Shown here: positions 1 to 64,000 of the stretch, in pieces
Layout: each line of letters begins with the position of its first letter
Position numbering within the stretch: position 1 is the stretch's first letter
Source of the DNA: Thermoguttaceae bacterium
GTDB lineage: Bacteria > Planctomycetota > Planctomycetia > Pirellulales > Thermoguttaceae
Assembly (NCBI GenBank): GCA_963674835.2
Contig: CAXXKC010000003.1
Coordinates: forward strand, 1,736,842-1,800,841
Direction: 5' to 3'
Length of the DNA: 64,000 nucleotides
The notes under the pieces: generated by a model
The model's database searches: none
The model's input: only the letters and a program-made list of their open reading frames with translations
Told to the model about the DNA's origin: nothing
Made by a program: the position numbers and the translations under genes

Positions 1-2055
1 CCCCTTGTACGGGTGCAGGTCGGCCACAACGTCTTCCCAGATGGTCGAGCCGGGGTTGCACAGGCTGCCGATGACGCCGGGCGGGCTGTCGCTTCCAAAG
101 GTCTCGCCTCGGGAATAGGCCGTTAGCTTCGCGGCATCCGGCACTTCGCCCGCCGGCGCAAAGCCGTAGGTCCACGGCCCGCTGGGATTCTTCTCGATGG
201 AAAACTGCTCGGCCGGATTGTCGATTGTACCGTCGGAATGCCGGATCGTGAGCGTCAAGCCTGTGTTGTCGCCGCCATAATTCGCGTTGCCCGGGCCGAC
301 GGCGAAATCGAGTGTCTCGCCCGGATGCATGGCAATGGTCTTCGACCATGCCAACTCTCCGCCCAGATCATTTAAGTTGATATAGCCCTTCCATAACGGT
401 TCGCCGGCGTGCAGGATGTGGACGTCAGTCGTGGCGTGCTCGGCGATGCTGGCGAATTTGACGGAGACCGCGTACTCGCCGGCGGCCGGGGCGGTCCAGC
501 GGAGAACAGAGAACTCGTTCTGCGGACCGGGGTGGAGGGCCAACTGCCCTTGCTCCCAGACGATTCCCAAGGCACGGACGCGCCCCTTCGTGCCGTTGAA
601 GTTGATACAGGGCTCGCGGCCAGCGGGCGGCGTCCAAAACGAGATGCCCGACGGCGCCGAACTACTGTTCATGAGGTCGAAACGGCCGCTGTTGAGCATG
701 ACCAGGCGCGTGTCGTCATGCGCGCGGACTAGCGGCAACGCTTTCACCGCGTGACGAAAAACGGGCACGTCGCCCATTTCGTTAAGCAGGCCCCACATAA
801 TCACACAGGGATGGTTGCGGTCGCGCAGGATCATCTCGGAGATTTCACGGTCGAACCGCTCGGCCATTTTGGGCGAAGGTTCCAGGAACCAGCCGGCGAA
901 CGACTCTTCATAGATCATCAGCCCAATCTCGTCGCACAACTCAAGCTGGTAGCGAGTCGGCACGGAGCAGAAGAAGCGAATGGAGTTGAACCCCATGGCC
1001 TTGGCCAAGAGCAGGTCGCGGCGCGCCAGGTCGCGGTCGTGCGGCCAGTGCAGCCCGATGGGGTAGTGCGTCGAAGTGTGGGAACACTTCAGGAAGATGC
1101 GGCGGCCGTTGAGGCGGAAGTATCCGTCCGCAAAGCGGAAATCGCGAAAACCGCAGCGCGTCGACACTTCATCGAAGGACGCTGCATCGGGGATTGCAAC
1201 GCGGGCCATTACGCGGTAGAGATACGGATCGTTCAACTCCCATAGGTGCGGCTGATCGACGTGGAGCGTCGTGTCGATCGCGGTTGAGCCGGGCGGCACT
1301 TCACGCTCCAGCCGCACCGTTTCCAGGGTTTCGCCGCTGCAGGCCGGGCTGACCGTCAGCTCCAGGTGCCCGGCCGCCGGTTGGTTGAGCGCGTTATGGA
1401 GCGTTGCACGCACGCGGATCGTGCCCGTCGCGAGATCAGGCCGGACCCAGAGATCGGTCAGACGGACCGGCGGGGCCGTCAGCAACTCGACCGTGTCGAC
1501 AATGCCGCCGTCGTTATAGAGCGCACCGGCCCGAAACGGGATGACTTTGCAGCGCCGCGGGATGAACGGCAGGGCGATGCCGTCGATCGGCTCGTTGGTC
1601 GGGTTCAAGACCCGCACGGCCAAGAGGTTCTCCTTGCCCGGCCTGAGGGCGGCCGTCACGTCGAGCACGAATGGCCCTTCACCACCCTCATGGCCACCGA
1701 CGGGCACGCCGTTGAGCCAGACCTCAGCTAGATAGTCCACGGCCCAGAACCGCAGTAAGAAGCGTCCTTGCACATGCGGGTTGACAGGCGGCGTGAGCGT
1801 TCGCCAATACCAGGCCACACCATGATAGCCGGGAAAGGCCTCCTGGATGATCCACGGCACGCGAGTTTGCTTCGCCTCCGGCCGCGGCGCTTGGAACCAC
1901 TGCTGCTGACGGCCAACGTTCTCGGGATCGGTCGACAGGAGCCAGGTTCCGTCCAAGGGGATGACGTGCGTCGTTTGCGTCTTTTCCCTCGCCGCGGCGC
2001 TCGCACTCAGCGCCAAAGTGAGGAGAAGAGCACAGGCTTGTGGATAGAATTGCAT
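1..2055 (-). CDS. Glycoside hydrolase family 2 (beta-galactosidase/glucuronidase-like), secreted; C-terminus runs off the left window edge
   Basis: Absent from the supplied ORF track because it is edge-truncated. My own translation from ATG 2055..2053 gives MQFYPQACALLLTLALSASAAA (signal peptide). It contains FNSIRFFCSVPTRYQLELCDEIGLMIYEE and RNHPCVIMWGLLNE, which are GH2 TIM-barrel blocks. The frame stays open to nt 1 (685 codons). Confidence 0.75.
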   Translation of the reverse strand, partial: MQFYPQACALLLTLALSASAAAREKTQTTHVIPLDGTWLLSTDPENVGRQQQWFQAPRPEAKQTRVPWIIQEAFPGYHGVAWYWRTLTPPVNPHVQGRFLLRFWAVDYLAEVWLNGVPVGGHEGGEGPFVLDVTAALRPGKENLLAVRVLNPTNEPIDGIALPFIPRRCKVIPFRAGALYNDGGIVDTVELLTAPPVRLTDLWVRPDLATGTIRVRATLHNALNQPAAGHLELTVSPACSGETLETVRLEREVPPGSTAIDTTLHVDQPHLWELNDPYLYRVMARVAIPDAASFDEVSTRCGFRDFRFADGYFRLNGRRIFLKCSHTSTHYPIGLHWPHDRDLARRDLLLAKAMGFNSIRFFCSVPTRYQLELCDEIGLMIYEESFAGWFLEPSPKMAERFDREISEMILRDRNHPCVIMWGLLNEMGDVPVFRHAVKALPLVRAHDDTRLVMLNSGRFDLMNSSSAPSGISFWTPPAGREPCINFNGTKGRVRALGIVWEQGQLALHPGPQNEFSVLRWTAPAAGEYAVSVKFASIAEHATTDVHILHAGEPLWKGYINLNDLGGELAWSKTIAMHPGETLDFAVGPGNANYGGDNTGLTLTIRHSDGTIDNPAEQFSIEKNPSGPWTYGFAPAGEVPDAAKLTAYSRGETFGSDSPPGVIGSLCNPGSTIWEDVVADLHPYKG

Positions 2056-2830
2056 GGCGGGGCCCTTGGGGCAACTGGTGGATTCTTGCGTCCTTAGAAT
2101 ATACACTTTACTCCGCCGATTAAACATGGCCCGGATTCGGGTCATTCGTGGCGCGGAGGCAGAGGCTCCAGGCCAGTGCGCGACGAGGCTGTGCTCCGTC
2201 ACGCGGCTTTTGACGGGGTAAACGAACGTTTATCCCGGAGGTGATTGAGACGCTCTTGAGCCTCCCAGATAACGACGTGGGACGATCGAAAGGCTTACAG
2301 ATGGAGTCAGTTGGTGAAATCAGTCGCGGTTGGACTGACTTCAGGGATCGATGTTGTTGCCCTAACGCGGGCGTCGACCATGGCAGCCTTCCAGGGCCCC
2401 CAGCGCGCCAGAAAGAGCGCCGCAGTGACAGACGACCTAAAGCCGTCAACCACAGGATCGCGCCAGCGCTCGCCGTAGGCACCCTGGTGGGTTCTTGGCG
2501 GACGCCGCTACTGACACCGCGGGCAAGTTCTAGGCGTTATCGGCGGTCGCATAAGGTCACCGTCGACCACAGCGCTGCGCCACGGCCTCCAGATGAGCAC
2601 CACAGCCAACCGTCGCGGACACGCGGATTTATGGCACAACGAAGCAGCAGGTGTGCGGGCTGTTTACGACCACATTATTGATAGGGGATGGCGCATGGTG
2701 CCAGACTTTGCACATGGTGATGGCAAAATCCAAATGCAACAGGGCTGAAAAGTGATCTTGGAGAAAGATCGCTGGGTCCGTTGGAACGTCGTGGTTTACC
2801 AGACTACGACGTTCGCACGGAGGCCCAGCG

Positions 2831-3187
2831 ATGGTAGGTCATCTTATTCTCCAAGAGCGTGAACTCCTATACCGGCTGCTGAAGAAAGGGAAATCGAAGA
2901 CGGAGACTGCGGAGGTGATGGGCCGGGACCGCAGCACCATCTATCGCGAACTGAGCCGCAACACGAGGCGGGGCGATTACGAGCCGGAACTGGCCCAACG
3001 CCTGGCAGATCGGCGTCGGTGGGCCTGTCGCCGCCCGCGCAAGCTCGACGATGCCAACACCCATGAGTATGTTCGGGAGAGACTCCAGAAGACTTGGACG
3101 CCGGATCAGATTGCCGGGCGGAGACAGCGCGATTGTCGGCAAAGGCGTTCACACAGCACCTCGCCGACGTGGTATTTCCGCGGCTGA
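2831..3187 (+). pseudogene. IS30-family transposase, N-terminal fragment only (no DDE domain)
   Basis: 118-aa ORF with an HTH (ERELLYRLLKKGKSKTETAEVMGRDRSTIYRELSRN) and a WTPDQIAGR block typical of IS30 transposases. It diverges and stops about 100 aa in, and I saw no catalytic domain in any downstream frame. A perfect 9-bp hairpin GAACGTCGT/ACGACGTTC lies at 2784..2814, just upstream. Confidence 0.6.
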
Positions 3188-3822
3188 AGAGCCGCGGCCC
3201 CATTGAAGCAGTCAAGCAGCCGAACCGCCCGGACGGGTGAAGTCCAGGGTCCGAGAGCAGAAACCCCTCCCCGCCCCAAATTTCCCCCCGCCGCTATTCA
3301 GCGACCTCGAAATCGCTGGAGATTTCAGCCCCACCACACCCAGAAATCCGAGATCGAAATAAAAGAAATTACGACGAACCTCTCTTAGGGGAGTCCCCGG
3401 TCTCCAACGGGCGACAAGTTTCACGCCGAGTTTCTCGATTTCATTTTTTGCGACAGCCTTTGGTTTTTGCCGAGGCGGCTCCGAGGGGCAGTCGGAGTGA
3501 GGTGGGGCTGGTCTCTGACAGGAGTTTCGGGTCTCCCACCCCGCAGCCGTCTACGGCTTGGGTTCTAGGCCGAATGGGACCGACTCCCAAACGAAGACGG
3601 GAGACAAGCACAGAAAACCTACCTGGGCGCTAAACGCGGGGGACACGATGTTGAAATGGCTGGACGAACGAGCCTAGATCGGCTCCAGGCTCAGCGCATA
3701 TCGGAAATGTCGGTTCACGGTACAATCACCCTGGGCGATTGACATGGCCGCGGTCGGCAACAAGACTTGGTTCCGCCAGGCTACCGTTGTTGAGCCCCGG
3801 CGGTAAACGGAAGCACGCCCCC

Positions 3823-6800
3823 ATGAACCGGAACGAATATCATATCATGACCCGGCACCATCCCAAGAACGACGTCCTCGGCATATGCTTGTTTCTATGG
3901 TTAGGCGTTCTTCCCCAACTCGTTCAGGCCGAAAACCCGCAACGGTTCGGAACGATTCGCCCGACGGTCCTTTGCCCTAGAGAATCGGACGATCCAGCGC
4001 CGAAGAGGCTCGTGAATGTCGCGATCGTCAACGACACGGATGCCGTGCCGCTGCGGCTTCGGGTTACTATGGAACATCAAGCTGCGCGGGAGGTGGATCT
4101 GGGCGTGGTCGGACGAGGAACGATCGTCAAGCCCGTGGCCGTGCCGGACCTTGCCGCGACGGTGACGGCTGAGTTCCAACTTCTGCCGGCCAACAGTGAC
4201 ACGGTGTTGGATGTAAGGAAGGAAGTGATTCCAACAGCCCGGAAATGGAAGATCTACTGCGTCTCGTATTCGCACCACGACATGGGCTACGCCGACTTCT
4301 ATCAGAGAATTCAGCGCGACATCCGCCTCGGGGGCATTGAACGAGCGTTTGAGTATTGCCGGCAGACTGACGATTGGGCCATGCCCGACAAGTTCCGGTG
4401 GCTCGTCGAGACCTCTGTACCGATGCCGCAGTTTGTCGAGCATTTTCCGTCGGCGGTTGTTGACGAACTGGTTCGGCGGGTCGCCGAGGGACGGATCGAA
4501 TGGGGTGCGTGCCACAACACCGCCTCGCCCGACATGATGGCCACGGAACTAGTCGCCCGGCTGTTCTATACCCCAAATCGCCACGGCCGCGACATGCTGG
4601 GCATCGACTTTTCGCGTGTGGGAGTCATTAGCGATGTTGTCGGGTTGCCCTGGGGATTTGCAACCTTCACAAAGGAGGCAGATCTGCCGTACTTCTTCTT
4701 CAGCCCCAACCGTCTGGCGCGATGTTTGGAACCGGCCTTCCACACGCCGGTGTTCTACTGGCAATCGCCCGATGGAGATTCTAGTCGCACGCTCTTTCGC
4801 GTGATCCCGTACGACTATCCGCATCCCGGCAGTCTTACCGATTTCACTCCAGAGTCGATTCAAGCCTTTGTTGCCCGTTATGAGGATCATCAGAAGCTGG
4901 GCCTCGATTGCATGGTGTCGGTGGATACGAACGACTTCACGGTCCCGTCGCTCCATTACGCAAGCAATATCCGTCAATGGAACGCACGGTGGCGCTCACC
5001 GCAACTGGTTTGTGCTACGATGAAGATGTTTTTCGACGATGTGGCTGCTCAGATAGGTGATGCCGAGGTTCCCACTTTCGCGAAAGACGCCACCAGCGCC
5101 TGGGCCGATCAAGAACTGAGCGATGCGCGGTTGATCGGACAGGCCCGAATACTGGGACCGCGATTGACTGCCACAGAAACGTTTGCCACGATCGCGTCGG
5201 TCGCAGGCGGAGGGGAGTATCCCTGGGAAGACCTTTGGCAGGCATACAACCGGCTGTTGATGTACCACGAGCACACCAACGGTGCCGACGCCGGGAATCC
5301 AAGAGCGATCGGCACAGGCAAAGACGCCTACCCCGAGTACTACGAGACAGAGCAGACGATGCATCGGGCACTCGTCGAAGAGTCGCAGGAGTATTGCAAC
5401 CGGGCGGCGGAAACGGCCTTCTCCAAACTTCAGCGACTGATTACGAGAGAACATGACGCCACATTGATCGTTTTCAATCCGCTCTGCTGTCGGCGTACCG
5501 ACATCGTACGTGCTAAGTTCAGTTCCCTTCCACAAACACTCCGGGTCGTCGAAACCAGCAGCGGACGGGACGTTGAATACCAGAGACTCGCCGACGGCGA
5601 TCTCATTTTCTTGGCGCGAGATGTTCCAGCCTTGGGCTATAGGACCTACGCAGTTCTTCCCGCGAATTCGCCTCCCGAGTCGCAGCTGGCAGTTACGGTC
5701 CAATCGAACATCCTGGAGAACCGATACTATCGGGTTGTCTTTGACTCGTCGACCGGCGGTATTGCGAGCGTCTGGGACAAAGAGTTGAATGTGGAATTGG
5801 TTGACGGCCAAGCGCCTTACCGGTTCAACGAATATCTCTACCAGAAGAGCGTTCCCGAGCGTGGGAAACTCCAGTGGCAGAACGACAAGTCGGCGAGTCT
5901 GGCAGGCCGGGCCGGGCCGGTTCTGGGTTGGGTGACCGCACAAGTGAAAGCACACGGTTGCCGTAATCTCCGTCAGACGGTGACCCTTTATACGGATGTC
6001 AAACGCATTGATTTTCTTCAGGAGCTCGACAAAACGCCGTCGGGCATCACCTTGCCGGAGTATCAGAACTACGCATGGCACGGTCGCGAGGCGGTCTATT
6101 TCGCGCTACCGCTGAGGATTCCCGATTTCTCGATCCGGCACGACACGCCCGGCGCCGTCATCGAGCCGATTGTGGACCAATTCCCGGGCGCATCGACGGC
6201 ATACTATGCGGTGCAGCGGTTCACCGATCTCTCGAACAAGGATTATGGCGTGACCGTGGCGGCGTGCGAGTCGCCGGTGGTCGAATATGGCCGCCCCCGA
6301 GCGGCAACGTGGCTGATGGATTCCACTGCCAAGTACGAGTCGGAGCTCAAGTACCCCGGCCGGAGTCATCTGTTCTTCTATGTCATGAACAACTTCTTTC
6401 CGGTCAATGCCCGTTGCGATCAGCGCGGCCGGGCCGATTTCCGTTGGTCGATGCGAAGCCATCGCGGTGATTGGAGAAAGGGCAGCGCTTCGGAGTTCGG
6501 CGAAGAGACGTCGCATCCGCTGATTGCCCGATTTGTCCGAGGCACGAACCGGGGTTGCCTTCCAGCCGATGCTCACAGCTTCCTTTCGATCAATCATCGG
6601 AACGTTAGCTGCACCACAGTCAAGATGGCGGAGGCCAATGGCGAGGGCATCGGCATCCGTCTGAACGAACGGGAAGGCTTGGGAGGGCCTGTGACCGTCG
6701 CCTGTCCGTTCATGCCGCGTATCGCCAGAGCAATCGAAACGAACCTGATCGAAGATGACCGAGCCGTGGAGATCCCCATCCACGACGACAATCAGTTCAC

Positions 6801-7575
6801 TGTCGAGATGCGCCCCTTTGGCGTCAAGACAATTCGGCTTCTGGCTGGCGTTCGGACGCCGCTGCCGAGAATCACCGGGATGCGCGGCGAAGCAAAATCA
6901 GACATGCAAGTCGATCTGCATTGGCAAGCCGAATACGGCGACGCCACGCCGGGGCGATATACTATCTATCGTGGTACGATGCCGAGCTTTCCATTGACGA
7001 TGCGCTACTACGTTGGCTCAACGGCCGAGCCCCATTGGACAGACTACCCTCGTCGTTGTGTAGGAGGCTGGATCAGTAACTGCCTTGCTCCGGACACGAC
7101 CTATTACTATCGCATCGTTGCCGTTGATCCCTACAATCGGCGAGGCCCCTCCTCGGCAGCCGTTGCTGTTCACACGCGATCTGCCGAACAAGGCAATCGC
7201 CGGCCGGAGCAAGTCAAGGGGCTGCACGTCGTTCCGGTAAGTCCTCTTCAGTCGTGCAATTTCTTGACCTTGTGGTTCTACTCCAATATCGAGCCTGATG
7301 TGACCGGCTATGAGATTCACCGCGCCGAAACGCCCGATTTTAGTGCTGTCGACGCCACGCGGATTGGTAAGATCGATCTGGCGGTACAGATTCAGTACGA
7401 TACACTCTGGGGCGTCCCCATGCGCAATCCGCTGCGAGAGTATGATCGCCAAATGTTTCGTGATGCGACGGTTCAACCGGGAAAGACCTACTGCTATCGC
7501 GTCTGCGCCGTTGACGCCGCTGGCCAGCGCGGCGGTTATTCGGAATGCGTCTGCGGAAGAACGAAAGAACCTTGA
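3823..7575 (+). CDS. GH38-like glycoside hydrolase (alpha-mannosidase-like) with two C-terminal FN3-like modules
   Basis: ORF 3739..7575, trimmed to ATG 3823 (MNRNEYHIMTRHHPKNDVLGICLFLWLGVLPQLVQA, a signal/anchor). KIYCVSYSHHDMGYADF resembles the GH38 N-terminal HxHxDxGW metal block. C-terminal YYYRIVAVDPYNRRG and YCYRVCAVDAAGQRG are FN3-type strands. Family call is from motif memory only. Confidence 0.55.
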   Translation: MNRNEYHIMTRHHPKNDVLGICLFLWLGVLPQLVQAENPQRFGTIRPTVLCPRESDDPAPKRLVNVAIVNDTDAVPLRLRVTMEHQAAREVDLGVVGRGTIVKPVAVPDLAATVTAEFQLLPANSDTVLDVRKEVIPTARKWKIYCVSYSHHDMGYADFYQRIQRDIRLGGIERAFEYCRQTDDWAMPDKFRWLVETSVPMPQFVEHFPSAVVDELVRRVAEGRIEWGACHNTASPDMMATELVARLFYTPNRHGRDMLGIDFSRVGVISDVVGLPWGFATFTKEADLPYFFFSPNRLARCLEPAFHTPVFYWQSPDGDSSRTLFRVIPYDYPHPGSLTDFTPESIQAFVARYEDHQKLGLDCMVSVDTNDFTVPSLHYASNIRQWNARWRSPQLVCATMKMFFDDVAAQIGDAEVPTFAKDATSAWADQELSDARLIGQARILGPRLTATETFATIASVAGGGEYPWEDLWQAYNRLLMYHEHTNGADAGNPRAIGTGKDAYPEYYETEQTMHRALVEESQEYCNRAAETAFSKLQRLITREHDATLIVFNPLCCRRTDIVRAKFSSLPQTLRVVETSSGRDVEYQRLADGDLIFLARDVPALGYRTYAVLPANSPPESQLAVTVQSNILENRYYRVVFDSSTGGIASVWDKELNVELVDGQAPYRFNEYLYQKSVPERGKLQWQNDKSASLAGRAGPVLGWVTAQVKAHGCRNLRQTVTLYTDVKRIDFLQELDKTPSGITLPEYQNYAWHGREAVYFALPLRIPDFSIRHDTPGAVIEPIVDQFPGASTAYYAVQRFTDLSNKDYGVTVAACESPVVEYGRPRAATWLMDSTAKYESELKYPGRSHLFFYVMNNFFPVNARCDQRGRADFRWSMRSHRGDWRKGSASEFGEETSHPLIARFVRGTNRGCLPADAHSFLSINHRNVSCTTVKMAEANGEGIGIRLNEREGLGGPVTVACPFMPRIARAIETNLIEDDRAVEIPIHDDNQFTVEMRPFGVKTIRLLAGVRTPLPRITGMRGEAKSDMQVDLHWQAEYGDATPGRYTIYRGTMPSFPLTMRYYVGSTAEPHWTDYPRRCVGGWISNCLAPDTTYYYRIVAVDPYNRRGPSSAAVAVHTRSAEQGNRRPEQVKGLHVVPVSPLQSCNFLTLWFYSNIEPDVTGYEIHRAETPDFSAVDATRIGKIDLAVQIQYDTLWGVPMRNPLREYDRQMFRDATVQPGKTYCYRVCAVDAAGQRGGYSECVCGRTKEP

Positions 7576-7933
7576 CACCCTTCGCAAATGAAGCGGACGC
7601 CCATACACAGGTGACACAAAAGAACAGCAAGAAACAGAGGAAACGAACAACAGGCGTATTCTCGGTTGCCACTGTTAAGCCCACCTTGACCGGAAGGTCG
7701 CCTCCCAGGGGCTTCCGTGGCGCTCTGGTGCGACGTCGGGACGAGCGGAAAGTGCCACCTCCCTGCGGTGTCCTGGGGCCTTGAGCGTCCAGGACAGGTC
7801 GGCATCTGAACTGATGGCTGGTGAGCCAACACTCCATAAACACTCCACGAGCCGGCTACGCGGCTGCCCTGTTGCCCTACACCGAGACAGCGAAAAACGC
7901 CTTGTTTTGCAGGGTCTTCTTGAGCGTGCCGAT

Positions 7934-8022
7934 AGCGGACCGTAGTGGGCAGAAGTGGGCTCGGCAGACTTAAAATCCCGTGGGGAGTCCTCCCCGTGCG
8001 GGTTCGAATCCCGCCTCGGCTA
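7934..8022 (+). tRNA. Degenerate type-II tRNA-like sequence, tRNA-Leu(UAA)-like; 3' half intact, 5' half does not fold
   Basis: Perfect T arm GCGGG-TTCGAAT-CCCGC (7998..8014), long variable arm GGGGA-GTCC-TCCCC (7982..7995) and anticodon-loop-like CTTAAAA (7969..7975). The anticodon stem pairs only 2 of 5. I can draw no D arm. The best 5' acceptor (AGCGGAC, 7934..7940) pairs 5 of 7 with CTCGGCT (8015..8021). Confidence 0.35.
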
Positions 8023-8116
8023 GTGAGTTGTGGGAGGGTATTCGGACGTTCGGTGGTGGGTGTTGACGCGGCGTTGGTGTATCGTGGTTGGTGACGGCGA
8101 GCGGGGCGTGGGGGCG

Positions 8117-11100
8117 TTATTTGCGGTTGGCGGTGTTGATGAATTGGCGATCGGCTTCGCTGAGTTTGTCTAGGGGAACGGAGATGACGGAGCCGTCGGG
8201 TTTTTCGAGACGGGCTTGGCCATTTTCGACCTTGAGGAGTCGCGCCTTGGTGTGGTGTTTGCCGGTATCGTCGGTCCATTCGCGCTCCGTTTTGGCGACC
8301 GGCGATGGCTTCTGACTCAGCGCGCCGGTGAGGACCTGGATGAACTGCTGGCTCATGTGTCCGTCGAATTGGATGTAGCCGTCGCGGTCGATGAGGACGT
8401 AGCGGGGAACGCCAGTGACGCCGTAATCGGAGGCGATCTTGGACTGCTGGCCAATGCGGAGCTGTTTCCAAGGGAGTCGGTACCTTGCCACATGCTGTTT
8501 CACGGGAAGGTCGCCGTCGTCGCAACTGAGGGCGATCATCTCGAAGTCGGGGTGTTTGCCGCGGGTGTCGACGTAGTTCTGTTTCAGGACTTCGGTGGAC
8601 GCAACGCATGGTTTGCACCACGTCGCCCAGAAGTAGAGGAGCAGCACCTTTCCTCGGTAGTCGTCGAGCCGGAGCTTTGTGCCATCGAGGGCGGTCGCTT
8701 GGAAGCCGGGGGCCTTCGTTCCCAGTTTGTCGGAGTGATTCGATTTGGCGAGGACGCGCTGGTCGTTGAGGTTGAGCAGACACAGGCTCGGCAGTTCTTT
8801 GTGGAGGATTTCGCCGGTGTTCGGGCTGAGTCTTTCGGTTGACTCGATCCGCAACACCTCGAGTGCCTGGAGTGCCTTCAGGTGAGCCAGTCCCGTATCG
8901 GAGAAGCGGCCTCGCACCCAGAGGTTGTTCACGTTCTTGAGGCCGGTCAGGCTCGCCAAGCCGGCATCGGTCATCTTGGGTCCGCCGATGGTCAAGCGTT
9001 GCAGTGACGTGAGGCGAGAGAGATGGGCAATGCCTTCGTCGCCGATCTGCGAGCGGTAGGTGGTGAGTAGGCATTCGAGGTGTTTGAGGTTGCCGAGGCT
9101 GGCAAGATCGACGTCGCGGGCTCCGTCGAGCGTCAATTCGCGGAGCTCAGCCAGAGTGGAGAGGTCCAGGGGGGGCTCGTCGGAATGAGGCGTGTTCTCA
9201 AGCCGGAGATTGAGGACGCGAAGATCCGATAGACCGTTGAGGTGCCGTGCACCAGGCGTGGAGAACCCGTTCTCACGCGGCAACTCGAGCGATTTGAGCT
9301 TCTTCAACGCGGCCAGCGACGCCAGGCCGGCATCGGTCATTCGGGGCACCATGGCCACGCCGAGCGTGGCGAGGTTCTGCAGCTGTCCGATGTAGGCCAT
9401 TCCGGCGTCGGTAATGCGAGTTCCTCCGATACTGAGACTCTCCAGGTGCTTGAGACGCGCGAGATGCTTCACGCCTTCGTCGGTAATCGGACTGCTGGAA
9501 TAGCATCCGATCCACAGGTGCTTGAGATTGGGCAGCCGCGATACATACTCGCAGCATTCGTCGGTCATGTCGAAGTTCGGCAGGTCGAGATACTCAAGCG
9601 ACGGAATCTCGGCGAGCTGCGCCACGCCTCGGGCGGTCACGAGGGGCTTGCCGGGGGTCGACATCACTCTGACGTTGAGGCGTTTCAGGTTGGGCAACGC
9701 CTTGAGATGAACCAGGCCCGCATCGGAGATTCCGGTATGCCAGAGGTCGACGTATTCGAGCGACTTCATGTCTGTGAGGTGGCGGAGGCCGGCATCGGTC
9801 ACGTTCGCGCCCGGAATGCGAAGGCCTTTGAGCGCCTTGGCGGCTTTGAGGGCAGCCAAGTGTTCGTCGGTGAATTCTCTGCTGCTCCAGATGTACATCA
9901 GGGACGGAAGCTGCGCGATGCGAGCCAACGCGGCCGGCGGGACGGACGGGGCGCCGAATACGAATTCGCGGAGCGACTTCAGGTTCGTCAGATGGGTGAG
10001 GCCGGCAGCGTCGCACTGGCCGGTCACCCCCAGCGACAGTGATTCGAGCGACTTCAGTTGCCCGAGGGATTTCAGACCGTTGGCTCCGATGTTGGGCGTG
10101 TTCAGTTCGAGCACCTTCAGCGATTGCAGGGGTTCGAGCGAGCGCAGACCGCGATCGGTCACCTGAGTAACCCGGAGCCCGAGCTCTTCGAGGCCCGTGA
10201 ATCGGCTGAAATGCTGGATCTGGGCATCGCCGAACGGAGCGCCACCCCATTCTGAGCCGAGGACCTCCACGGTATGCAGAGCGTTGGGGTCAAGCCGGGT
10301 GGTCCAGGACATGTCCTGGGCGCCCGGGGCGTTCAGATTGAGTTTCACCTTGGCGGCGGCGGGAACCTTGACGGTACCACGGGCCTGGCCAAGGCAGATC
10401 CAATCCCAATGCGGATGGTAATCGATGGCACGGCGTGCCGTCATCCAGGACGATTCTTCCGCCGTGGCGATCCAGAGTTTTCCGACGGAGTGGTCCGCGG
10501 GAAACGGAATGACCCGCGAATCTCCTTCGGACGATGCCTGGGTATCGGCAAGGACGACTTGGAATGCGACCAGCCCGACAAGCGCGAAGATCCCGACCAC
10601 GACGGAGCTGCAGACCCGTTTGCGACTCAAGGGAACAAACAGGAGGCCTCGCTTGAGTCGCGCCAATCGCGCGATCACTTCGGGTGAACGGGCCATGGGA
10701 ATGGCGGCAGTGGCGGGCGGGATCCGATAGGCCGAAAGCGCCACGCGGGCCAGGGCGGCGGAGTATTGTTGTGCGTCGCCCACAAGGCGAGCCGCGTTGG
10801 TGTCTGCCACTTCCTCACAAGCCGTCGCGTGGGCTCTGCCGATTCTCCATGCCAGGGGATGCATCCAACATGCGATTCCGGTCCACTGGATGAGCGCCAT
10901 CCAAGCAAGATCCCGCGAGCGGTGATGCGACAACTCGTGTGCGAGGATTCCGGGGAGTTCCCCCGCGTAGGCCGCGCCGCACATCGACGTAGGAAGAACG
11001 ACGACGCGGCGCCAGATGCCTGCCACGAAGGGAACGTCGAGATTGTCGGCCTTGAGCAGGTGGAAGACCCCCGAAACGCCCATCTGGGCCGCGACTTGTT

Positions 11101-11653
11101 TCGCAAGTCTCCGGCAAGAAGCCGGTGCTTTTCGGCAATGGGAAAGCTCTCGTCGGAGGACGGTCTGAGAGAAGACCCAGCGTATCGACAGAACCATCAG
11201 GCCCACGAGCCATCCTGCCAAGAGGATGGCCCAGGGGCCGGGCATCGCCCAGTGTGCGGGTGGCGTCGAAGGTGCGGCGGCGGTATCTGTCGGGGACGGC
11301 TCGGGCAACGAGTCGACCATCCAAAGGAGATTGTCTGCACCGGGAGCGGGATCCGATAGGTCGACTGTCGGCGGGTCGATGGGAAGCAGAGGATCGGCGG
11401 CCGGCGCCAACGCAGCGGTTTGAGTCGTGCTCGCCTGGATCGTGAGCGGGACTCTGGGTATCGAGCATACCAACACGGGAACGAGCGCGACGCCCACGGC
11501 CGTGCATCGCCACAGGAGCACTCGCCAACGCGGATTGCTTCGGACCAGCACCAAGTGGAGAATCCACCCGATTGCCAGGACCAGTGTGACTCGCAACGCG
11601 GTATCGCCCAGCGGGGATAGACCGACGAGCATTTCAGGCCAGTTTGCGTTCAT
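8117..11653 (-). CDS. BlaR1/M56-family signal-transducing metalloprotease fused to LRR array, TlpA-like thioredoxin domain and SHD1-like domain
   Basis: 1178-aa ORF. N-terminal TM helices and a HELSHHRSRD zinc motif (peptidase M56). A long run of about 24-aa leucine-rich repeats follows (for example LKSLESLSLGVT, LKGLRIPGANVTDAGLRHL). Then a redoxin fold with YFWATWCKPC. The C-terminal TDDTGKHHTKARLLKVENGQARLEKPDGSVISVPLDKLSEADRQFI is SHD1-like. Confidence 0.8.
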   Translation of the reverse strand: MNANWPEMLVGLSPLGDTALRVTLVLAIGWILHLVLVRSNPRWRVLLWRCTAVGVALVPVLVCSIPRVPLTIQASTTQTAALAPAADPLLPIDPPTVDLSDPAPGADNLLWMVDSLPEPSPTDTAAAPSTPPAHWAMPGPWAILLAGWLVGLMVLSIRWVFSQTVLRRELSHCRKAPASCRRLAKQVAAQMGVSGVFHLLKADNLDVPFVAGIWRRVVVLPTSMCGAAYAGELPGILAHELSHHRSRDLAWMALIQWTGIACWMHPLAWRIGRAHATACEEVADTNAARLVGDAQQYSAALARVALSAYRIPPATAAIPMARSPEVIARLARLKRGLLFVPLSRKRVCSSVVVGIFALVGLVAFQVVLADTQASSEGDSRVIPFPADHSVGKLWIATAEESSWMTARRAIDYHPHWDWICLGQARGTVKVPAAAKVKLNLNAPGAQDMSWTTRLDPNALHTVEVLGSEWGGAPFGDAQIQHFSRFTGLEELGLRVTQVTDRGLRSLEPLQSLKVLELNTPNIGANGLKSLGQLKSLESLSLGVTGQCDAAGLTHLTNLKSLREFVFGAPSVPPAALARIAQLPSLMYIWSSREFTDEHLAALKAAKALKGLRIPGANVTDAGLRHLTDMKSLEYVDLWHTGISDAGLVHLKALPNLKRLNVRVMSTPGKPLVTARGVAQLAEIPSLEYLDLPNFDMTDECCEYVSRLPNLKHLWIGCYSSSPITDEGVKHLARLKHLESLSIGGTRITDAGMAYIGQLQNLATLGVAMVPRMTDAGLASLAALKKLKSLELPRENGFSTPGARHLNGLSDLRVLNLRLENTPHSDEPPLDLSTLAELRELTLDGARDVDLASLGNLKHLECLLTTYRSQIGDEGIAHLSRLTSLQRLTIGGPKMTDAGLASLTGLKNVNNLWVRGRFSDTGLAHLKALQALEVLRIESTERLSPNTGEILHKELPSLCLLNLNDQRVLAKSNHSDKLGTKAPGFQATALDGTKLRLDDYRGKVLLLYFWATWCKPCVASTEVLKQNYVDTRGKHPDFEMIALSCDDGDLPVKQHVARYRLPWKQLRIGQQSKIASDYGVTGVPRYVLIDRDGYIQFDGHMSQQFIQVLTGALSQKPSPVAKTEREWTDDTGKHHTKARLLKVENGQARLEKPDGSVISVPLDKLSEADRQFINTANRK

Positions 11654-11743
11654 GGCTGTCGCCTCGTTCGAAACCAGTCTTGCGATTTGCGGGTATGACC
11701 GGAACCGGGTGTGTTTGCGGCACGGGAGTCGCGGTCGACCACG

Positions 11744-12136
11744 TCACGAAACGTCGTCGCCTTGGGACTCTTTGGGTTGAGAGGCACGCTGCCCGGCGAG
11801 TTCCTGCAACTGGCGGAGATCCTCGTCGGAGAGCTTTTCGGTTTTGATCAGATGTGCGATGAGCTGATAAGGGGTTCCGCCGCAGAACAGCTCTGCCAGG
11901 CGCTGCGTCATCGATTTCAGGGCAGCGGGGGCGGGCTTCTTGGGACGATAGTAGTAGGCCTTGCCTTTCATTTTTCGCGTGATGTGCCCTTTGTTCATCA
12001 GCACCCGCAAGGTGGATCGCAAGGCCGCATTGGTGAGGGGCCGATCGAGACGCTGCAAGATATCGGCTGGTTTGGCCGGGCCGTGCCGCCACAGCACTTG
12101 CATTACTTCCCATTCACATGGAGTGAAACCGTCCAT
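11744..12136 (-). CDS. blaI: BlaI/MecI/CopY-family transcriptional repressor
   Basis: 130 aa. Winged-helix block CEWEVMQVLWRHGPAKPADILQRL...RSTLRVLMNKGHITRKMKGKAYYY. Lies 90 nt upstream of the BlaR1-like gene on the same strand. Confidence 0.85.
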   Translation of the reverse strand: MDGFTPCEWEVMQVLWRHGPAKPADILQRLDRPLTNAALRSTLRVLMNKGHITRKMKGKAYYYRPKKPAPAALKSMTQRLAELFCGGTPYQLIAHLIKTEKLSDEDLRQLQELAGQRASQPKESQGDDVS

Positions 12137-12327
12137 TGCCGAGGGTCCTTATCCGCTGGCCGCGTACATGAAGATTTTGCAACACGTGTTATGAAGATTT
12201 TCCAACACATGAACCGATCTGTCAAGAAGGAAACTGCGAAGAAGAGCAAGAAATATCCGGTGGCCGCGCGAATACCCATTGGGGGGCAACGAAATCGCCT
12301 CTGGAGCGAATCCAGAGATGATGGCTG

Positions 12328-12420
12328 GTGCGTGTCGCAGTTAGCTGTGGCGTACGTGGCGGCGTGTTTCTGCGGTTTCGAAAGCGAAACACACGCTCCC
12401 GTTGCGTCGCATTCGCTCTA
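12328..12420 (+). repeat. 93-nt intergenic repeat, copy A (partner at 40018..40110)
   Basis: By hand alignment, 79 of 93 positions are identical to copy B with no indels. Internal hairpin GTGTTTC (12364..12370) / GAAACAC (12386..12392). The 3' end overlaps the stop codon of the minus-strand BNR gene. Confidence 0.8.
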
Positions 12421-14871
12421 GCGTGCCTTGCTGTCGGCGACGGTTGGCAGGAGATCGGACGTTTCGACGAGCTTCCAGTTCGACCCGCCGTCGGGCGACA
12501 TCATCAGGGCGCGTCGCCAGAGTTGGTTATCCTTGCGGTAGAACCAGTAGGTCGACCAGTGCTCGTAATTGAGAAACAGCCGGCCGGTCCGATCGATCGT
12601 GAGGCGGTGATAGTAGACGCTGTACTCCGACAGCGGCGGCACGATCAACGCTTGTGGTGCCTCCCACGGTTGGCCCGGCCGCTTGCGTTGGAAGGCAAGT
12701 GCGGCGTAGTAGCTGGTCGGGAACGGCTCTTTGCCCCGATTCCAAAGACGGAAGACCGTGTAGAGCGTGTCGTCGGGACCGCAAACCAGCCCGATGTACG
12801 TTTGCTGCAGGTCTTCGCCGGTTGGCACGGCCTCTGACCAACCGCTGTGTGCATCGTTGGGCTTGAGCGAATGCGTGTAGGGAAACGCGCGGCCGTGGGT
12901 GCCGGCCAGCACGTGGAGATAGCCGCCGCTGTCGATCGTGATGCTGGGGGTGTTGTGGATGTCGTTGGCCGGAGGTCCGTAGGCGACGAGCACCGGGTCG
13001 CCGAACTTGCCGGTCGCTCGGTCGTACGTGGCGACGAACGCGGGTACGCCGGGGACTTCCTTTTCGGGATCGGTCGCTTCACCCCAGACGACATGGACCT
13101 TGTCGCCGCGTGACACGACGCACGACGGGATTCCTGAATGGCTCGATAGTCCGATGGCGCTCTTCGAAAGCAGGACCGGTTCGGGCATGACGATCCGCCC
13201 GTCGACCTTCGTGGGACAGAGGAGTTCCAGGTCGTGGACCGACCGCCAGAATACCTTGGGGTCTTTGGCGGTGCGTGTACAACGCAGGATCGGCGGTGGG
13301 CCGTCTGAGAGGTTGTGGCCCGTGAATACCTCCATGTCCAGCGTCTGCCGCCCGCTTTTGTGCACCGGGATTGGGTAGGCGGTGAACGTCTTTCCCTCGT
13401 CGCGCGAATGAAGGAGAAAGAAGGCTTTTGCTGCCGAGGCAAGGATGTACAGGTCGCCGTCGCGGTCGAAGGCGACTTTGGTCGAGGGAACGCCGATCGT
13501 TCCGATTGCTGACGGCGCAACGTGTGGCGCGATCGCACGGCCCAGATCGGTCGTGGACCAGTTGCCGTCGCGGAGCATCGTCAGTCCGGCGTCCGTTCGG
13601 ATGCAGGGCCGGTTCTTCAGATCGAAGTACATCTGCTTCTCGACCGGGTAGGCAGGCACGTAGCCGAACTGCTCGTTCTCAAGCGTATAGGGCTTGAGAA
13701 CCATCGGGATGGCCAGCGGTTTGGAGGCCGGTGCGGCGCCGGCCTTGACGGTGACGGTCGAGTACGTGGAGAAGCCGGGCCGGGCCTCGGGCCGAGCACG
13801 AAGGTGACAGACGGCCGTTTGGCCTTCGCTCGGAACCGTGTAGCGGAGAACGATCTGCTGGTCTTGACGCGGAGGAATCACGACTTTCGTCGCCGACAGT
13901 TCGGCCGGCCAAGGTGTGTTGGGGAACTCCAGGCTGAGGTCGATGGTCTTTTCGACGAACGACTTGTTCTGGACTTTGAAGCTGATCTCGCCTTGCTGGC
14001 CGGGCTTGCCGTAGACGGTGCGGCTGTACGGAGCCAGAAGCCATCCGTACTCGGCCATGGGAAAGAACGCGGACGGGTCCGGAGTCCAGAGACAGACGTC
14101 GGGGGACAGGTCGTCGCGATTCCATCGCGTGAGACCGTCGATTTGGACGGTCGCGTATTGCCGAGGAAGATGAAGCCGCCAGAAATCGGTATCGCGGCGC
14201 GCGCCGGCGGGAAAGGTGTGCGTGGCCTTACCGTCGGTATTGACGTCGAGGGTTTCAATGAGCTGGTTGCGACCGTCATAGACTTGCAATGCGTCGACGT
14301 CCTTGGGAAGCCGCGTGATTTCCATGGTGAACTGGCCGTTTCGCGGCACGAAGCAAATGTCGCACGGCCGGTCGGGGTTGGCCAGTTCGATGGGCTCCTC
14401 GTGGACCGCGTCGCGATGGCCTCGCGCGGTTTCGATCATGTAGTGGGGGCAGTTCGTGCGGAATCCCCAGTACACGTTCCGGCCGTAGGGATCGCGCGCG
14501 GCAGTGACTGTGAGGACGTAGACGCCTTGGCGTTCGACCTTGGTTACCAAGCGTGCGCGCTGAATGGGGCCGGGCTTGCCCTTTTCGGTGTTTCCGTCGT
14601 CAGCGATGGTAATGTCCTGAAGCAGATGCCGGTCGGGGCCGACGAGGATTGCCCGGAGGGTGAGCGCGGCCGGTTGGCGATTTCGGTCCTGCTTCTCCAG
14701 ATCGATGATCAGCTCTCCAGGCTCGGCGAGGAAGTAGGCGCCGCCGACTCCGCCCAAGGCCAGGCGCGTGGGTGCTTTGTCGTTTGTCGTCGGTTCGGCG
14801 GCAGCCAGGGGAAGCGGATGCACGAACATGACGGCAAGAAGAAGCAACGTTAGACGGTGTGGATGTCTCAT
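12418..14871 (-). CDS. Secreted BNR/Asp-box repeat protein (sialidase-like propeller region), function unknown
   Basis: ORF 12418..14919. The likely start is ATG 14871 (MRHPHRLTLLLLAVMFVHPLPLAAAEP, a signal peptide). Asp-box motifs HSRDEGKTF and SPDGGSNW are present. Confidence 0.55.
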   Translation of the reverse strand: MRHPHRLTLLLLAVMFVHPLPLAAAEPTTNDKAPTRLALGGVGGAYFLAEPGELIIDLEKQDRNRQPAALTLRAILVGPDRHLLQDITIADDGNTEKGKPGPIQRARLVTKVERQGVYVLTVTAARDPYGRNVYWGFRTNCPHYMIETARGHRDAVHEEPIELANPDRPCDICFVPRNGQFTMEITRLPKDVDALQVYDGRNQLIETLDVNTDGKATHTFPAGARRDTDFWRLHLPRQYATVQIDGLTRWNRDDLSPDVCLWTPDPSAFFPMAEYGWLLAPYSRTVYGKPGQQGEISFKVQNKSFVEKTIDLSLEFPNTPWPAELSATKVVIPPRQDQQIVLRYTVPSEGQTAVCHLRARPEARPGFSTYSTVTVKAGAAPASKPLAIPMVLKPYTLENEQFGYVPAYPVEKQMYFDLKNRPCIRTDAGLTMLRDGNWSTTDLGRAIAPHVAPSAIGTIGVPSTKVAFDRDGDLYILASAAKAFFLLHSRDEGKTFTAYPIPVHKSGRQTLDMEVFTGHNLSDGPPPILRCTRTAKDPKVFWRSVHDLELLCPTKVDGRIVMPEPVLLSKSAIGLSSHSGIPSCVVSRGDKVHVVWGEATDPEKEVPGVPAFVATYDRATGKFGDPVLVAYGPPANDIHNTPSITIDSGGYLHVLAGTHGRAFPYTHSLKPNDAHSGWSEAVPTGEDLQQTYIGLVCGPDDTLYTVFRLWNRGKEPFPTSYYAALAFQRKRPGQPWEAPQALIVPPLSEYSVYYHRLTIDRTGRLFLNYEHWSTYWFYRKDNQLWRRALMMSPDGGSNWKLVETSDLLPTVADSKAR

Positions 14872-15174
14872 GAGAAGACCTTGCAGTTTGGTGCGGTGGA
14901 GGTACATCCGTTTGGTCAAGAGCGAGTGGACGGATGGCGGGGTGGTGGGCGTGTCAGGCGCGATTGTGGTGGGACATCATGATGTTTCCACCATGATATC
15001 TGGTAGGCACGAGGGATTCCACCGCCGTGTGGAACGTGCGGGAACGATGATGCGGGGAGGAGTGTGGGCGGGATCGCCGATTTGACGGTCTGTGAGCTCG
15101 CCGACCGTGTTGTGGTCCCATATACGGATGGCGTGGCCGCCCGTGTGGCAGGCGGTTGCGCAGAGCACGACGAA

Positions 15175-16311
15175 TCATGCGCCCGCGGTTTCGTCGGCTG
15201 GGAGGGAGATCGTGAACGTGGTCCCGGCATCCAGGCGGCTTTCGACGTTGACGGTGCCGTGGTAGAGTTGCACGAGCTTCTTGACGAGCGAAAGGCCCAG
15301 TCCGCTGCCGAGGATGTGGTTGGTCCGCTCGTTCTTGATGCGGACGAACTCCTTGAAGATCTGCACCTGCTCTTCGGGCGACATTCCGATCCCGGTATCG
15401 GCGACGGCCACGACGACCTGTGAATTGTCGAATTTCAGGGCCACATCGACGCTGCCGCCGTCGCGGTTGTACTTGACCGCGTTGGAGATCAAGTTGTTCA
15501 GCAACATGGCGATTTCGTCGGCATCGGCCGTCATGGAGACGGGCCCGACGGAATTGATGCGAAGGGCGATGTTTCGGGCCTCGGCCTCGGGCTGGACCGT
15601 TTCCACAGCCGTGTTGGCGACGGCGAGGAGATCGACCTGGGCGAAGTTGCGGCCCTTGTGACCGGATTCGATTTGCGTGAGGTCGAGCAGATCGCGGATC
15701 AGTTTGTACATGCCGTCGACGCGAGCGAGGCTGCGGTCGATCATTTCGTCGTAGGACGCCAGGTCATCGCCCCGCTGTCGCTTCTTCATGAGCTGAAGAT
15801 ATCCGGCGATGGCGTTCAAGGGGGACTTCAGCTCGTGCCCCAGCACGCGGACGAACTCGAAGCGTACGCGTTGTTTTTCCTCGGCCAGTTTGCGTGCGCG
15901 CCGGGCGATGATGAGGCGGGCGGCTGTCTTACGGATCGTGCTCTTCAGCTCGTCAGGCGTGAACGGTTTGGCGAGGAAGTCGTAGGCACCCTGCTTAGTC
16001 GCGGCGACGGCGGTTTCGATCGAGGCGTAGGCCGTGATCATGATGGTGAGCATGTCGGTCTTCGTGCCAGAAAGCTCGTGAAGCACGTCCATCCCGCTGA
16101 TCCCGGGCATCTTGTGGTCGAGGAGCAAGATGTCGGGTGCCTGGCGATGGATCTTCTCGAGGGCTTCCTCGCCGGACTCGGCGTGATCGATGGAGAATCG
16201 CACGTCTTCATCGACGTCGGGGACGTGCACGACAAAGTCGCGCAAGGTGCGGAGCACGCCCATCCGCATACCCATCTCGTCGTCGGTCACCAGCAGGTTG
16301 AGTGTCTCCAT
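15175..16311 (-). CDS. Hybrid receiver-histidine kinase (REC-HisKA-HATPase)
   Basis: Trimmed to METLNLLVTDDE; this ATG 16311 lies 1 nt after the upstream gene's stop. REC motifs DILLLDHKMPGISG and FLAKPF. H-box LGHELKSPLNAIAGY. ATPase blocks NLISNAVKYN, DTGIGM and GSGLGLSL. Confidence 0.85.
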   Translation of the reverse strand: METLNLLVTDDEMGMRMGVLRTLRDFVVHVPDVDEDVRFSIDHAESGEEALEKIHRQAPDILLLDHKMPGISGMDVLHELSGTKTDMLTIMITAYASIETAVAATKQGAYDFLAKPFTPDELKSTIRKTAARLIIARRARKLAEEKQRVRFEFVRVLGHELKSPLNAIAGYLQLMKKRQRGDDLASYDEMIDRSLARVDGMYKLIRDLLDLTQIESGHKGRNFAQVDLLAVANTAVETVQPEAEARNIALRINSVGPVSMTADADEIAMLLNNLISNAVKYNRDGGSVDVALKFDNSQVVVAVADTGIGMSPEEQVQIFKEFVRIKNERTNHILGSGLGLSLVKKLVQLYHGTVNVESRLDAGTTFTISLPADETAGA

Positions 16312-16312
16312 G

Positions 16313-16717
16313 CTACTGCTTCCTTGCGGCCAGCAGGCGTTCGATCTCGCCACGAAGCTGCTCGAAACGAATGGGCTTGGGGAGCAGAGCGTCGGCCTTG
16401 ATCCAGCCGCGATCTGCTTCGGTGGCGATGTCGAAGTCGAGACCCGTTTCGCTATTGACGGAACTGACGACGATCACGGGGATGGAGGGGTCGTGCTTGC
16501 GGATATGATGGCAGAGGACGAAGCCAGCATCGGGGTTTTCCATCATGACGTCGAGGACGGCCACGTCGGGACGGCGCTCGGCAAGAAGCTCTTCGGCGTG
16601 ACGCTGCCCTTGGGCGACAAGGACGTCGAAGCCGGCGTCTTCGAGTTGCATCCGTTGTTGGAAGAGAAAATCTTCGTCGTCGTCGACCAGCAGTATCAGG
16701 GGTCTATCGGGAGTCAT
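16313..16717 (-). CDS. Single-domain response regulator (CheY-like receiver)
   Basis: MTPDRPLILLVDDDEDF..DVAVLDVMMENPDAGF..LPKPI. Start ATG 16717 is preceded by AGGAGA. There is no output domain. Confidence 0.85.
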   Translation of the reverse strand: MTPDRPLILLVDDDEDFLFQQRMQLEDAGFDVLVAQGQRHAEELLAERRPDVAVLDVMMENPDAGFVLCHHIRKHDPSIPVIVVSSVNSETGLDFDIATEADRGWIKADALLPKPIRFEQLRGEIERLLAARKQ

Positions 16718-16765
16718 TGGATTTCTCCTATTGGTTCCTATCAAGGTGAGCAGTCGGCCGTGTCC

Positions 16766-18823
16766 TCATTCTCCCATTCGCGGCAGCACCACGGTGAACG
16801 TCGAGCCGGTTGGTCCGAGGGCCGGATCGGCCTGCGATTCCACGCGGATATCGCCGGAGTGCATTTTGACGATGCCGTAGCTGACGGCGAGCCCCAGTCC
16901 CGTGCCTTTGCCGATCTGCTTGGTCGTGAAGAAGGGGTCGAAGATCTTCTTGATGTTCTCCGGCGGGATGCCGACGCCCGTATCGCTGACCGACACGCGC
17001 ACGCGCGAGTCGTCGCCATCGGTGCGAATGGTCAGCTCGCCACCGTTTTCCATGGCCGCGACGGCGTTGCTCACCAGGTTGGTTAGGACCTGGACGATCT
17101 GGTCTCGATCGACTTCGGCGATGGGATCGTCGGTGGCGTGTTCGACGCGGAGGGTGATGGATTCGGGCACAGTGAGCGCCCGCATGGTGCGCTGGACGAC
17201 CTGGCGAATATCGACGGGCGTGCGGCAGACCTTGTTCTGGCGGGCGAAGTGCAACAGGCCGGCGACGATCTTCTTGCAGCGATCGGCCTGTTCGGCGATC
17301 ATCGAGAGGTCATCGCGGAGCTTGGAATCGTTGTCGCATTCCTCCAGGAGGAGATGGGCGTACATCAGGACGACACCCAGCGGGTTGTTCACTTCGTGGG
17401 CGATGCCCGCGGCGAGTTGGCCCATGCCGGCGAGTTTTTCCGACTGGAGGAGTGCTTCCTGGGCGGCGGCGAGTTGTTTGTGGGATAGCTTGAGGTCGGT
17501 GAGCGCGACTCGGAGCTGGTCGATGGTGTTGGGCAGGCACATTTCGCTCTCGGCCAACTTCTTGTGGATGGCCACGGCGTGTTCGACGCAGGTATCGTAG
17601 CCGCAGGCGCCGCAGTTGAGTTCGTCGGCGAGCGAGAACTTGCCCATCTGATGCATGATGGCTGTTAGTTCGCTGCGGTTCGGCGCGGCGATGCGTTGAT
17701 CGTCGGCATGATAGGTGCGGCACAAATCGAGATCGGCAAGGCGGTCCATGGAATCACGCCACACGTCCTTGTCGAGGTCCTCCATGCGATGGCAGACGTA
17801 GGTGCGGACGTGGCGGCGTCGGTTGAACAACGGTAAATCGCCTTCGATGCCGGGCCCCATGATGCAACCATCGCAGCAGAGGGCTTCGAGGAGCCGGCAA
17901 CTGAGGTCGCCTTCGGCAAACTCCTTGACCGCCTCGAGCATGTGGCGCCGGCCCTGCGAGGCGATGATTTCGCCGGTGAGGAGGTCTTCGTGGATGTCGG
18001 CCGCCTGAAGGATTCCGCGGCTTACGGGGAACAGGCCCCCGATGCCGCCATGGGGCGGATCGAAGTCGCCGGCCTGGACCGATTCGGGGGTGATGCCCGC
18101 GTCGGTGAACATTCGGCGGAGTTCGGGGAACATGAGCACAGCGTCGACCTGACCGGCCATTTCCGCGCTCTGAGCCTCGACCTTCTTGGCGATGCAGGGA
18201 CCGATGAAGACGACTTTCAGGTCATCGCCATAGATGCGTCGAATGGCGCGAGTCATGGCGACCATCGGCGAGACAATCGGCGCGAGACGTTCGACCATGT
18301 CGGGATAGTACCGCTCGATGTAGCAAACGACCGCGGGGCAGGTGGTGGAGATGTAACGGCGCTGCTGGTCGCGGGTCAGCAGGTTGCGGTACTCACGGGC
18401 CACGAGATCGGCTCCGAAAGCGACCTCGACGACGAGCTGGAAACCTAGCGCGCGAATCATGCCGACCAATTGCGTGAAGGCCATTTCGGTGAATTCGGCG
18501 GGAAAGCTGGGCGCCACGCACGCGGCCACGCGGTTGCCGGATTGGAGCAGCGCTTGGACGTCATCAATACTGCTGCGAAGGACTTTGGCGTGCTGTGAAC
18601 ATACGCGGGTGCAGTTGCCACAAGCGATGCAGCGCTCGCCGACGACCTGGGCCTGGCCCTCGTTAATGCGGATCGCCTTGACGGGGCATTCGCGCACGCA
18701 CGTGTAGCACATGCGGCAGCGTTCTTTGACGGTGGTGATGAAGGCCGAACTCACGCGGATGCCTTTCTTTTCGTACCGTAGTGACCTGCGCCTCGGCTCG
18801 TTGACCTTTGCAGAGTCCCACAA
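16766..18823 (-). CDS. HydS-type (putative sensory) [FeFe]-hydrogenase-like domain fused to a histidine kinase
   Basis: Ferredoxin motifs CRMCYTCVRECP and CIACGNCTRVC. H-cluster-domain blocks STTCPAVV (L1-like, first Cys position is Thr), GPCIAKKVE (L2) and CCDGCIMGPG (L3-like). An exact Cx2Cx4Cx16C (CGACGYDTCVEHAVAIHKKLAESEMC). H-box IAHEVNNPL. ATPase blocks NLVSNAV, DTGVGI and GTGLGL. The start is uncertain: TTG 18823 or GTG 18754. Confidence 0.8.
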   Translation of the reverse strand: MWDSAKVNEPRRRSLRYEKKGIRVSSAFITTVKERCRMCYTCVRECPVKAIRINEGQAQVVGERCIACGNCTRVCSQHAKVLRSSIDDVQALLQSGNRVAACVAPSFPAEFTEMAFTQLVGMIRALGFQLVVEVAFGADLVAREYRNLLTRDQQRRYISTTCPAVVCYIERYYPDMVERLAPIVSPMVAMTRAIRRIYGDDLKVVFIGPCIAKKVEAQSAEMAGQVDAVLMFPELRRMFTDAGITPESVQAGDFDPPHGGIGGLFPVSRGILQAADIHEDLLTGEIIASQGRRHMLEAVKEFAEGDLSCRLLEALCCDGCIMGPGIEGDLPLFNRRRHVRTYVCHRMEDLDKDVWRDSMDRLADLDLCRTYHADDQRIAAPNRSELTAIMHQMGKFSLADELNCGACGYDTCVEHAVAIHKKLAESEMCLPNTIDQLRVALTDLKLSHKQLAAAQEALLQSEKLAGMGQLAAGIAHEVNNPLGVVLMYAHLLLEECDNDSKLRDDLSMIAEQADRCKKIVAGLLHFARQNKVCRTPVDIRQVVQRTMRALTVPESITLRVEHATDDPIAEVDRDQIVQVLTNLVSNAVAAMENGGELTIRTDGDDSRVRVSVSDTGVGIPPENIKKIFDPFFTTKQIGKGTGLGLAVSYGIVKMHSGDIRVESQADPALGPTGSTFTVVLPRMGE

Positions 18824-18924
18824 GGGGACACTCTATTGTACTATCTTGTGCCGATTGGCATTACTGTCTTTCGGCGACCGGCTACCTCCCGCTTCGGCGT
18901 AGGTGATCGGCGTTGCGTTCTCGG

Positions 18925-20646
18925 TCAGGTAACCACCCCGCGTTCGGTATAGTGGGTGTGGAGGAGATGGTGGCTCGTTTCCCCCAGTGGTTTGCCGAGG
19001 AATTCGGCATACAGTCGTCGGATCGATTCGTTGTGATGCGAGGTGCGAACCGGCTCGTTGGCGTCGATGGTGTAGAGGCTTTGCATTCGTGCCCGAACGG
19101 CGTCGAGATTGGCACCGATGGGCTGTCCACCGCCGTTGATGCACCCGCCGGGACAGGTCATGACTTCGATGAAATGGAGGTCGTCTCGGCCGGCACGTAC
19201 CTGATCGAGCAGGCGGGCAGCGTTGCCGAGACCGCTGACGACGGCGACGCCGAGCGTGAGATCGCCGATCGGCACGTGGGCCTCTTTGACGCCGTCGAGG
19301 CCGCGGACCGCCTGGACTTCGAGATCGCCCAACTCGCTACCGGTCACGAGGTAATAGGCCGTGCGGATGGCGGCCTCCATGACGCCGCCGCTGGCGCCGA
19401 AGAGTTTGCCGGCGGTGGTACGCTGGCCGAAGGGCGTGTCGGCCGTATCGGGCGGGAGATCGCGGAGATTGAGCCCAGCCATGCGAATGAGCGAGGCCAG
19501 TTCGCGCGTGGTGAGGACGGCGTCGACGTCGGCCACGCCGCCGCGTCCCATTTCCGGGCGCCCGGCTTCGAATTTCTTCGCGGTGCAGGGCATGATGCTG
19601 ACGCTGTAGATACGGGCGGGATCCAATCCCTCGCGTTGGGCAAAGTAGGTCTTGATGATGGCCCCCATCATCTGCTGGGGGCTCTTGCACGTAGAGAGGT
19701 TGCCCATGAAGTCGGGATACTGCGTTTCAACGAACTTGATCCAGCCGGGCGAGCAGCTGGTGAGCATGGGCAGCCGGCCGCCGCTGGTCAGCCGATGGAC
19801 CAGTTCGGAGCCCTCCTCCATGATGGTCAGATCGGCGGTGAAGCCGGTATCGAAGACGCGGTCGAAACCGAGTCGCCGCAGCGCGGCGGTCATGACGCCG
19901 ATTACGTCGGTACCCGGCGCTATGCCGAACTCCTCGCCGAGTGTGACAGAGACGGCGGGGGCGTGCTGTGCGACGACGATCTTGTTCGGATCGTTCAAGG
20001 CATCGAGCACCTCTTTGATCTGACTCTGTTCGGACAAGGCACCGGTGGGGCAGACGGCGATGCACTGTCCGCAGTTGATGCAACTGGAAACGTTGAGGCC
20101 TTCGTCGAAGGCGGTGCCAATTTTAGTTCTGGAGCCGCGGCCGATGAAGTCGATGGCCGCCACCCGCTGGACTTCCTCGCATACGCGGACGCACTTGCCG
20201 CAGAGGATGCACTTGGCGGGATCACGCACGATGGAGGGGCTGGAGGCGTCGATATGGTGGCGAGTGCGGTCACCGGCGAATCGTCGCTGGCGGACGCCCA
20301 GCTCTTCGGCCAGATCCTGCAGGCGGCAGTTGCCGTTGCGGTTGCAGTAGAGGCAATCGTCGGGGTGATTGGCCAGCAGCAGTTCGACGATCGTTTTTCG
20401 CGACTGCACGGCCCGCGGCGAGTGGGTGCGGACCTTCATGCCTTCGGCAACGGGAAAGGCACAGCTCGGCACGAGGCCGCGCTGGCCCTCGATCTCGACG
20501 ACACAGATGCGGCAGGCGCCGGTGGGGCTGAGCCCGTCGACGTGGCACAACGTGGGGACGCGGATTCCGGCCCTTCGCAGCGCGGTAAGGAGCATCTCAC
20601 CCTTTTCGGCGGCGATCGTTTGCCCATTGACTTCGATGTTGATCAT
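18925..20646 (-). CDS. hydA: [FeFe]-hydrogenase catalytic subunit HydA (multi-cluster, NuoG-like N-terminus)
   Basis: N-terminal 2Fe-2S and His-ligated cluster motifs (CRICVVEI, HPDDCLYCNRNGNC). Two ferredoxin motifs (CILCGKCVRVC, CINCGQCIAVCP). H-cluster blocks TSCSPGW (L1 variant), MPCTAKKFE (L2) and EVMTCPGGCINGGGQP (L3). Confidence 0.9.
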   Translation of the reverse strand: MINIEVNGQTIAAEKGEMLLTALRRAGIRVPTLCHVDGLSPTGACRICVVEIEGQRGLVPSCAFPVAEGMKVRTHSPRAVQSRKTIVELLLANHPDDCLYCNRNGNCRLQDLAEELGVRQRRFAGDRTRHHIDASSPSIVRDPAKCILCGKCVRVCEEVQRVAAIDFIGRGSRTKIGTAFDEGLNVSSCINCGQCIAVCPTGALSEQSQIKEVLDALNDPNKIVVAQHAPAVSVTLGEEFGIAPGTDVIGVMTAALRRLGFDRVFDTGFTADLTIMEEGSELVHRLTSGGRLPMLTSCSPGWIKFVETQYPDFMGNLSTCKSPQQMMGAIIKTYFAQREGLDPARIYSVSIMPCTAKKFEAGRPEMGRGGVADVDAVLTTRELASLIRMAGLNLRDLPPDTADTPFGQRTTAGKLFGASGGVMEAAIRTAYYLVTGSELGDLEVQAVRGLDGVKEAHVPIGDLTLGVAVVSGLGNAARLLDQVRAGRDDLHFIEVMTCPGGCINGGGQPIGANLDAVRARMQSLYTIDANEPVRTSHHNESIRRLYAEFLGKPLGETSHHLLHTHYTERGVVT

Positions 20647-20747
20647 GAATGGCTCTCGCTCTGTCGATTATCTTGCTCTTCTGGAAAGGAAGATGCAGGG
20701 TTGGGAAGCATGGTCGCTGGAGCGTCCTCGCTTCGGGCCGGGCCGAT

Positions 20748-22691
20748 CTAGTGTTTGACAACGGCGTCGAAGCGGCAGGCATCGATGCACGAGCCGCAAC
20801 CAATACATTTCTCTACGACGATGTGGTGAGGCGACTTGGCTGCGCCGACGATGGCCTCGGCCGGGCACTTCTTGACGCAGAGCGTGCAGCCGCGACATTT
20901 CTCCGGGTCGATCGAGTAGGTGACCAGTTCGGTGCAGACGGCCGCCGGGCAGGTGCGCTCGTAGATGTGGGATTCGTACTCGTCGCGGAACCACCGCAAC
21001 GTGCTGAGGACGGGATTGGGCGCGGTCTGGCCGAGCCCGCAGAGACTGGTGTCGCGAATGGTCTCGGCCAGGCTTTGCAGATGGAGGACGCTCTTGAATC
21101 GCTCGAGGGCGTCGATGCCTCGTTCCTTCTTCCGGCCCCGCGTAATGCGCTGGAGGATTTCCAGCATTCGTCGAGTGCCTTCGCGACAGGGGATGCACTT
21201 TCCGCAGCTTTCGCGTTGAATGAAGTCCATGAAGAACTTGGCCACGTCGACCATGCAGGTGTCTTCGTCCATGACGACGAGCCCGCCCGAGCCCATGATG
21301 GCGCCGACGGTCTTCAAGGATTCGTAGTCGACGTCGATATCGAGATGCTGGGCGGGGATGCAGCCGCCAGACGGGCCGCCGATTTGCACGGCCTTGTAGG
21401 TCTTGCCATTGGGGATGCCGCCGCCGATGTCGAAGACGATCTTGCGGATGGGCGTGCCCATGGCCACTTCGACGAGACCGGTGTGGGAGACCTTGCCCGA
21501 GAGGGCGAAGACCTTGGTGCCCTTGCTGGTCTTGGTTCCGAGGGCGCTGAAGCCGTCGGCCCCGATGGACATGACAGTGGGCAAGTTGGCCAGGGTTTCG
21601 ACGTTGTTGATGATTGTCGGCTTGCCGAAGAGTCCACTGACGGCGGGAAAGGGCGGGCGGGGGCGCGGCATGCCGCGACGACCTTCAATGCTGTGGATCA
21701 GGGCGGTTTCCTCGCCGCACACGAACGCGCCCGCGCCCATTTTGATGATGACGTGCAGACTGAAGTCGGTACCGAGAATGCTGTCGCCGAGAAGGTGGTT
21801 GGCCTCGGCCTGAGCAATGGCGGCCTTCAGTCGCTTGATGGCCAGCGGGTACTCGGCACGGATGTAGACGTAGGCCTTCGTGGCACCGATACCGTAGGCG
21901 GCAATGGCCATGCCTTCGACCAGCCGATGCGGATCGCTCTCGATCACGGCGCGATCCATGAAGGCGCCGGGATCGCCTTCGTCGGCGTTGCAGATGAGGT
22001 ATTTCTGATCGCCGGGCGACTGGCGGGCGAACTTCCATTTCCTACCGGTGGGAAAGCCGCCGCCACCCCGGCCGCGAAGGCCGCTTCGTTCGACAATGTC
22101 GCAGACGGCATCGGGCGTCGTTCCGTGGAGCGTGGCGACCAGGGCCTTGTAACCGCCGCGAGCAATGTACTCCTCGATTTGCGAGGGATCGATGAGACCG
22201 CAGTTGGCCAGCACCCAACGGGTTTGCGGAGCGAAGAAGGGATGTTCGTCCAAGAAGGGCACATCGGGCCAGGCAGGGACCGTATCGCTGCGATGCTGGC
22301 CGAGAACCAGGTCGTCGGGGGCCGCACTGGAGAGCGCTTCGTCGAGCAGGCGAGCAACCTTATCGGCAGTGATCTGCTTGTAGCACACGCGGGCGTGGCC
22401 GGGGAGTTGCACTTCGACGATCGGCTCGAGCGAACAGATGCCGATGCAGCCGACCATTACGACGTCGGCCTTGATTTCGTGGGTATCGAGGTACTGGTGA
22501 ATGGCGGCGAGGGTGTCGCGGGCGCCGGCGCCGAGTCCGCAGGTGCCGGCGCCGACGAAGATAGCGGGGCGAGGGACGTCGTCGCGGCGCAAATCGGCGA
22601 GCCGGCGGTGGCGTTGCTGGCGGGTGACCTCGTCGGCGGCCTCGCCGTTGACGGTCCAGGAGAGTAGCTCAGGCAGCTTCATCGCTGTCAT
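20748..22691 (-). CDS. hydB: NuoF-like flavoprotein subunit HydB of bifurcating-type hydrogenase
   Basis: GRGGGGFPTGRKWKF (FMN/NADH site) and ESCGKCIPCREG (N3-type cluster). C-terminal CRGCTLCVKKCP and CIGCGSCIDAC. Thioredoxin-like N-terminal domain. Confidence 0.9.
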   Translation of the reverse strand: MTAMKLPELLSWTVNGEAADEVTRQQRHRRLADLRRDDVPRPAIFVGAGTCGLGAGARDTLAAIHQYLDTHEIKADVVMVGCIGICSLEPIVEVQLPGHARVCYKQITADKVARLLDEALSSAAPDDLVLGQHRSDTVPAWPDVPFLDEHPFFAPQTRWVLANCGLIDPSQIEEYIARGGYKALVATLHGTTPDAVCDIVERSGLRGRGGGGFPTGRKWKFARQSPGDQKYLICNADEGDPGAFMDRAVIESDPHRLVEGMAIAAYGIGATKAYVYIRAEYPLAIKRLKAAIAQAEANHLLGDSILGTDFSLHVIIKMGAGAFVCGEETALIHSIEGRRGMPRPRPPFPAVSGLFGKPTIINNVETLANLPTVMSIGADGFSALGTKTSKGTKVFALSGKVSHTGLVEVAMGTPIRKIVFDIGGGIPNGKTYKAVQIGGPSGGCIPAQHLDIDVDYESLKTVGAIMGSGGLVVMDEDTCMVDVAKFFMDFIQRESCGKCIPCREGTRRMLEILQRITRGRKKERGIDALERFKSVLHLQSLAETIRDTSLCGLGQTAPNPVLSTLRWFRDEYESHIYERTCPAAVCTELVTYSIDPEKCRGCTLCVKKCPAEAIVGAAKSPHHIVVEKCIGCGSCIDACRFDAVVKH

Positions 22692-23160
22692 GACGCGAGT
22701 CCTTCTTGCGGTAGGAGTCGATGATTTTGGCCACGGATTTCGTCGTCACGCCGGCGTGGAAGTTGCCGTTGATGGAAATGACCGGCGCCAATCCGCAGGC
22801 GCCGATGCAGGCCACGACCTCCAGGCTGAACTGGCCGTCGCGGGTGGTTTGGCCCGGCTCGATCTTCAATTCCCGCTTGATCGCCTCCAGGATGGCAGCC
22901 GAGCCTTTGACGTGGCAGGCGGTGCCGCGGCAGACCTGGATGTGGTTGCGGCCCTGGGGCTGGAAGCGGAACTGGTTGTAGAAGGTGGCGACGCCGTAGA
23001 TTTTGCTGGCGGGAAGATTCAGGCGTTCTCCGATCCGCACGACGGCGTCTCGGGACAAGTAGCCGAACTCCTGCTGTACGTCCTGCAAGATGGGGATCAG
23101 GGCATCACGCGAAGCGTTGGGATATCGGTCAAGCAGTGTACCTAGTTCGTTTGTTGCCAC
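22669..23160 (-). CDS. hydC: NuoE-like 2Fe-2S subunit HydC
   Basis: ORF 22669..23604, trimmed to GTG 23160, which is preceded by GAGGAG. The upstream extension is Pro/Arg-rich noise. Motifs: VCRGTACHVKG...ACIGACGLAP. Overlaps the hydB start by 23 nt. Confidence 0.85.
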   Translation of the reverse strand: MATNELGTLLDRYPNASRDALIPILQDVQQEFGYLSRDAVVRIGERLNLPASKIYGVATFYNQFRFQPQGRNHIQVCRGTACHVKGSAAILEAIKRELKIEPGQTTRDGQFSLEVVACIGACGLAPVISINGNFHAGVTTKSVAKIIDSYRKKDSRHDSDEAA

Positions 23161-23214
23161 GAATCGTCTCCTCGGTAGACTTGTTGTGCTGAAATGTGGC
23201 TGGACAGGCACAGG

Positions 23215-23229
23215 GCAAACGACGTGCCG
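23215..23229 (-). promoter_or_regulatory. Sigma-54 (-24/-12) promoter for hydCBA
   Basis: The minus strand reads C-GGCACG-TCGT-TTGC-C, matching TGGCACG-N4-TTGC at every position except the first T. The -12 GC lies about 55 nt upstream of the hydC GTG. Confidence 0.65.
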
Positions 23230-23418
23230 TTTGCAGAAGTCAGTTTCGGGCCCAGAAAGTCGCGGCCGTTGCCGACAGGTTGCGAGGAAAAGGAAAGGGT
23301 GACGGGTGGGCAGCTCCTCCGCGTTTCGGCGATGGAGAACGCAGCGGGCAGGCGGAACGGACGGCGTTTTCCCGTCGATCCGGGCCCCGGCTCGGCTTGC
23401 AGGCCGGCGGTGATTGTG

Positions 23419-23444
23419 TGTATGATTTTGGTATACAGTGTATG
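23419..23444 (-). promoter_or_regulatory. Putative enhancer (UAS) site, copy 1
   Basis: The minus strand reads CATACA-c-TGTATA-ccaaaat-CATACA. This is the same 26-nt architecture as 25195..25220. It lies about 190 nt upstream of the hydC sigma-54 promoter and just upstream of the DHp/ntrC-like operon. Confidence 0.5.
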
Positions 23445-23464
23445 GAACGCGAAGGGTTCTGGAG

Positions 23465-23740
23465 ATGCCTACAACTGACGAGAATTCACCGCTGGGTTCG
23501 GAATCGCAGCGGTGCAACGCAGGTAGCGAGCGGCTGCTGGAGATCGGGCGATTCGCCGGCGACGTGGCCCACAAGATCAACAACCACCTGACCACAATTC
23601 TCACGTTCTCTCATCTGATGCGAGAGAAGTCGAACCTGGACGCGCAGGATCGCGAGGATCTGGATCTGATCATCCGGGAGGCGACGAACGCGGCGGCCCT
23701 TGCCCGCAATCTGCAAGACCGGGGTGCCGTGAATGAGTAG
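23465..23740 (+). CDS. Stand-alone histidine-kinase DHp (H-box) domain protein, no sensor or ATPase domain
   Basis: SERLLEIGRFAGDVAHKINNHLTTILTFSHLMREK..REDLDLIIREA aligns along both helices with the DHp of the HydS-kinase ([46 protein letters not shown]). About 91 aa from ATG 23465 (AAGGG 8 nt upstream); GTG 23438 is the alternative start. Its stop overlaps the next gene's ATG (ATGAGTAG). Confidence 0.6.
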   Translation: MPTTDENSPLGSESQRCNAGSERLLEIGRFAGDVAHKINNHLTTILTFSHLMREKSNLDAQDREDLDLIIREATNAAALARNLQDRGAVNE

Positions 23741-25160
23741 AGATGCGGCCAAACGGGAGATCGCGGAAGCGGCTCTGCGGATTCTCGTGATCGACGACGA
23801 TCCGGGAATTGGGCTGAGCTGCCAGAGGACCCTGGAGTCGGAAGGGCACGAGGTTCGGCATTGCCTAGTGCCGGAGGTCGGTCTGCAGGCCGCGTTGACG
23901 GGCGATTTTGACATTATTCTGCTGGACTTGCAGATGCCCGGGCTGAACGGGCTGGAGATTCTGCGCGAGCTGAAGTCGGCGGCTGTGCCTTCGGAAGTGA
24001 TCATGATCACGGGCCATGCGACCGTTGAATCGGCGGTCGAAGCGATGAAGCAAGGTGCGCAGGACTTTGTGAGCAAGCCGTTCTCGCCGGATCAGTTGAA
24101 GATGGCCGTCCGCCGGGCCGCGGAACACTCGCGGCTGATCAGCGAGAATGTGGCGCTGCGGCAGGAGCTGGAGATTCACCAGGGTTTTGAGGGGATCATC
24201 GGCGAAAGCCGGCCGATGGAGCGGGTTTTCGCCCTGGCGCGGCGCGTGGCGCCGACTGAGGGAACGGTGCTGCTGATCGGCGAAAGCGGCACGGGAAAAG
24301 AGGTGTTCGTGCGGGCGATTCACCGGCTGAGCCGGCGCAACGACCACCCGCTTCTGGCGTGCGACTGCAGCGCACTGGCGCCGACGCTGCTGGAGAGCGA
24401 GCTGTTCGGCCATATGAAAGGCTCGTTCAGCGGAGCCATCGTGACGAAGCAGGGGCTGTTCGAGGCGGCGCACGGCGGCACGCTTTTTCTGGATGAAATT
24501 GGCAATTTGAGCATGGAAATCCAGGGGAAACTGCTGCGGGTGCTCGAAACGAAGCGGGTAAAAAAGGTGGGCGACACGGCGGAGCGCGAGGTGGATATCC
24601 GCCTGATCTCGGCCACGAACCGCGACTTGATCGAGATGGTTCGCGAGGGGGATTTTCGAGAGGACCTGTACTATCGACTGAACGTCGTTCCCGTCTATTT
24701 GCCGCCGCTTCGGGAGCGGTCGGGCGATATCCCCCTTCTGGCGATATCCTTCCTCGACCGGTTCTGTAAGAAGAACCACGCGGCCGTGAAGGGTTTTTCG
24801 CCCGATGCGATGAGCTTGATGGAAGGGTACGCGTGGCCGGGCAACGTCCGCGAACTGCGGAACATCGTGGAGCGGCTGGCCATTCTGTGCGATCACGAGC
24901 GGATCGAGCCGCGCCATCTTCCGGCCGAGATTCGCCAAGCCCAGGTGGGCATCACGCCGGGGACGCCGCTGCCGCGCACGTGGGAGGAGTTCAAGCGGTT
25001 GAAGCAACAGATCCGCGAGTCGACCGTACAGCAATTGGAGCGGCGGTTTCTGGTCGCCTCGTTGGAGCGTTGCGAGGGCAACGTGAGCCGCACCGCCGAA
25101 GAGATCGGCATCCAGCGGACCAATCTGCATGCCCTAATGCGGAAACACGGCCTGACCTAG
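23733..25160 (+). CDS. NtrC-family sigma-54-dependent response regulator (REC-AAA+-Fis HTH)
   Basis: REC (ILVIDDDPG..IILLDLQMPGLNG..FVSKPF). AAA+ Walker A GESGTGKE. ESELFGHMKGSFSGA is a GAFTGA-loop variant. GNVRELRN is present. C-terminal HTH SRTAEEIGIQRTNLHALMRKHGL. Confidence 0.9.
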   Translation: MSRDAAKREIAEAALRILVIDDDPGIGLSCQRTLESEGHEVRHCLVPEVGLQAALTGDFDIILLDLQMPGLNGLEILRELKSAAVPSEVIMITGHATVESAVEAMKQGAQDFVSKPFSPDQLKMAVRRAAEHSRLISENVALRQELEIHQGFEGIIGESRPMERVFALARRVAPTEGTVLLIGESGTGKEVFVRAIHRLSRRNDHPLLACDCSALAPTLLESELFGHMKGSFSGAIVTKQGLFEAAHGGTLFLDEIGNLSMEIQGKLLRVLETKRVKKVGDTAEREVDIRLISATNRDLIEMVREGDFREDLYYRLNVVPVYLPPLRERSGDIPLLAISFLDRFCKKNHAAVKGFSPDAMSLMEGYAWPGNVRELRNIVERLAILCDHERIEPRHLPAEIRQAQVGITPGTPLPRTWEEFKRLKQQIRESTVQQLERRFLVASLERCEGNVSRTAEEIGIQRTNLHALMRKHGLT

Positions 25161-25194
25161 TGCGTGTCACCATCGGTCGGCGTTCTACAGGCCG

Positions 25195-25220
25195 CATACA
25201 GTGTATGTTCGCTGCATACA
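25195..25220 (+). promoter_or_regulatory. Putative enhancer (UAS) site, copy 2
   Basis: CATACA-g-TGTATG-ttcgctg-CATACA, with a perfect 13-bp palindrome CATACAgTGTATG. It lies 119 nt upstream of the GG of the 25338 sigma-54 promoter. Confidence 0.5.
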
Positions 25221-25337
25221 CGAGAACGGGCTCGATGTGCGTGGGGCAGCGATGTTGCGCGGGGTGGAAGGCGTGTTTGGGCCGTCGTAGGGCGGGATTG
25301 TTGGGGGCGAGCGGGCGTTGCTGAAGACATCCTTGTT

Positions 25338-25352
25338 TGGCACGCGTGTTGC
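25338..25352 (+). promoter_or_regulatory. Sigma-54 (-24/-12) promoter for the REC-GcvH-like/hdr/flx operon
   Basis: TGGCACG-CGTG-TTGC is a full match to TGGCACG-N4-TTGC. It lies 84 nt upstream of ATG 25436. Confidence 0.75.
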
Positions 25353-25435
25353 GTCAGGTCCGATCGACGCGAGTTGGGACACGCTCGAATGTCTCGATTG
25401 CAGAGTGCCATCTTGCCAAACGAGGGACATTACTC

Positions 25436-27004
25436 ATGCCAAACGAACCAGCACTGTTGGTCGTGGATGACGAAGATGCAATCTGCGAGGGCTGCCGACG
25501 CATCTTCTCCCGCCAGGGCTTCGACGTGCAGAAATGCAGCGACGCGAACCAGGGCTTGAGTCTGGCAGCCCGTGGCGATTACGCCGCGATCTTGTTGGAT
25601 GTGAAGATGCCGGAGATGGATGGCCTCCATTTCCTCGAAGCGCTGCGCAAGGACCAGCCGACGGTGCCGGTGATCTTGATGACCGGTTACCCGAGCATCC
25701 CGAACGCGGCCTCGGCCATTCGATTGGGCGCATCGGACTATGTGACGAAGCCATTTACGCCGGACGAGATCACGCAGGCCGTTCACCGCCTGTTGCACAC
25801 GAGCCAGAACCCGGCGGCGACAGCGACGATCAGCGAGCCGCCCGCGCCGGATGCTCCGCTGCATTTCTTCCGCGACGCCTGGTATCAGACGAACCGCGAA
25901 GGCATCGCGAGAGTGGGCGCGGTCGTGGTACGGCGGGGCGCGGCGAAGATTCAGTCGCTGCGTTTGCCGAAGATCGGCGAAGTCGTGTATCAGGGGCTGC
26001 CGCTGGCGGTGGTAACGATCGCCGGTCAGCCGCCGCGTACGATCTCTGCACCGCTTTCGGGCGTTGTCGTGGCCGTGAACGACGCGTTGGCCAGCGACGC
26101 GGCGCCGGTGCTCGATGAGCCGTGTGGAAAGGGCTGGCTCGCCTGCATCTGTCCGACACGACTCGAGGAGGAATCGACGCGATGCCCGTTGCGGCGCGTC
26201 CTCCTGTTGAGCCAAGACGACGAGGCAGCCCGGCAGCAGACGGAACGTCTGTGTGCGCTGGGGTGCGAGGTGCGCCGGCTCAGCGATCCGAAGGAATTGA
26301 CCGAAGTTCAACGCGGCTTCGACTCGAACCTGCTGCTGGTCGACGCCAAGACTCTGGGAACGGAAGGGCCGGGCATGGTCGGCGCGCTGAACGCGGCCGA
26401 TCCCGCGTTGAAGATCGTCGTACTGGCGTCGGCCGACTCCGTATTGGAGCCCGCCTATCGCACGCGGCGGATCTTCTACTATGCCGTCGAGCCGTTTGCC
26501 GACAACGAGATCGCGGACATCATCGCCGGCGCTTGCCAGGCGCCGCCGAGTACGCAGCCGGGTACGCGCCGAGAGCAGGCGCAGACGCTGGGCTGCATCT
26601 TCATCACCAACCGGAATCGGACACGCGTGCGGCTGATCGCGGCACCGGGGCTGCTGCGACGCGAGGACGGCTTGGGCCTGCTGCTGCGGCAGAGGCTGAT
26701 GGAGCGACGTTTTCCGCTGGAGAGCTCACCGAGCGAAACGCCGATCACGCCCATGCACTTGCTCCGCGAAGCGTCTCACTGCGACCGGGTGATCGTGCTG
26801 TTGGCACAGGATCACGGTCGGCTGCCGGGGAGCCTGTCGCGCGACACGAAGGCGGAGTACATCGCGATGGTGGGTGCGGGCGCCGACAAGGTGACGACAT
26901 TCCTGCTGCAGCCGAGCGACGTGCCGGACGAGCCGATGGCGTTGGATCCACAGATTCTCGAGGCGCTGGCGGATCAGTTGTCGCACGAGATGGCATCCTG
27001 TTAG
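25436..27004 (+). CDS. Response-regulator receiver fused to a GcvH-like domain (no lipoyl lysine), a pseudo-receiver and an unknown C-terminal region
   Basis: ORF 25337..27004, trimmed to ATG 25436 (GAGGGA upstream). REC: LLVVDDEDA..AILLDVKMPEMDG..VILMTGY..YVTKPF. GcvH-like: SAPLSGVVVAVNDALASDAAPVLDEPCGKGW, compare E. coli GcvH [30 protein letters not shown]. The ESVK lysine position reads TIAGQ here. The second REC-like block (LLLVDAK..KIVVLASAD..YYAVEPF) lacks the conserved Lys. Confidence 0.7.
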   Translation: MPNEPALLVVDDEDAICEGCRRIFSRQGFDVQKCSDANQGLSLAARGDYAAILLDVKMPEMDGLHFLEALRKDQPTVPVILMTGYPSIPNAASAIRLGASDYVTKPFTPDEITQAVHRLLHTSQNPAATATISEPPAPDAPLHFFRDAWYQTNREGIARVGAVVVRRGAAKIQSLRLPKIGEVVYQGLPLAVVTIAGQPPRTISAPLSGVVVAVNDALASDAAPVLDEPCGKGWLACICPTRLEEESTRCPLRRVLLLSQDDEAARQQTERLCALGCEVRRLSDPKELTEVQRGFDSNLLLVDAKTLGTEGPGMVGALNAADPALKIVVLASADSVLEPAYRTRRIFYYAVEPFADNEIADIIAGACQAPPSTQPGTRREQAQTLGCIFITNRNRTRVRLIAAPGLLRREDGLGLLLRQRLMERRFPLESSPSETPITPMHLLREASHCDRVIVLLAQDHGRLPGSLSRDTKAEYIAMVGAGADKVTTFLLQPSDVPDEPMALDPQILEALADQLSHEMASC

Positions 27005-27023
27005 CAGACTGTCGAGGTCGCCC

Positions 27024-27575
27024 GTGTCCACTACCACCGCTAGCATGCCCAAGGGCTTCGAACGCCTGAAGGTGACCGACTGTTACCAATGCGGCAAGTG
27101 TTCGGCCGGCTGTCCGATGTCGGAACACATGGACTTGCTGCCGAACCAGTTGGTTCGCCTGGTTCAGCTTGGCCGCCTGGAGCGAGCGATGATGTGTGAG
27201 GCGATCTGGAAATGCGTGTCGTGCATGACCTGCACGACGCGGTGCCCGAAGTCGGTCGATTGCGCCGGTGTGATGGACGCCCTGCGACAGGCGGCGGTTC
27301 AGCAGGGGAAGGTTCCGGAGGAACGGCGGCGAACCGTCTGCTTCCAACAGGCCTTTCTGGACAACATCCGCCGCAACGGCCGGCTTTGCGAGCTGGAGCT
27401 GATCGGTGTGTTCAAGACGAGGGCGTTCTTCAGGGACCACAGCGTTTCGCTGTTACTGAAGGACGCGATGTTGGCACCGCAGTTGATCCTGCGCCGGAAG
27501 TTCCACATCCGTGGTGAGCGAGCGAAAGACCGCGGAGTCGTGCAACGGATCTTTGAGAGGTGCGAGCGACGATGA
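27024..27575 (+). CDS. hdrC: Heterodisulfide reductase subunit C
   Basis: CYQCGKCSAGCP and CVSCMTCTTRCP motifs, about 183 aa. Start is GTG 27024, with ATG 27045 as the alternative. Confidence 0.85.
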   Translation: MSTTTASMPKGFERLKVTDCYQCGKCSAGCPMSEHMDLLPNQLVRLVQLGRLERAMMCEAIWKCVSCMTCTTRCPKSVDCAGVMDALRQAAVQQGKVPEERRRTVCFQQAFLDNIRRNGRLCELELIGVFKTRAFFRDHSVSLLLKDAMLAPQLILRRKFHIRGERAKDRGVVQRIFERCERR

Positions 27576-27648
27576 AACGGCGACCGCCGGTCGCGTTGTG
27601 CGCGGCGCGAGTGCCGGCCGTGGCATTGCAACGAGGAGACCTTCCACC

Positions 27649-28491
27649 GTGGATTTCGGCTACTACCCTGGTTGCGCGTTGCATGGATCGTCGAACGACT
27701 ATGGACAGTCGGTACGTGCCTGTCTGGCAGCACTGGGCGTCGGGCTGCACGAGCTGGACGACTGGATCTGCTGCGGGGCGACGGCGGCCCACTCGCTGAA
27801 CCATACCTTGGCCGTGGCATTGCCGGCGAGAAACCTGGCCATCGCCGAGCGTGACGGGCTGACGGACCTGCTGGCGCCGTGCCCGATGTGTTCGATGGAG
27901 CTGCTGAAGGCGCAGGGCGTGCTGGCGGCTTCGGAGGATGCCCGGCGGCAGATGTCGGAGATCGTCGAACTGCCAGTTCGCGGCAGCACGCGGGTGCTCA
28001 ACCTGATTCAGGTGTTGCAGCAGGTGGGCGTGGAGGCGATCCAGGAGAAGGCGACCCGCCGGCTCGAAGAGTTCCGCGCGGCATGCTACTACGGATGCCT
28101 TCTGACGCGTCCGCCGGAAACGCTGCGGTTCGACGACTGCGAGCAGCCCGATTCGATGGAGACCATTCTGCGGGCCCTGGGGGCAGAGCCAGTGGAATGG
28201 AACTACAAGACAGAGTGCTGCGGGGCCGGCATGACGATCGCCGATGAGGAGGTCGTGCTGGAGCTGTCGCACAAGATCCTGAGCAACGCACGTCAGCACG
28301 ACGCCAATTGCATGGTGGTGGCGTGCCCGATGTGTCACGCGAACCTCGACATGAAGCAGGCCGACATCGAGCGACGCTACGGATGCCGCCACGAGATGCC
28401 GGTGTATTATCTGTCGGACCTGGTTGGGCTAGCGGTGGGATTGGACGAGCGCTCGCTAGGAATCCATCGGCATTTTGTCGTGAAACGGTGA
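27649..28491 (+). CDS. hdrB: Heterodisulfide reductase subunit B (two CCG domains)
   Basis: ORF 27511..28491, trimmed to GTG 27649 (AGGAGA 9 nt upstream), giving MDFGYYPGCALHG. CCG motifs WICCGATAAH and TECCGAGMT. Confidence 0.85.
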   Translation: MDFGYYPGCALHGSSNDYGQSVRACLAALGVGLHELDDWICCGATAAHSLNHTLAVALPARNLAIAERDGLTDLLAPCPMCSMELLKAQGVLAASEDARRQMSEIVELPVRGSTRVLNLIQVLQQVGVEAIQEKATRRLEEFRAACYYGCLLTRPPETLRFDDCEQPDSMETILRALGAEPVEWNYKTECCGAGMTIADEEVVLELSHKILSNARQHDANCMVVACPMCHANLDMKQADIERRYGCRHEMPVYYLSDLVGLAVGLDERSLGIHRHFVVKR

Positions 28492-28498
28492 TCAGAGC

Positions 28499-30499
28499 AT
28501 GGCACGAATCGGCGTATTCATCTGTTGGTGTGGCGAGAACATCGCCCGCAACGTCGACGTGGAACGGGCGGCGGTGGCAGCGGGAGAGCTGCCGGGCGTC
28601 GTCAGCGCGACCGCGTACAAGTACATGTGCTCTGACCCGGGGCAGTCGCTGATGCGTCGCGCGATCGCGTCGGAGCGATTGACGGGCGTGGTGGTGGCGT
28701 CGTGCTCGCCGCACATGCATCTGCGCACGTTCCGAAAGGCGGCGGCCTTGGAGGGGCTGAATCCTTACCTGGTCGAGATGGCCAACATCCGCGAGCATTG
28801 TTCCTGGGTGCACCACGATCGGCAGGAGGCGACCGAGAAGGCCATCGAACTGATTCGGATGGCAGTGGCCAAGGTGCGCTGCAACCATGCTCTGGAGCCG
28901 ATCGCCATACCCGTGACGCCGAGAGTGCTGGTAATCGGCGGAGGTGTGGCGGGGATTCAGGCGGCGTTGGACGTGGCAGACGCCGGGCACCAGGTGGTGC
29001 TGGTCGAGCGCGAACCGTCGATCGGCGGGAAGATGGCGGGGCTGTCGGAGACGTTTCCGACGCTGGACTGCTCGCAGTGCATTCTGACGCCGCGGATGGT
29101 CGACGTCGGCCAGCATCCGAACATCACGCTGCACACCTATAGCGAAGTGGAATCGGTCGAGGGCTATGTCGGCAATTTTCGGGTGACGATTCGAAAGAAG
29201 GCCCGTTACGTCGACATCGACAAGTGCACGGGCTGCGGACAGTGCATGACGTCGTGCCCCTCGAAGAAGACCCCGAGCGAGTTCGATTACCGGATGGGGA
29301 CGCGGACGGCGATCTACATCCCCTTCCCGCAAGCCGTACCCGCCCGTCCGGTCATCGACCGTGACGCGTGTCTGCACTTTCTCAAGGGCAAGTGCGGCAT
29401 CTGCGTCAAGAAGTGTCAGGCCGGGGCCATCAACTATGACGACCAGGATCGGCTCGTGACCGAGGAGGTCGGGGCGGTCATTGTCGCGACCGGCTTCCAA
29501 CTCTACCAGATCGGCAAGACGCAAGACGGCAACAAGACCGCCGGATACGGCGAGTACGGATACGGCCAGCACGCCGACGTGATCGACTCGCTGCAGTTCG
29601 AGCGGCTGGTTTCGGCGTCGGGTCCGACCGGCGGCGAGATCCGGCGTCCTTCCGACGGCACTGTGCCCAAAACGGTCGTCTTCATCAGTTGCGTCGGTTC
29701 TCGCGACAATGCCAAGGGGCTCTCGTACTGCTCGAAGATCTGCTGCATGTACACGGCCAAACACACGATGCTCTACAAGCACAAGGTGCATGACGGCACA
29801 GCGCACGTGTTCTATATGGACATCCGCGCGGGCGGCAAGAACTACGACGAGTTTGTGCGGCGGGCGATCGAGCAGGACGGGGCGCAGTATCATCGGGGCC
29901 GGGTTTCGAAGATCACCGCGGAGCGAGGAAAGCTGATTGTCCGCGGAGTCGACACGCTAATGAATGAGTCGCTGACGGTCGAGGCCGACCTGGTCGTGCT
30001 GGCTGCGGCCATGCGGCCGGCCCACGAGGTCGAGCGTTTGGCCCAGAAGCTGAGCGTGGGCTATGACGAGAACGGTTTTCTGTCGGAATCGCACCCGAAG
30101 CTGCGGCCGGTGGAGACGAGTTCGGCCGGGGTGTTCGTATGCGGGGCCTGCCAAGGGCCGAAAGACATTCCCGAATCGGTGGCACAGGCCAGCGCGGCCG
30201 CCGGCAAGGTGTTGGTGATGTTCGGCCACCGGCAACTCACTCGCGAGCCGGAAATCGCGAAGGTGAACGAAACGAACTGCGCGGCGTGTTTTGCGTGTGC
30301 GCGGGCGTGCCCGTACAACGCAATCGAGCGAGCGGAGATCGTGGATCGTAAGGGCAACCCGCTGAAGCGTACGGCCCGGGTCAACCAGGGGTTGTGCATG
30401 GGTTGCGGGACGTGCGTGGCGATGTGCCCTTCGAAGAGCATCGACCTGGACGGCTTTAGCGAGGAACAGGTATACGCGATGCTGGAGAGTCTGGAATGA
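28499..30499 (+). CDS. hdrA: Heterodisulfide reductase subunit A (FAD, multiple 4Fe-4S)
   Basis: MvhD-like N-domain (IGVFICWCGENIA..VVVASCSPHMH). FAD fold VLVIGGGVAGIQAALD. Ferredoxin motifs CTGCGQCMTSCP, CGICVKKCQ, CAACFACARACP and CMGCGTCVAMCP. Confidence 0.9.
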   Translation: MARIGVFICWCGENIARNVDVERAAVAAGELPGVVSATAYKYMCSDPGQSLMRRAIASERLTGVVVASCSPHMHLRTFRKAAALEGLNPYLVEMANIREHCSWVHHDRQEATEKAIELIRMAVAKVRCNHALEPIAIPVTPRVLVIGGGVAGIQAALDVADAGHQVVLVEREPSIGGKMAGLSETFPTLDCSQCILTPRMVDVGQHPNITLHTYSEVESVEGYVGNFRVTIRKKARYVDIDKCTGCGQCMTSCPSKKTPSEFDYRMGTRTAIYIPFPQAVPARPVIDRDACLHFLKGKCGICVKKCQAGAINYDDQDRLVTEEVGAVIVATGFQLYQIGKTQDGNKTAGYGEYGYGQHADVIDSLQFERLVSASGPTGGEIRRPSDGTVPKTVVFISCVGSRDNAKGLSYCSKICCMYTAKHTMLYKHKVHDGTAHVFYMDIRAGGKNYDEFVRRAIEQDGAQYHRGRVSKITAERGKLIVRGVDTLMNESLTVEADLVVLAAAMRPAHEVERLAQKLSVGYDENGFLSESHPKLRPVETSSAGVFVCGACQGPKDIPESVAQASAAAGKVLVMFGHRQLTREPEIAKVNETNCAACFACARACPYNAIERAEIVDRKGNPLKRTARVNQGLCMGCGTCVAMCPSKSIDLDGFSEEQVYAMLESLE

Positions 30500-30584
30500 A
30501 CGGTGGCGACGGAGAGCCTGGTCGAGGCAGGCCCCTGATGGGTCGTAGCTCGGGAAAAGGACGAGGTGACGAGGAGAGACCGCG

Positions 30585-31016
30585 ATGAGCGAGAGCCACG
30601 AGTTTGAGCCGAAAATCGTCGCCTATGTGTGCAACTGGTGCACGTACCTGGGAGCGGACTTGGCCGGGACCAACCGGTTGGAGTATCCGGCGAACGTGCG
30701 GATCATTCGATTGCCTTGCACGGGGCGCATCGATTTCAACCTGATCGTCAAGGCGTTCGAACGCGGTGCCGACGCGGTGCTGGTCTCCGGATGCCATCCG
30801 GGCGATTGTCACTACACGGCGGGCAACTATCACGCGCGGCGCCGCTGGATCCTGTTTTGGCAGTTGTTGGAGACGCTGGGAATCGACTGCCGGCGCGTGC
30901 ATTTCACGTGGATTTCGGCCGCCGAAGGGAAGAAGTGGCAGCAGATCGTTACGGAGATCACGGAGACGACCCGCAAGCTCGGACCTTACAAGGCCTATCG
31001 GGCCATTTGTCAGTAG
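30585..31016 (+). CDS. flxD: MvhD/FlxD-type 2Fe-2S protein
   Basis: IVAYVCNWCTYLGADLAG..IRLPCTGR..VSGCHPGDCHY, 143 aa. Confidence 0.85.
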   Translation: MSESHEFEPKIVAYVCNWCTYLGADLAGTNRLEYPANVRIIRLPCTGRIDFNLIVKAFERGADAVLVSGCHPGDCHYTAGNYHARRRWILFWQLLETLGIDCRRVHFTWISAAEGKKWQQIVTEITETTRKLGPYKAYRAICQ

Positions 31017-31042
31017 CGTTAGAAACGTCAGGTGCGTGAAGC

Positions 31043-31891
31043 ATGCAAGAGGAACTTCGACAAACCTGTCGGCGATTGCTGGAGGACGGTACGGTCCAGG
31101 TCGTGATCGGCTACGGCCGGCTCACGGCAGACAGCCCGGTCGGACCGGTATTCGTCACGAGGCCCGAGGATGTCGAGCAGTTGGTGTGGGACGATCAGTG
31201 CTTCGCCAACCTGACCAAGTACCTGTCGCGCAAGGAGGTGGTTTCGCTGGGGCGGATCGGAATCTGCGTGAAGGGATGCGACGAACGGGCGCTGTTGGTT
31301 TTGGAGAAGGAATCGCAAATCGACCGCTCGGCGATCACGGTAATCGGCCTGGCTTGCGACGGTGTGGGGCGGCCGCTGCTGCCGAAATGCGAAGCGTGCG
31401 ACGTGCACCTGCCGCGCCGGGCCGACATCACGATCGGCGAAGCGACGGTGGCCGACGATCCGGCGGCTGCCGGGCGGCGCTACGAGGAGCTCGATGCTTT
31501 CCTGCAGAAGTCGCCTGACGAGCGCATGGCTTACTGGCAGAGCGAGTTGAGCCGGTGCGTCAAGTGCTATGCGTGCCGGCAGGTGTGTCCGATGTGCTAC
31601 TGCAAGCAGTGCATCGTCGACAAGAATCGTCCGGTTTCGATCAGCACGTCGGCGACCCTGATGGGCAACTTCGCCTGGCACATTACGCGGGCCTTCCACC
31701 TGGCGGGGCGCTGCGTGGGGTGCGACGAGTGTACGCGGGCCTGCCCTGCGGGTATCGACCTGCGGCTGCTGAACCTATCGCTGGCAAAGGCGGCGGAGGA
31801 GAGCTTCGCTTTTCGAGCGGGAGTAAACCCTGACGCCGAACCGATCGCCGGCACCTATTCGCAACAAGACCATGAGGAGTTCATCCGATGA
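31043..31891 (+). CDS. flxC: Fe-S subunit, FlxC-like (4Fe-4S dicluster)
   Basis: CVKCYACRQVCPMCYC and CVGCDECTRACPAG. The name is assigned from position between flxD and flxB. Confidence 0.65.
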   Translation: MQEELRQTCRRLLEDGTVQVVIGYGRLTADSPVGPVFVTRPEDVEQLVWDDQCFANLTKYLSRKEVVSLGRIGICVKGCDERALLVLEKESQIDRSAITVIGLACDGVGRPLLPKCEACDVHLPRRADITIGEATVADDPAAAGRRYEELDAFLQKSPDERMAYWQSELSRCVKCYACRQVCPMCYCKQCIVDKNRPVSISTSATLMGNFAWHITRAFHLAGRCVGCDECTRACPAGIDLRLLNLSLAKAAEESFAFRAGVNPDAEPIAGTYSQQDHEEFIR

Positions 31892-32907
31892 GCGAGCTTC
31901 TCGCGAAAAACGAACTTGTGCGGATGGTGGGCCGGTGGATTTTCGAAGGCCGGCGCGTGGCGGGTCCGCAATGCGTCAATGCGCACGACGACCGGCGCCG
32001 GGGGGAAGTGATCCAATACGGCTGGCTGGCGGAGGCCGAGGCGCTGCGATTGGACGGTTACGTCCGGCCGAGCAATTCGATCAAGGAGTTCGCTTTCCCG
32101 CGGCATGAGGTCCTTTACGGCTACCAGATCCAAGGCAAGCAGGTCGAGTTGGTGCCGGCGGAACCGGACATCGTGGAACAGATTATCGTCGGCGCGCGCC
32201 CCTGCGATGCGGCCGCGCTGGCCGTTTTGGACGCTGTATTCAATTGGGACACGAAGGACGTGTTCTATAACCGGCGCCGCGAGATGACGACCGTGGTGAG
32301 CGTGGCGTGCGGAACTTACGACGACGCGTGCTTCTGTACGTCGGTCGGTTCGAGCCCATGCGACGAGCGCGGCTCGGATGTTCTGCTGGTGCCGCTCGAC
32401 GGCGATCGTTACGAAGTTCGCTGTTTGACGGAAAAGGGGAAGCGACTGCTGGCGGGGAATACCACGACATCGACGGAAAGCGCGCCGCAGGTTGCGGGCC
32501 CGCCCGTGCGGTTCGATGTGGAGAGCTTGGGCGAGTTTCTCGCCGACGGTTACGAGCGACCTGAGTGGGCGGCGGTGACGCGCGGTTGCCTGGGCTGCGG
32601 GGCGTGCGCCTATACGTGTCCGACGTGTCATTGCTTTGACATCGTCGATGAAGGCAGTGCGTCGGGAGGGGTTCGCGTGAGGAATTGGGACGCGTGCCAA
32701 TTCGCGATGTTCACGGTGCACGCATCGGGCCACAATCCGCGCGTGGACCAGTCGCAGCGGCAGCGGCAGCGCATTCACCACAAGTTTCAGATATATCCGG
32801 AGAAGTTCGGCAACTTCCTGTGCACGGGCTGCGGCAATTGCTCACGGAACTGTCCGGTGGGGATGGGGGTTCTGCCCGTGCTGAAAGTGATTGGGGCCAA
32901 GAAATGA
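31888..32907 (+). CDS. flxB: Fe-S subunit, FlxB / AsrA / sulfhydrogenase-beta-like
   Basis: CLGCGACAYTCPTCHCFD and CTGCGNCSRNCPVG. There are 4-nt overlaps with both neighbours. Confidence 0.7.
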   Translation: MSELLAKNELVRMVGRWIFEGRRVAGPQCVNAHDDRRRGEVIQYGWLAEAEALRLDGYVRPSNSIKEFAFPRHEVLYGYQIQGKQVELVPAEPDIVEQIIVGARPCDAAALAVLDAVFNWDTKDVFYNRRREMTTVVSVACGTYDDACFCTSVGSSPCDERGSDVLLVPLDGDRYEVRCLTEKGKRLLAGNTTTSTESAPQVAGPPVRFDVESLGEFLADGYERPEWAAVTRGCLGCGACAYTCPTCHCFDIVDEGSASGGVRVRNWDACQFAMFTVHASGHNPRVDQSQRQRQRIHHKFQIYPEKFGNFLCTGCGNCSRNCPVGMGVLPVLKVIGAKK

Positions 32908-33740
32908 TCGACAACATCTACCAACCCGACCTGATGGAAGTGCTTCAAGTCCGGCAGCAGACGCCCGACGTGAAGGCCGTGCGGATTGGTTTCCGCGACG
33001 CGGATCGCGCGCGGAGTTTTTCGTTCCGCGTGGGGCAGTTCGGCATCTTTTCGGTGTTCGGTTCGGGCGAGTCGACGTTCAATATCTGCTCGAGCTCGGA
33101 TTGGACCGACTTCGTGGAATTCTGCTTTCGCCGGACGGGGCGCGTGACCGACGCTTTCTGGAACGTCGAGGAGGGGGACACGGTCGGCTTTCGCGGCCCC
33201 TATGGCAACGGATACCCGCTGGAAAAATGGAAGGGTAAGAATCTGATCTTCATCGGCGGTGGGATCGCCATGCCGCCGATTCGGTGCGCCATTTGGTATG
33301 CCTTGGAGAACCGCGAGCAGTTTGGCGATGTGACGATCGTGTACGGCGCCCGAACGGTCGGGGACCTGGTATTTGCCAACGAATTGGACCGGTGGGCGGA
33401 GTTTGATCGCGTGCGGGTGGTGCGGTGCGTCGATCCGGGCGGAGAAACGTCCGACTGGAACGGCGAGGTCGGCTTCGTGCCAGCGGTTGTGGAGCGGGCA
33501 CAAATCGCAGCCGAGAACAGCGTGGCGTTGGTGGTGGGCCCGCCAATCATGATTCAGTTCACGTTGCCGGTGCTGGAGAAGATGGGCTTGGCCGATGGCG
33601 ACATCTATACGAGCCTGGAAAACCGGATGAAGTGCGGTGTGGGAAAGTGCGGCCGGTGCAATTGCGGTCCGGTGTACGTTTGCAAGGAAGGTCCCGTCTT
33701 CACGCTCGAGGAACTGAAGCGGATGCCGAAGGACTATTGA
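32904..33740 (+). CDS. flxA: FAD/NAD(P)-binding 2Fe-2S oxidoreductase, FlxA / AsrB / sulfhydrogenase-gamma-like
   Basis: Start ATG 32904 sits in an ATGA overlap with flxB. Flavin-reductase fold (FRVGQFGIF, LIFIGGGIAMPPI). C-terminal CGVGKCGRCNCG. Confidence 0.75.
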   Translation: MIDNIYQPDLMEVLQVRQQTPDVKAVRIGFRDADRARSFSFRVGQFGIFSVFGSGESTFNICSSSDWTDFVEFCFRRTGRVTDAFWNVEEGDTVGFRGPYGNGYPLEKWKGKNLIFIGGGIAMPPIRCAIWYALENREQFGDVTIVYGARTVGDLVFANELDRWAEFDRVRVVRCVDPGGETSDWNGEVGFVPAVVERAQIAAENSVALVVGPPIMIQFTLPVLEKMGLADGDIYTSLENRMKCGVGKCGRCNCGPVYVCKEGPVFTLEELKRMPKDY

Positions 33741-33886
33741 GTGTGCGGAGGCGTGGGCATAGGGGCGGTGGTGAAGGCGATGCTTGTGGTGGCCCCGCCG
33801 AAGGGGGCGTCGGTGTGGATGAAATGGGGGCGCGACGCGGGAGTAGGAATTGCCGTGAGCGGCACAATTGACTACCATGCGGTCCC

Positions 33887-35122
33887 ATGCAGGTACTACT
33901 TTTCGAAGACCACTTGGTGGACCGCCTCTACCCGATTACGATCGGCAAACCGGCATTTTCGATTGGCTGCGGAGGCAGTCGCCTGATCGAACTGGTTGGG
34001 CGATTCGAGCAGACAACCTACCTGGAGTGCCGGCAGCACTTGCAGCAAGTCGTGCGGGCCGATTTGCCCGATGCTATTGTCGGTCTGCCGAAGGCGGGCG
34101 ATGGTGTGCTGGCGATCAACGCACGGCTCGTGCCGACCGTATCGGCGATCGGGCGTTTGCAGGACTGGCTTTCGGAGGGGCGGCCGGGCATCGTCCAGAA
34201 CGACGAGGCGATTGCGGCGGCTCTCGTCGGTCCCAAAACGCCGCCGTTTCGGGGCGCCGATGGCCTCCATCTGACGCAGTGGTTGGATGGGTTGGGGCTG
34301 CCGCAGCAAGAGATTGAGTTGCCGCTGCTGGACTATCCCCATGACGTGATTCGTTATCACGCGGAGGCGCTGAGGGAGAACCTGCAGGACCGGATTGCCC
34401 ATGGCAGTTTCCGGGAGGTTGCCGACGGGGTGTTTCTCGGCCCCGGAGCGGCGATTGGGGAGCACGTGGTCGCGGAAACGAGCCACGGACCGATCGTGCT
34501 GGAGGCGGGGGCGAAGGTCGGGCCGTTCTGTTATCTGAGCGGGCCGGCACATCTGGGGGCCGGATGCCGTGTGCTGGAGCACGCAGCGATCAAGGACGCC
34601 GTGGCGCTGGGGCATACGAGCAAGGTTGGCGGCGAGGTGGAATGCTCGTCGGTCGAGCCCTACACGAACAAGCAGCACCATGGATTCCTGGGGCACAGCT
34701 ACGTGGGCAGTTGGGTGAACCTGGGGGCCGGCACGTGCAATAGTGACTTGAAGAATACGTACGGCCAGGTCACCATGGAGTATAACGGTCTGCGGGTGTC
34801 GACCGACATGCAGTTCGTCGGCTCGATCATCGGCGACTACGCCAAGACGGCGATCAACACGAGCATCTTCACGGGCAAGACGATCGGCGCCTGCAGCATG
34901 GCCTACGGTTTCGTGACGACGAACGTTCCCAGCTTCGTCAACTACGCGCGGTCGTTCGGCCAGGTGACTGAAGCGCCGGTCGAGGTGATGGTTGCCACAC
35001 AGGCGCGGATGTTCAAGCGTCGCAACGTGGACCAGCGGCCCTGCGACATTCAGTTGCTTCACGACATGTACGAGTTGACGCGGCACGAACGACAAATCGC
35101 CGACCGGCCGCTGTATCTGTGA
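33887..35122 (+). CDS. GlmU-like sugar nucleotidyltransferase with left-handed beta-helix (hexapeptide) domain
   Basis: MQVLLFEDHLVDRLYPIT..GKPAFSIGCG at the N-terminus. Hexapeptide-repeat region GHSYVGSWVNLGAGTCNSDLKN. Confidence 0.55.
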   Translation: MQVLLFEDHLVDRLYPITIGKPAFSIGCGGSRLIELVGRFEQTTYLECRQHLQQVVRADLPDAIVGLPKAGDGVLAINARLVPTVSAIGRLQDWLSEGRPGIVQNDEAIAAALVGPKTPPFRGADGLHLTQWLDGLGLPQQEIELPLLDYPHDVIRYHAEALRENLQDRIAHGSFREVADGVFLGPGAAIGEHVVAETSHGPIVLEAGAKVGPFCYLSGPAHLGAGCRVLEHAAIKDAVALGHTSKVGGEVECSSVEPYTNKQHHGFLGHSYVGSWVNLGAGTCNSDLKNTYGQVTMEYNGLRVSTDMQFVGSIIGDYAKTAINTSIFTGKTIGACSMAYGFVTTNVPSFVNYARSFGQVTEAPVEVMVATQARMFKRRNVDQRPCDIQLLHDMYELTRHERQIADRPLYL

Positions 35123-35197
35123 GGAATTGAGAATCGTCGGATTGTAGCGCCTTCGATCTACGAGCAGACACCATCGCACCCCTTGAGGAGACCCGCC

Positions 35198-36076
35198 ATG
35201 TTGGACTCGCACCGATACACCCGACGCCGGTTCTTGCACGAAGTGACGATCGCGGGCGGGGCCGCGGCGGCGGCTGGGTTGTTACCGTCACTGGCCGTTG
35301 CCGCGAAGAAGGGCGGGCCGAAGGGGCTTCGCATCGGCTCGTGCATGCTGGACTTGCCTGCGGCCAAAGAGGTGGGCCTCGATGGGATTGAAGCTCGTAC
35401 GAGCATCGTGGGGGACAACCTGGATTTGGTGGATCCAGCCGTACGAGAACGATACAAGGAACAGATGAAGGCCACGGGGCTGCCGATCGCGTCGTTGATG
35501 CTGGGGTTCTTCAACTCCTATCCACTGGCCAGCGACCCGCGCGGGCCGAAATGGATCGAGCAGGCGATCGAGGCAGGAAAGGACCTGGGGGCGCGCGTCT
35601 TGTTGGTGGCGTTCTTCGGCAAGGGCGATCTGCGGGACAGCGAGAAGCGGCTCAAGAAGTCGGACGTTGACGTCGTGGTGAAACATCTCCAATCGCTCGC
35701 ACCGAAGGCAGAACAGTGCGGTGTGATCCTGGCGGTGGAGAACTGGCTTTCGGCCGAGCAGAATATGGAGCTCCTCGACCGTGTCGGCAGCAAGGCCGTG
35801 CAGTTGTATTACGATGTTGGCAACTCCACGGTCCAGGGTTATGACGTGCCGAGCGAGATCCGGCGGCTGAAGGAGCGCATCGTCTCGATCCATTTCAAGG
35901 ACAACGGGCACTACTTGGGCGAGGGAAAGGTCCGCTTCGCACCGATCGCCGAAGCCATTGAGGACATCGGCTATCGGGGTTGGATTATTATGGAGACGGC
36001 CAATCCGTCGGGCAAACCGGTGGACGACTCGCGGCGGAACGCGGCTTATATCCGGAAGTTGTTCGGAATGAGCTGA
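35198..36076 (+). CDS. Tat-exported sugar-phosphate isomerase/epimerase (xylose-isomerase-like TIM barrel)
   Basis: ATG 35198 follows GAGGAG. Twin-arginine signal YTRRRFLHEV. Blocks VLLVAFFG, ILAVENW and IHFKDN are typical of the fold. Confidence 0.65.
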   Translation: MLDSHRYTRRRFLHEVTIAGGAAAAAGLLPSLAVAAKKGGPKGLRIGSCMLDLPAAKEVGLDGIEARTSIVGDNLDLVDPAVRERYKEQMKATGLPIASLMLGFFNSYPLASDPRGPKWIEQAIEAGKDLGARVLLVAFFGKGDLRDSEKRLKKSDVDVVVKHLQSLAPKAEQCGVILAVENWLSAEQNMELLDRVGSKAVQLYYDVGNSTVQGYDVPSEIRRLKERIVSIHFKDNGHYLGEGKVRFAPIAEAIEDIGYRGWIIMETANPSGKPVDDSRRNAAYIRKLFGMS

Positions 36077-36086
36077 CGCTGGCGGA

Positions 36087-36935
36087 TCACTTGGAGTCTG
36101 CCAGCCGAATCGCCCGCAACGTATCGAGAACCCGTGTGAAATAGAGGCGGGTTCGTTCGATATCGTGGTTTTGTTCGGCAACCTTCTTCTGCCGCAAGAG
36201 CCAATCTTTGGGTGGGATCTTGAGTTTGCCGGCCTTGTACTTGATGGCTTCGCGCCGCAGATCTTCCTGGCGTTGGGAGGCCTGGGCGTTGAATTGGACG
36301 TACATGCCCTCGATCATCTCGAAGGCCTTCTGATATCGCCCGTCGTAGACCTCGCGATCGCAGACGGCCATAATCATATCAGGATTGGGCACGAGGATAC
36401 AGCGCCGGGCAGCAACGAAGAGCTGGTGGAAGACCCGACGTTCGAGGAGCGGCTTGAGGTAGTCCTTGGTCTGTTGGCGCGAATCGTTCGCGGTATCGCG
36501 GCCAGGGGCATTGCGACCGGACTTGCCGGCAGTGCGCCGGCGAGTGCCGGCGGGCTCCGCCTGGCCGTCGGCTCCTTTTTGATTTGCGGTTTGCTTCTGG
36601 TGCCAGTCGCTGAGCGGTCGGAGCAACCGTAGCATCGTGTTGAAGCCCGACAGGACCTCGACGGTGACGGCAACGCCGCCCCAGGGGATGGCCGACTTGC
36701 GTCGCCCGGCCGGCACGATCGGCATGCATCGACGACTGGTGGCCTCGATCAACTGCATGGCTTTGCCGTAGTCGCGGGCTCGGAGGCTGACCTTGGCCTG
36801 TATGAGGGCGTCGGCGAACTGATGTTCGCCGAGAGCCTCGTAGAGGTCGTCGAGAGTCCTCTCGATATAAGGAATGGCGGCCAACGAAGGGGGTTCCGCA
36901 TCGCCTGCCGGCCGCGAACGATCCTCACCGCTCAT
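36087..36935 (-). CDS. Hypothetical protein (no recognised domain)
   Basis: ORF 36087..37019, trimmed to ATG 36935 (GGAGAGG upstream). Basic, low-complexity middle region. Two loosely similar helical segments (DYGKAMQLIEA and RYQKAFEMIEG). Confidence 0.45.
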   Translation of the reverse strand: MSGEDRSRPAGDAEPPSLAAIPYIERTLDDLYEALGEHQFADALIQAKVSLRARDYGKAMQLIEATSRRCMPIVPAGRRKSAIPWGGVAVTVEVLSGFNTMLRLLRPLSDWHQKQTANQKGADGQAEPAGTRRRTAGKSGRNAPGRDTANDSRQQTKDYLKPLLERRVFHQLFVAARRCILVPNPDMIMAVCDREVYDGRYQKAFEMIEGMYVQFNAQASQRQEDLRREAIKYKAGKLKIPPKDWLLRQKKVAEQNHDIERTRLYFTRVLDTLRAIRLADSK

Positions 36936-37388
36936 GAGAAGAGCCTCTCCTGGGAAGGATGCGTCGTTCCGACTTCGCATGACGTTGGCCCACCGGAGCG
37001 GGGCGGGGCCGCGGAGCACAGATCACGTCGCAGCGAGGAGAAGAATTGCGACCACAGCCCTGAGGCGACCAACGCTAGGTTCATGCTACCCCCGACTGCC
37101 GGCGGAGGCAAGCCCGCCCGACTGCCCCCCAACACCTGGGTCTTGGTGGCCGATGCTCTGGGTTCGTTGAAGACCGACGACGAAACGCTGGATGGCTGAG
37201 GGAGCTTGCGAAGTGAGGTCACGCGGTGGTGGTTGCCAGCCATTATTGGAAAAAATCGGCGTGGTCTGTTGACTCGGGCGATTCTGCCAGTGAGACTATC
37301 GGATATCGTGCTTTGCAGCCAATTCGGGTGGGGTTGCGCGCGAATCGACGGAGTAGACAAACGCGGTCCATCCTCAGGAGAGTGTTTC

Positions 37389-38348
37389 ATGAGTAAATGT
37401 TCCAGGCGGGACTTCTTGGTCCAGGCGGCAGCAGCGAGCGCGGTGGCTTTGCAGGCGGAGCATCTTCTAGCAGCAGACAAAGCGGCCGACGGTCCGGTCG
37501 ACATGACGATCGCGCGATGGAAGGGTTCAGAGCCGAAGGACACCAGCGATCCGGCGCTTGCGGACATTGCGAGCAAGCTGACCCAGCAGGCCATTGAAGG
37601 TCTGGGGGGCATGCAGCGGTTCGTCAAGCGGGGCGACGTCGTGTGGATCAAGGCGAATATTGGCTGGGACCGCACACCCGAACAGGCTGGCAACACCAAT
37701 CCGCAGGTTGTGGCCGCGTTGGTGAAGATGTGCCAGGACGCGGGCGCCAAGACGGTGAAGATCGGCGACAACCCGGTCCACGCCGCGGCGAAGACGTACA
37801 TCGCCAGCGGGATCACCGCGGCCGCGGAACCGCTGAACGGGCAGATGGTGTATCTGGACAAGCGCCGGTTCAAAGAGACTGCCATCAACGGCGAGCGCGT
37901 GAAGTCGCTGCTGCTTTATCCGGACATTATCGAGTGTGACCTGGTGATCAACGTTCCGATCGTCAAACACCACGTGTTGGCCAACGCAACGCTGTGCATG
38001 AAGAACTACATGGGCGTGATGGACAATCGCCAGCCGATTCACCAGGATTTTGCCACTTGCCTGGCCGATTTGACGCGGTTCATGAAGCCGCGGCTGTGCG
38101 TGCTGGATGCGGTGCGCGTCCTGAAGGACCACGGCCCCAGTGGCGGGAAGCTGGAAGACGTCGTGGTGAAGAACACGGTGGCGGCGGGGGTGGACATCGT
38201 GGCCCTGGACGCCCTGGGAGTGGAACTGCTGGGTAAGGAGCGCAGCGAGACGATGAAGGCCCGTGCCATTATCAAGTACGCGGAGGAGGTTGGGCTGGGC
38301 AAGAGCGATTATCATAGCCTAGCCCTTAAGGAAATGGCCGTGTCATGA
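37389..38348 (+). CDS. Tat-signal DUF362-family protein
   Basis: ATG 37389 follows AGGAGAG. Signal MSKCSRRDFLVQAAAASA. VWIKANIGWDRTPEQAGNTNPQVVAALVKMC resembles DUF362 as I recall it. Confidence 0.55.
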   Translation: MSKCSRRDFLVQAAAASAVALQAEHLLAADKAADGPVDMTIARWKGSEPKDTSDPALADIASKLTQQAIEGLGGMQRFVKRGDVVWIKANIGWDRTPEQAGNTNPQVVAALVKMCQDAGAKTVKIGDNPVHAAAKTYIASGITAAAEPLNGQMVYLDKRRFKETAINGERVKSLLLYPDIIECDLVINVPIVKHHVLANATLCMKNYMGVMDNRQPIHQDFATCLADLTRFMKPRLCVLDAVRVLKDHGPSGGKLEDVVVKNTVAAGVDIVALDALGVELLGKERSETMKARAIIKYAEEVGLGKSDYHSLALKEMAVS

Positions 38349-40018
38349 AAGAAGGGCGACGGGCGTTGAACGGAACCGTTTTGCGGCGAATCGTTCAAAC
38401 AGGGGCACTGCTGGCGTTTTTTGGCTTGTTCCTGTTGGCGCGCCGTCACGGCGATACCGGGCCCAGCGTTTGGCTGCAGGGATTCTTCCTGCTGGATCCG
38501 CTGATCCTGGTGTTGACGTGGTTGGCCGGGCATGCGGTGCCTGCGGCCCTGCTGCTGTCGCTGGTAACGGTGGTTGTGACGGTGCTGTTCGGCCGCGTTT
38601 TCTGCGGATGGTTCTGCCCTCTGGGGACGATTAACGCCATCGCCGGACGCGTGCTGAACTTTTGCTGGCCCAGCCGGCGGCAGCCGCAGCACTGGTCGCA
38701 GTGGCAGATGGGGAAATACTATCTGCTGGTAGCGATCCTGGTGATGGCGGCCTGCGGGGTTCATGCGGGCGCCGTGCTTGACCCGTTGGTGCTGCTGTAT
38801 CGGACGACGGTTGTGGCGTTGTTGCCCGGGATGCAGTGGGCCGTCGAGGATGGGTCGGCCGTGTTGGGGTTGAGCGAGCCGGCGAGGCAACTGCTTCGCG
38901 AGCACATCACTGAGGTCGAGCGTCAGGCGTTCCTGGGCGGTGGCTTGATCCTGGTGCTGTTTGTGGCGATCTTGGCGCTGAATCGGTACCGGCCGCGGTT
39001 CTGGTGCCGATACGTGTGCCCGCTGGGTGCTTTGCTGGGAGTGCTGTCCGTACGGCCGTTCTTGCGGCGGCACGTTGCGCAGGAGAGTTGCAACCAGTGT
39101 GACCTGTGCGGGCTGGAGTGTCACGGTGCCGCGACGGCCTCGGCGGGCGGCAATTTGGTAGCGGCCGAGTGTTTCGGCTGCTTGAACTGCACACCGGCAT
39201 GCCGGCGCGAGAGTGTGTCGTTCCGATGGATGTGGCCGTGGCAAACAGACCGCGTTCCGGTGGCGGGAAGGCGGGTCGACGGCTCGCGGCGCAGGTTCTT
39301 GCGCGGGACGGTGGGCGGCGCGCTGGGTGGAGTCGCCGGAATGTTCCTTCTGCGAAGCACTCCGCAAGCGCGGGGGGCATTTGGGCATGAGGATCTCGTT
39401 CGTCCGCCCGGGTCGCTTCCGGAGCGTGATTTCTTGAGCCGGTGCACCGCGTGTGGCATGTGTATGCGGATTTGCCCGACGGGTTGCCTACAGCCGGCGC
39501 TGGGCGAGGCGGGCCTGGAGGGTTTGTGGACGCCGCGAGTGGTGCCGCGGATCGGCCGGTGCGAGTACGACTGCACGCTGTGCGGCCACGTGTGCCCGAC
39601 GGGGGCGATCCGGCCGCTGACGGTGGAAGAGAAGCACGCGGTGAAGATCGGCATTGCGATGCTGGATCACTCGCGATGTATCCCGTATGCTTACGGGCGC
39701 GATTGCGGGACGTGCGTGGAGGCGTGCCCCTTCCCGGAGAAGGCGATCCGCCTGGTTGATGTGGAAGTGCAAGTGCACGACGGCAAGAAGCAGCGTACGA
39801 AGATCGTCAGCCAGCCGGTGGTGGATCCGGACCGGTGCACGGGCTGCGGCGGCTGTGTGAAGGAGTGTACATTCAAGGACGAGCCTGCAATTCACGTGAT
39901 CAGCGCCAACGAAACACGGGCGTTCGAGATTCGGCCGTTTCTGGATCTTCGGCAGAATCCGGCGGGCAAACCGCCCGAGGCCTCCGGAGCGGCCGAAGCC
40001 AATCCCTACGGTGGCTAG
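38345..40018 (+). CDS. Membrane polyferredoxin (NapH/MauN/NosR-like 4Fe-4S protein)
   Basis: TM helices with GRVFCGWFCPLG and RFWCRYVCPLG. C-terminal ferredoxin motifs CNQCDLCGLEC, CTACGMCMRICP, CTLCGHVCP, CGTCVEACP and CTGCGGCVKEC. A 4-nt overlap with the DUF362 gene. Confidence 0.75.
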   Translation: MKEGRRALNGTVLRRIVQTGALLAFFGLFLLARRHGDTGPSVWLQGFFLLDPLILVLTWLAGHAVPAALLLSLVTVVVTVLFGRVFCGWFCPLGTINAIAGRVLNFCWPSRRQPQHWSQWQMGKYYLLVAILVMAACGVHAGAVLDPLVLLYRTTVVALLPGMQWAVEDGSAVLGLSEPARQLLREHITEVERQAFLGGGLILVLFVAILALNRYRPRFWCRYVCPLGALLGVLSVRPFLRRHVAQESCNQCDLCGLECHGAATASAGGNLVAAECFGCLNCTPACRRESVSFRWMWPWQTDRVPVAGRRVDGSRRRFLRGTVGGALGGVAGMFLLRSTPQARGAFGHEDLVRPPGSLPERDFLSRCTACGMCMRICPTGCLQPALGEAGLEGLWTPRVVPRIGRCEYDCTLCGHVCPTGAIRPLTVEEKHAVKIGIAMLDHSRCIPYAYGRDCGTCVEACPFPEKAIRLVDVEVQVHDGKKQRTKIVSQPVVDPDRCTGCGGCVKECTFKDEPAIHVISANETRAFEIRPFLDLRQNPAGKPPEASGAAEANPYGG

Positions 40019-40110
40019 TGCGTGTCGCACTTAGCTGTAGCGTGCTTGGCGGCGTGTTTCTGCGGTTTTGACAGCGAAACATACGCTACCTATACGCCGA
40101 ACTCGCTCTA
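40018..40110 (+). repeat. 93-nt intergenic repeat, copy B (partner at 12328..12420)
   Basis: Starts on the last base of the polyferredoxin stop codon. The hairpin is retained as GTGTTTC/GAAACAT, where the change creates a G-U wobble rather than a mismatch. Confidence 0.8.
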
Positions 40111-40128
40111 AGATGGGAGGGCGTGGCA

Positions 40129-41100
40129 ATGTCAGTTGGAGAAGACAGATCGCCGCATGTTGCGCGTGCGGTGGCTTCGCGTCGGCGGTTTCTTGCGGGG
40201 GTTACGTCTGCTGCGGCGGCCGCGTGGATCGGTCTGGACGGCGATGGTCGCGCTGCGGAGCGCGAGGGTGCTAACGCGACGGTGCTGCCGGCCATTTCGT
40301 TGGGCCCCCAGCGCGTCGGCCGCTTGTTGGCGGGGTCGAACCCGATTCTTGGCTACTCGTATATGGGTTCGCACGCCGATCAGCACATGAAGGAATACTT
40401 CACGACGGAGCGGACCGTGGAGTTTCTTCAGGATTGCGAGCGGGCCGGGATCACGGCCCACCAGTTGGCCATTCCCGAGCGGTCGGCCCCCTATGTTCGC
40501 TTGCTTCGGCAGCGCGGCTGCAAGCTGCAGTTGCTTTGCCTGGATGCGGACCGCAGCAAGATAGCGAAGGCGATCGAGTCGGTCGAGCCGATGGCCATTG
40601 TACATCATGGCGGGGCCACCGATCGGCTTTTCGCCGAGGGGAAGTCGGGCGAGGTGCACGACTATGTGAAGGCGGTGCACGACCGCGGGCTGCTAGCGGG
40701 GGTTTCCGCCCACAATCCGGACTGCATCAAGCGCGCGGCGGACGAGGGTTGGGAAGTCGATTTCTTCATGACGTGTTTCTACTTCCTCACGCGCAAGATG
40801 TTCGAGAAGGGCTTTGACGTTCCCACGCTGGAAACGGGCTATCCGTTCTTCAAGGAAGACCCGAAAGTGATGACCGGAGTGATCCGGCAGGTGCAAAAGC
40901 CGTGCCTGGCATTCAAGATACTGGGCGCAGGCCGGCTGTGCGCCAACCAGGACATGGTTCGCAAAGCGTTTCAGTTCGCCTTTGAGAACATCAAGCCGAC
41001 CGACGGGGTGATTGTCGGGATGTTCCCCTGGCACTTTGATGAGATCGGTGCCAACACGGGATATACCCGGCAACTGGCTCAGGTCGCGGCGGCGAAATAG
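40129..41100 (+). CDS. Tat-signal hypothetical protein
   Basis: ATG 40129 lies 7-8 nt after GGGAGGG. Twin-arginine signal SRRRFLAGVTSAAAAAW. I recognise no family. Confidence 0.5.
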   Translation: MSVGEDRSPHVARAVASRRRFLAGVTSAAAAAWIGLDGDGRAAEREGANATVLPAISLGPQRVGRLLAGSNPILGYSYMGSHADQHMKEYFTTERTVEFLQDCERAGITAHQLAIPERSAPYVRLLRQRGCKLQLLCLDADRSKIAKAIESVEPMAIVHHGGATDRLFAEGKSGEVHDYVKAVHDRGLLAGVSAHNPDCIKRAADEGWEVDFFMTCFYFLTRKMFEKGFDVPTLETGYPFFKEDPKVMTGVIRQVQKPCLAFKILGAGRLCANQDMVRKAFQFAFENIKPTDGVIVGMFPWHFDEIGANTGYTRQLAQVAAAK

Positions 41101-41172
41101 CGGTCGGCGCGCCGGTTGCCTGCGCCAGAAGCCGGTAGCTGGTGAATGGGCCGGTCACGAACTGACGCGGTC

Positions 41173-42048
41173 TTACTCGCGGATGACGGGCTTGTCGGCA
41201 CCGGGGAAGTCTTTGGGGACCTCTTGGGTGACCTTGCCGCTGGCGGCCCATTCGACGCCACGTTGGAAGGTGGTGATGAATGCCACGCTCTTTAGTTCGT
41301 TGGCGGTGTGTCCGAGGGCGTTCTGAAAGACGCGGCCCTTGCCGTACTGGATGGTGAACAGGAGCGGCTCGTGCTCGCCGGCGCCGCCTTTGTCGGCCGG
41401 GGCGAAGGCAGTGGCCAGAACGGTCAGGTTCTTGGCCGGTCCGCGGAGCCAACCGTAGAGCTCGTCGGGAACGTGGGCAAAGACGGGCGGCAGTCCCTTC
41501 ATGATGGGATGGTCCGGGTCACGAACGACCAGTTCAAAGGGCTGCATGGGGCCGTGGCTGCCAGTCTTGCCGGGGATTTGCTGACGGACGATCTTGCCGT
41601 CCTTCCAACGAACGTAGGGGCCGTCGGCCTCGGTTCGGCCACCCCATCCGCCCAGACCGATCATCTCGTTGTACTCTTTCCACTTGGGAAACGACGCCAG
41701 AGCGAAGTGATAGATGACCAGTCCGCCACCGTCTTTGACGTACTTGACGAGGGCCTTCTGGGTCTCTTCGGGCCAGTCGGCTCCCTGGTAGTTGCTGATC
41801 ACGACGTCGTAGGCGGCAAAGTCGGGCTTGAAGCTGCTCATGTCCTGCCCTTTGGGCGGAGCCGTGGCCACGTCGACAACGAAGAGGTCGGTGTCTTCGA
41901 GGATCTTCCACAACGCCGGAGTTGTGCCTTTCCAGTTGTGGCCGTTCTGCCCGGTGACGATCAGGGCTTTGTACGGGGGCGCAGCCACGGCAACCGCCGC
42001 GGACAACAACCAGACAGCCAAAAGGACCAGGAGTTGCTTGCATCGCAT
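41173..42048 (-). CDS. ThuA-domain protein (secreted)
   Basis: Trimmed to ATG 42048 (MRCKQLLVLLAVWLLSAAVAVA). KALIVTGQNGHNW..YDVVISNY..GGGLVIYHFA..GHT are typical ThuA blocks. Confidence 0.7.
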   Translation of the reverse strand: MRCKQLLVLLAVWLLSAAVAVAAPPYKALIVTGQNGHNWKGTTPALWKILEDTDLFVVDVATAPPKGQDMSSFKPDFAAYDVVISNYQGADWPEETQKALVKYVKDGGGLVIYHFALASFPKWKEYNEMIGLGGWGGRTEADGPYVRWKDGKIVRQQIPGKTGSHGPMQPFELVVRDPDHPIMKGLPPVFAHVPDELYGWLRGPAKNLTVLATAFAPADKGGAGEHEPLLFTIQYGKGRVFQNALGHTANELKSVAFITTFQRGVEWAASGKVTQEVPKDFPGADKPVIRE

Positions 42049-42296
42049 GAGAGTTCTTCCTTTCCCACGAAGATGACGATCATGGAACGTGATGTCGTTG
42101 GTCCGGCGCCGGCTCGCGGTGAGCCGCCGCGACGGTCGCCCTATTCTAGCTGGCCGCCACGTGGGATGCACGGGCCCACGGCGATCACCCCCCCACAGCG
42201 TGTTCAAGTAGCCCGCTCTTGCCCAGGTATTGCGTTTCTGCGGTGCCGGTCAGCGGAGTCTCGTCAGGCGTTGTGGGATCGGCTGGCTGAACACGG

Positions 42297-43949
42297 TCAC
42301 GGGTTCGATTGGATACGAATCCGTTTCTCGGCGCGCGCTCCGCGGCCGGCGTCGTCCCAGACGATCAGCGTCACGCGATAATCGCCGGGCTGGGAGTAAA
42401 CGTGAGTTGCGGTGGGCTCGACGGAGGGCGGCCCGTCGCCGAAGTCCCAGAGGAGAGCCGCGATTGCGCCGCGGGCTGCGCGGGAGGTGCTCGCCAGTCG
42501 GACAGGTTTACCAACGGGGGCGGTGACGGGCACATCGAATGCAGCAGTCGGCAGGGGCGAGGCGAACGGTTTCACAGGCGGTGTTTTGTTCGAGCCGTTG
42601 TGCTCGACACGGCAGTCGGTCCATTCCAATCGCGAGTAGTCGCGCGGGCCAGCTGGGCCGGGGTGGTACTCGCCCGGTCCCACGATGCCGGCACCCTTGT
42701 TGCCAGTGATCGTCGAGCGGAGGAAGTCGAGGCGGTCGGCGCGTGGACCGAGTTGCAGGCCGTAGCGGGCGTTGTCGCAGAACCGGCACTCTTCGAACAC
42801 GATATCCTTGACGTTGAAGTGTGCACGAAGGCCACAGCCAGCGTCGGAGGGATATTGCGGCTGGCCGCGATCGAGTGAAGTTCCGGCGAACGTACAGCGG
42901 TAGAAGTAGTGGCGGGCCATGCCGTTAGCTTCACCCTGCAACTGGGCGCCCCATTGGATACAGCTCTTGATCGTGTTGTAGCCCCAGTAGACGCGGTCCT
43001 TTGCACAAGTACTGGATACGGACAAGCCGATGGCTTGGCCGTCGTCGACGAGGTTGTCGGTATAGATGCAGTCGCTGCCGATACCTTCGATGCCGTACGC
43101 TTTGAACCGGCCTGACTTATCGCTGATGACGTTGCGGCGGACGGCGCAGAAGTGGCTGCCGCCGATGCTCAGCCAATGGTCGACGACGTTGTCTTCGATC
43201 ACGGCACGGTTGCAGTCGACCCAGACCTCGATGCCGAGGCCTTCTCCGCCAGAGCTGGAGATGCGATTGTCCTGGATGGTGAGGTCGGTGGAGCCGTTGT
43301 CGCCGAAGATACCACCGCGGCCCGTGTTGCGGATGACGTTGCGGAGAATGCGATTGTTCGATGAACCCCATGCCATGCGGATGCCGCCGCCGAACGCAGC
43401 GTCCGTGCCGATGTTCTCGATCAGACAGTCGCTGATTTCGCTGTGGCGGACGCCGGCTGTCCGCGTGGGATTGATGCCAGAGAAGAGGATGCCGTGCGGG
43501 CCGTAGGACTGCCCTTTGACGAGGTTTCGGATGGTGACGTGGTGAATGTACACGTGGTGCGAGTTACCGCCGGAGATACCTTGTATGGCATTGGTGTTGC
43601 GTTGGCCGTCGAGCGTGAGATGCGCGATTTCGAGGTTCTCGCACTGGTTGATTGCAATCATCGCGCCGGGCTTGTGGCCGGTGTATCGCAGGATGGTTTT
43701 GGCCTGTCCATCACCGATCAGCCGCACACCTGAGCGGGGTCGGATCGATCCGGTGATCTCGTACTCACCGCCGGGGAGTCGCACGATATCGCCCGGCGAA
43801 GCGGCCGCAAGTGCGGCGTTGATCGACGCGGAGTCGAAGGTGCCGACGGTTGTCTCCCCCGCCACGGTGAGAGTGGCGGCCTGAAACGCCAACGCAACCG
43901 CCGCGAGCAAGGGCATCGCCACCCGGCCACCGAGGGTTCTTGGGTTCAT
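42297..43949 (-). CDS. Secreted right-handed beta-helix protein with C-terminal PKD domain
   Basis: ORF 42297..45713, trimmed to ATG 43949 (MNPRTLGGRVAMPLLAAVALA). Parallel beta-helix repeats (NLEIAHLTLDG, HHVTIRN, ISDCLIEN, ILRNVIRN). PKD block WDFGDG...HVYSQPGDYRVTL. Confidence 0.65.
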   Translation of the reverse strand: MNPRTLGGRVAMPLLAAVALAFQAATLTVAGETTVGTFDSASINAALAAASPGDIVRLPGGEYEITGSIRPRSGVRLIGDGQAKTILRYTGHKPGAMIAINQCENLEIAHLTLDGQRNTNAIQGISGGNSHHVYIHHVTIRNLVKGQSYGPHGILFSGINPTRTAGVRHSEISDCLIENIGTDAAFGGGIRMAWGSSNNRILRNVIRNTGRGGIFGDNGSTDLTIQDNRISSSGGEGLGIEVWVDCNRAVIEDNVVDHWLSIGGSHFCAVRRNVISDKSGRFKAYGIEGIGSDCIYTDNLVDDGQAIGLSVSSTCAKDRVYWGYNTIKSCIQWGAQLQGEANGMARHYFYRCTFAGTSLDRGQPQYPSDAGCGLRAHFNVKDIVFEECRFCDNARYGLQLGPRADRLDFLRSTITGNKGAGIVGPGEYHPGPAGPRDYSRLEWTDCRVEHNGSNKTPPVKPFASPLPTAAFDVPVTAPVGKPVRLASTSRAARGAIAALLWDFGDGPPSVEPTATHVYSQPGDYRVTLIVWDDAGRGARAEKRIRIQSNP

Positions 43950-44243
43950 TTGTCGCCCACTTTGCGGCTGTGTGTGGAAGAACCGACCATGATTCAATTT
44001 AGCGCGGTGGTGGCGGTGAATCAAGTGTGCTGCCGACTGTGTCGTGCAGCCTACCCTGGCCGAGCGGGGCCGTTGTGGAAAGCCGCGGGAATACGTCTGG
44101 TTGCTCGGGGTGATGGAAGCTTGCGAGCGGCACTTGTCGTATCGATAATATGTCGTACGTTGCGACGACTTGCTACAAGAGTACCGACTGCTGATCCATC
44201 CGTGATCGGCAGTCGAGACGTCTTTCTCATGCAGGAGTATCGG

Positions 44244-46223
44244 ATGAGCACTCGGGGTATTGGATACGTCGCGATATTGTTGCTGGGCAGCCTGGCGATG
44301 AGTGCTCTGGGAGAACCGGCGGTTGCCGCAGAGTCTTTCGAGAAGGTCATTCTCAATGGGGCGACGATTGTGGTCGATCCCGATGAGCCATCGTACGTGA
44401 GGTTTGCGGCTGACGAGTTGACCGCTTATCTCAAGGAGTCGACTAGCGGGAATGTGGCGACGGAGGGATCTTCGCCGGCACGCATCGTGGTGGGTGCCAA
44501 GATGGTGGGAGAAGTGGATCCCCAAGCCCTTCCGGAGGCGAAGCTCGGATTGGAAGGATATCGACTGAAGTGCGTGATTCGGGATGGCGTTGCACAGGTG
44601 TTTGTGACGGGGAGAGAGCCCCGGGGAACGAAGGCGGCGCTGGCAGCACTGATGAAGGCCGTTCGGATCGATGGGCGGGCGGCGGTCGTGCCGGCATCGC
44701 TTGATGTGCAAGGCAAGCCGGCGTTTGCGAGGCGGGGCATGCATCTGAACGGCTGGCCGCTGAACTACCCCTATTCGTTCCGCAACTGGCGAGAAGAGGA
44801 TTGGCAGCGTTATGTGGATCTTCTCTCTTGCCAGGGGGTCAATCTGTTCTATCTGTGGCCCTTCATGGAGATCATGCCGGTTCCATTGTCGTCGGAGGAT
44901 CGAGCGTATCTGGAGGAAAGCCGCCGGTTGGTGGAGTATGCGCAGAAGAAGCACGGCATGGAGGTCTGGATCATGCAGTGCACGAACCGCGTTGCGCGAG
45001 ATCGGTGTGGGGTGGCAGATCCGCGGCTGCGTCCCTACTGGCGCCCTTCGCAGGTGGATCTGAACCCGGGGAAGCCGGAGGATCTGCGGGCGATCCTGGA
45101 GTCGCGCGAGACGATGTATCGCATTCTGGACAACGTGGACGGAGTGTGCAACATCGATTCGGACCCGGGGTTCTTTCCCGGCAGCCCTATGAGCGACTAC
45201 GTGAAGGTGCTTCAGGAGTGCCGCACGCTGTTGGATCGGTATAACCTGCACGGGAAGCAGGCCAAGCTGGTTCACTGGATGCTTTGGGGTTGGGGACGGG
45301 CTGAGAAGATCCAGCGTGAAGGCCTGGCCGAACACGAGTTGGCGGAGTTGCGGGCGGTGAAGCAGGGGCTGTCGGAGAGGTTCTGGCTCATTTCGGGTCA
45401 GTTCCCGGAGTACCTGCCGATGTGTCGCGACGAGGGGCTGATTTCGCGAACGATCCATCTGCCGTACGGGGCGATCGAGGGCGAGCCGGCGTATCCGCAA
45501 ACGCAAGTACGGATCGATCCGATCCGCGCGATGTTCGACGGCCCGGACGCCCAGATGCCGGAATTGGCGGGCATTATGGGGAATGTGCAGACTCCTCTGT
45601 TGCAGTTCCCGAACTGGTTCTTTTTCACGTCGGTCATGAGCGACTTCGATTATCGGAAGCGTTCGGAATCGGAGGTCCTGCTGGATCTGGCCGAGTGTCT
45701 GTATCCCGAGCACAAGGAACTGATCGCCGACAGTTTCTCGGCACTGAAGGCGTCCGATCCCGGTCGGATCGAATCGCTGGCCGGTCGACTGGAGGACGTT
45801 TTGCGGAAGGGCGGCCTAAAACGGTTGGGGGTTCTGGGGCGGAAACTGTTTCCGGATCCGGGGATCGTGGCGACGAGTCTTTGTTTGCAGTTGAGGCTGC
45901 GAGCGGCCCATCAGCGGCTCATGGGAGGCACGGCAACTGCCGCCACGAAGGAGGAGTGTGCGCGGCTGTTGGGTGACTATTTCGACGCGTACATCGCTTG
46001 GGATCTGGCCCACGGTTGGCACAAGCTTTGGGGCTGGGACACGTGGCCGCTACCAGACTTGCCAGTGGCGACGCTGGCGGAGAACTTACGGAAGAGCTTG
46101 CACAACGGGGAGGATGTGGATGCCTGTTTGGACGCCGTGGCGCGTCGATTGTCGGGAAAGCACGATGCTGCGATCGTCCAGGGCGGTTGCATCACTCCTC
46201 TAAGAAGTGCCCTGGGGCGCTGA
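44244..46223 (+). CDS. Secreted putative glycoside hydrolase (family not recognised)
   Basis: ATG 44244 follows GGAG (MSTRGIGYVAILLLGSLAMSA). An N-terminal alpha/beta module is followed by a TIM-barrel-like region (RGMHLNGW..VNLFYLWPF..GMEVWIMQ). Confidence 0.45.
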   Translation: MSTRGIGYVAILLLGSLAMSALGEPAVAAESFEKVILNGATIVVDPDEPSYVRFAADELTAYLKESTSGNVATEGSSPARIVVGAKMVGEVDPQALPEAKLGLEGYRLKCVIRDGVAQVFVTGREPRGTKAALAALMKAVRIDGRAAVVPASLDVQGKPAFARRGMHLNGWPLNYPYSFRNWREEDWQRYVDLLSCQGVNLFYLWPFMEIMPVPLSSEDRAYLEESRRLVEYAQKKHGMEVWIMQCTNRVARDRCGVADPRLRPYWRPSQVDLNPGKPEDLRAILESRETMYRILDNVDGVCNIDSDPGFFPGSPMSDYVKVLQECRTLLDRYNLHGKQAKLVHWMLWGWGRAEKIQREGLAEHELAELRAVKQGLSERFWLISGQFPEYLPMCRDEGLISRTIHLPYGAIEGEPAYPQTQVRIDPIRAMFDGPDAQMPELAGIMGNVQTPLLQFPNWFFFTSVMSDFDYRKRSESEVLLDLAECLYPEHKELIADSFSALKASDPGRIESLAGRLEDVLRKGGLKRLGVLGRKLFPDPGIVATSLCLQLRLRAAHQRLMGGTATAATKEECARLLGDYFDAYIAWDLAHGWHKLWGWDTWPLPDLPVATLAENLRKSLHNGEDVDACLDAVARRLSGKHDAAIVQGGCITPLRSALGR

Positions 46224-46259
46224 CGTTTCTTTCTTCTTGACCGTTACAGGAACAACTCG

Positions 46260-48308
46260 ATGTACTGTCGCGCACTTATCGTGATCGTTGGGGTCAGTAT
46301 GGTCTCGTCGGCAACGGCTGCGGAGGGTGCGGACCGTAGCGTGATGGATCGCTCGCGAGCGTTCGTCGAGTCGCACTTCGCGTCGGGCAAGCAGACGATT
46401 CGGCCGTTCTCGTTTGTCTACGATGGTCGGCCATCGGCAGAGCTATTGCCGACGTGGGATACGCAGTTAGCCGTGGAGAGGCTGGACGAGCATCGCACGC
46501 AGCGCACGCTGATCTTCGCCGATCCCAAGACGGGCCTGCGCGTTCGATGCACGGTCACAGAATACGCGGACTTTCCGGCGCTTGAATGGGTGCTGCACTT
46601 GAGAAACGATGGGGCCGCGGACACTCCTATCGTCGAGAACATTCAGGCTCTCGACACGGCGATGAGTGTGGAGCCCGGCGGTGTATGCCGGCTTCATTAT
46701 GCTGAGGGAAGCCATGCAATCATTACCGATTTTCGACCCTTGGAGAAGACGCTGGCGGTCGATGATCGGGTGTCGTTGGCGTCCTTTGGCGGGCGTTCGT
46801 CGGACGGTTTTCTTCCGTTTTTCAACCTGACTCTTTCGGAGGGCGGCGGGGTGATCTCGGCCATTGGCTGGACGGGGCAATGGGCCGCCGAGTTCGCCCG
46901 GCCGAGTGACGCATCGGCTCGTCTGCGGGCCGGCATGGAGCGGACGCATTTCGTGTTGCATGCGGGAGAGGAGGTTCGCACGCCGGCGGTTCTGCTGATG
47001 TTCTGGTCGGATGCGAACTGGATGGAAGGCCAGAACCAGTTCCGGCGGTTGTTGCTGAGTCACTACACGCCGCAAGCCGGCGGCAAGCCGGTCGATCCGC
47101 CGGTGGCGTTCTCGCCGCATGCCGAGGTGTCTTTTGCGGGGACCACGGAACAGAACATGCTCGACATATTGGGTCGGGTGGCGGCGCACCAGTTGCCGGT
47201 CGACTATTGGTGGATTGACGCGGGCTGGTACGACTGCCGGGGAAGCTGGGCTCGCTGGGTCGGCAACTGGCAGCCGGATCCGGGCCGATTTCCCCACGGT
47301 TTGAAGCCGGTGGCAGACGCGGCCCACGGCAAGGGGTTGAAGTTCCTGCTGTGGTTCGAGCCGGAGCGGGTGATGCCGGACACTTGGCTTCAGAAGAACC
47401 ATGCCGAGTGGCTGTTGGCGCCCCCGCCGGCCGCCGATCTTCCGGCGGAGTTGCGTTACATGGCCAACGACGGGTTTCACTTGCTGAATCTTGGCGACCC
47501 GGCCGCCCTGGCGTGGGCCAAGCAGACGTTCGGCCGCGCGATCCGCGAGTGGGGCGTGGACGCGTACCGCAACGACTTCAACATGTATCCGCTCTACTAC
47601 TGGCGTCACGGCGAAGCGCCCGACCGGCAAGGAATCCGCGAGATTCGCTACATCACCGGTCTGTACGACTACTTTGACAGCCTGGTGCGGGAACATCCCG
47701 GGCTTCTGCTGGATGATTGCGCCAGCGGGGGTCGGCGGATCGATTTTGAGATGCTTCGTCGGTGCCTGGTCCTTACGCGCAGCGATTATCTGTGGGATCC
47801 TGTGGGCCAACAGTGCCATACGTTTGGACTGTCGCAGTGGATTCCGGTAACCGGGATTGGCGCGGCTTCGTGGGCGTCGTACGAGTGTCGGAGCGGCATG
47901 GGCTCGCATTACGTGCTGGCGATCAATACCACGGCGGCCACTCCCGCCGATTGGAAGGGACTGCAAGGGTTCTTGGAGCGATACCGAGCGATTCGGCATT
48001 TGTTCCAAGGCGATTTCTATCCCTTAAGCCCGTACAGCACGAGCCAAGATGCGTGGCTGGCCATGCAGTTTGACCGGCCGGATCTAGGCGAAGGTGTCGT
48101 GCAGGTTTTCCGGCGGAACGAGTGCACGGAGGACGCTTGGAGCGGGCGCTTGAGCGGTCTTGATCCGCAGGCGACGTATATCCTCACGGATTGGGACGGC
48201 GGCCAGCCTCAGCAGCGAACGGGCCGAGAGTTGCGGGAGGCAGGACTGAGCATCCAGGTGAGAACAAAGCCTGGTGCTGGCGTTGTGGTGTACCGGAAGG
48301 CACAATAG
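46260..48308 (+). CDS. GH36-like alpha-galactosidase
   Basis: DYWWIDAGWY, KFLLWFEPERV, YRNDFN and LLDDCASGGRRIDFE match the GH36 catalytic blocks. A signal peptide is present. Confidence 0.7.
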   Translation: MYCRALIVIVGVSMVSSATAAEGADRSVMDRSRAFVESHFASGKQTIRPFSFVYDGRPSAELLPTWDTQLAVERLDEHRTQRTLIFADPKTGLRVRCTVTEYADFPALEWVLHLRNDGAADTPIVENIQALDTAMSVEPGGVCRLHYAEGSHAIITDFRPLEKTLAVDDRVSLASFGGRSSDGFLPFFNLTLSEGGGVISAIGWTGQWAAEFARPSDASARLRAGMERTHFVLHAGEEVRTPAVLLMFWSDANWMEGQNQFRRLLLSHYTPQAGGKPVDPPVAFSPHAEVSFAGTTEQNMLDILGRVAAHQLPVDYWWIDAGWYDCRGSWARWVGNWQPDPGRFPHGLKPVADAAHGKGLKFLLWFEPERVMPDTWLQKNHAEWLLAPPPAADLPAELRYMANDGFHLLNLGDPAALAWAKQTFGRAIREWGVDAYRNDFNMYPLYYWRHGEAPDRQGIREIRYITGLYDYFDSLVREHPGLLLDDCASGGRRIDFEMLRRCLVLTRSDYLWDPVGQQCHTFGLSQWIPVTGIGAASWASYECRSGMGSHYVLAINTTAATPADWKGLQGFLERYRAIRHLFQGDFYPLSPYSTSQDAWLAMQFDRPDLGEGVVQVFRRNECTEDAWSGRLSGLDPQATYILTDWDGGQPQQRTGRELREAGLSIQVRTKPGAGVVVYRKAQ

Positions 48309-48371
48309 GTGAGAAGGCTGTTTGGGGATAAATCTCGGGGACACGATCGCATCTGACAAGGGGAACATCGC

Positions 48372-49580
48372 ATGGAAAGAACGACGCGGGGAAAACTGGC
48401 GATCGCGTGTGTCGGTGCGTATCGGAGTTGCAGCAGCCGGAAGATCCTGGGTTGTATCGCGGGGATGATCGTATGTGCGGGCGCCATGGCGCCGTCGGCG
48501 GCGTTCGCCGAGGAAAAGGGGCCAATCGGAAAGCAGACGCTGATCGACGTGTTGACGAAGGCCGGAAAGCCGGTCGAGATAGTGCGCAGCCATGACGGGT
48601 CGGAGATCATGATCCTCCCGTACGGCGGCCGGCTGCTTGGGTTGTTTTCGCCGGGGAGTGACGAGAACTTCTATTGGACGAATTCGGCGCTGGCAAGCGT
48701 TGAGACGGCCAAGGCTTTCTATGCCGGCCCGCAATGGCAGAACTCGGGCGGCGACCGCACGTGGTTGGCGCCGGAGGCGGACATCTTCTTTCCCGATTTT
48801 CCGAGCCTAGACAAGTACGTGCAGCCACGGCAACTCGACCCGGGGCAATACGAGGTGGTGAGGGCGGACGGAACGGTTCGATTGGTGAACCACCTGAGCC
48901 TGACGCTTTCGCGCACGCACGAGAAAGTGGAGCTGGAGATGGTCAAGTCGTTCGGGCCGGCTCCCAATCCGTTGCGGTACGAGCATGGCTTGCAGGGAGT
49001 GAAGGAGCTGGAGTACGCCGGCTATACGCAGTCGACCACTCTGGCCATCGAGGGGAGCGACGCAGCCCAGCGCGGTCCGGTCGGGTTGTGGAACCTAGTG
49101 CAGATGCCGCACGGGGGTGAACTGCTGATTGCGACGTATTCCCGGAGCCAACCGCGAATCGTCATGGGCAAGATCGGTTCGGATGATCTGGTGGTCGGCG
49201 ATCACCTGATTCGTTATCGCATGCGGGCGACTGGCGAGCACAAACTGTCGATCCGGGCGGTGGCAACGACGGGCCGGGTGGGATATCTCTACCAGGAGGG
49301 CGACCGCTGGGCATTGATCGTGCGCAACTTCTTCGTGAATCCGTCGGGTGAGTACGTGGACGTGCCGTGGAACGACGCCGGCAACCTGGGTTTCGGCGTT
49401 CAGGCGTGCAATGTCAACAGCGGCCTGGGGATGTTCAGCGAGCTGGAGTATCACATTCCGGCGATCGGCAAGGGCACGGGGCGCACTCGGTGCGCAGACA
49501 CGTCGGTAGTGTGGGCGTTCCGGGGACCGAAGGAGAGTATACTCCGTGTGGCGAAGCTGCTGCTCGGGCCGGAGGCGTAG
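48372..49580 (+). CDS. Secreted hypothetical protein
   Basis: A 402-aa ORF with coding-like composition and a signal-like N-terminus. NSGGDRTWLAPE is the only block that looks familiar, and I cannot name a family. Confidence 0.45.
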   Translation: MERTTRGKLAIACVGAYRSCSSRKILGCIAGMIVCAGAMAPSAAFAEEKGPIGKQTLIDVLTKAGKPVEIVRSHDGSEIMILPYGGRLLGLFSPGSDENFYWTNSALASVETAKAFYAGPQWQNSGGDRTWLAPEADIFFPDFPSLDKYVQPRQLDPGQYEVVRADGTVRLVNHLSLTLSRTHEKVELEMVKSFGPAPNPLRYEHGLQGVKELEYAGYTQSTTLAIEGSDAAQRGPVGLWNLVQMPHGGELLIATYSRSQPRIVMGKIGSDDLVVGDHLIRYRMRATGEHKLSIRAVATTGRVGYLYQEGDRWALIVRNFFVNPSGEYVDVPWNDAGNLGFGVQACNVNSGLGMFSELEYHIPAIGKGTGRTRCADTSVVWAFRGPKESILRVAKLLLGPEA

Positions 49581-49705
49581 GAATACTGCACGTTGTGCAG
49601 GTTCAACACGGGCACGAGACGGAAAGCGACTCACCCTTGCCCGTTCTTCCGCAAGCGGGCGAGGGGAGTTGGTTGCAGGAGGCGTCCTTCGCCGAAGGGA
49701 ACCGG

Positions 49706-50542
49706 CTACTGGAGGTACTTCTCGCCGAAGCGGGCGGAAGATTCGGTGCGGAAATCGGGCATCAGCGACATCAGAGAGGTGGTGCCGCCGTCAGCGACGA
49801 TGGTTTGGCCGATGATGTACCTCGCGTCGTCGGAGCAAAGGAAGACGGCGATATTGGCGATGTCCTGGGGCAGGCCGTAGTGGGCCACGGGAACCTTCTC
49901 GAAAGCCGCCTGCTGGGCCTCCTTCTCGTTGAAACCTGGTATGGCCACATGGTGGTTTTCGACGGCGACCCAGCCGGGTGCGATCGCGTTGACACGGATG
50001 CCGCGCCAGGCCAGCTCGATGGCGAGGACGCGTGTGTAGGCGATGATGGCGCCCTTGGTGCCCGCGTAGATCGTGTGTTCAGGTGCCGCTTGGAGGCCGT
50101 GAATGCTGGTCAGATTGCAGATGGCACCCTTGCCGCGGGTGAGCATATCTTCGACGACTTTCTGCGTGAGGAAATACTGCGCCCGGATGTTGACGTGGAA
50201 GAGCTTGTCGAACTGCTCGGGGGTGCACTTGAGGAACGGTTTGTTCAGCGTGATGCCGGCGTTGTTCACCAGGAGGTCGATGCCGCCGAGAAAGTCGATC
50301 GCCTTGCCGGCAAGATCCTGGACTTGGGAGACATCGTCGAAATCGGCCTGGATCATTTCGGCGCGGACGCCGAACTGGCGAGCCTGTTGGACGGCTTCTT
50401 CAGCCCCGCCGGCACTTCGGCCATAGTGGAAAACCACGTCGGCTCCCTGTCGAGCGAACTCGATGGCAATACCTTTTCCGATACCGGTACCAGCGCCGGT
50501 GACGAGGGCTCGCTTGCCCTGCAATTTTCCACTGTCGGCCAC
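49706..50542 (-). CDS. Short-chain dehydrogenase/reductase (SDR)
   Basis: Trimmed to GTG 50542 (GGGAGAA upstream). Contains TGAGTGIGKG, NNAG and YAGTKGA (the YxxxK catalytic motif). Confidence 0.85.
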   Translation of the reverse strand: MADSGKLQGKRALVTGAGTGIGKGIAIEFARQGADVVFHYGRSAGGAEEAVQQARQFGVRAEMIQADFDDVSQVQDLAGKAIDFLGGIDLLVNNAGITLNKPFLKCTPEQFDKLFHVNIRAQYFLTQKVVEDMLTRGKGAICNLTSIHGLQAAPEHTIYAGTKGAIIAYTRVLAIELAWRGIRVNAIAPGWVAVENHHVAIPGFNEKEAQQAAFEKVPVAHYGLPQDIANIAVFLCSDDARYIIGQTIVADGGTTSLMSLMPDFRTESSARFGEKYLQ

Positions 50543-50729
50543 GATCGTTTCTCCCAGAAGCGGCGAATAGGATCTCTGTGCGAGATCACCATGCACGGTG
50601 CAAACAGAAGGTAATGTACCGTGGCGTTGCCCCGTGTCAACAAGGGGGGGCATGGAGCCACCGGAATGTTGACGGGGTGGTGGTGGCGTGGTAACGTGTC
50701 GAGCTACCTTGAGCGAAGGAGGTTTTGCC

Positions 50730-52067
50730 ATGCGCCATTTTATTTTGTTGTCATTGATTGTCGTCGGTGTTGTGCTGAGTTGGCCTATTGCCGGCGCTGT
50801 GCAGGCGTCGGGGGAGATCGCTCCGGGGATTGTCGGCGACGGCGTTCACGACGATACAGCCGGATTGCAGGCCCTTCTGGATTCGGGGGAGCACGAGATT
50901 CGCGTTCCGGCGGCCAAGGTGTGCCTGTTGATTAGCAAGACCCTGAAGGTTCATTCAAATCAGAGCGTTGTGTTCGACCGCTACACGGTCATACGCATGA
51001 AGGCCGGGTCCGACCAGATCATGATCGCCAACGACGACCACGAGAAGGGAAATGAGAACATCTCACTTGTCGGCGGCATCTGGGACATGAACAACCTGGA
51101 GCAATCGCTCACCGAATACCAGGAGTGCCGGCAGAAAGGAACGAAGTTCGCTGACCGTGCCTACGATCCGGCATACTACATAGGCGTGCTCATGCGATTC
51201 AACCGGGTGAAGAACCTCAGCATTTGTGGTCTGACGCTGAAGGACCCCGTGACTTTCGGTATGCAGTTGGGGCATCTGCGGCAGTTCACCATCGCCGATA
51301 TCGTGTTCGACTACAACCTGCGAAGGACGAACATGGACGGGGTGCACTTGAACGGGGATTGCCGTTGGGGACGGATCGCCAACCTGAAGGGTACAACGAA
51401 CGACGACCTGGTGGCGCTGAACGCGGACGATGGCAGGTGGGGCGAGATGAGTCGGGGGGCGATCGAGGATGTCTCGGTGGACGGGATCTTCGCCGAGAAC
51501 GGTTACACGGCCGTACGGCTTCTCTCGGCCGGCTCGCCTATCCGGAGAATCCAATTGGCGAATATCTTCGGCACGTATCGATACAACGTCGTTTCGCTGA
51601 CCAATCACCGCGTGCACCCCGGTGCCGCGAGCACGTTCGAGGACATTTCCATCCGCGGCGTGTTTTGCTCGAAATCGGCTGTGGGAATGCAGGCCGATCC
51701 GGACAGGCCGGGTCCGTCGTTGCTTGGGTTGATTTGGATCGATGCCCCGGCGGTTGTGTCGTCGTTGACGATCTCCGATTTCCACCGCACGGAGACGGCC
51801 TGGGCTTGCGAGAATGTGTACATCGAGCGCGGGGTGACGGTCGGGTCGCTGCAGATGAGCGATGTGTCGGTCATCAACCGGTTGGCAGTGCCGCTAAACG
51901 TTTTGACGAATGAGGGGACGATCGAGCGGCTGTGCATGACTAACATCTATGCCAAGGCGGAGGGCGGTGCGGAGCGAGGGGCCATCTTGCGCAATGCGGG
52001 CACGATTCAGCAGCAGGCGCTCGGCCAGATTGTGACCGACAACGTGGCCACGGACATTGCCAAGTGA
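50730..52067 (+). CDS. Secreted pectate-lyase-fold / GH28-related beta-helix protein
   Basis: ATG 50730 follows GAAGGAGG. There is a signal peptide. GDGVHDDTAGLQALLDSG is the N-terminal signature of Pectate_lyase_3-type beta-helix proteins. Confidence 0.6.
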   Translation: MRHFILLSLIVVGVVLSWPIAGAVQASGEIAPGIVGDGVHDDTAGLQALLDSGEHEIRVPAAKVCLLISKTLKVHSNQSVVFDRYTVIRMKAGSDQIMIANDDHEKGNENISLVGGIWDMNNLEQSLTEYQECRQKGTKFADRAYDPAYYIGVLMRFNRVKNLSICGLTLKDPVTFGMQLGHLRQFTIADIVFDYNLRRTNMDGVHLNGDCRWGRIANLKGTTNDDLVALNADDGRWGEMSRGAIEDVSVDGIFAENGYTAVRLLSAGSPIRRIQLANIFGTYRYNVVSLTNHRVHPGAASTFEDISIRGVFCSKSAVGMQADPDRPGPSLLGLIWIDAPAVVSSLTISDFHRTETAWACENVYIERGVTVGSLQMSDVSVINRLAVPLNVLTNEGTIERLCMTNIYAKAEGGAERGAILRNAGTIQQQALGQIVTDNVATDIAK

Positions 52068-52266
52068 GAAGGATTGGCAGGGTCGGGTTTGCTGCGGGCT
52101 GGTTCGGCAAGACCGGGATTCAGCCAATGGGTTAGTGGAGACTGCCCGGAATCGGGGAGTTTACGCACGGGGTTCCGTTGTAGCGGCGGTGGCCGGCACG
52201 TGAGATAATGGCGGATGTGTAGGAGATGTCCACAACGACCGTCTGCTGAAAACAAGGAGACATGCC

Positions 52267-53622
52267 TTGAGTCGCCGCAAGTTCTTGAAGAGTGTGCTGG
52301 CCGCGGGTGCCTGCAGCACTGTGCCTTTTGCAGCGCCGGTCGTGTCGCTTCGGCAGGCGACGGCGGCCGAGTCGGTCGCGCCGCCGGCACGCTGGACGCC
52401 GAGCGAGGGGCCAAATCGTCCGATCGGTGAGGGCAAGGGGATCCGCCCGGGGCGCGTGGTTTGGGTTCACGATCCGAGCGTGGCGCGGTGGGACGGCGAC
52501 CCGGGCAGCGGCGGCTGGTATGAGGACAAGGCGACCGATCCGGCGGTGGCGGAGCGCATGCTTAGCCAGACGCTCCGATTGCTGACGGAGGCAGAGACGG
52601 ATGCGGCCGCGTGGGCGGGGCTCTTCCGGCATTTCAACCGTACGCACGGGCGTGGGGACGTCGGTTATCAACCCGGCGAGAAGATCGCGATCAAGCTCAA
52701 CCTGAACTGCTGCAAACGAGAGGCGGATCCCAAGCAGGGGGTCTTCAACACGCCGCAGTTGACGCTGGCGTTGTTCCGGCAATTGGTCCGGCATGCCGGG
52801 GTCCGCGACGCCGACATCGTCGTGTATGACGCCTCGCGTTTCGCGAGCGATGCACTCATTCTGCCGACGCGTGCGGAGTTGCCGGGCATTCGGTTCGGGG
52901 ATCGCGATGGGGGCGACGGTCGGTTTCGGGTCGAGCCGAACCTTGGGGTGGCCCTTCACTTCGGTGATCCGACGACGCCAGACAACGGCAAGACGTACCT
53001 GCCGGCATGCGTGACAGAGGCCACGTACCTGATCAACGGGGCGCTTTTGAAGGGGCACACGTTGGCGGGTGTGACGCTTCTGGCGAAGAACCATTTTGGG
53101 TCGGTCTATCGGCAGATCACGAAATCGAAAGACCCTCACAAGGGTTGGAACCCAAGCAACATGCACGACGCGATCCTCACGCCGAATCGACCGATGGGTA
53201 GCTACAACCCAATGGTGGACCTGATGGGCCACAAGGACCTCGGAGGCAAGACGGTGCTCTATCTGATCGACGCGATCTATGCGGCGCATAACCAGGGTGG
53301 GGTTCCGGAGAAGTGGCAGTCTGCGCCGTTTAACGGCCACTGGACGGCCAGCGTGTTTGCCTCGCAGGATCCGGTTGCGATCGAATCGGTCGCGGTGGAC
53401 TTTTTTGCGGCCGAGGCAAATGCGAAGTACATGATCGGCGCCGTGGACAACTATCTGCATGAGGCGGCGTTGGCCCACCGGCCGCCCTCGAAAACCCGCT
53501 ATGCGCCTGAAGGTCGCGACGCGATTTCGGAGAGTCTGGGCGTTCACGAGCACTGGAACAATGCCCAGAAGAAGCAGTACTCGCGGAATCTGGGGACGGG
53601 CCAAGGAATTGAGTTGGTCTGA
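52267..53622 (+). CDS. Tat-signal DUF362-family protein (second paralogue)
   Basis: TTG 52267 lies after AAGGAGA. Signal SRRKFLKSVLAAGA. KIAIKLNLN...NTPQLTLALFRQL is similar to the 37389 gene. Confidence 0.5.
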   Translation: MSRRKFLKSVLAAGACSTVPFAAPVVSLRQATAAESVAPPARWTPSEGPNRPIGEGKGIRPGRVVWVHDPSVARWDGDPGSGGWYEDKATDPAVAERMLSQTLRLLTEAETDAAAWAGLFRHFNRTHGRGDVGYQPGEKIAIKLNLNCCKREADPKQGVFNTPQLTLALFRQLVRHAGVRDADIVVYDASRFASDALILPTRAELPGIRFGDRDGGDGRFRVEPNLGVALHFGDPTTPDNGKTYLPACVTEATYLINGALLKGHTLAGVTLLAKNHFGSVYRQITKSKDPHKGWNPSNMHDAILTPNRPMGSYNPMVDLMGHKDLGGKTVLYLIDAIYAAHNQGGVPEKWQSAPFNGHWTASVFASQDPVAIESVAVDFFAAEANAKYMIGAVDNYLHEAALAHRPPSKTRYAPEGRDAISESLGVHEHWNNAQKKQYSRNLGTGQGIELV

Positions 53623-53753
53623 GCTTCGGGGCAATAGCCAAGCGGGCGATCCGGTGCTACGATAACCGGCATACTTGGTGCCAATCTCGAAATGGGGTAC
53701 GGTGGTCCTCAGTGGTCGAGATGATTGGCACGGTCGCTGGGAGGTAAGATGCG

Positions 53754-54617
53754 ATGGGTTACGGAACCAAGCTACGGGGTCTGTTGGACGGAACGGACTT
53801 GGTGATGGCGCCGGGTGCACCGGACGCGCTGACGGCGAGGTTGGTCGAGCAAGCCGGCTTTCCGGCAGTGTACATGACGGGCTTCGGTGCGACGGCAACG
53901 CTTATCGGCCGGCCGGACGTGGGCCTGCTGACGCAGACCGAGATGGCAATCCACGCGGGCAACATGGCTCGGGCGGTGGATTTGCCCGTAGTGGCCGACG
54001 CCGATACGGGCTATGGCGGGCCGGCGAACATCGAGCGAACGGTTCGGCAGTACGAGCAGACGGGCGTGGCGGCGATCCATCTGGAAGACCAGGCATCGCC
54101 CAAGCGATGCGGTCACATGGCCGGGGTGAAGCTGGTATCGCCGGAAGAGATGGAGCACCGGCTTCGGTGCGCCGTGGCGTCACGCGACAGTGACATGCTG
54201 ATTATCGGTCGCACCGATGCGGTGGCGGCCGTGGGGCTTCACGAGGCGTTGGAGCGAGCCCGTCGTTACCGTGACACGGGCGTGGATATCGTGTTCGTCG
54301 ATGCCGTGAAGTGGATCAAAGACGCGGAGGAGATCGGTCGGACCATCGAAGGACCACTAATCATCAGCATTGTCGAAGGGCATGAGACGGCCAAGTTGAA
54401 GCCGGAGGAGCTGAAGCAGATGGGCTTCTCGCTGGCGCTCTACCCGCTATCAACGCTGCTGATCGCCACGCGCGCCATCCAGGACGTGCTGGGTGAATTG
54501 CGCAACAGCGGTACTACGCATGGCCGCGTGGATCGCATGGCAAGCTACGGCGAGTTCTCGACGGTCGTCGATTTGGATCATTTTCGCAGTCTGGACGACC
54601 AGTTTGGCACGGGCTAG
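53754..54617 (+). CDS. Isocitrate lyase / PEP mutase superfamily enzyme
   Basis: APGAPDALTARLVEQAGF..YMTG and DADTGYG..IHLEDQ..KRCGH are present. 287 aa. Confidence 0.8.
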   Translation: MGYGTKLRGLLDGTDLVMAPGAPDALTARLVEQAGFPAVYMTGFGATATLIGRPDVGLLTQTEMAIHAGNMARAVDLPVVADADTGYGGPANIERTVRQYEQTGVAAIHLEDQASPKRCGHMAGVKLVSPEEMEHRLRCAVASRDSDMLIIGRTDAVAAVGLHEALERARRYRDTGVDIVFVDAVKWIKDAEEIGRTIEGPLIISIVEGHETAKLKPEELKQMGFSLALYPLSTLLIATRAIQDVLGELRNSGTTHGRVDRMASYGEFSTVVDLDHFRSLDDQFGTG

Positions 54618-54652
54618 GAATGAGGCGGGAGACAACGCGAAGGAGTTGACAC

Positions 54653-55687
54653 GTGAAAGCGGTCGTGAAGACGCGTCTTGAACCGGGAAACGTCGAGCTG
54701 ATCGACATGCCGGAGCCCACCGCAGGGCCGGGCCAGGTTGTGATCGAGGTGGCCAACGCGGGAATTTGCGGGACCGATATCCACATCTTCAAGAGCGAGT
54801 ATGTGATCAAGCCGCCGGTGATCCTCGGCCACGAGTTTTGCGGGACGGTCGTGGAGGTGGGCCCGGGTGTAACGCGGTTCCAACCGGGCGAGCGGGTGAC
54901 CGTGAATCCGTCGGCGGGAAGGCTATGCGGCAACTGCCGGTACTGCCAGATCGGAGCTCCGTTCTTCTGCATCGATCGGGCGGCGTTGGGCAGCGGTATG
55001 CACGGAGGGTTCGCCAAGTACTGCTGCGTGCGGCAGGAAGTCGTCTTCCGGTTGCCTGAGAACCTCGATTTCGAGACCGGTGCGCTGTGCGAACCGTTTG
55101 CGTGCGCCTTGCAGGCCGTCGTCGAACTCACAGTGATCAAGCCGGGGGACGTGGTGGTCGTGTCGGGGCCGGGCCCGATCGGGTTGATGTGCGCCGTGCT
55201 GGCTAAGACACACGGTGCCCGTGTGGTCATGCTGGGCACATCGGCGGACGCAGGCCGCATGGCAATCGCCCAGGGGCTTGGGATGGATTACACGGTCGAC
55301 GTTCAAACGGCAAACGCCAAGGCGCTATTGGATGATCTCACGCAAGGCTACGGGGCCGATGTAGTGATTGAATGTGCGGGGGTGGATGCTTCGGCGGCGC
55401 AGTGTCTGGAACTGGTGCGGAAGATGGGGCGGTACACGCAAGTGGGATTGTTTGGAAAGCCGCTCAGCCTGGACTTGGACAAGGTCGTTGTGAAGCAAGT
55501 GCACCTTCAGGGATCGATGTGCCACACCTGGGAGACGTGGGAGCGTACGATGCGATTCCTGAGGCAGGACATGATCGACCTGCACCCTTTCATCTCGCGG
55601 CGACTCCCTTTGAGCCAGTGGGAAGAGGGATTTCAGGGCGTGCTGGCGAAGAAAGACTTGAAAGTGTTACTGTATCCTGAGGAATGA
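54653..55687 (+). CDS. Zinc-dependent medium-chain alcohol/polyol dehydrogenase
   Basis: GTG start after AAGGAG. GICGTDIH..GHEFCGTVVEVG and VVVSGPGPIG (Rossmann fold). Confidence 0.85.
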   Translation: MKAVVKTRLEPGNVELIDMPEPTAGPGQVVIEVANAGICGTDIHIFKSEYVIKPPVILGHEFCGTVVEVGPGVTRFQPGERVTVNPSAGRLCGNCRYCQIGAPFFCIDRAALGSGMHGGFAKYCCVRQEVVFRLPENLDFETGALCEPFACALQAVVELTVIKPGDVVVVSGPGPIGLMCAVLAKTHGARVVMLGTSADAGRMAIAQGLGMDYTVDVQTANAKALLDDLTQGYGADVVIECAGVDASAAQCLELVRKMGRYTQVGLFGKPLSLDLDKVVVKQVHLQGSMCHTWETWERTMRFLRQDMIDLHPFISRRLPLSQWEEGFQGVLAKKDLKVLLYPEE

Positions 55688-55690
55688 GCG

Positions 55691-56446
55691 ATGGACTTGA
55701 AAGCCAAGATGCGCGAGGGCGGGTTCTGTGTCGGCCCGTTTATGAAGTCGGCCAGCGCGGCGATTGTCGAGGTCTCGGGCTACGCCGGGTTGGACTTCGT
55801 GCTGTTGGACATGGAACACGGCCCGGTGTCGTACGAGACGTTGGAACATCATATCCTGGCTGCCGAGCGGGTCGGCACTGCTCCGATCGTGCGGGTAGGA
55901 GCGATCACCGAGTCGGCGATTATCCGGCCGTTGGACAAGGGGGCGGCAGGCGTGTTGGTGCCCCACGTCGATTCGAAATCCATGGCCGCGGACGTCATTC
56001 GCTTTTCGCGATTCGCGCCGCAGGGCGAGCGCGGCATGGATATCTACTCCCGGGCCGCCCAGTACGGCCATGTGCCGAGGCAGGAGTATCTGCGACGGGC
56101 CAACGAAGGTACTTTGCTGGCAATCCAGATCGAAGGGGCGGAAGGGCTGCACAACCTGGACGAGATTCTGGCCGTGCCGGGGAGCGACGTGGTCTTCATC
56201 GGTCCTTATGACCTTTCTCAGTCGCTGGGTCTTCCCGGTCAGATCGACCATCCGGAAGTGGTTCGGACGGTGGAACAGATCGTCGAACGGGTGAGGAAGA
56301 GCGGACGGTATGCGGGCATGTACGTCGACGACATACCGGCCGCGCAGAAGTGGATCGGTCTCGGGGTTCAGTTCATCGCCCTATCGGTCGACACGGTCAT
56401 CTATTACCAGGCGTGCAAGAGGCTTGTGGCCGCCTTGCGCGGGTGA
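55691..56446 (+). CDS. HpcH/HpaI-family 2-keto-3-deoxy-acid aldolase
   Basis: GLDFVLLDMEHG..PIVRV..GVLVPHV..IQIEG..FIGPYDLS. Confidence 0.8.
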   Translation: MDLKAKMREGGFCVGPFMKSASAAIVEVSGYAGLDFVLLDMEHGPVSYETLEHHILAAERVGTAPIVRVGAITESAIIRPLDKGAAGVLVPHVDSKSMAADVIRFSRFAPQGERGMDIYSRAAQYGHVPRQEYLRRANEGTLLAIQIEGAEGLHNLDEILAVPGSDVVFIGPYDLSQSLGLPGQIDHPEVVRTVEQIVERVRKSGRYAGMYVDDIPAAQKWIGLGVQFIALSVDTVIYYQACKRLVAALRG

Positions 56447-56540
56447 GGGGGCGCTTGATTTGTTCGGCGGACCCGTTCACGATATGCTTGATAGCGTAGT
56501 GCGTCTGTTGAATCCTCCTTTGGCCGACGAGCATCCTGCC

Positions 56541-57851
56541 ATGCGTAATGCGCTTCCGCGACGTACCTTCCTGAAGACGTCAGCCGCCGTGCTGGCCACA
56601 GCGCCTTTCGTCCACGCGGCTGAAGGCCAGCCGAGTGCCCAAGGCGGCAAGGGCGTGGGGCCCAACGAGGCGATTCGTACGGCAATCCTGGGCGTTCATG
56701 GCCAGGGGAAGAACCACATCGTCTACCACCAAGCGGTCCCCGGCGTGCGGGTTGCGACGCTTTGCGATCCGGACGAAGGTCTGCTGGCCGAGCGGGCAAC
56801 GCTGGTTCCCGGCGTGAAGACCGAGACCGATCTGCGCCGCGTGCTCGATGACAAGGACATCGATTGCGTTTTGATCGCCATGCCCAATTTCTGGCATGCT
56901 TTGGCGACTGTCTGGGCATGCCAGGCCGGCAAGGACGTTTACGTTGAGAAGCCGGCCACGTATTGCATCGCCGAAGGAAGCAAGATGATCGAGGCCGGTC
57001 GGAAGTACGATCGGGTCGTGCAGAACGGCACGCACATGCGGGCCCAGACCGGCCGCGCGGAGGCGGTCAAGCTAATGCGGGAAGGACTGCTGGGCGACCT
57101 GTACATGGTACGGGCTTTCATCTACAACCCACGGGATGGTATCGGCCGCCAAGACGATTGCGCCGTGCCCCAAGGGGTCCATTACGATTTGTGGATGGGC
57201 CCCAGCGCCGAGCAGTCGTTCAATCCGAATCGCTTCCACTACAACTGGCATTGGTTCTGGGAGACGGGCAACGGTGAGATCGGCAACAATGGTCCCCATA
57301 TCGCCGACATGGTGATTCAGGGCATCGACCGACAGGAGACGCTGCCGAAGAAGATCGCCAGCCAGGGTGGACGCTATGCGTGGAGCGACCAGGGACAGAC
57401 GCCGAATACGCAAGTGACCACCTACACGTATGACGACGGTCTTCTGCTCACACTGGACATTCGCAATTTGCCATCGAACAAGGAAGCAGACATCGCCGAG
57501 GGTGCGATCTTCTATGGTCCCAAGGGCTACCTGGTGTTGCACGCCGACGGCACGTACGAGTCGGTGATCGACAAGAAGCCCGGCCCGAACGGCAAGGGCG
57601 GCGGTGCGCATCGAGAGTTGCTGCGCAACTTCTACGACGTGGTGCGCAGCCGTAGGACCTCGGATCTTCTGGCCCCCGTGAAGTACGGCCGCACGGCGGC
57701 GGCGCTGTGCCACTTGGGCAACATCGCCTATAGGCTGGGGCGTACGGTCGAGTTCGATCCCAAGACCGAGACGTTTCCGGGCGATGAAAAGGCCAACGCC
57801 CTGTTGACCCGCACATACCGTGCCGGGTTCGTCATGCCTGAGAAGGTGTGA
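56541..57851 (+). CDS. Tat-signal Gfo/Idh/MocA-family oxidoreductase
   Basis: Trimmed to ATG 56541 (MRNALPRRTFLKTSAAVLA). IRTAILGVHGQGKNH (Rossmann fold) and VYVEKP. Confidence 0.8.
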   Translation: MRNALPRRTFLKTSAAVLATAPFVHAAEGQPSAQGGKGVGPNEAIRTAILGVHGQGKNHIVYHQAVPGVRVATLCDPDEGLLAERATLVPGVKTETDLRRVLDDKDIDCVLIAMPNFWHALATVWACQAGKDVYVEKPATYCIAEGSKMIEAGRKYDRVVQNGTHMRAQTGRAEAVKLMREGLLGDLYMVRAFIYNPRDGIGRQDDCAVPQGVHYDLWMGPSAEQSFNPNRFHYNWHWFWETGNGEIGNNGPHIADMVIQGIDRQETLPKKIASQGGRYAWSDQGQTPNTQVTTYTYDDGLLLTLDIRNLPSNKEADIAEGAIFYGPKGYLVLHADGTYESVIDKKPGPNGKGGGAHRELLRNFYDVVRSRRTSDLLAPVKYGRTAAALCHLGNIAYRLGRTVEFDPKTETFPGDEKANALLTRTYRAGFVMPEKV

Positions 57852-58122
57852 CGGTCTGCGCTCACGAGCCTGCGCGGCATTTCGGAGGATGGCCACGTCG
57901 CATGGCAGCCGTGCTGTCGGCCCGGGCGGCGCGACGAACTCCGAGGGTGAGAAGACTCGCAAAGGTGCGAGCGATAGACTAGACTAGTCACCGTTTGGAG
58001 TCGGGGGTGGGTCTTGCGTGGCCGATTGGCATAGCCGGGCGAGCAGCAGTGGTGTCGCAAGCGCAGGTTTGACGGAGTCCCGGGGTTGATTCGGCACGGA
58101 CAACGGGCGCATTGCACTTTGA

Positions 58123-60045
58123 ATGAGGATCAAGCCGATGGAGTCTGTCTTTTGCCGCGTTTCCGGCTGGTATCTCTGCGTGTTCTGGATGGTGGGCGTG
58201 GCGTGTGTTGCAGCGCCGACCCGGCTGTACGCTGATGAGGTACGTTCGCCAGACGGCAAGCTCGTCGTTTCGTTCGAGGTGGTGTCGGTCGACCAACACG
58301 ACGGGTGCTTGGTGTATCGCATGGCGTACGACGGAAAGCCGGTACTGGCGGATAGCCGCCTGGGACTGGTGGCCGACGGTGGAGCGGCGTGGGACCGGGG
58401 CTGGCGCGTGACGGGCGTCACAACGGCCAGCGGCGACCAGACGTGGACGCCCGTTTGCGGCGAGCGCAGTCGCATTCGCGACCACTACAACGAAATGACG
58501 GTCAGTCTGCAAAACGACGCGACTCCGCAGGGGCAGCTTCGTTTGATCTTCCGTGCTTACGACGAGGGTGCGGCGTTCTGCTACGAGTTGCCGAAGCAGG
58601 AGGGGCCGCAGCCGCTGAAGTTCGCAGCGGAGCGAAGCGAGTTTTCGTTCACGGGCAATTGGATGTGCTGGCCGGTGTATTCGGCGCAGGGCGTGTACAC
58701 GACGGTCCTGCTGGACCAAGTGAAGCCAAATTGCGAGCGGCCGCTGGTGGTCGAGATTGCCGGGGGTCCGTATGTGGCGGTCGGCGAGGCGCGGCTGGTC
58801 GATTACGCTCGGATGCGTCTGGAGCCAGCAGGGAAACCGCACACCATCCGGAGCATGCTGGCGGGCCCCGTGGTAATGGAGCTTCCGTATCGGACGCCAT
58901 GGCGTGTCGTGATGGTCGGGCAGACGCCCGGTGAGTTGTTGGAGCACAACGATCTGATCCTCAATTTGAACGCTCCCTGCGCGCTGGCGGACACATCGTG
59001 GATACGGCCGGGGAAAGTGATCCGCGAGGTGACGCTGACCACCGCGGGCGGCAAGGCCTGCATCGACTTCGCGGTGAAGCGCGGCTTGCAGTTCGTCGAG
59101 TATGACGCGGGCTGGTACGGCCATGAGTATGACGATGCGTCGAATGCGACGACCGTTTCGCCGGACCGTAAGAAGTCAAATGCTGCGGGGGGCCTCGACC
59201 TTCAGGAGGTCATCCGCTACGGCAACGAGCGGGGCATCGGCATTGTGCTTTACGTGAATCGTCGGGAGTTGGAACACCGGCTCGACGAGATTCTTCCGCT
59301 GTACGAGCAATGGGGCGTGAAGGGCGTGAAGTACGGCTTCGTGAACGTCGGCAGCCAGCATTGGACGACGTGGCTCCATGAGGCGGTGCGTAAGGCGGCA
59401 CGCCACCGGTTGATGGTCGACGTTCATGACGAGTATCGCCCGACGGGATACGAGCGCACGTATCCTAACCTGATGACGCAAGAGGGTATCCGGGGCAACG
59501 AATGCATGCCGCCGGCGGAGCACAACCTGATACTGCCGTTTACTCGGATGCTCTGCGGCCCGGCCGACTACACGGTTTGCTGGTATGCCAGCCGTATCCA
59601 GACCAGCCACGCGCACCAGTTGGCTTGCCCGGTGGTGTACTACAGCCCCTGGCAGTTCCTGCACTGGTATGATCGGCCGGCGCAATACCGTGGCGAGCCT
59701 GAGCTGGATTTCTTCAAGGTCGTGCCAGCCGTTTGGGATGACACGCGAGTGATCCAGGGCGAGATCGGACAGTACATCACGGTCGCGCGGCGCACCGGTG
59801 AGCAGTGGTTTGTGGGGACCATGAATGCCCAGAAGCGGCGCCAGTTGCAGATCCCGCTGGGCTTTCTGCCGGAGGGGCGCCGCTGCACGGCCACGATCTA
59901 TGGCGACGCGTTTCCCAACGGCGAAGACTCGAAGGCGGTGAAGATTGAGGAGCGCCCGGTCGATGCTCGCACTGTTTTGACGGCCGACCTGGCGGCCAAC
60001 GGCGGCCAAGCGATCCACCTTGTGCCGGCAGACTCAGCCCGGTGA
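58123..60045 (+). CDS. GH97-like glycoside hydrolase
   Basis: Signal peptide. GVKGVKYGFVN, HRLMVDVHDEYRPTGYERTYPNLMTQEGIRGNE and WQFLHWYD are typical GH97 blocks as I recall them. Confidence 0.7.
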   Translation: MRIKPMESVFCRVSGWYLCVFWMVGVACVAAPTRLYADEVRSPDGKLVVSFEVVSVDQHDGCLVYRMAYDGKPVLADSRLGLVADGGAAWDRGWRVTGVTTASGDQTWTPVCGERSRIRDHYNEMTVSLQNDATPQGQLRLIFRAYDEGAAFCYELPKQEGPQPLKFAAERSEFSFTGNWMCWPVYSAQGVYTTVLLDQVKPNCERPLVVEIAGGPYVAVGEARLVDYARMRLEPAGKPHTIRSMLAGPVVMELPYRTPWRVVMVGQTPGELLEHNDLILNLNAPCALADTSWIRPGKVIREVTLTTAGGKACIDFAVKRGLQFVEYDAGWYGHEYDDASNATTVSPDRKKSNAAGGLDLQEVIRYGNERGIGIVLYVNRRELEHRLDEILPLYEQWGVKGVKYGFVNVGSQHWTTWLHEAVRKAARHRLMVDVHDEYRPTGYERTYPNLMTQEGIRGNECMPPAEHNLILPFTRMLCGPADYTVCWYASRIQTSHAHQLACPVVYYSPWQFLHWYDRPAQYRGEPELDFFKVVPAVWDDTRVIQGEIGQYITVARRTGEQWFVGTMNAQKRRQLQIPLGFLPEGRRCTATIYGDAFPNGEDSKAVKIEERPVDARTVLTADLAANGGQAIHLVPADSAR

Positions 60046-60329
60046 TGAAGCTCGATCTGAGCCGTGGCTGATGGTTCTCCAATCTGGAAGGACGGTTGGA
60101 CGCGACCGCATGTGCCGCGGCGTTGGACCGCTGATGCCGTCACTTGCCGGCTTGCGGAGAGCGATGGAAGGTCGGTATGTTCGTAAGGGGGGGCACTGCG
60201 TGGCGTTCGGCCATCCCCTCACCTTTGCCCGCTTCCCTACCTTTCCGCTCTTGCCGCGATCCCGTGCCTGACCGTGTACTTGCCACCACGCTGGGGCAAC
60301 CTGCCCTAGGACCGGTTTGCGGGCTTTTC

Positions 60330-60335
60330 TATAAT
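60330..60335 (+). promoter_or_regulatory. Possible -10 box (TATAAT) upstream of parA
   Basis: A perfect TATAAT in otherwise GC-rich DNA, 57 nt upstream of ATG 60392. The -35 at 17-nt spacing is only TAGGAC. Confidence 0.25.
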
Positions 60336-60391
60336 CGGCGTCTTGGGCCTGGTAAGCGTTTTGGTGGATGGCCTATGTGGAGAAGGATCTC

Positions 60392-61195
60392 ATGCGACGC
60401 ATCGCGATCATGAATCAGAAGGGTGGCGTCGGCAAGACGACGACCGCGGTGAACGTGTCGGCGGCGTTGGCAGCGACGGGACAGCGGGTATGCCTGATCG
60501 ATCTGGATCCCCAGGCCCACGCGACGCTGCACTTCGGGATCGAACCGCGGCCGCAGAGCACATCGATCTACGACGTGCTGGTTTCGAAGACGAAGCTGGC
60601 CGAGGTCCGGCGACACGTGGACGAGCATCTCTGGGTGGTGGGATCGCATCTGGACCTGGCAGCCGCGGAGTTGGAACTGTCCGGCGTGGTGGGGCGCGAA
60701 CAGATCCTACGGGACAAGCTGGCCGAAGACACGGAGGAGTTCGACTACCTGTTTATCGACTGCCCTCCGTCGCTGGGCGTGCTCACGCTGAACGCGTTGA
60801 CGGCGGCCGATGAGGTATTCATTCCACTGCAGCCGCACTTTCTGGCTTTGCACGGCTTGAGCAAGTTGCTGGAGACCATCGACCTGGTGGCGCGGCGGCT
60901 TAACCACCGGCTGAAGCTCAGTGGAGTGATCCTGTGCATGTTCGACGGCACGACCAGGCTAGCCGGCGAGGTCAGTCAGGACGTCGACCGTTTCTTCAAC
61001 GACAGCCGACACGAAAAGACACCCTGGGCGGACGCTCATACGTTTCAAACCCGGATCCGGCGGAACGTCCGGTTGGCGGAAGCTCCCAGTTTCGGCCAAT
61101 CGATTTTCCAGTACGCACCGACGTCGAACGGCGCTGAAGACTACCGGCTGTTGGCCGAAGAGATACTGACGTTGGCGCCGGCGGCTTCAACGTAG
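60392..61195 (+). CDS. parA: ParA/Soj-family ATPase
   Basis: Trimmed to ATG 60392 (GGAGAAGGA upstream). Deviant Walker A NQKGGVGKTT. DLDPQ and IDCPPSLG are present. Confidence 0.9.
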   Translation: MRRIAIMNQKGGVGKTTTAVNVSAALAATGQRVCLIDLDPQAHATLHFGIEPRPQSTSIYDVLVSKTKLAEVRRHVDEHLWVVGSHLDLAAAELELSGVVGREQILRDKLAEDTEEFDYLFIDCPPSLGVLTLNALTAADEVFIPLQPHFLALHGLSKLLETIDLVARRLNHRLKLSGVILCMFDGTTRLAGEVSQDVDRFFNDSRHEKTPWADAHTFQTRIRRNVRLAEAPSFGQSIFQYAPTSNGAEDYRLLAEEILTLAPAAST

Positions 61196-61235
61196 TCCGG
61201 AGACAGGCGGCGGCGACCGGTGACGGTGGAGTGCC

Positions 61236-61287
61236 GGCAAAGAAAGGCACAAGGACGCGGAACCGAGCTTGCGGCACCACGTCCTTG
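61236..61287 (-). terminator. Putative intrinsic terminator downstream of rplU
   Basis: The minus strand forms CAAGGACG...CGTCCTTG (8-bp outer stem at 61250..61257 / 61280..61287, with further pairing in the loop). It is followed by UGCCUUUCUUUGCC. Confidence 0.4.
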
Positions 61288-61321
61288 AGGGTCTCGTTCC
61301 TACCGATGGTTCGAATGAGTC

Positions 61322-61633
61322 TCAGGCTTCGATCTTGCTGATCTTCACTCGGGTATGGATTTGCCGGTGGCCGGTCTTGCGGCGGTAGGTCTTGCGGCGA
61401 CGAAGCTTCTGGACGGTGATCTTCGGGCCGCGTGCCACGCTGAGCACCTCGGCTGTGACCGTGGCTCCCGCCAGGGTGGGCTGGCCGACCTTGAGGCCGT
61501 CGTCGTCGCGGTAGGCCAGAACTCGCTCGAAGGTGATCTCCTCGCCGCTGGGGACCTCGCGGTAGTCGATATCCAACTCCTGGTCCTGCTCGACCTTAAA
61601 CTGCCGGCCGCCGTCTTCGATAATCGCGTACAT
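61322..61633 (-). CDS. rplU: 50S ribosomal protein L21
   Basis: MYAIIEDGGRQFKVEQDQ...GPKITVQKLRRRKTYRRKTGHRQ, 103 aa. Confidence 0.95.
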   Translation of the reverse strand: MYAIIEDGGRQFKVEQDQELDIDYREVPSGEEITFERVLAYRDDDGLKVGQPTLAGATVTAEVLSVARGPKITVQKLRRRKTYRRKTGHRQIHTRVKISKIEA

Positions 61634-61705
61634 CGGGAATCCTGACTGTGTTAGCTTTACAGATAGCCCCTTAGTTTACCGCAGGGGTGGGCGAGTGTTC
61701 AAGGG

Positions 61706-63328
61706 CTACGTCCAGGAGAATTTGACGTCTCGGTGCTCGCTGTCGCGGCACTGCACAATGAGATGTTCGGGCGAAACATCTTCTATACCAATCACTTGCA
61801 CCGTCATACCGCCCATGTCTTCGAGCCGGGTCAGCTCGCGTCGCTTGCGGTTGTTCAGGTACTCGGCGACGTCTTCGGCGACGGTGATCGTCACTTCCTT
61901 GATGTCGCCGCATTGGCCGGCAAGGATGAGCAGGCGAATCACCTCGATGGCCATGCTCTCGGCCGTCTTGATCTGGCCGGTCCCCCGGCAGGCGGGGCAA
62001 TCGCGGAAGACGCTCCGCTTGAGGCTCGGGCGAATCCTCTGGCGAGTCATTTCGACCAGCCCAAATGGACTAGTGCGGAGAATCTTGGTGCGGGCACGGT
62101 CGCGTTTGACGGCGTCGCGCAACGCCCGCTCGACGCCGCGACGGTGCTTCTCCTTGCGCATGTCGATGAAGTCGTTGACGATCACGCCACCGAGGTCGCG
62201 TAGGCGGATCTGACGGGCGATTTCCTTGGCCGCCAGGAGGTTCATCTGGTAGGCGGTCTCCTCGGCGGAATCGTCGGCGCGGAAGTTGCCGCTGTTGACA
62301 TCGATGGCCACCAGGGCTTCGGTCTGGTCGATGACGATCGAGCCGCCTTGCTTCAAGGGGACCTCGCGACGGTGGATCTTGGCGATCTCTTCGTCCATGT
62401 GGTACTTGTGGAAGAGGGGCTCCTTGCCTTCGTACAGTTGCAGCCGGCTGACGTGGCGGGGCATGACGAGTTGAAGGAATTCCCGGGCGCGCTCGTAGGC
62501 CGAGGGACCGTCTATATAGATCGTGTCGATCTCGGCGGTGAAGATATCGCGGATGGTCCGGATGATCATGTCGCTTTCTTCGTAGATGTCGACAGGTGCC
62601 GACAGCTTCTTGATCCGGCGCACAATAACCTTCCAGAGGCGAAGAAGATAGGCCAAGTCGCGCGAGAGCTCTTTGCGGGTGCGGTCAGAGCCGGCCGTGC
62701 GGACGATGAACCCCAGTCCCTTGGGCGGATTCAAGTCGAGCATGATGTCGCGGAGGCGGCGTCGCGTGTCTTCGTCTTCGATCTTGCGAGAGACTCCGAC
62801 GCGTCCCAGCGCCGGCATGAGGACGAGATATCGACCGGGGATGCTGATATAGGTGGAGAGCGTCGGTCCTTTGGTGCCGATTCCCTCCTTGATCACCTGC
62901 ACCACGACTTCGTCGCCGCGACGGAGGATTTCCTGGATGGGAGGCTTGATCCGGGGGCGCCCGCCGGTGCGAAAGTTGCGGTTGCGTCCGCGGGGAGCGT
63001 TTTCGTCCTCGGTGCTGGACTCCTCACGGTCGCTGGGCCTTCGCCGTCCGCCGGGCTCGATGGGCCGTTCGGGATCATAGCCGCCCTGGCGGAAGTATTG
63101 CGGCTCGATATCGCTGATGTGCAGGAAGCCGTTGCGCCCGACGCCAAAATCGACGAATGCGGCCTGGATGCTCGGCTCCAGGTTGACGACAACGCCTTTG
63201 TAGATGTTGCCTACGTAGCTATCCTGTCCGGTGCGTTCGACATAGAGTTCTTCGAGGAGTCCATCCTCAACGATCGCAATACGGCATTCCTCCGGCTGCG
63301 ACACGTTGATCAACATTTCCTGTTTCAT
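61706..63328 (-). CDS. rng: Ribonuclease E/G family protein
   Basis: Trimmed to ATG 63328 (MKQEMLINV). S1 domain GNIYKGVVVNLEPSIQAAFVDFG. Catalytic region ...IVIDQTEALVAIDVNSG... and the zinc-link CPACRGTG. Confidence 0.9.
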   Translation of the reverse strand: MKQEMLINVSQPEECRIAIVEDGLLEELYVERTGQDSYVGNIYKGVVVNLEPSIQAAFVDFGVGRNGFLHISDIEPQYFRQGGYDPERPIEPGGRRRPSDREESSTEDENAPRGRNRNFRTGGRPRIKPPIQEILRRGDEVVVQVIKEGIGTKGPTLSTYISIPGRYLVLMPALGRVGVSRKIEDEDTRRRLRDIMLDLNPPKGLGFIVRTAGSDRTRKELSRDLAYLLRLWKVIVRRIKKLSAPVDIYEESDMIIRTIRDIFTAEIDTIYIDGPSAYERAREFLQLVMPRHVSRLQLYEGKEPLFHKYHMDEEIAKIHRREVPLKQGGSIVIDQTEALVAIDVNSGNFRADDSAEETAYQMNLLAAKEIARQIRLRDLGGVIVNDFIDMRKEKHRRGVERALRDAVKRDRARTKILRTSPFGLVEMTRQRIRPSLKRSVFRDCPACRGTGQIKTAESMAIEVIRLLILAGQCGDIKEVTITVAEDVAEYLNNRKRRELTRLEDMGGMTVQVIGIEDVSPEHLIVQCRDSEHRDVKFSWT

Positions 63329-63418
63329 GGGTGTTTTTCTTATCCGGCAAGGTCGGCGAGTACGCACGGCCGTGGCACGCGGAGAGGCGGTTGTCGGAGT
63401 TCGCATCGTAGGTTGGCA

Positions 63419-64000
63419 TTATTGCAGCTCCACTTGAGTGCGGGTCAGGTACGAACCCTGCAGTTCAAGATCGGCCAGTTCCAGGGCCGCCAGCACATCG
63501 CGCGGTCCGGCTCCACCTTCTCGGCTTGACAGCCGCATCTTCAACAGCCCTCCTTGGAGAGTGAGTTCTTCCAGGGCCTCGCGAAGATCGACGAAGGTGT
63601 TCTTTCCGACGCGTTGCATCGGCCAGCTCGCGGCGGCCATGAGCCGCCCAGCGCAGTCGGCGACGTCGGCCCGGCGCGGTCCGGGAACGGGGATCTGATA
63701 GGAGAAACTGCGAACCTGCGCTTTTTTGGCGGCAGGTGGAAGCACTTGGACGATAGAGAGAACCAGGCCGGGCAGGCTGTGAAGCGCAAGCCGTCGCTCG
63801 ATTTCTTCGGCGGTATACGACTGGGCCAGTTCCAGTTCCATTACTTCGTCCCATCCCTCGATGCCGACGGCCAACGCCGCCGGGAAACTCATCCGCGGTT
63901 TTGGATGGAACCCTTGGCTCATCCCCAACCGCAGACCGGCGCGCCGGAACCACCGCTCCATGGAGCGGGCCAGGTCCCGGTGCCCGATCAGACGCAACTC
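63419..64000 (-). CDS. DUF2344 / TIGR03936-type radical-SAM-associated protein; N-terminus beyond the right window edge
   Basis: HRDLARSMERWFRRAGLRLGMSQGFHPKPRMSFPAAL is typical of this family. The frame is still open at nt 64000, so the TTG at 63997 is probably not the true start. Confidence 0.65.
   Translation of the reverse strand, partial: ELRLIGHRDLARSMERWFRRAGLRLGMSQGFHPKPRMSFPAALAVGIEGWDEVMELELAQSYTAEEIERRLALHSLPGLVLSIVQVLPPAAKKAQVRSFSYQIPVPGPRRADVADCAGRLMAAASWPMQRVGKNTFVDLREALEELTLQGGLLKMRLSSREGGAGPRDVLAALELADLELQGSYLTRTQVELQ

Follow-up and report, generated by a model that had tools for sequence, protein, structure and literature searches.

Spo0B of Bacillus and ChpT of Caulobacter, both dimeric histidine phosphotransferases, descend from histidine kinases but no longer bind ATP; a phosphorylatable His sits in their DHp four-helix bundle, followed by an acidic residue that the protein described here lacks, and they have a C-terminal alpha/beta domain. 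PhyT/PhyP, which act in the general stress response of Sphingomonas melonis, are also kinase-derived proteins without ATPase function, encoded at the locus of their regulator; PhyT is a negative regulator and also relays phosphate (PMC5898713). Work on laboratory truncations of EnvZ and NtrB has shown since about 2000 that isolated DHp domains act as receiver phosphatases. According to PMC3510030, which cites Zhu et al. 2000 and Kramer & Weiss 1999, such DHp fragments are reported to suffice for phosphatase activity and to produce a constitutive-phosphatase phenotype in vivo. Natural proteins with a HisKA but no HATPase domain ('possible incomplete histidine kinase' in P2CS) have so far been census curiosities, for which phosphoacceptor or phosphatase roles were proposed (Galperin et al. 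2018, PMC5847659). Our literature search for a characterised natural DHp-only protein found none, only mentions in censuses.

The locus studied here lies in a 64-kb stretch of Thermoguttaceae DNA (the window). An ORF scan of the window gave a 100-aa open frame on the + strand from 23438 (GTG) to 23740, whereas public gene calls start at ATG 23465 and yield a protein of 91 aa (P0001, 100% identical). Because GTG 23438 falls within a conserved palindrome (23433-23443), ATG 23465 is the likely start, which places the gene, here denoted mini-DHp, at 23465..23740 (+) with its stop codon TAG at 23738-23740. HisKA (PF00512) was the only Pfam match; it covers residues 37-94 of the 100-aa form and, at 33.8 bits (E 3.7e-8), exceeds the gathering cut-off of 26.9. 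HATPase_c, TM or sensor regions gave no Pfam match, i.e., the canonical kinase modules are absent and the protein falls into the 'HisKA present, HATPase absent' category of incomplete histidine kinases (P2CS). The frame stops at the DHp/CA boundary, and only about 20, poorly conserved residues precede the DHp. The single-chain AF2 model (mean pLDDT 82, about 90 in the core, with a disordered N-terminal tail of about 11 residues) consists of helix alpha1 (12-53, containing His36), a loop and helix alpha2 (60-89), the antiparallel two-helix hairpin of a HisKA DHp. Its best Foldseek matches were the DHp domains of ERS1, GacS (from the RetS complex), CpxA and ZraS; the sequence matches in the PDB were CckA, LvrB and ZraS. 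The HPt domain (PF01627), a monomeric four-helix bundle with the motif H-x-x-K-G, gave no Pfam match, the Spo0B and ChpT (HPTransfase) families gave none at E <= 1, and a C-terminal pseudo-CA alpha/beta domain of the Spo0B/ChpT type is absent from the 91-aa protein. The motif AHKINNHL, read directly from the sequence, contains His36, Lys37 (H+1), Asn39, Asn40 (H+4) and His41 (H+5). These results bear out the initial annotation, which had described an ORF reduced to a DHp with the phospho-acceptor His and Asn at H+4 kept and Lys at H+1, and had proposed the HisKA profile search.

Mini-DHp is a real gene under purifying selection. We found about 27 homologue clusters of 85-93 aa with 57-76% identity, all of them carrying the PF00512 annotation, and dN/dS was 0.11-0.29 at near-saturated dS (0.6-2.3). 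His36, Asn39 and Asn40 are invariant in 28 sequences, the alpha1/alpha2 core is conserved, and His36 aligns with the His of 150 HisKA stretches. Every contig examined had the same synteny: hydCBA and the HydS-kinase gene on one side, diverging from mini-DHp, ntrC, the gene of a REC-GcvH response regulator and hdrCBA. In the window, the stop codon of mini-DHp overlaps the start (ATG 23733) of a 475-aa sigma-54 activator (ATGAGTAG). This overlap is limited to the window genome; its relatives have a gap of 3-5 nt, with an SD-like GGGAG for ntrC within the 3' end of the mini gene. The two genes are nevertheless immediately adjacent throughout (spacing -8 to +5 nt). In the conservation check on ORF and overlap that had been suggested initially, the ORF is conserved and adjacency is kept, but the overlap itself is not shared. 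A truncated mini ORF in L025 was rejected as a pseudogene, since every gene on that contig is fragmented, an assembly artefact. Also rejected as mini proteins were other 'short' HisKA matches from a search of 1.84 billion representatives (P0031, P0034, P0035, P0045, P0049, P0110 and others), which are H-E type fragments running out of frame.

The gene downstream of mini-DHp (23733..25160, +) encodes an NtrC-type sigma-54 enhancer-binding response regulator (REC, AAA+ Sigma54_activat and HTH_8 by Pfam), with orthologues 65-82% identical. Its receiver keeps the phospho-acceptor residues (DD, D, T, K) and alpha1 in genomes with the mini gene (mini-type) and in those with a full-length kinase in its place (full-type); we consider it probably the substrate of mini-DHp, judging by these receiver sequences. 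It is followed by the REC-GcvH gene (25436..27004, +; ATG 25436), which encodes a response regulator (Response_reg + GCV_H) with a long C-terminal region and is the first gene of an hdrCBA-flpD operon, with the hdrC, hdrB and hdrA homologues at 27024..30499 (+). The receiver alpha1 of REC-GcvH resembles that of NtrC, making it a possible second partner. A HydABC-type [FeFe] hydrogenase operon (18925..23160, - strand; hydA 18925-20646, hydB 20748-22691, hydC 22669-23160) is oriented divergently to the mini gene. Also on the - strand are genes for a HydS-type sensory [FeFe]-hydrogenase fused to a histidine kinase (Fer4, Fe_hyd_lg_C, FeS, HisKA, HATPase_c; 16766..18823, start codon tentative), downstream of it a single-domain response regulator (16313..16744) with an alpha1 (DFLFQQRMQL) unlike that of NtrC and Leu in place of the aromatic switch residue, and a REC-HisKA-HATPase kinase (15175..16353) of a third specificity class (GHELKSPLNAIAGY). 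Altogether, four receivers are encoded in the locus. At its receiver-specificity positions mini-DHp differs from both the HydS-kinase and the REC-kinase. The DHp sequences of these two kinases are the same in mini-type and full-type genomes, i.e., we found no rewiring, and likewise no change in alpha1 of the single-domain receiver.

Additionally, we identified putative control elements in the intergenic regions. A sigma-54 -24/-12 element, CGGCACGTCGTTTGC (23215..23229, - strand), faces hydC (GTG start 23160) and has equivalents in L001, L065, L067, L009, L006, L023 and L010. Another, TGGCACGCGTGTTGC (25338..25352, +), is perfect with 0 mismatches, lies upstream of the REC-GcvH gene and is conserved in L001, L065, L006 and L005. 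Over the whole window the number of sigma-54 patterns was not above chance (73 vs 68 expected at 2 mismatches); we used just these two matches, which are intergenic, correctly oriented and conserved. The 11-bp palindrome ATACAGTGTAT occurs twice in the 64 kb against 0.15 expected. One copy (23433..23443) is located upstream of both the mini ATG (by 22 nt) and the hyd sigma-54 promoter (by about 205 nt); the other (25196..25206) precedes the sigma-54 promoter of the REC-GcvH/hdr operon by about 140 nt. The first copy is found at the same position in mini-type and full-type loci, and also upstream of a 238-aa intermediate described below. It is probably an activator binding site, or else serves the mini-ntrC operon as operator. 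A scan of the entire window against Rfam gave no match.

In related Planctomycetota the slot of mini-DHp is occupied by a full-length Cache-HAMP-DHp-CA kinase of about 650 aa (slot kinase). The DHp of these slot kinases is 55-68% identical to mini-DHp, and the NtrC orthologues adjoining the full-length form are 65-78% identical. Within this slot we observed a series of reductions: full kinases (about 650 aa), sensor-less forms of about 350 aa in sister lineages, a DHp with a degenerate CA (238 aa) in one lineage, and the DHp alone in the mini clade. The 238-aa intermediate (P0041) already has H-K in its motif AHKVNNHL and is without the N-box Asn residues and the G1 box; its match to HPTransfase was below the cut-off (E 0.06). 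An NtrC tree puts the mini loci into a single clade; its sister group is the sensor-less forms, and it lies inside the diversity of the full forms. A relaxed tblastn search for remnants of the sensor, HAMP and CA domains flanking the mini gene of the window found none. A 140-aa H-E protein (P0028) was rejected as an evolutionary intermediate; it comes from a full-length kinase split by frameshifts into Cache, HisKA and HATPase fragments in a long-read assembly. L069 and L070 carry an orphan copy beside NtrC fragments, which indicates decay in related lineages.

Judged by these sequence comparisons, the closest relative of mini-DHp is the slot kinase and not the HydS-kinase, and the 91-aa protein is the surviving DHp hairpin of a sensor kinase that was once cognate to the downstream NtrC-type activator. 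The initial annotation had taken the HydS-kinase as its reference; the alignment itself holds (BLASTP, 33% identity over 63 aa, E 5e-12), whereas the HydS-kinase as the relevant relative or likely partner does not, given the closer slot kinases, the different specificity positions and a HydS-kinase DHp that is the same with or without the mini gene. Similarly, the statement that this is a real gene rather than a remnant was right in its first half only: the gene is selected, but it descends from a full-length kinase.

In HisKA kinases the E/D residue at H+1 is needed solely for kinase activity and the T/N residue at H+4 solely for phosphatase activity (Willett & Kirby 2012, PMC3510030); the acidic residue activates the His as a nucleophile (PMC3510030). 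Mini-DHp has the invariant Asn40 at the phosphatase position but not the acidic residue of autophosphorylating HisKA proteins. H+1 is K in all 27 mini proteins and E in all 19 slot kinases; among the 150 nearest HisKA stretches, 146 have E or D there. Two substitutions, E->K at H+1 and P->H at H+5, are fixed in the mini family; the interface position H+8 changed from G in slot kinases to T in mini proteins. In contrast, the two groups do not differ in the loop EDLDLII or at the positions that contact the receiver (T, T, F and L at H+7, +11, +12 and +15); the divergence is concentrated at H+1, H+5 and the upper alpha2, which faces the CA domain.

The combination of these features suggests, as a tentative preference that we hold at somewhat less than even confidence, that mini-DHp, a DHp alone and dead as a kinase, serves as a phosphatase or insulator for the NtrC encoded with it. 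As a homodimer, the protein would build a four-helix bundle still able to dock on the NtrC receiver and perhaps also on the related receiver of REC-GcvH. It would be unable to autophosphorylate, because it has no ATP-binding domain and Lys replaces the catalytic Glu at H+1. The retained site of His36 and Asn40 could hydrolyse the aspartyl phosphate of the receiver, so that mini-DHp, co-expressed stoichiometrically, would act as a phosphatase or insulator, resetting NtrC~P and suppressing phosphorylation by non-cognate donors. In doing so it may define the threshold above which the hyd and hdr operons are expressed in a sigma-54-dependent manner.

Mini-DHp would then be the natural equivalent of the engineered DHp-only fragments of NtrB (NRII) and EnvZ ('domain A'). 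Like these, it is a HisKA hairpin in isolation, about 70-90 aa long and derived from an NtrB-type kinase, that presumably acts on an NtrC-type regulator (OmpR for EnvZ) and has the same H-x-x-x-N/T phosphatase motif; the fragments, however, are laboratory truncations with the wild-type H-E/D, whereas mini-DHp is a natural gene under selection with both family substitutions fixed. With PhyT/PhyP it shares the kinase origin, the absence of ATPase function, the location at the regulator's locus, the basic residue after the His and the Asn at H+4, but PhyT is of the HisKA_2/HWE type and membrane-anchored with a periplasmic domain and a degenerate CA, whereas mini-DHp is of the HisKA type, soluble and without CA. 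Spo0B and ChpT retain the C-terminal domain that mini-DHp has lost; their layout of DHp plus pseudo-CA recurs in P0041. Proteins of the 'HisKA, no HATPase' class also have a conserved His, but the archaeal ones carry N-terminal PAS/GAF sensors (PMC5847659), whereas mini-DHp is a DHp alone, with traceable ancestry and partner. Its parent family are the ZraS/AtoS/NtrB-type kinases paired with sigma-54 activators, from which it differs by the lack of TM, Cache, HAMP, CA and catalytic Glu.

Several points count against a phosphatase. The literature as quoted in PMC3510030 describes the phosphatase activity of the isolated DHp as weak without the CA domain. A constitutive phosphatase at a fixed ratio to its substrate calls for a strong phosphodonor, and the locus offers no identifiable one; the HydS-kinase and the REC-kinase have specificity residues other than those of the mini type, and these are unchanged in mini-type genomes. 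An invariant His is expected equally for a phosphotransferase, and in HisKA_2/HWE proteins such as PhyT/PhyP, with their HRxxN motif, phosphorylation of the His tolerates a basic residue at H+1 (PMC5898713). The main rival, possible but in our estimate doubtful, is a histidine phosphotransferase like Spo0B, ChpT or PhyT, placed in a multi-step relay to NtrC that links H2 sensing to sigma-54 activation. The phosphoryl donor of His36 could be the single-domain regulator beside the HydS-kinase, or REC-GcvH, and mini-DHp could be bifunctional like PhyT and also restrain NtrC. Besides the invariant His, such a relay is favoured by a single-domain receiver without the aromatic switch residue encoded next to the H2-sensor kinase, by the Spo0B/ChpT architecture of the 238-aa intermediate in the slot, by the lack of an evident direct NtrC kinase in mini-type loci and by the likeness between the alpha1 helices of REC-GcvH and NtrC. 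PhyT, a degenerate kinase encoded beside its regulator and likewise basic at H+1, was initially termed a phosphatase before it proved to be a phosphotransferase (PMC5898713). However, the single-domain receiver has an alpha1 that does not resemble the one in NtrC, and this helix is the same whether a genome carries the mini gene or the full-length kinase; therefore, there is no sign of a new donor-acceptor pair evolving when the CA was lost. The acidic residue that activates the His (PMC3510030) would matter for Asp-to-His transfer too, and mini-DHp has no Pfam similarity to the Spo0B, ChpT and HPt families.

Improbable in our view is a modulator without phosphoryl chemistry, in which the DHp dimer occupies the NtrC receiver surface and could keep non-cognate kinases or acetyl phosphate away from it, or prevent NtrC dimers from becoming active. 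The retained receiver-contact positions and an expression that is stoichiometric and coupled with ntrC agree with this, and PhyT blocks inappropriate phosphorylation of PhyR via protein-protein interaction (PMC5898713); yet the invariance of His36, Asn39 and Asn40 in about 27 diverged sequences is hard to explain unless some chemistry takes place there. The DHp is also a dimerisation domain, the mini-DHp fold matches the GacS DHp of the RetS complex, and its sequence aligns with the HydS-kinase DHp. The DHp-DHp interaction of RetS and GacS is a precedent for a heterodimerising, dominant-negative modulator of a full kinase, be it the HydS-kinase or a paralogue elsewhere in the genome. Such a role is very unlikely here: identity to the HydS-kinase DHp is far lower than to slot kinases, the DHp domains of the HydS-kinase and REC-kinase do not change with the presence of the mini gene, the 64-kb window has no slot-kinase paralogue, and the mini gene is coupled to ntrC, not to a kinase. 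Thus, of the three functions offered initially, the phosphatase is favoured, the Spo0B-like phosphotransferase comes with the doubts given above, and the HydS-kinase heterodimer is the least supported. Finally, derivation from a kinase by two deletions and the decay seen in L069 and L070 would suit a non-functional leftover whose frame is open by chance. This already disfavoured explanation is hardly credible in view of the low dN/dS, an intact frame of constant length in about 27 clusters, deletions at clean domain boundaries and family-specific substitutions that are the same in all members.

A bolder proposal, which we regard as unlikely, is that mini-DHp constitutes a natural hub of histidine phosphotransfer in minimal form, smaller than any other known member of the Spo0B/ChpT/PhyT functional class and arisen by stepwise kinase reduction with all intermediates extant in sister lineages. 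It would shuttle phosphoryl groups reversibly between the HydS-kinase branch (single-domain receiver or REC-GcvH) and the sigma-54 activator, and act as a phosphatase when no donor is present. If true, mini-DHp would show the conversion of a two-component pair into a phosphorelay.

Among 'HisKA without HATPase' proteins, the mini-DHp case is useful in that the gene is demonstrably selected, a partner can be named and the ancestor is known. The reduction can be followed step by step, since sensor loss, kinase inactivation by E->K, CA degeneration and CA deletion each survive in a related lineage. The system thereby puts the minimal unit of histidine-kinase phosphatase or phosphotransfer activity within reach, using a few small soluble proteins, and bears on how phosphorelay components such as Spo0B arise from kinases. 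For annotation, it matters that mini-DHp genes are labelled 'sensor kinase' in public data. Mini-DHp also bears on how Planctomycetes regulate their electron-bifurcating hydrogenase and Hdr operons.

Between hydC (start codon GTG 23160) and the gene of the NtrC-type activator (ntrC), a + strand frame starting with GTG runs open for 100 codons (23438-23740). In public gene calls, and likewise in the homologue alignment, the start is ATG 23465, giving 91 aa, and since GTG 23438 lies within a conserved palindrome, we took 23465-23740 as the gene of this DHp-only protein (mini gene and mini protein). Two minus-strand ORFs overlapping it, 22669-23604 (311 aa) and 23486-24076 (196 aa), were dismissed as over-extended or antisense frames arising from the 62% G+C. 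HisKA was the sole Pfam domain of the mini ORF (33.8 bits, E 3.7e-8; curated cut-off 26.9), and the Pfam domain search returned no HATPase_c, HAMP, PAS or TM signal. This agrees with the initial annotation, which had read the ORF as DHp-only, without TM, sensor or ATP-binding domain, and had proposed a search with HisKA profiles. AlphaFold2 together with the family alignment predicts a helical hairpin (helices 12-53 and 60-89; mean pLDDT 82, core above 90), whose top Foldseek PDB matches were the DHp domains of ERS1, GacS, CpxA and ZraS; a profile search of PDB sequences led to the kinases CckA, LvrB and ZraS. The H-box reads A-H36-K-I-N-N40-H-L, with the His kept, Lys at H+1 (positions relative to His36) and Asn at H+4, as had been noted, and the suspected likeness to the DHp of the HydS-kinase (a sensory hydrogenase-kinase fusion, 16766-18823) held up at 33% identity over 63 residues (E 5e-12). 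By sequence, the mini protein belongs to the HisKA domain family and falls into the descriptive class 'HisKA, no HATPase / incomplete histidine kinase'; what defines a histidine kinase (CA domain, acidic H+1, input module) is absent.

The mini gene is genuine and conserved. Among 5.8 billion proteins searched, 27 were true relatives, nearly all of 85-93 aa and 57-76% identical, with HisKA alone in every one; they come from Planctomycetota MAGs (Thermoguttaceae and relatives). His36, Asn39, Asn40 and 22 more positions are invariant, and Lys37 and His41 are conserved to at least 90% in the family alignment. In an exhaustive HMMER scan covering 1.84 billion cluster representatives, the family formed five representative clusters (E <= 2e-23), separated by an E-value gap from full-length kinases (E >= 2e-17). 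Pairwise Nei-Gojobori estimates for the five genes with available DNA gave dN/dS of 0.11-0.29 at dS of 0.6-2.3. Gene order was identical in all contigs with context: hydC, hydB, hydA, HydS-kinase, a single-domain receiver and a REC-kinase follow leftward in transcription order, and the mini gene, the NtrC-type activator, a REC-GcvH protein, hdrC, hdrB, hdrA and flpD lie rightward. In the window, the mini TAG overlaps ATG 23733 of the 475-aa REC/Sigma54_activat/HTH_8 activator by 8 nt (ATGAGTAG), as initially described. When conservation of both the ORF and this overlap was checked, the ORF stood, with 27 relatives in fixed synteny, but the overlap did not, stop and start being 3-5 nt apart elsewhere. 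In two relatives (L001, L065), an SD-like GGGAG for ntrC lies inside the final mini codons.

A scan of species-representative genomes returned mostly full-length kinases, not mini proteins. In six related loci (L006, L009, L010, L015, L017, L023), the slot between hydC and an NtrC orthologue 72-78% identical to the window's encodes a ~650-aa kinase with two TM segments, periplasmic Cache, HAMP, DHp and CA, the DHp being 54-60% identical to the mini protein. The slot kinases of four Pirellulales loci (L005, L012, L013, L045) carry a periplasmic domain of another type, which cannot be aligned with Cache, in front of the same HAMP-less coiled coil, DHp and CA; to judge from these alignments, the input domain has been swapped as well as lost. 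In L041-L043, L046 and L014, the periplasmic Cache domain is cleanly excised from a ~350-aa kinase (TM-TM-HAMP-DHp-CA, e.g., L042 2847-3905), and among full kinases the DHp of L041-L043 comes closest to the mini protein (68% identity). In a neighbour-joining tree of NtrC orthologues, built without bootstrap, loci with the mini gene (mini-type) form one clade, sister to L041/L042 and nested among those with full-length kinases (full-type); the placement of L046 elsewhere in this tree suggests that the sensor was lost at least twice.

Screening the 150 nearest HisKA stretches for Lys at H+1 yielded P0041 (238 aa) and P0036 (196 aa). P0041 (L068 789-1505) begins directly with a DHp bearing AHKVNNHL, followed by a CA-like domain that has lost the F and G2 boxes and has other residues in place of both N-box Asn and the G1 box. 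It sits in the same slot, separated by the palindrome from a divergently transcribed hydC (86% identical to the window's) and followed by ntrC. The slot contents across relatives, P0041 included, line up, as far as domain comparison goes, in four stages: a complete sensor kinase, a kinase without sensor, a soluble DHp (H-K) with degenerate CA, and the DHp alone. At the window mini locus, matches to the L009 kinase are confined to its residues 412-476, and no remnants of lost kinase domains were found on either side of the mini gene. P0036 (L069/L070 8001-8591) and P0175 (L071 10001-10765), soluble DHp plus degenerate-CA proteins with the motif AHK/AHQ-VNNHL as is P0041, lie in a SecA-RecG-BNR setting that lacks hyd genes; downstream of P0036, only ntrC fragments (8748-9126) are present on L069 and L070, which looks like a decaying copy of the locus. 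The short HisKA proteins P0028, P0031 and P0110 were discarded as spurious, coming from frameshifted long-read assemblies. On the long-read MAG contigs L014, L017, L025, L065 and L066, frameshifts are frequent and split hydA, hydB, hdrA and the slot kinase.

We compared the residues of the 27 mini proteins with those of 19 slot kinases. H+1 is E in 19/19 kinases and K in 27/27 mini proteins, P to H at H+5 and A to G at H-4 are further fixed differences, and RAAEIVxGLLDFA in the C-terminal half of alpha2 is replaced by QAAALARNLQDF. Common to both groups are the His, Asn at both H+3 and H+4, the residues L, T, L, T, F and L at H+6, +7, +10, +11, +12 and +15, and the loop with the alpha2 start (EDLDLII-E). 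In HK853-RR468 and EnvZ-OmpR specificity, the lower alpha1 positions and the alpha2 start contact the receiver, and H+1 and upper alpha2 face the CA domain; by analogy, this pattern is the one expected if receiver docking were still selected and CA contacts were not. The NtrC receiver retains the acidic pair, phospho-Asp, Thr and Lys, and mini-type and full-type genomes alike conserve its alpha1 (x-I/V-G-x-S/A/G-C-Q/R-R-x-L).

Judged by its composition, the mini protein cannot be a kinase, as it has neither an ATP-binding domain nor the acidic H+1 residue of the HisKA family. In CrdS, HK853 and two NtrB homologues, the acidic H+1 residue is required for kinase activity only and the H+4 Thr/Asn for phosphatase activity only (Willett & Kirby, PMC3510030). 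Isolated DHp domains are weaker phosphatases without the CA domain, and their expression in vivo gives a constitutive-phosphatase phenotype (PMC3510030). As a presumable natural counterpart of such fragments, co-made with its substrate, the mini protein is best regarded, tentatively and with slightly less than even confidence, as a dedicated phosphatase or insulator of NtrC. Locked in a kinase-minus, phosphatase-plus state and produced together with NtrC, it would dimerise, bind the NtrC receiver and hydrolyse the receiver phosphate; the phosphorylation state of NtrC would be the control point on which it acts.

The strongest rival, that the mini protein is a phosphotransferase, is unlikely but has to be reckoned with, as it accounts equally well for the invariant His. 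The locus encodes a Spo0F-like single-domain receiver (16313-16744, minus strand, beside the HydS-kinase), in which Leu replaces the aromatic switch residue, seven residues are inserted after beta4 and MMENPDAG stands where MPxxDG is usual; these features suggest a relay or sink role instead of output regulation. P0041 shares the Spo0B/ChpT architecture. The mini protein itself lacks the pseudo-CA domain and a Spo0B/ChpT family match, and the features that define HPt are absent as well. A precedent is PhyT/PhyP, a degenerate kinase with an HRxxN motif encoded at the locus of its regulator; initially interpreted as a phosphatase, it proved to pass phosphate on from a single-domain receiver and, in addition, to hold the regulator in check (PMC5898713). 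Given this motif, a basic residue directly after the His is by itself no bar to His phosphorylation. However, comparison of alpha1 between mini-type and full-type genomes revealed no donor receiver adapted to the mini protein: that of the single-domain receiver (DFLFQQRMQL) is unlike NtrC's and unchanged. REC-GcvH has an alpha1 (AICEGCRRIF) nearer to that of NtrC.

The other readings are weaker. A pure receiver-binding modulator would leave the invariant H/N/N unexplained and seems improbable. Heterodimerisation with the HydS-kinase, a proposal we find hard to sustain, has to contend with an identity of only 33% and a HydS-kinase DHp unchanged between genome types; the specificity residues in the DHp of the HydS-kinase (G, V, M, Y) and in that of the REC-kinase (N, A, G, Y) are both unlike the mini type and do not vary with whether a mini protein or a full kinase fills the slot. 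That the gene is a dead remnant is contradicted by its dN/dS (0.11-0.29) and constant length, and is scarcely credible.

A perfect sigma-54 -24/-12 element (TGGCACGCGTGTTGC, 25338-25352, + strand) lies upstream of the REC-GcvH/hdr operon, and another with one mismatch (CGGCACGTCGTTTGC, 23229-23215, minus strand) upstream of hydC; each is conserved among relatives of either type, mini or full. With these elements before them, the hydCBA/HydS-kinase and REC-GcvH/hdrCBA operons appear to be one sigma-54 regulon. The 11-bp palindrome ATACAGTGTAT, to which the NtrC-type activator probably binds, has exactly two copies in the 64-kb window (0.15 expected), at 23433-23443 (~205 nt upstream of the hyd sigma-54 promoter) and 25196-25206 (~140 nt upstream of the hdr promoter), and at the same two places in relatives with either a mini protein or a full kinase in the slot. 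From these conserved motifs, the activator most likely controls both the hydrogenase and Hdr operons. The first Hdr-operon gene (25436-27004) encodes a response regulator with a GcvH-like domain and ~250 uncharacterised residues; its true start is ATG 25436, the listed TTG 25337 overlapping the sigma-54 promoter. The lipoyl-lysine position, ESVKA in E. coli GcvH, reads TIAGQ, so this domain is probably not lipoylated. Elsewhere in the window (8117-11653, minus strand), an unusual 1177-aa multi-domain membrane protein, unrelated to the mini protein, combines a BlaR1-type M56 peptidase with leucine-rich repeats, thioredoxin/redoxin and SHD1.

Functionally, engineered NtrB and EnvZ DHp fragments and PhyT would be closest to the mini protein; the isolated NtrB/EnvZ fragments are engineered, whereas the mini protein is a natural version. 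The literature found, incomplete in coverage, describes no natural DHp-only protein with traceable partner and ancestry, which is absence of evidence. The DHp phosphatase mechanism itself will not surprise two-component specialists; unusual are the natural occurrence, the fixed E to K switch and the complete reduction series, which open the origin of a kinase-derived phosphorelay or phosphatase module to experiment.

Follow-up and report, generated by a model that had tools for sequence, protein, structure and literature searches.

The gene at 25436..27004 (+) of the window, i.e., of the 64,000-nucleotide stretch of DNA analysed here, encodes a protein (P0001) in which, judged by its residues, three degenerate domains are joined to an intact-looking phosphorylation switch. 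Members of the P0001 family occur in only one planctomycete family. We see about an even chance that P0001 is the inducible, non-DNA-binding response regulator of a sigma-54/two-component module for hydrogen and redox-balancing enzymes, and it probably acts through protein contacts. The genes downstream of it vary, while the sigma-54 promoter is constant and an activator gene is usually present, and this pattern leads us to read P0001 as a second response regulator in an H2/redox circuit.

Domain architecture of P0001

The open reading frame translates into 522 aa without internal stops, and most full-length homologues begin at the same point as its ATG. Together, ORF, Pfam, homologues and AlphaFold2 give the order REC1, GcvH-like domain, pseudo-receiver REC2 and HycI-like C-terminus, and the AlphaFold2 model of the whole protein has a mean pLDDT of 84.6 and a pTM of 0.72. 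Searches with Pfam and NCBIfam found neither an enzymatic domain nor an HTH or other DNA-binding domain in P0001, in line with an earlier note on this DNA that had seen no HTH. The same note knew of no description of the architecture; likewise, our literature search, which covered this architecture and the regulation of Flx-Hdr in planctomycetes, yielded no relevant work and no paper with this domain combination.

REC1 (aa 6-123; 25451..25804, +) is a functional-looking receiver. Pfam Response_reg (PF00072) covers residues 8-116 (E 7.9e-35, 119.8 bits versus a cut-off of 30.2), CheY-like chains are matched by Foldseek with a TM of 0.9, and the quintet D11, D12, D55, T83 and K105 is invariant in 58/58 homologues. 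A canonical receiver with Asp, Thr and Lys had been claimed before, and with all five active-site residues invariant, REC1 is, on its sequence, an intact phospho-acceptor receiver. Outside the P0001 family, the closest receiver in the genome is that of the adjacent sigma-54 activator (38 % identity, 91.7 bits), which has a small lead over the runner-up at 84 bits. Moreover, helix alpha1 of REC1 carries the motif C17-x-x-C20 (25484..25495, +), which the AlphaFold2 model places in the first turn of the helix, beside the D11/D12 pocket. Both cysteines are invariant (58/58, 100 %), and among the 37 REC-only relatives inspected the pair was found only in two Desulfobacterales proteins. Conservation is also high for C277 (98 %), C230 and C250 (91 % each) and C449 (84 %); none of the known Fe-S or Zn motif spacings was found among the cysteines of P0001.

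The second domain (aa 143-246; 25862..26173, +) is GcvH-like and of beta type, and the alignment with GcvH proposed earlier holds. Pfam GCV_H (PF01597) matches residues 147-246 above its cut-off (E 7.1e-10, 39.3 bits versus 22.2), solved GcvH structures are matched with E values of 5e-08 to 3e-06 in phmmer, and the AlphaFold2 model is beta-rich across this stretch. In the HMMER alignment to 3a7a and 3tzu, the lipoyl Lys of E. coli and M. tuberculosis GcvH (ESVKAAS) aligns with Gln198 (AGQPPRT; codon 26027..26029, +), with a one-residue insertion, and no Lys lies near Gln198 in P0001. The proper alignment thus bears out the claim that the domain has no lipoylatable Lys. Family members show no constraint at this column (Q20 K17 G11 R3 A3 D2 E2, n=58), and conservation within the domain is lowest in the hairpin that would bear the swinging arm. 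Some relatives, namely the 17 counted under K, do have a Lys at the lipoyl column. In the same genome, both GcvH proteins retain theirs, as does an E2 lipoyl domain, and no lipoate ligase was found among the flanking genes scanned, from about 8 kb to 38 kb of the window. The domain keeps the PxSGxVVxVN and DPxGxGW signatures of GcvH and LbpA; unlike these proteins, it has Gln in place of the lipoyl Lys in an unconstrained column, has the extra residue in the hairpin and is embedded in a signalling protein.

REC2 (aa 253-368; 26192..26539, +), with its conserved motif RIFYYAVEPFADNE, is a pseudo-receiver, identified by hhalign and by a Pfam Response_reg match below cut-off (E 0.003), with a (beta/alpha)5-like fold in the AlphaFold2 model. 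When aligned on REC1 by hhalign, D303 corresponds to D55, A331 to T83 and E352 to K105, and the acidic pair is lost. The second receiver-like domain was previously said to miss the conserved Lys, and this is because E352 takes the place of K105; a Glu stands at this position in 53/58 homologues.

For the C-terminus, the earlier note had given about 150 aa as unassignable, which holds as far as Pfam is concerned, since residues 381-522 match none of its HMMs, PF01750 included. An HMMER profile of the domain run against PDB sequences gave no identification either, and only profile-profile and fold comparison assigned it as a degenerate HycI/HybD-like domain of the peptidase A31 fold (aa 384-522; 26585..27001, +). 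Foldseek of the whole model against the PDB returned receiver matches only, and the C-terminal domain was then folded separately (AlphaFold2, pLDDT 90.6). Its best Foldseek match is 5zby (HycI), with 2e85, 2i8l and 5ttx among the best eleven; all four are hydrogenase-maturation proteases, and the HycI/HybD chains reach TM values of 0.42-0.47. Against planctomycete HycI proteins, hhalign gave a probability of 96.6 % and an E value of 6.4e-10, with controls at no more than 2.5 %.

The fold is thus that of HycI, HybD and HoxW (PF01750, A31), with profile-profile homology over 125 columns, and the GxG...DDGxG and DA...PGT blocks of HycI can be seen in P0001 as APGLL..EDGLG and LLAQD..RLPGS. What differs is the metal site, for which we take Glu/Asp16, Asp62 and His93 (E. 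coli HybD numbering) to be the ligands of HybD. Only one of the three is kept in P0001, i.e., the acidic one within EDGLG (E/D in 45/58 homologues); Leu456 stands where HybD has Asp62, and about 22 residues around the His, including the His93 segment, are deleted. Proteolysis by P0001 is therefore unlikely. HycI, HybD and HoxW are moreover free-standing, whereas the domain of P0001 is fused to receivers. In a profile search of 1.84 billion representatives, this domain turned up in no other architecture, and the 188 clusters returned are nearly all the P0001 family or fragments thereof. Apparent HycI fusions (e.g., L099, 501 aa) were rejected, as the long open frames round the HycI matches are high-GC artefacts.

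Taken as a whole, P0001 resembles the class of PleD with its REC-REC' adaptor, FrzZ and RssB, which combine tandem receivers or pseudo-receivers with non-DNA-binding, protein-contact outputs. PleD is in fact the best whole-model Foldseek match, aligned over both receiver-like domains. As in this class, a canonical N-terminal receiver is followed by a degenerate one, and the output is presumably made through protein contacts. Unlike these proteins, P0001 has a GcvH-like domain between its two receiver folds and ends in a HycI-like fold, not in GGDEF, PP2C or another known output domain.

Promoter region and signalling genes

A sigma-54 promoter of the -24/-12 type, TGGCACgcgtgTTGC (25338..25352, +), lies 98 nt before the ATG. 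Its pattern TGGCAC-N5-TTGC has a single exact match in the window, both strands included, and five more sites at one mismatch; one of these, 43586(+), is also listed by a strict sigma-54 pattern, since TGGCAT is allowed there. With at most one mismatch, the motif precedes the homologous gene in 25/26 loci and recurs at the paralogue locus, compared with six in the whole window (128 kb over both strands). By these matches, P0001 is the first gene behind a conserved, predicted sigma-54 promoter. A search for RNA-seq runs identified none, only runs of unknown type stored as contigs.

Further upstream, the palindrome CATACAGTGTATG (25195..25207, +) with its conserved core may serve the sigma-54 activator as its upstream activating site. 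In 15/26 loci, the core, TACA-N-TGTA, precedes the homologous gene by 157-372 nt, and the 7.65-Mb genome has just two copies of ATACAGTGTATG, at the P0001 promoter and at position 23434 of the window. This second copy (about 23433-23445), located by targeted palindrome and genome search, lies by a second sigma-54-like promoter, CGGCACgtcgtTTGC (23215..23229, -), which came from the motif search and faces the hydCBA operon. A generic inverted-repeat scan alone did not support a shared upstream element, and neither did aligning the sequences upstream of the two promoters locally, which gave a score that 35/300 shuffles reached; support came from the targeted palindrome search across loci and genome. 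We infer that the sigma-54 activator binds to the palindrome.

The activator itself (REC-AAA+-HTH_8 in Pfam; 23733..25160, +) is encoded directly upstream of the P0001 gene. An orthologue holds the same position and strand in about 21 of the 25 loci with enough upstream sequence; an adjacent activator gene was not seen in L002, L004 and L020, each with several kb of upstream sequence, nor in L003, with only 2.2 kb. A candidate kinase is a histidine kinase with a fused [FeFe]-hydrogenase-like sensor (Fe_hyd_lg_C, FeS, HisKA and HATPase_c; 16766..18823, -), a type that also accompanies the gene pair in L082 and L083. The locus also encodes another cytoplasmic kinase (15175-16353) and a 91-aa DHp protein (23438-23740). 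In L081 and L084, kinase, activator, promoter and gene form self-contained modules with nothing related downstream. Another open reading frame of this region (20649-22667, + strand) was discarded as a spurious frame antisense to a NuoF-like gene of the minus strand.

The constant neighbours of the gene, the sigma-54 promoter (25/26) and the activator (about 21/25), thus point to a signalling module rather than to Hdr. Comparable arrangements are PspA-PspF and NifL-NifA, in which, as here, the gene adjoins that of a sigma-54 activator; pspA is likewise the first gene of its activator's own sigma-54 operon, an arrangement that suits feedback. PspA and NifL have no relation to P0001 in sequence or fold, and it is by analogy alone that P0001 may be proposed to bind the activator.

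Downstream operons and alternative roles

Downstream of P0001, the window encodes hdrC, hdrB, hdrA, flxD, flxC, flxB and flxA (Pfam; 27024..33740, +), an order also present in nine related loci. The hdrC start lies 19 nt past the P0001 stop codon and all genes are co-oriented, so that the gene is, as stated earlier, the leader of an hdr-flx operon in this window. Across the 22 loci with enough sequence, the genes directly downstream are Flx-Hdr in nine, a different Hdr set in five (of the type associated with Etf at the paralogue locus of this genome) and Nqr in one, while seven have no Hdr operon. Within the same taxonomic family, FlxC is present in 5-6 of the 16 genomes with a P0001 family protein versus 6 of the 17 without, and a second complete hdrCBA-flxDCBA cluster of the same genome has no P0001-type gene.

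These distributions lend little support to the inference of the earlier note that the protein docks onto or regulates Flx-Hdr. Phosphorylated P0001 would here dock on the complex and gate its activity post-translationally, e.g., with the Lys-less GcvH-like domain at an LbpA- or DsrC-type site of HdrB. The predicted co-transcription with hdrC speaks for such docking, as does the Hdr-type operon that comes next in 14/22 informative loci and at the paralogue locus, and wherever the closely related Flx-Hdr subtype (at least 70 % FlxC identity) is present, it adjoins a P0001-type gene. Lipoate-binding GcvH-like proteins, moreover, are partners of sHdr complexes. However, the analogy with LbpA drawn earlier breaks down at the defining feature, the lipoyl lysine, which P0001 lacks; in addition, LbpA goes with sHdr, whereas the Hdr beside P0001 is Flx-type, hdrCBA-flxDCBA with an MvhD-like FlxD. 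The poor conservation of the swinging-arm hairpin, the seven loci without an Hdr operon directly downstream, the one with Nqr, the second hdr-flx cluster and a protein presence that does not track FlxC in the 33 genomes also stand against docking. The only apparent fusion to HdrC, P0049 (854 aa, REC-GcvH plus Fer4 domains), was rejected as Rosetta-stone evidence because its sequence departs from the frame of the family past residue ~445 and continues across the intergenic region, as expected of a frameshift or gene-call artefact. While an Hdr-linked role could be maintained on the grounds that an Hdr-type operon follows the gene in most loci, we regard docking on Flx-Hdr as unlikely.

The cysteines and the C-terminal fold suggest further roles. 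C17xxC20 and C230, C250, C277 and C449 could form a disulfide relay or a metal or Fe-S site, by which P0001 would either tune REC1 phosphorylation as a thiol/metal redox sensor or serve as a protein-disulfide substrate of HdrB where DsrC is missing. The strict conservation of these residues, the rarity of the CxxC in other receivers, its place beside the phosphorylation pocket and the Fe-S-rich redox enzymes encoded around it fit such a function, and we know of no established physiological substrate of HdrB outside sulfate reducers. Against it, the spacing follows no known Fe-S or Zn motif and, for the HdrB-substrate version, the link of P0001 to Hdr is weak, and we consider this explanation quite improbable. 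An option with very little probability is that of a maturation or assembly factor, whose HycI-like domain would recognise the tail of a hydrogenase or Hdr subunit and couple maturation to the signalling state. Homology to the maturation proteases and a locus built round hydrogenase genes would suit it, but the altered metal site makes proteolysis unlikely, the hydrogenase encoded nearby is an [FeFe] enzyme, a type for which no requirement for such a protease is known, and a genuine HycI is encoded elsewhere in the same genome.

Proposed circuit and its meaning

For P0001 as the second response regulator of the sigma-54 module, the following circuit is proposed. The kinase of the locus, i.e., the hydrogenase-like sensor kinase here or a Cache kinase at the paralogue, would phosphorylate the activator, which would bind the palindromes and fire the two divergent sigma-54 promoters, yielding HydABC on one side and P0001 with Flx-Hdr on the other. 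REC1 of P0001 could then take phosphoryl groups from the same kinase, and the three adaptor domains would bind a protein partner, so that a second layer of control would act post-translationally. Most likely, this layer would take the form of feedback on the signalling/activator module, as that of PspA on PspF or as a phosphate sink, with regulation of the redox complexes induced alongside as the next candidate. A thiol/metal redox input may also come from the invariant CxxC, which adjoins the phosphorylation pocket, together with the four other conserved cysteines.

In some modules, the gene is the sole local sigma-54 target, and pure feedback would leave these without an output, which argues that P0001 itself is an effector. 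A far-reaching version of this idea sees P0001 as a new type of signal integrator made of three “retired” domains, gated by phosphorylation and by a thiol or metal centre at the CxxC, which in response to H2 would switch electron-bifurcating or redox-balancing complexes (HydABC, Flx-Hdr, Etf-Hdr, Nqr) post-translationally by direct binding; we hold this to be quite improbable.

To our knowledge, almost nothing is known on the post-transcriptional regulation of flavin-based electron-bifurcating complexes in anaerobes, and we know of no established physiological partner of Flx-Hdr outside sulfate reducers. Immediate impact is limited by the narrow distribution in one planctomycete family, for which we know of no cultured genetic model. 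The P0001 family nonetheless offers a compact, testable handle on the regulation of electron-bifurcating complexes, in which a hydrogen-sensor kinase, a sigma-54 activator and an inducible second regulator would make up a small circuit round HydABC and Flx-Hdr. Moreover, it presents a clear case of domain exaptation, where a lipoyl carrier, a receiver and a metalloprotease, each without its chemistry, have apparently been reused as binding modules.

Domain composition and degenerate modules

The open reading frame at 25436..27004 (+) translates cleanly into 522 residues, in which Pfam recognizes a receiver (Response_reg, residues 8–116, E 7.9e-35) and a GcvH-like segment (GCV_H, residues 147–246, E 7.1e-10, 39.3 bits where the curated cut-off is 22.2 bits). 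An earlier note, made by a model from the sequence alone, had described this pair, the absence of a lysine at the lipoylation position and a second receiver-like domain without the conserved Lys; these descriptions were borne out, the one on the lipoylation position for this particular protein. Searched by itself, the GcvH-like segment also finds GcvH proteins of known structure (3tzu at E 5e-08 and, from E. coli, 3a7a at E 3e-06). In NCBIfam, the receiver gave the only match, scoring far under all equivalog cut-offs, so the REC-GcvH protein is none of the named regulators. An AlphaFold2 model computed from a 58-sequence family alignment was confident (mean pLDDT 84.6, pTM 0.72) and comprises four domains: REC1 (residues 6–123), a beta-rich GcvH-like domain after a disordered linker (143–240), a second (beta/alpha)5 domain (254–367) and an alpha/beta C-terminal domain (387–521). 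No DNA-binding or catalytic domain is present in the protein. The best structural match of the whole model is PleD, and in kind the protein belongs to the response regulators that combine a receiver and a pseudo-receiver in tandem.

Across the 58 sequences, D11, D12, D55, T83 and K105 of REC1 are invariant. The second receiver-like domain matches Pfam weakly (E 0.003); in the hhalign alignment to REC1, its acceptor position is still Asp (D303, 52/58), the acidic pair is gone, the Thr has become Ala (A331) and the Lys has become Glu (E352, 53/58), the latter within the strongly conserved motif RIFYYAVEPFADNE. By these residues, it is classed as a pseudo-receiver.

HMMER alignments to 3tzu and 3a7a pair the lipoyl lysine of ESVKAAS, after a one-residue insertion, with Gln198 of AGQPPRT. 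As an internal control, two ordinary GcvH proteins and one E2 lipoyl domain of the same genome all kept their lysine (3/3). Over the family alignment this column is unconstrained (Q20 K17 G11 R3 A3 D2 E2), and lysine is tolerated there without being selected, which speaks against a lipoyl-carrier role in any family member. Lacking the defining lysine, the protein is not a functional GcvH or LbpA.

The C-terminal segment of about 150 residues, left unassigned in the earlier note, matched nothing in Pfam, nor any PDB sequence by HMMER. Folded alone (pLDDT 90.6, pTM 0.86), it was matched best by Foldseek to HycI (5zby, E 1.2e-3, prob 0.99), followed by 2e85, 2i8l and 5ttx, all of them [NiFe]-hydrogenase maturation endopeptidases with modest TM-scores of 0.42–0.47. 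Comparison by hhalign with a profile built from nine true planctomycete HycI proteins (PF01750) gave Prob 96.6 % (E 6.4e-10, 125 columns), or 95.1 % when the 58-sequence alignment represented the domain, and the controls, namely a reversed HycI alignment and the other three domains, stayed at or below 2.5 %. The HycI blocks GxGNxLxxDDGxG and IIIDA...PGT pair with APGLLRREDGLG and IVLLAQD..RLPGS, respectively. The first acidic metal ligand is retained, the Asp62 equivalent is Leu, and a stretch of about 22 residues with the His ligand is deleted. These losses among the metal ligands, which set the protein apart from functional HycI, mark the domain as a degenerate and almost certainly non-proteolytic HycI-like module.

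Moreover, six conserved cysteines are spread across all four domains. C17xxC20 (window 25484–25495) is invariant and lies in the first turn of helix alpha1 of REC1, next to the phosphorylation pocket; such a CxxC is rare among other receivers. C277, C230, C250 and C449 are conserved in 84–98 % of the family. A thiol or metal redox input through these residues is plausible.

Distribution of the family

The family is conserved over its entire length. Among the 120 best homologues listed, nearly all are full-length, with identity down to about 49 %, and all but one contain both Pfam domains; their sole annotation is automated, e.g., [quoted passage not shown] or “response regulator.” All full-length matches in species-representative genomes are labelled Planctomycetota, and the exception, L017, is a partial match (residues 1–345) in a MAG labelled alphaproteobacterial. 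Whole-genome searches detected the C-terminal domain in 16 of the 33 genomes sampled from the window’s taxonomic family, in none of 268 genomes of other families in the order and in none of 400 others across the phylum. A profile search of 1.84 billion representative proteins returned just 188 clusters, nearly all either fragments or proteins of about 520–560 aa that carry the domain C-terminally; the domain seems confined to this architecture. One complete member, P0074 (884 aa, on a 4.28-Mb planctomycete contig), carries an added N-terminal part with an extra CxxC-type receiver, predicted membrane segments and a Cys-rich zinc-ribbon-like stretch, which is either a real extension or a gene-calling error that joined two genes. 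Literature searches, including a 2025 pseudo-receiver survey, found no publication on the architecture.

Promoters and genomic neighbourhood

A sigma-54 activator gene (REC-AAA+-HTH_8, 23733–25160, +) lies directly 5′ of the studied gene, and hdrC, the first gene of the hdrC, hdrB, hdrA, flxD, flxC, flxB, flxA operon (+), starts 19 nt past its stop. Genes divergent from the activator, on the minus strand, encode HydCBA (NuoE-like, NuoF-like and [FeFe]-hydrogenase proteins), a histidine kinase with a fused hydrogenase-like sensor, and a REC-HisKA-HATPase protein. A 672-aa ORF at 20649–22667 (+) was rejected as an antisense shadow of the NuoF-like gene (20748–22691, −); it has no family match and is a typical high-GC artefact.

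The sigma-54 motif TGGCACgcgtgTTGC (+), 98 nt 5′ of the ATG, is the sole exact match to TGGCAC-N5-TTGC on both strands of the window, where 128 kb hold six sites with at most one mismatch. Further one-mismatch motifs occur at 40907(−), 42689(+), 43586(+) and 53683(−). About 130 nt upstream of TGGCACgcgtgTTGC lies the perfect palindrome CATACAGTGTATG (25195–25207). The string ATACAGTGTATG occurs twice in the 7.65-Mb genome, once here and once ahead of another sigma-54-like promoter (23229..23215, −) that is directed towards hydC. The palindrome (C/T)ATACAGTGTATG, at 23433–23445 and 25195–25207 and nowhere else in the genome, is placed with each copy upstream of one of the two divergent promoters, and is probably the binding site of the activator, defining a two-operon regulon.

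Across related loci, a sigma-54 motif (≤1 mismatch) precedes the gene by 50–243 nt in 25 of 26, the palindrome core is found in 15 of 26 (some without an adjacent activator gene), and in about 21 of the 25 with enough sequence the gene is immediately preceded by an orthologous activator gene in the same orientation. The REC-GcvH protein travels with this sigma-54 regulatory module. What follows the gene varies: nine related loci continue with Flx-Hdr, five with a more distant Hdr set and one with NqrABCDEF-ApbE (L083, where the gene heads nqrABCDEF-apbE in place of hdr-flx), and seven have no directly downstream Hdr operon, e.g., L081, L082 and L084. L081 is a bare kinase-activator-gene module, and L082 has EF-P on the opposite strand. 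In L082 and L083, relatives of L015 and L018, genes for the same type of hydrogenase-like sensor kinase, NuoE/HydABC and Na+-NQR surround the activator/REC-GcvH pair.

The same genome encodes a paralogue (P0121, 49 % identical, likewise with Gln at the lipoyl position) in a two-tier cascade (contig C1:306500–326400): Cache-HAMP kinase, activator 1, exact sigma-54 motif, paralogue, second activator, exact sigma-54 motif and an operon of HdrCB-like / EtfB / EtfA / Fer4+CCG / HdrA / MvhD. Paralogue and second activator gene overlap by 8 nt.

The earlier note saw the gene as leader of the hdr-flx operon, which is true in the window, and proposed that its product may dock on or regulate Flx-Hdr. 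This partnership was not supported by co-occurrence: among the 33 genomes, FlxC is present in 5–6 of 16 with the REC-GcvH protein vs. 6 of 17 without it, the genes downstream vary, and a second complete hdrCBA-flxDCBA cluster in the same genome (C1:86800–93400, proteins 63–83 % identical) lacks both a REC-GcvH gene and an activator, and its hdrC is not preceded by a sigma-54 motif. The protein is therefore set apart from Flx-Hdr subunits and is not an obligate partner of the complex. A single apparent fusion of REC-GcvH with HdrC was a frameshift artefact.

Proposed role

The three domains beyond REC1 all descend from protein-docking proteins, and the chemistry has been lost in each. Given the intact receiver, the absence of a DNA-binding or catalytic domain and these three modules, we read the REC-GcvH protein as an inducible second response regulator acting through protein contacts. 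Bare modules, with the gene as sole local sigma-54 target, suggest that it acts as an effector itself. Among the other receivers of the genome, REC1 is closest to the one in the adjacent activator, at 38 % identity and 91.7 bits (next 84), which fits a shared kinase but is no proof of one. The target could be the signalling or activator module, as feedback in analogy to PspA-PspF or phosphate sinks, or alternatively the co-induced redox complexes; the sequence evidence is compatible with both. The REC-GcvH family is lineage-restricted and tied to a hydrogen-sensing circuit of interest, in which its role is proposed from sequence and context.
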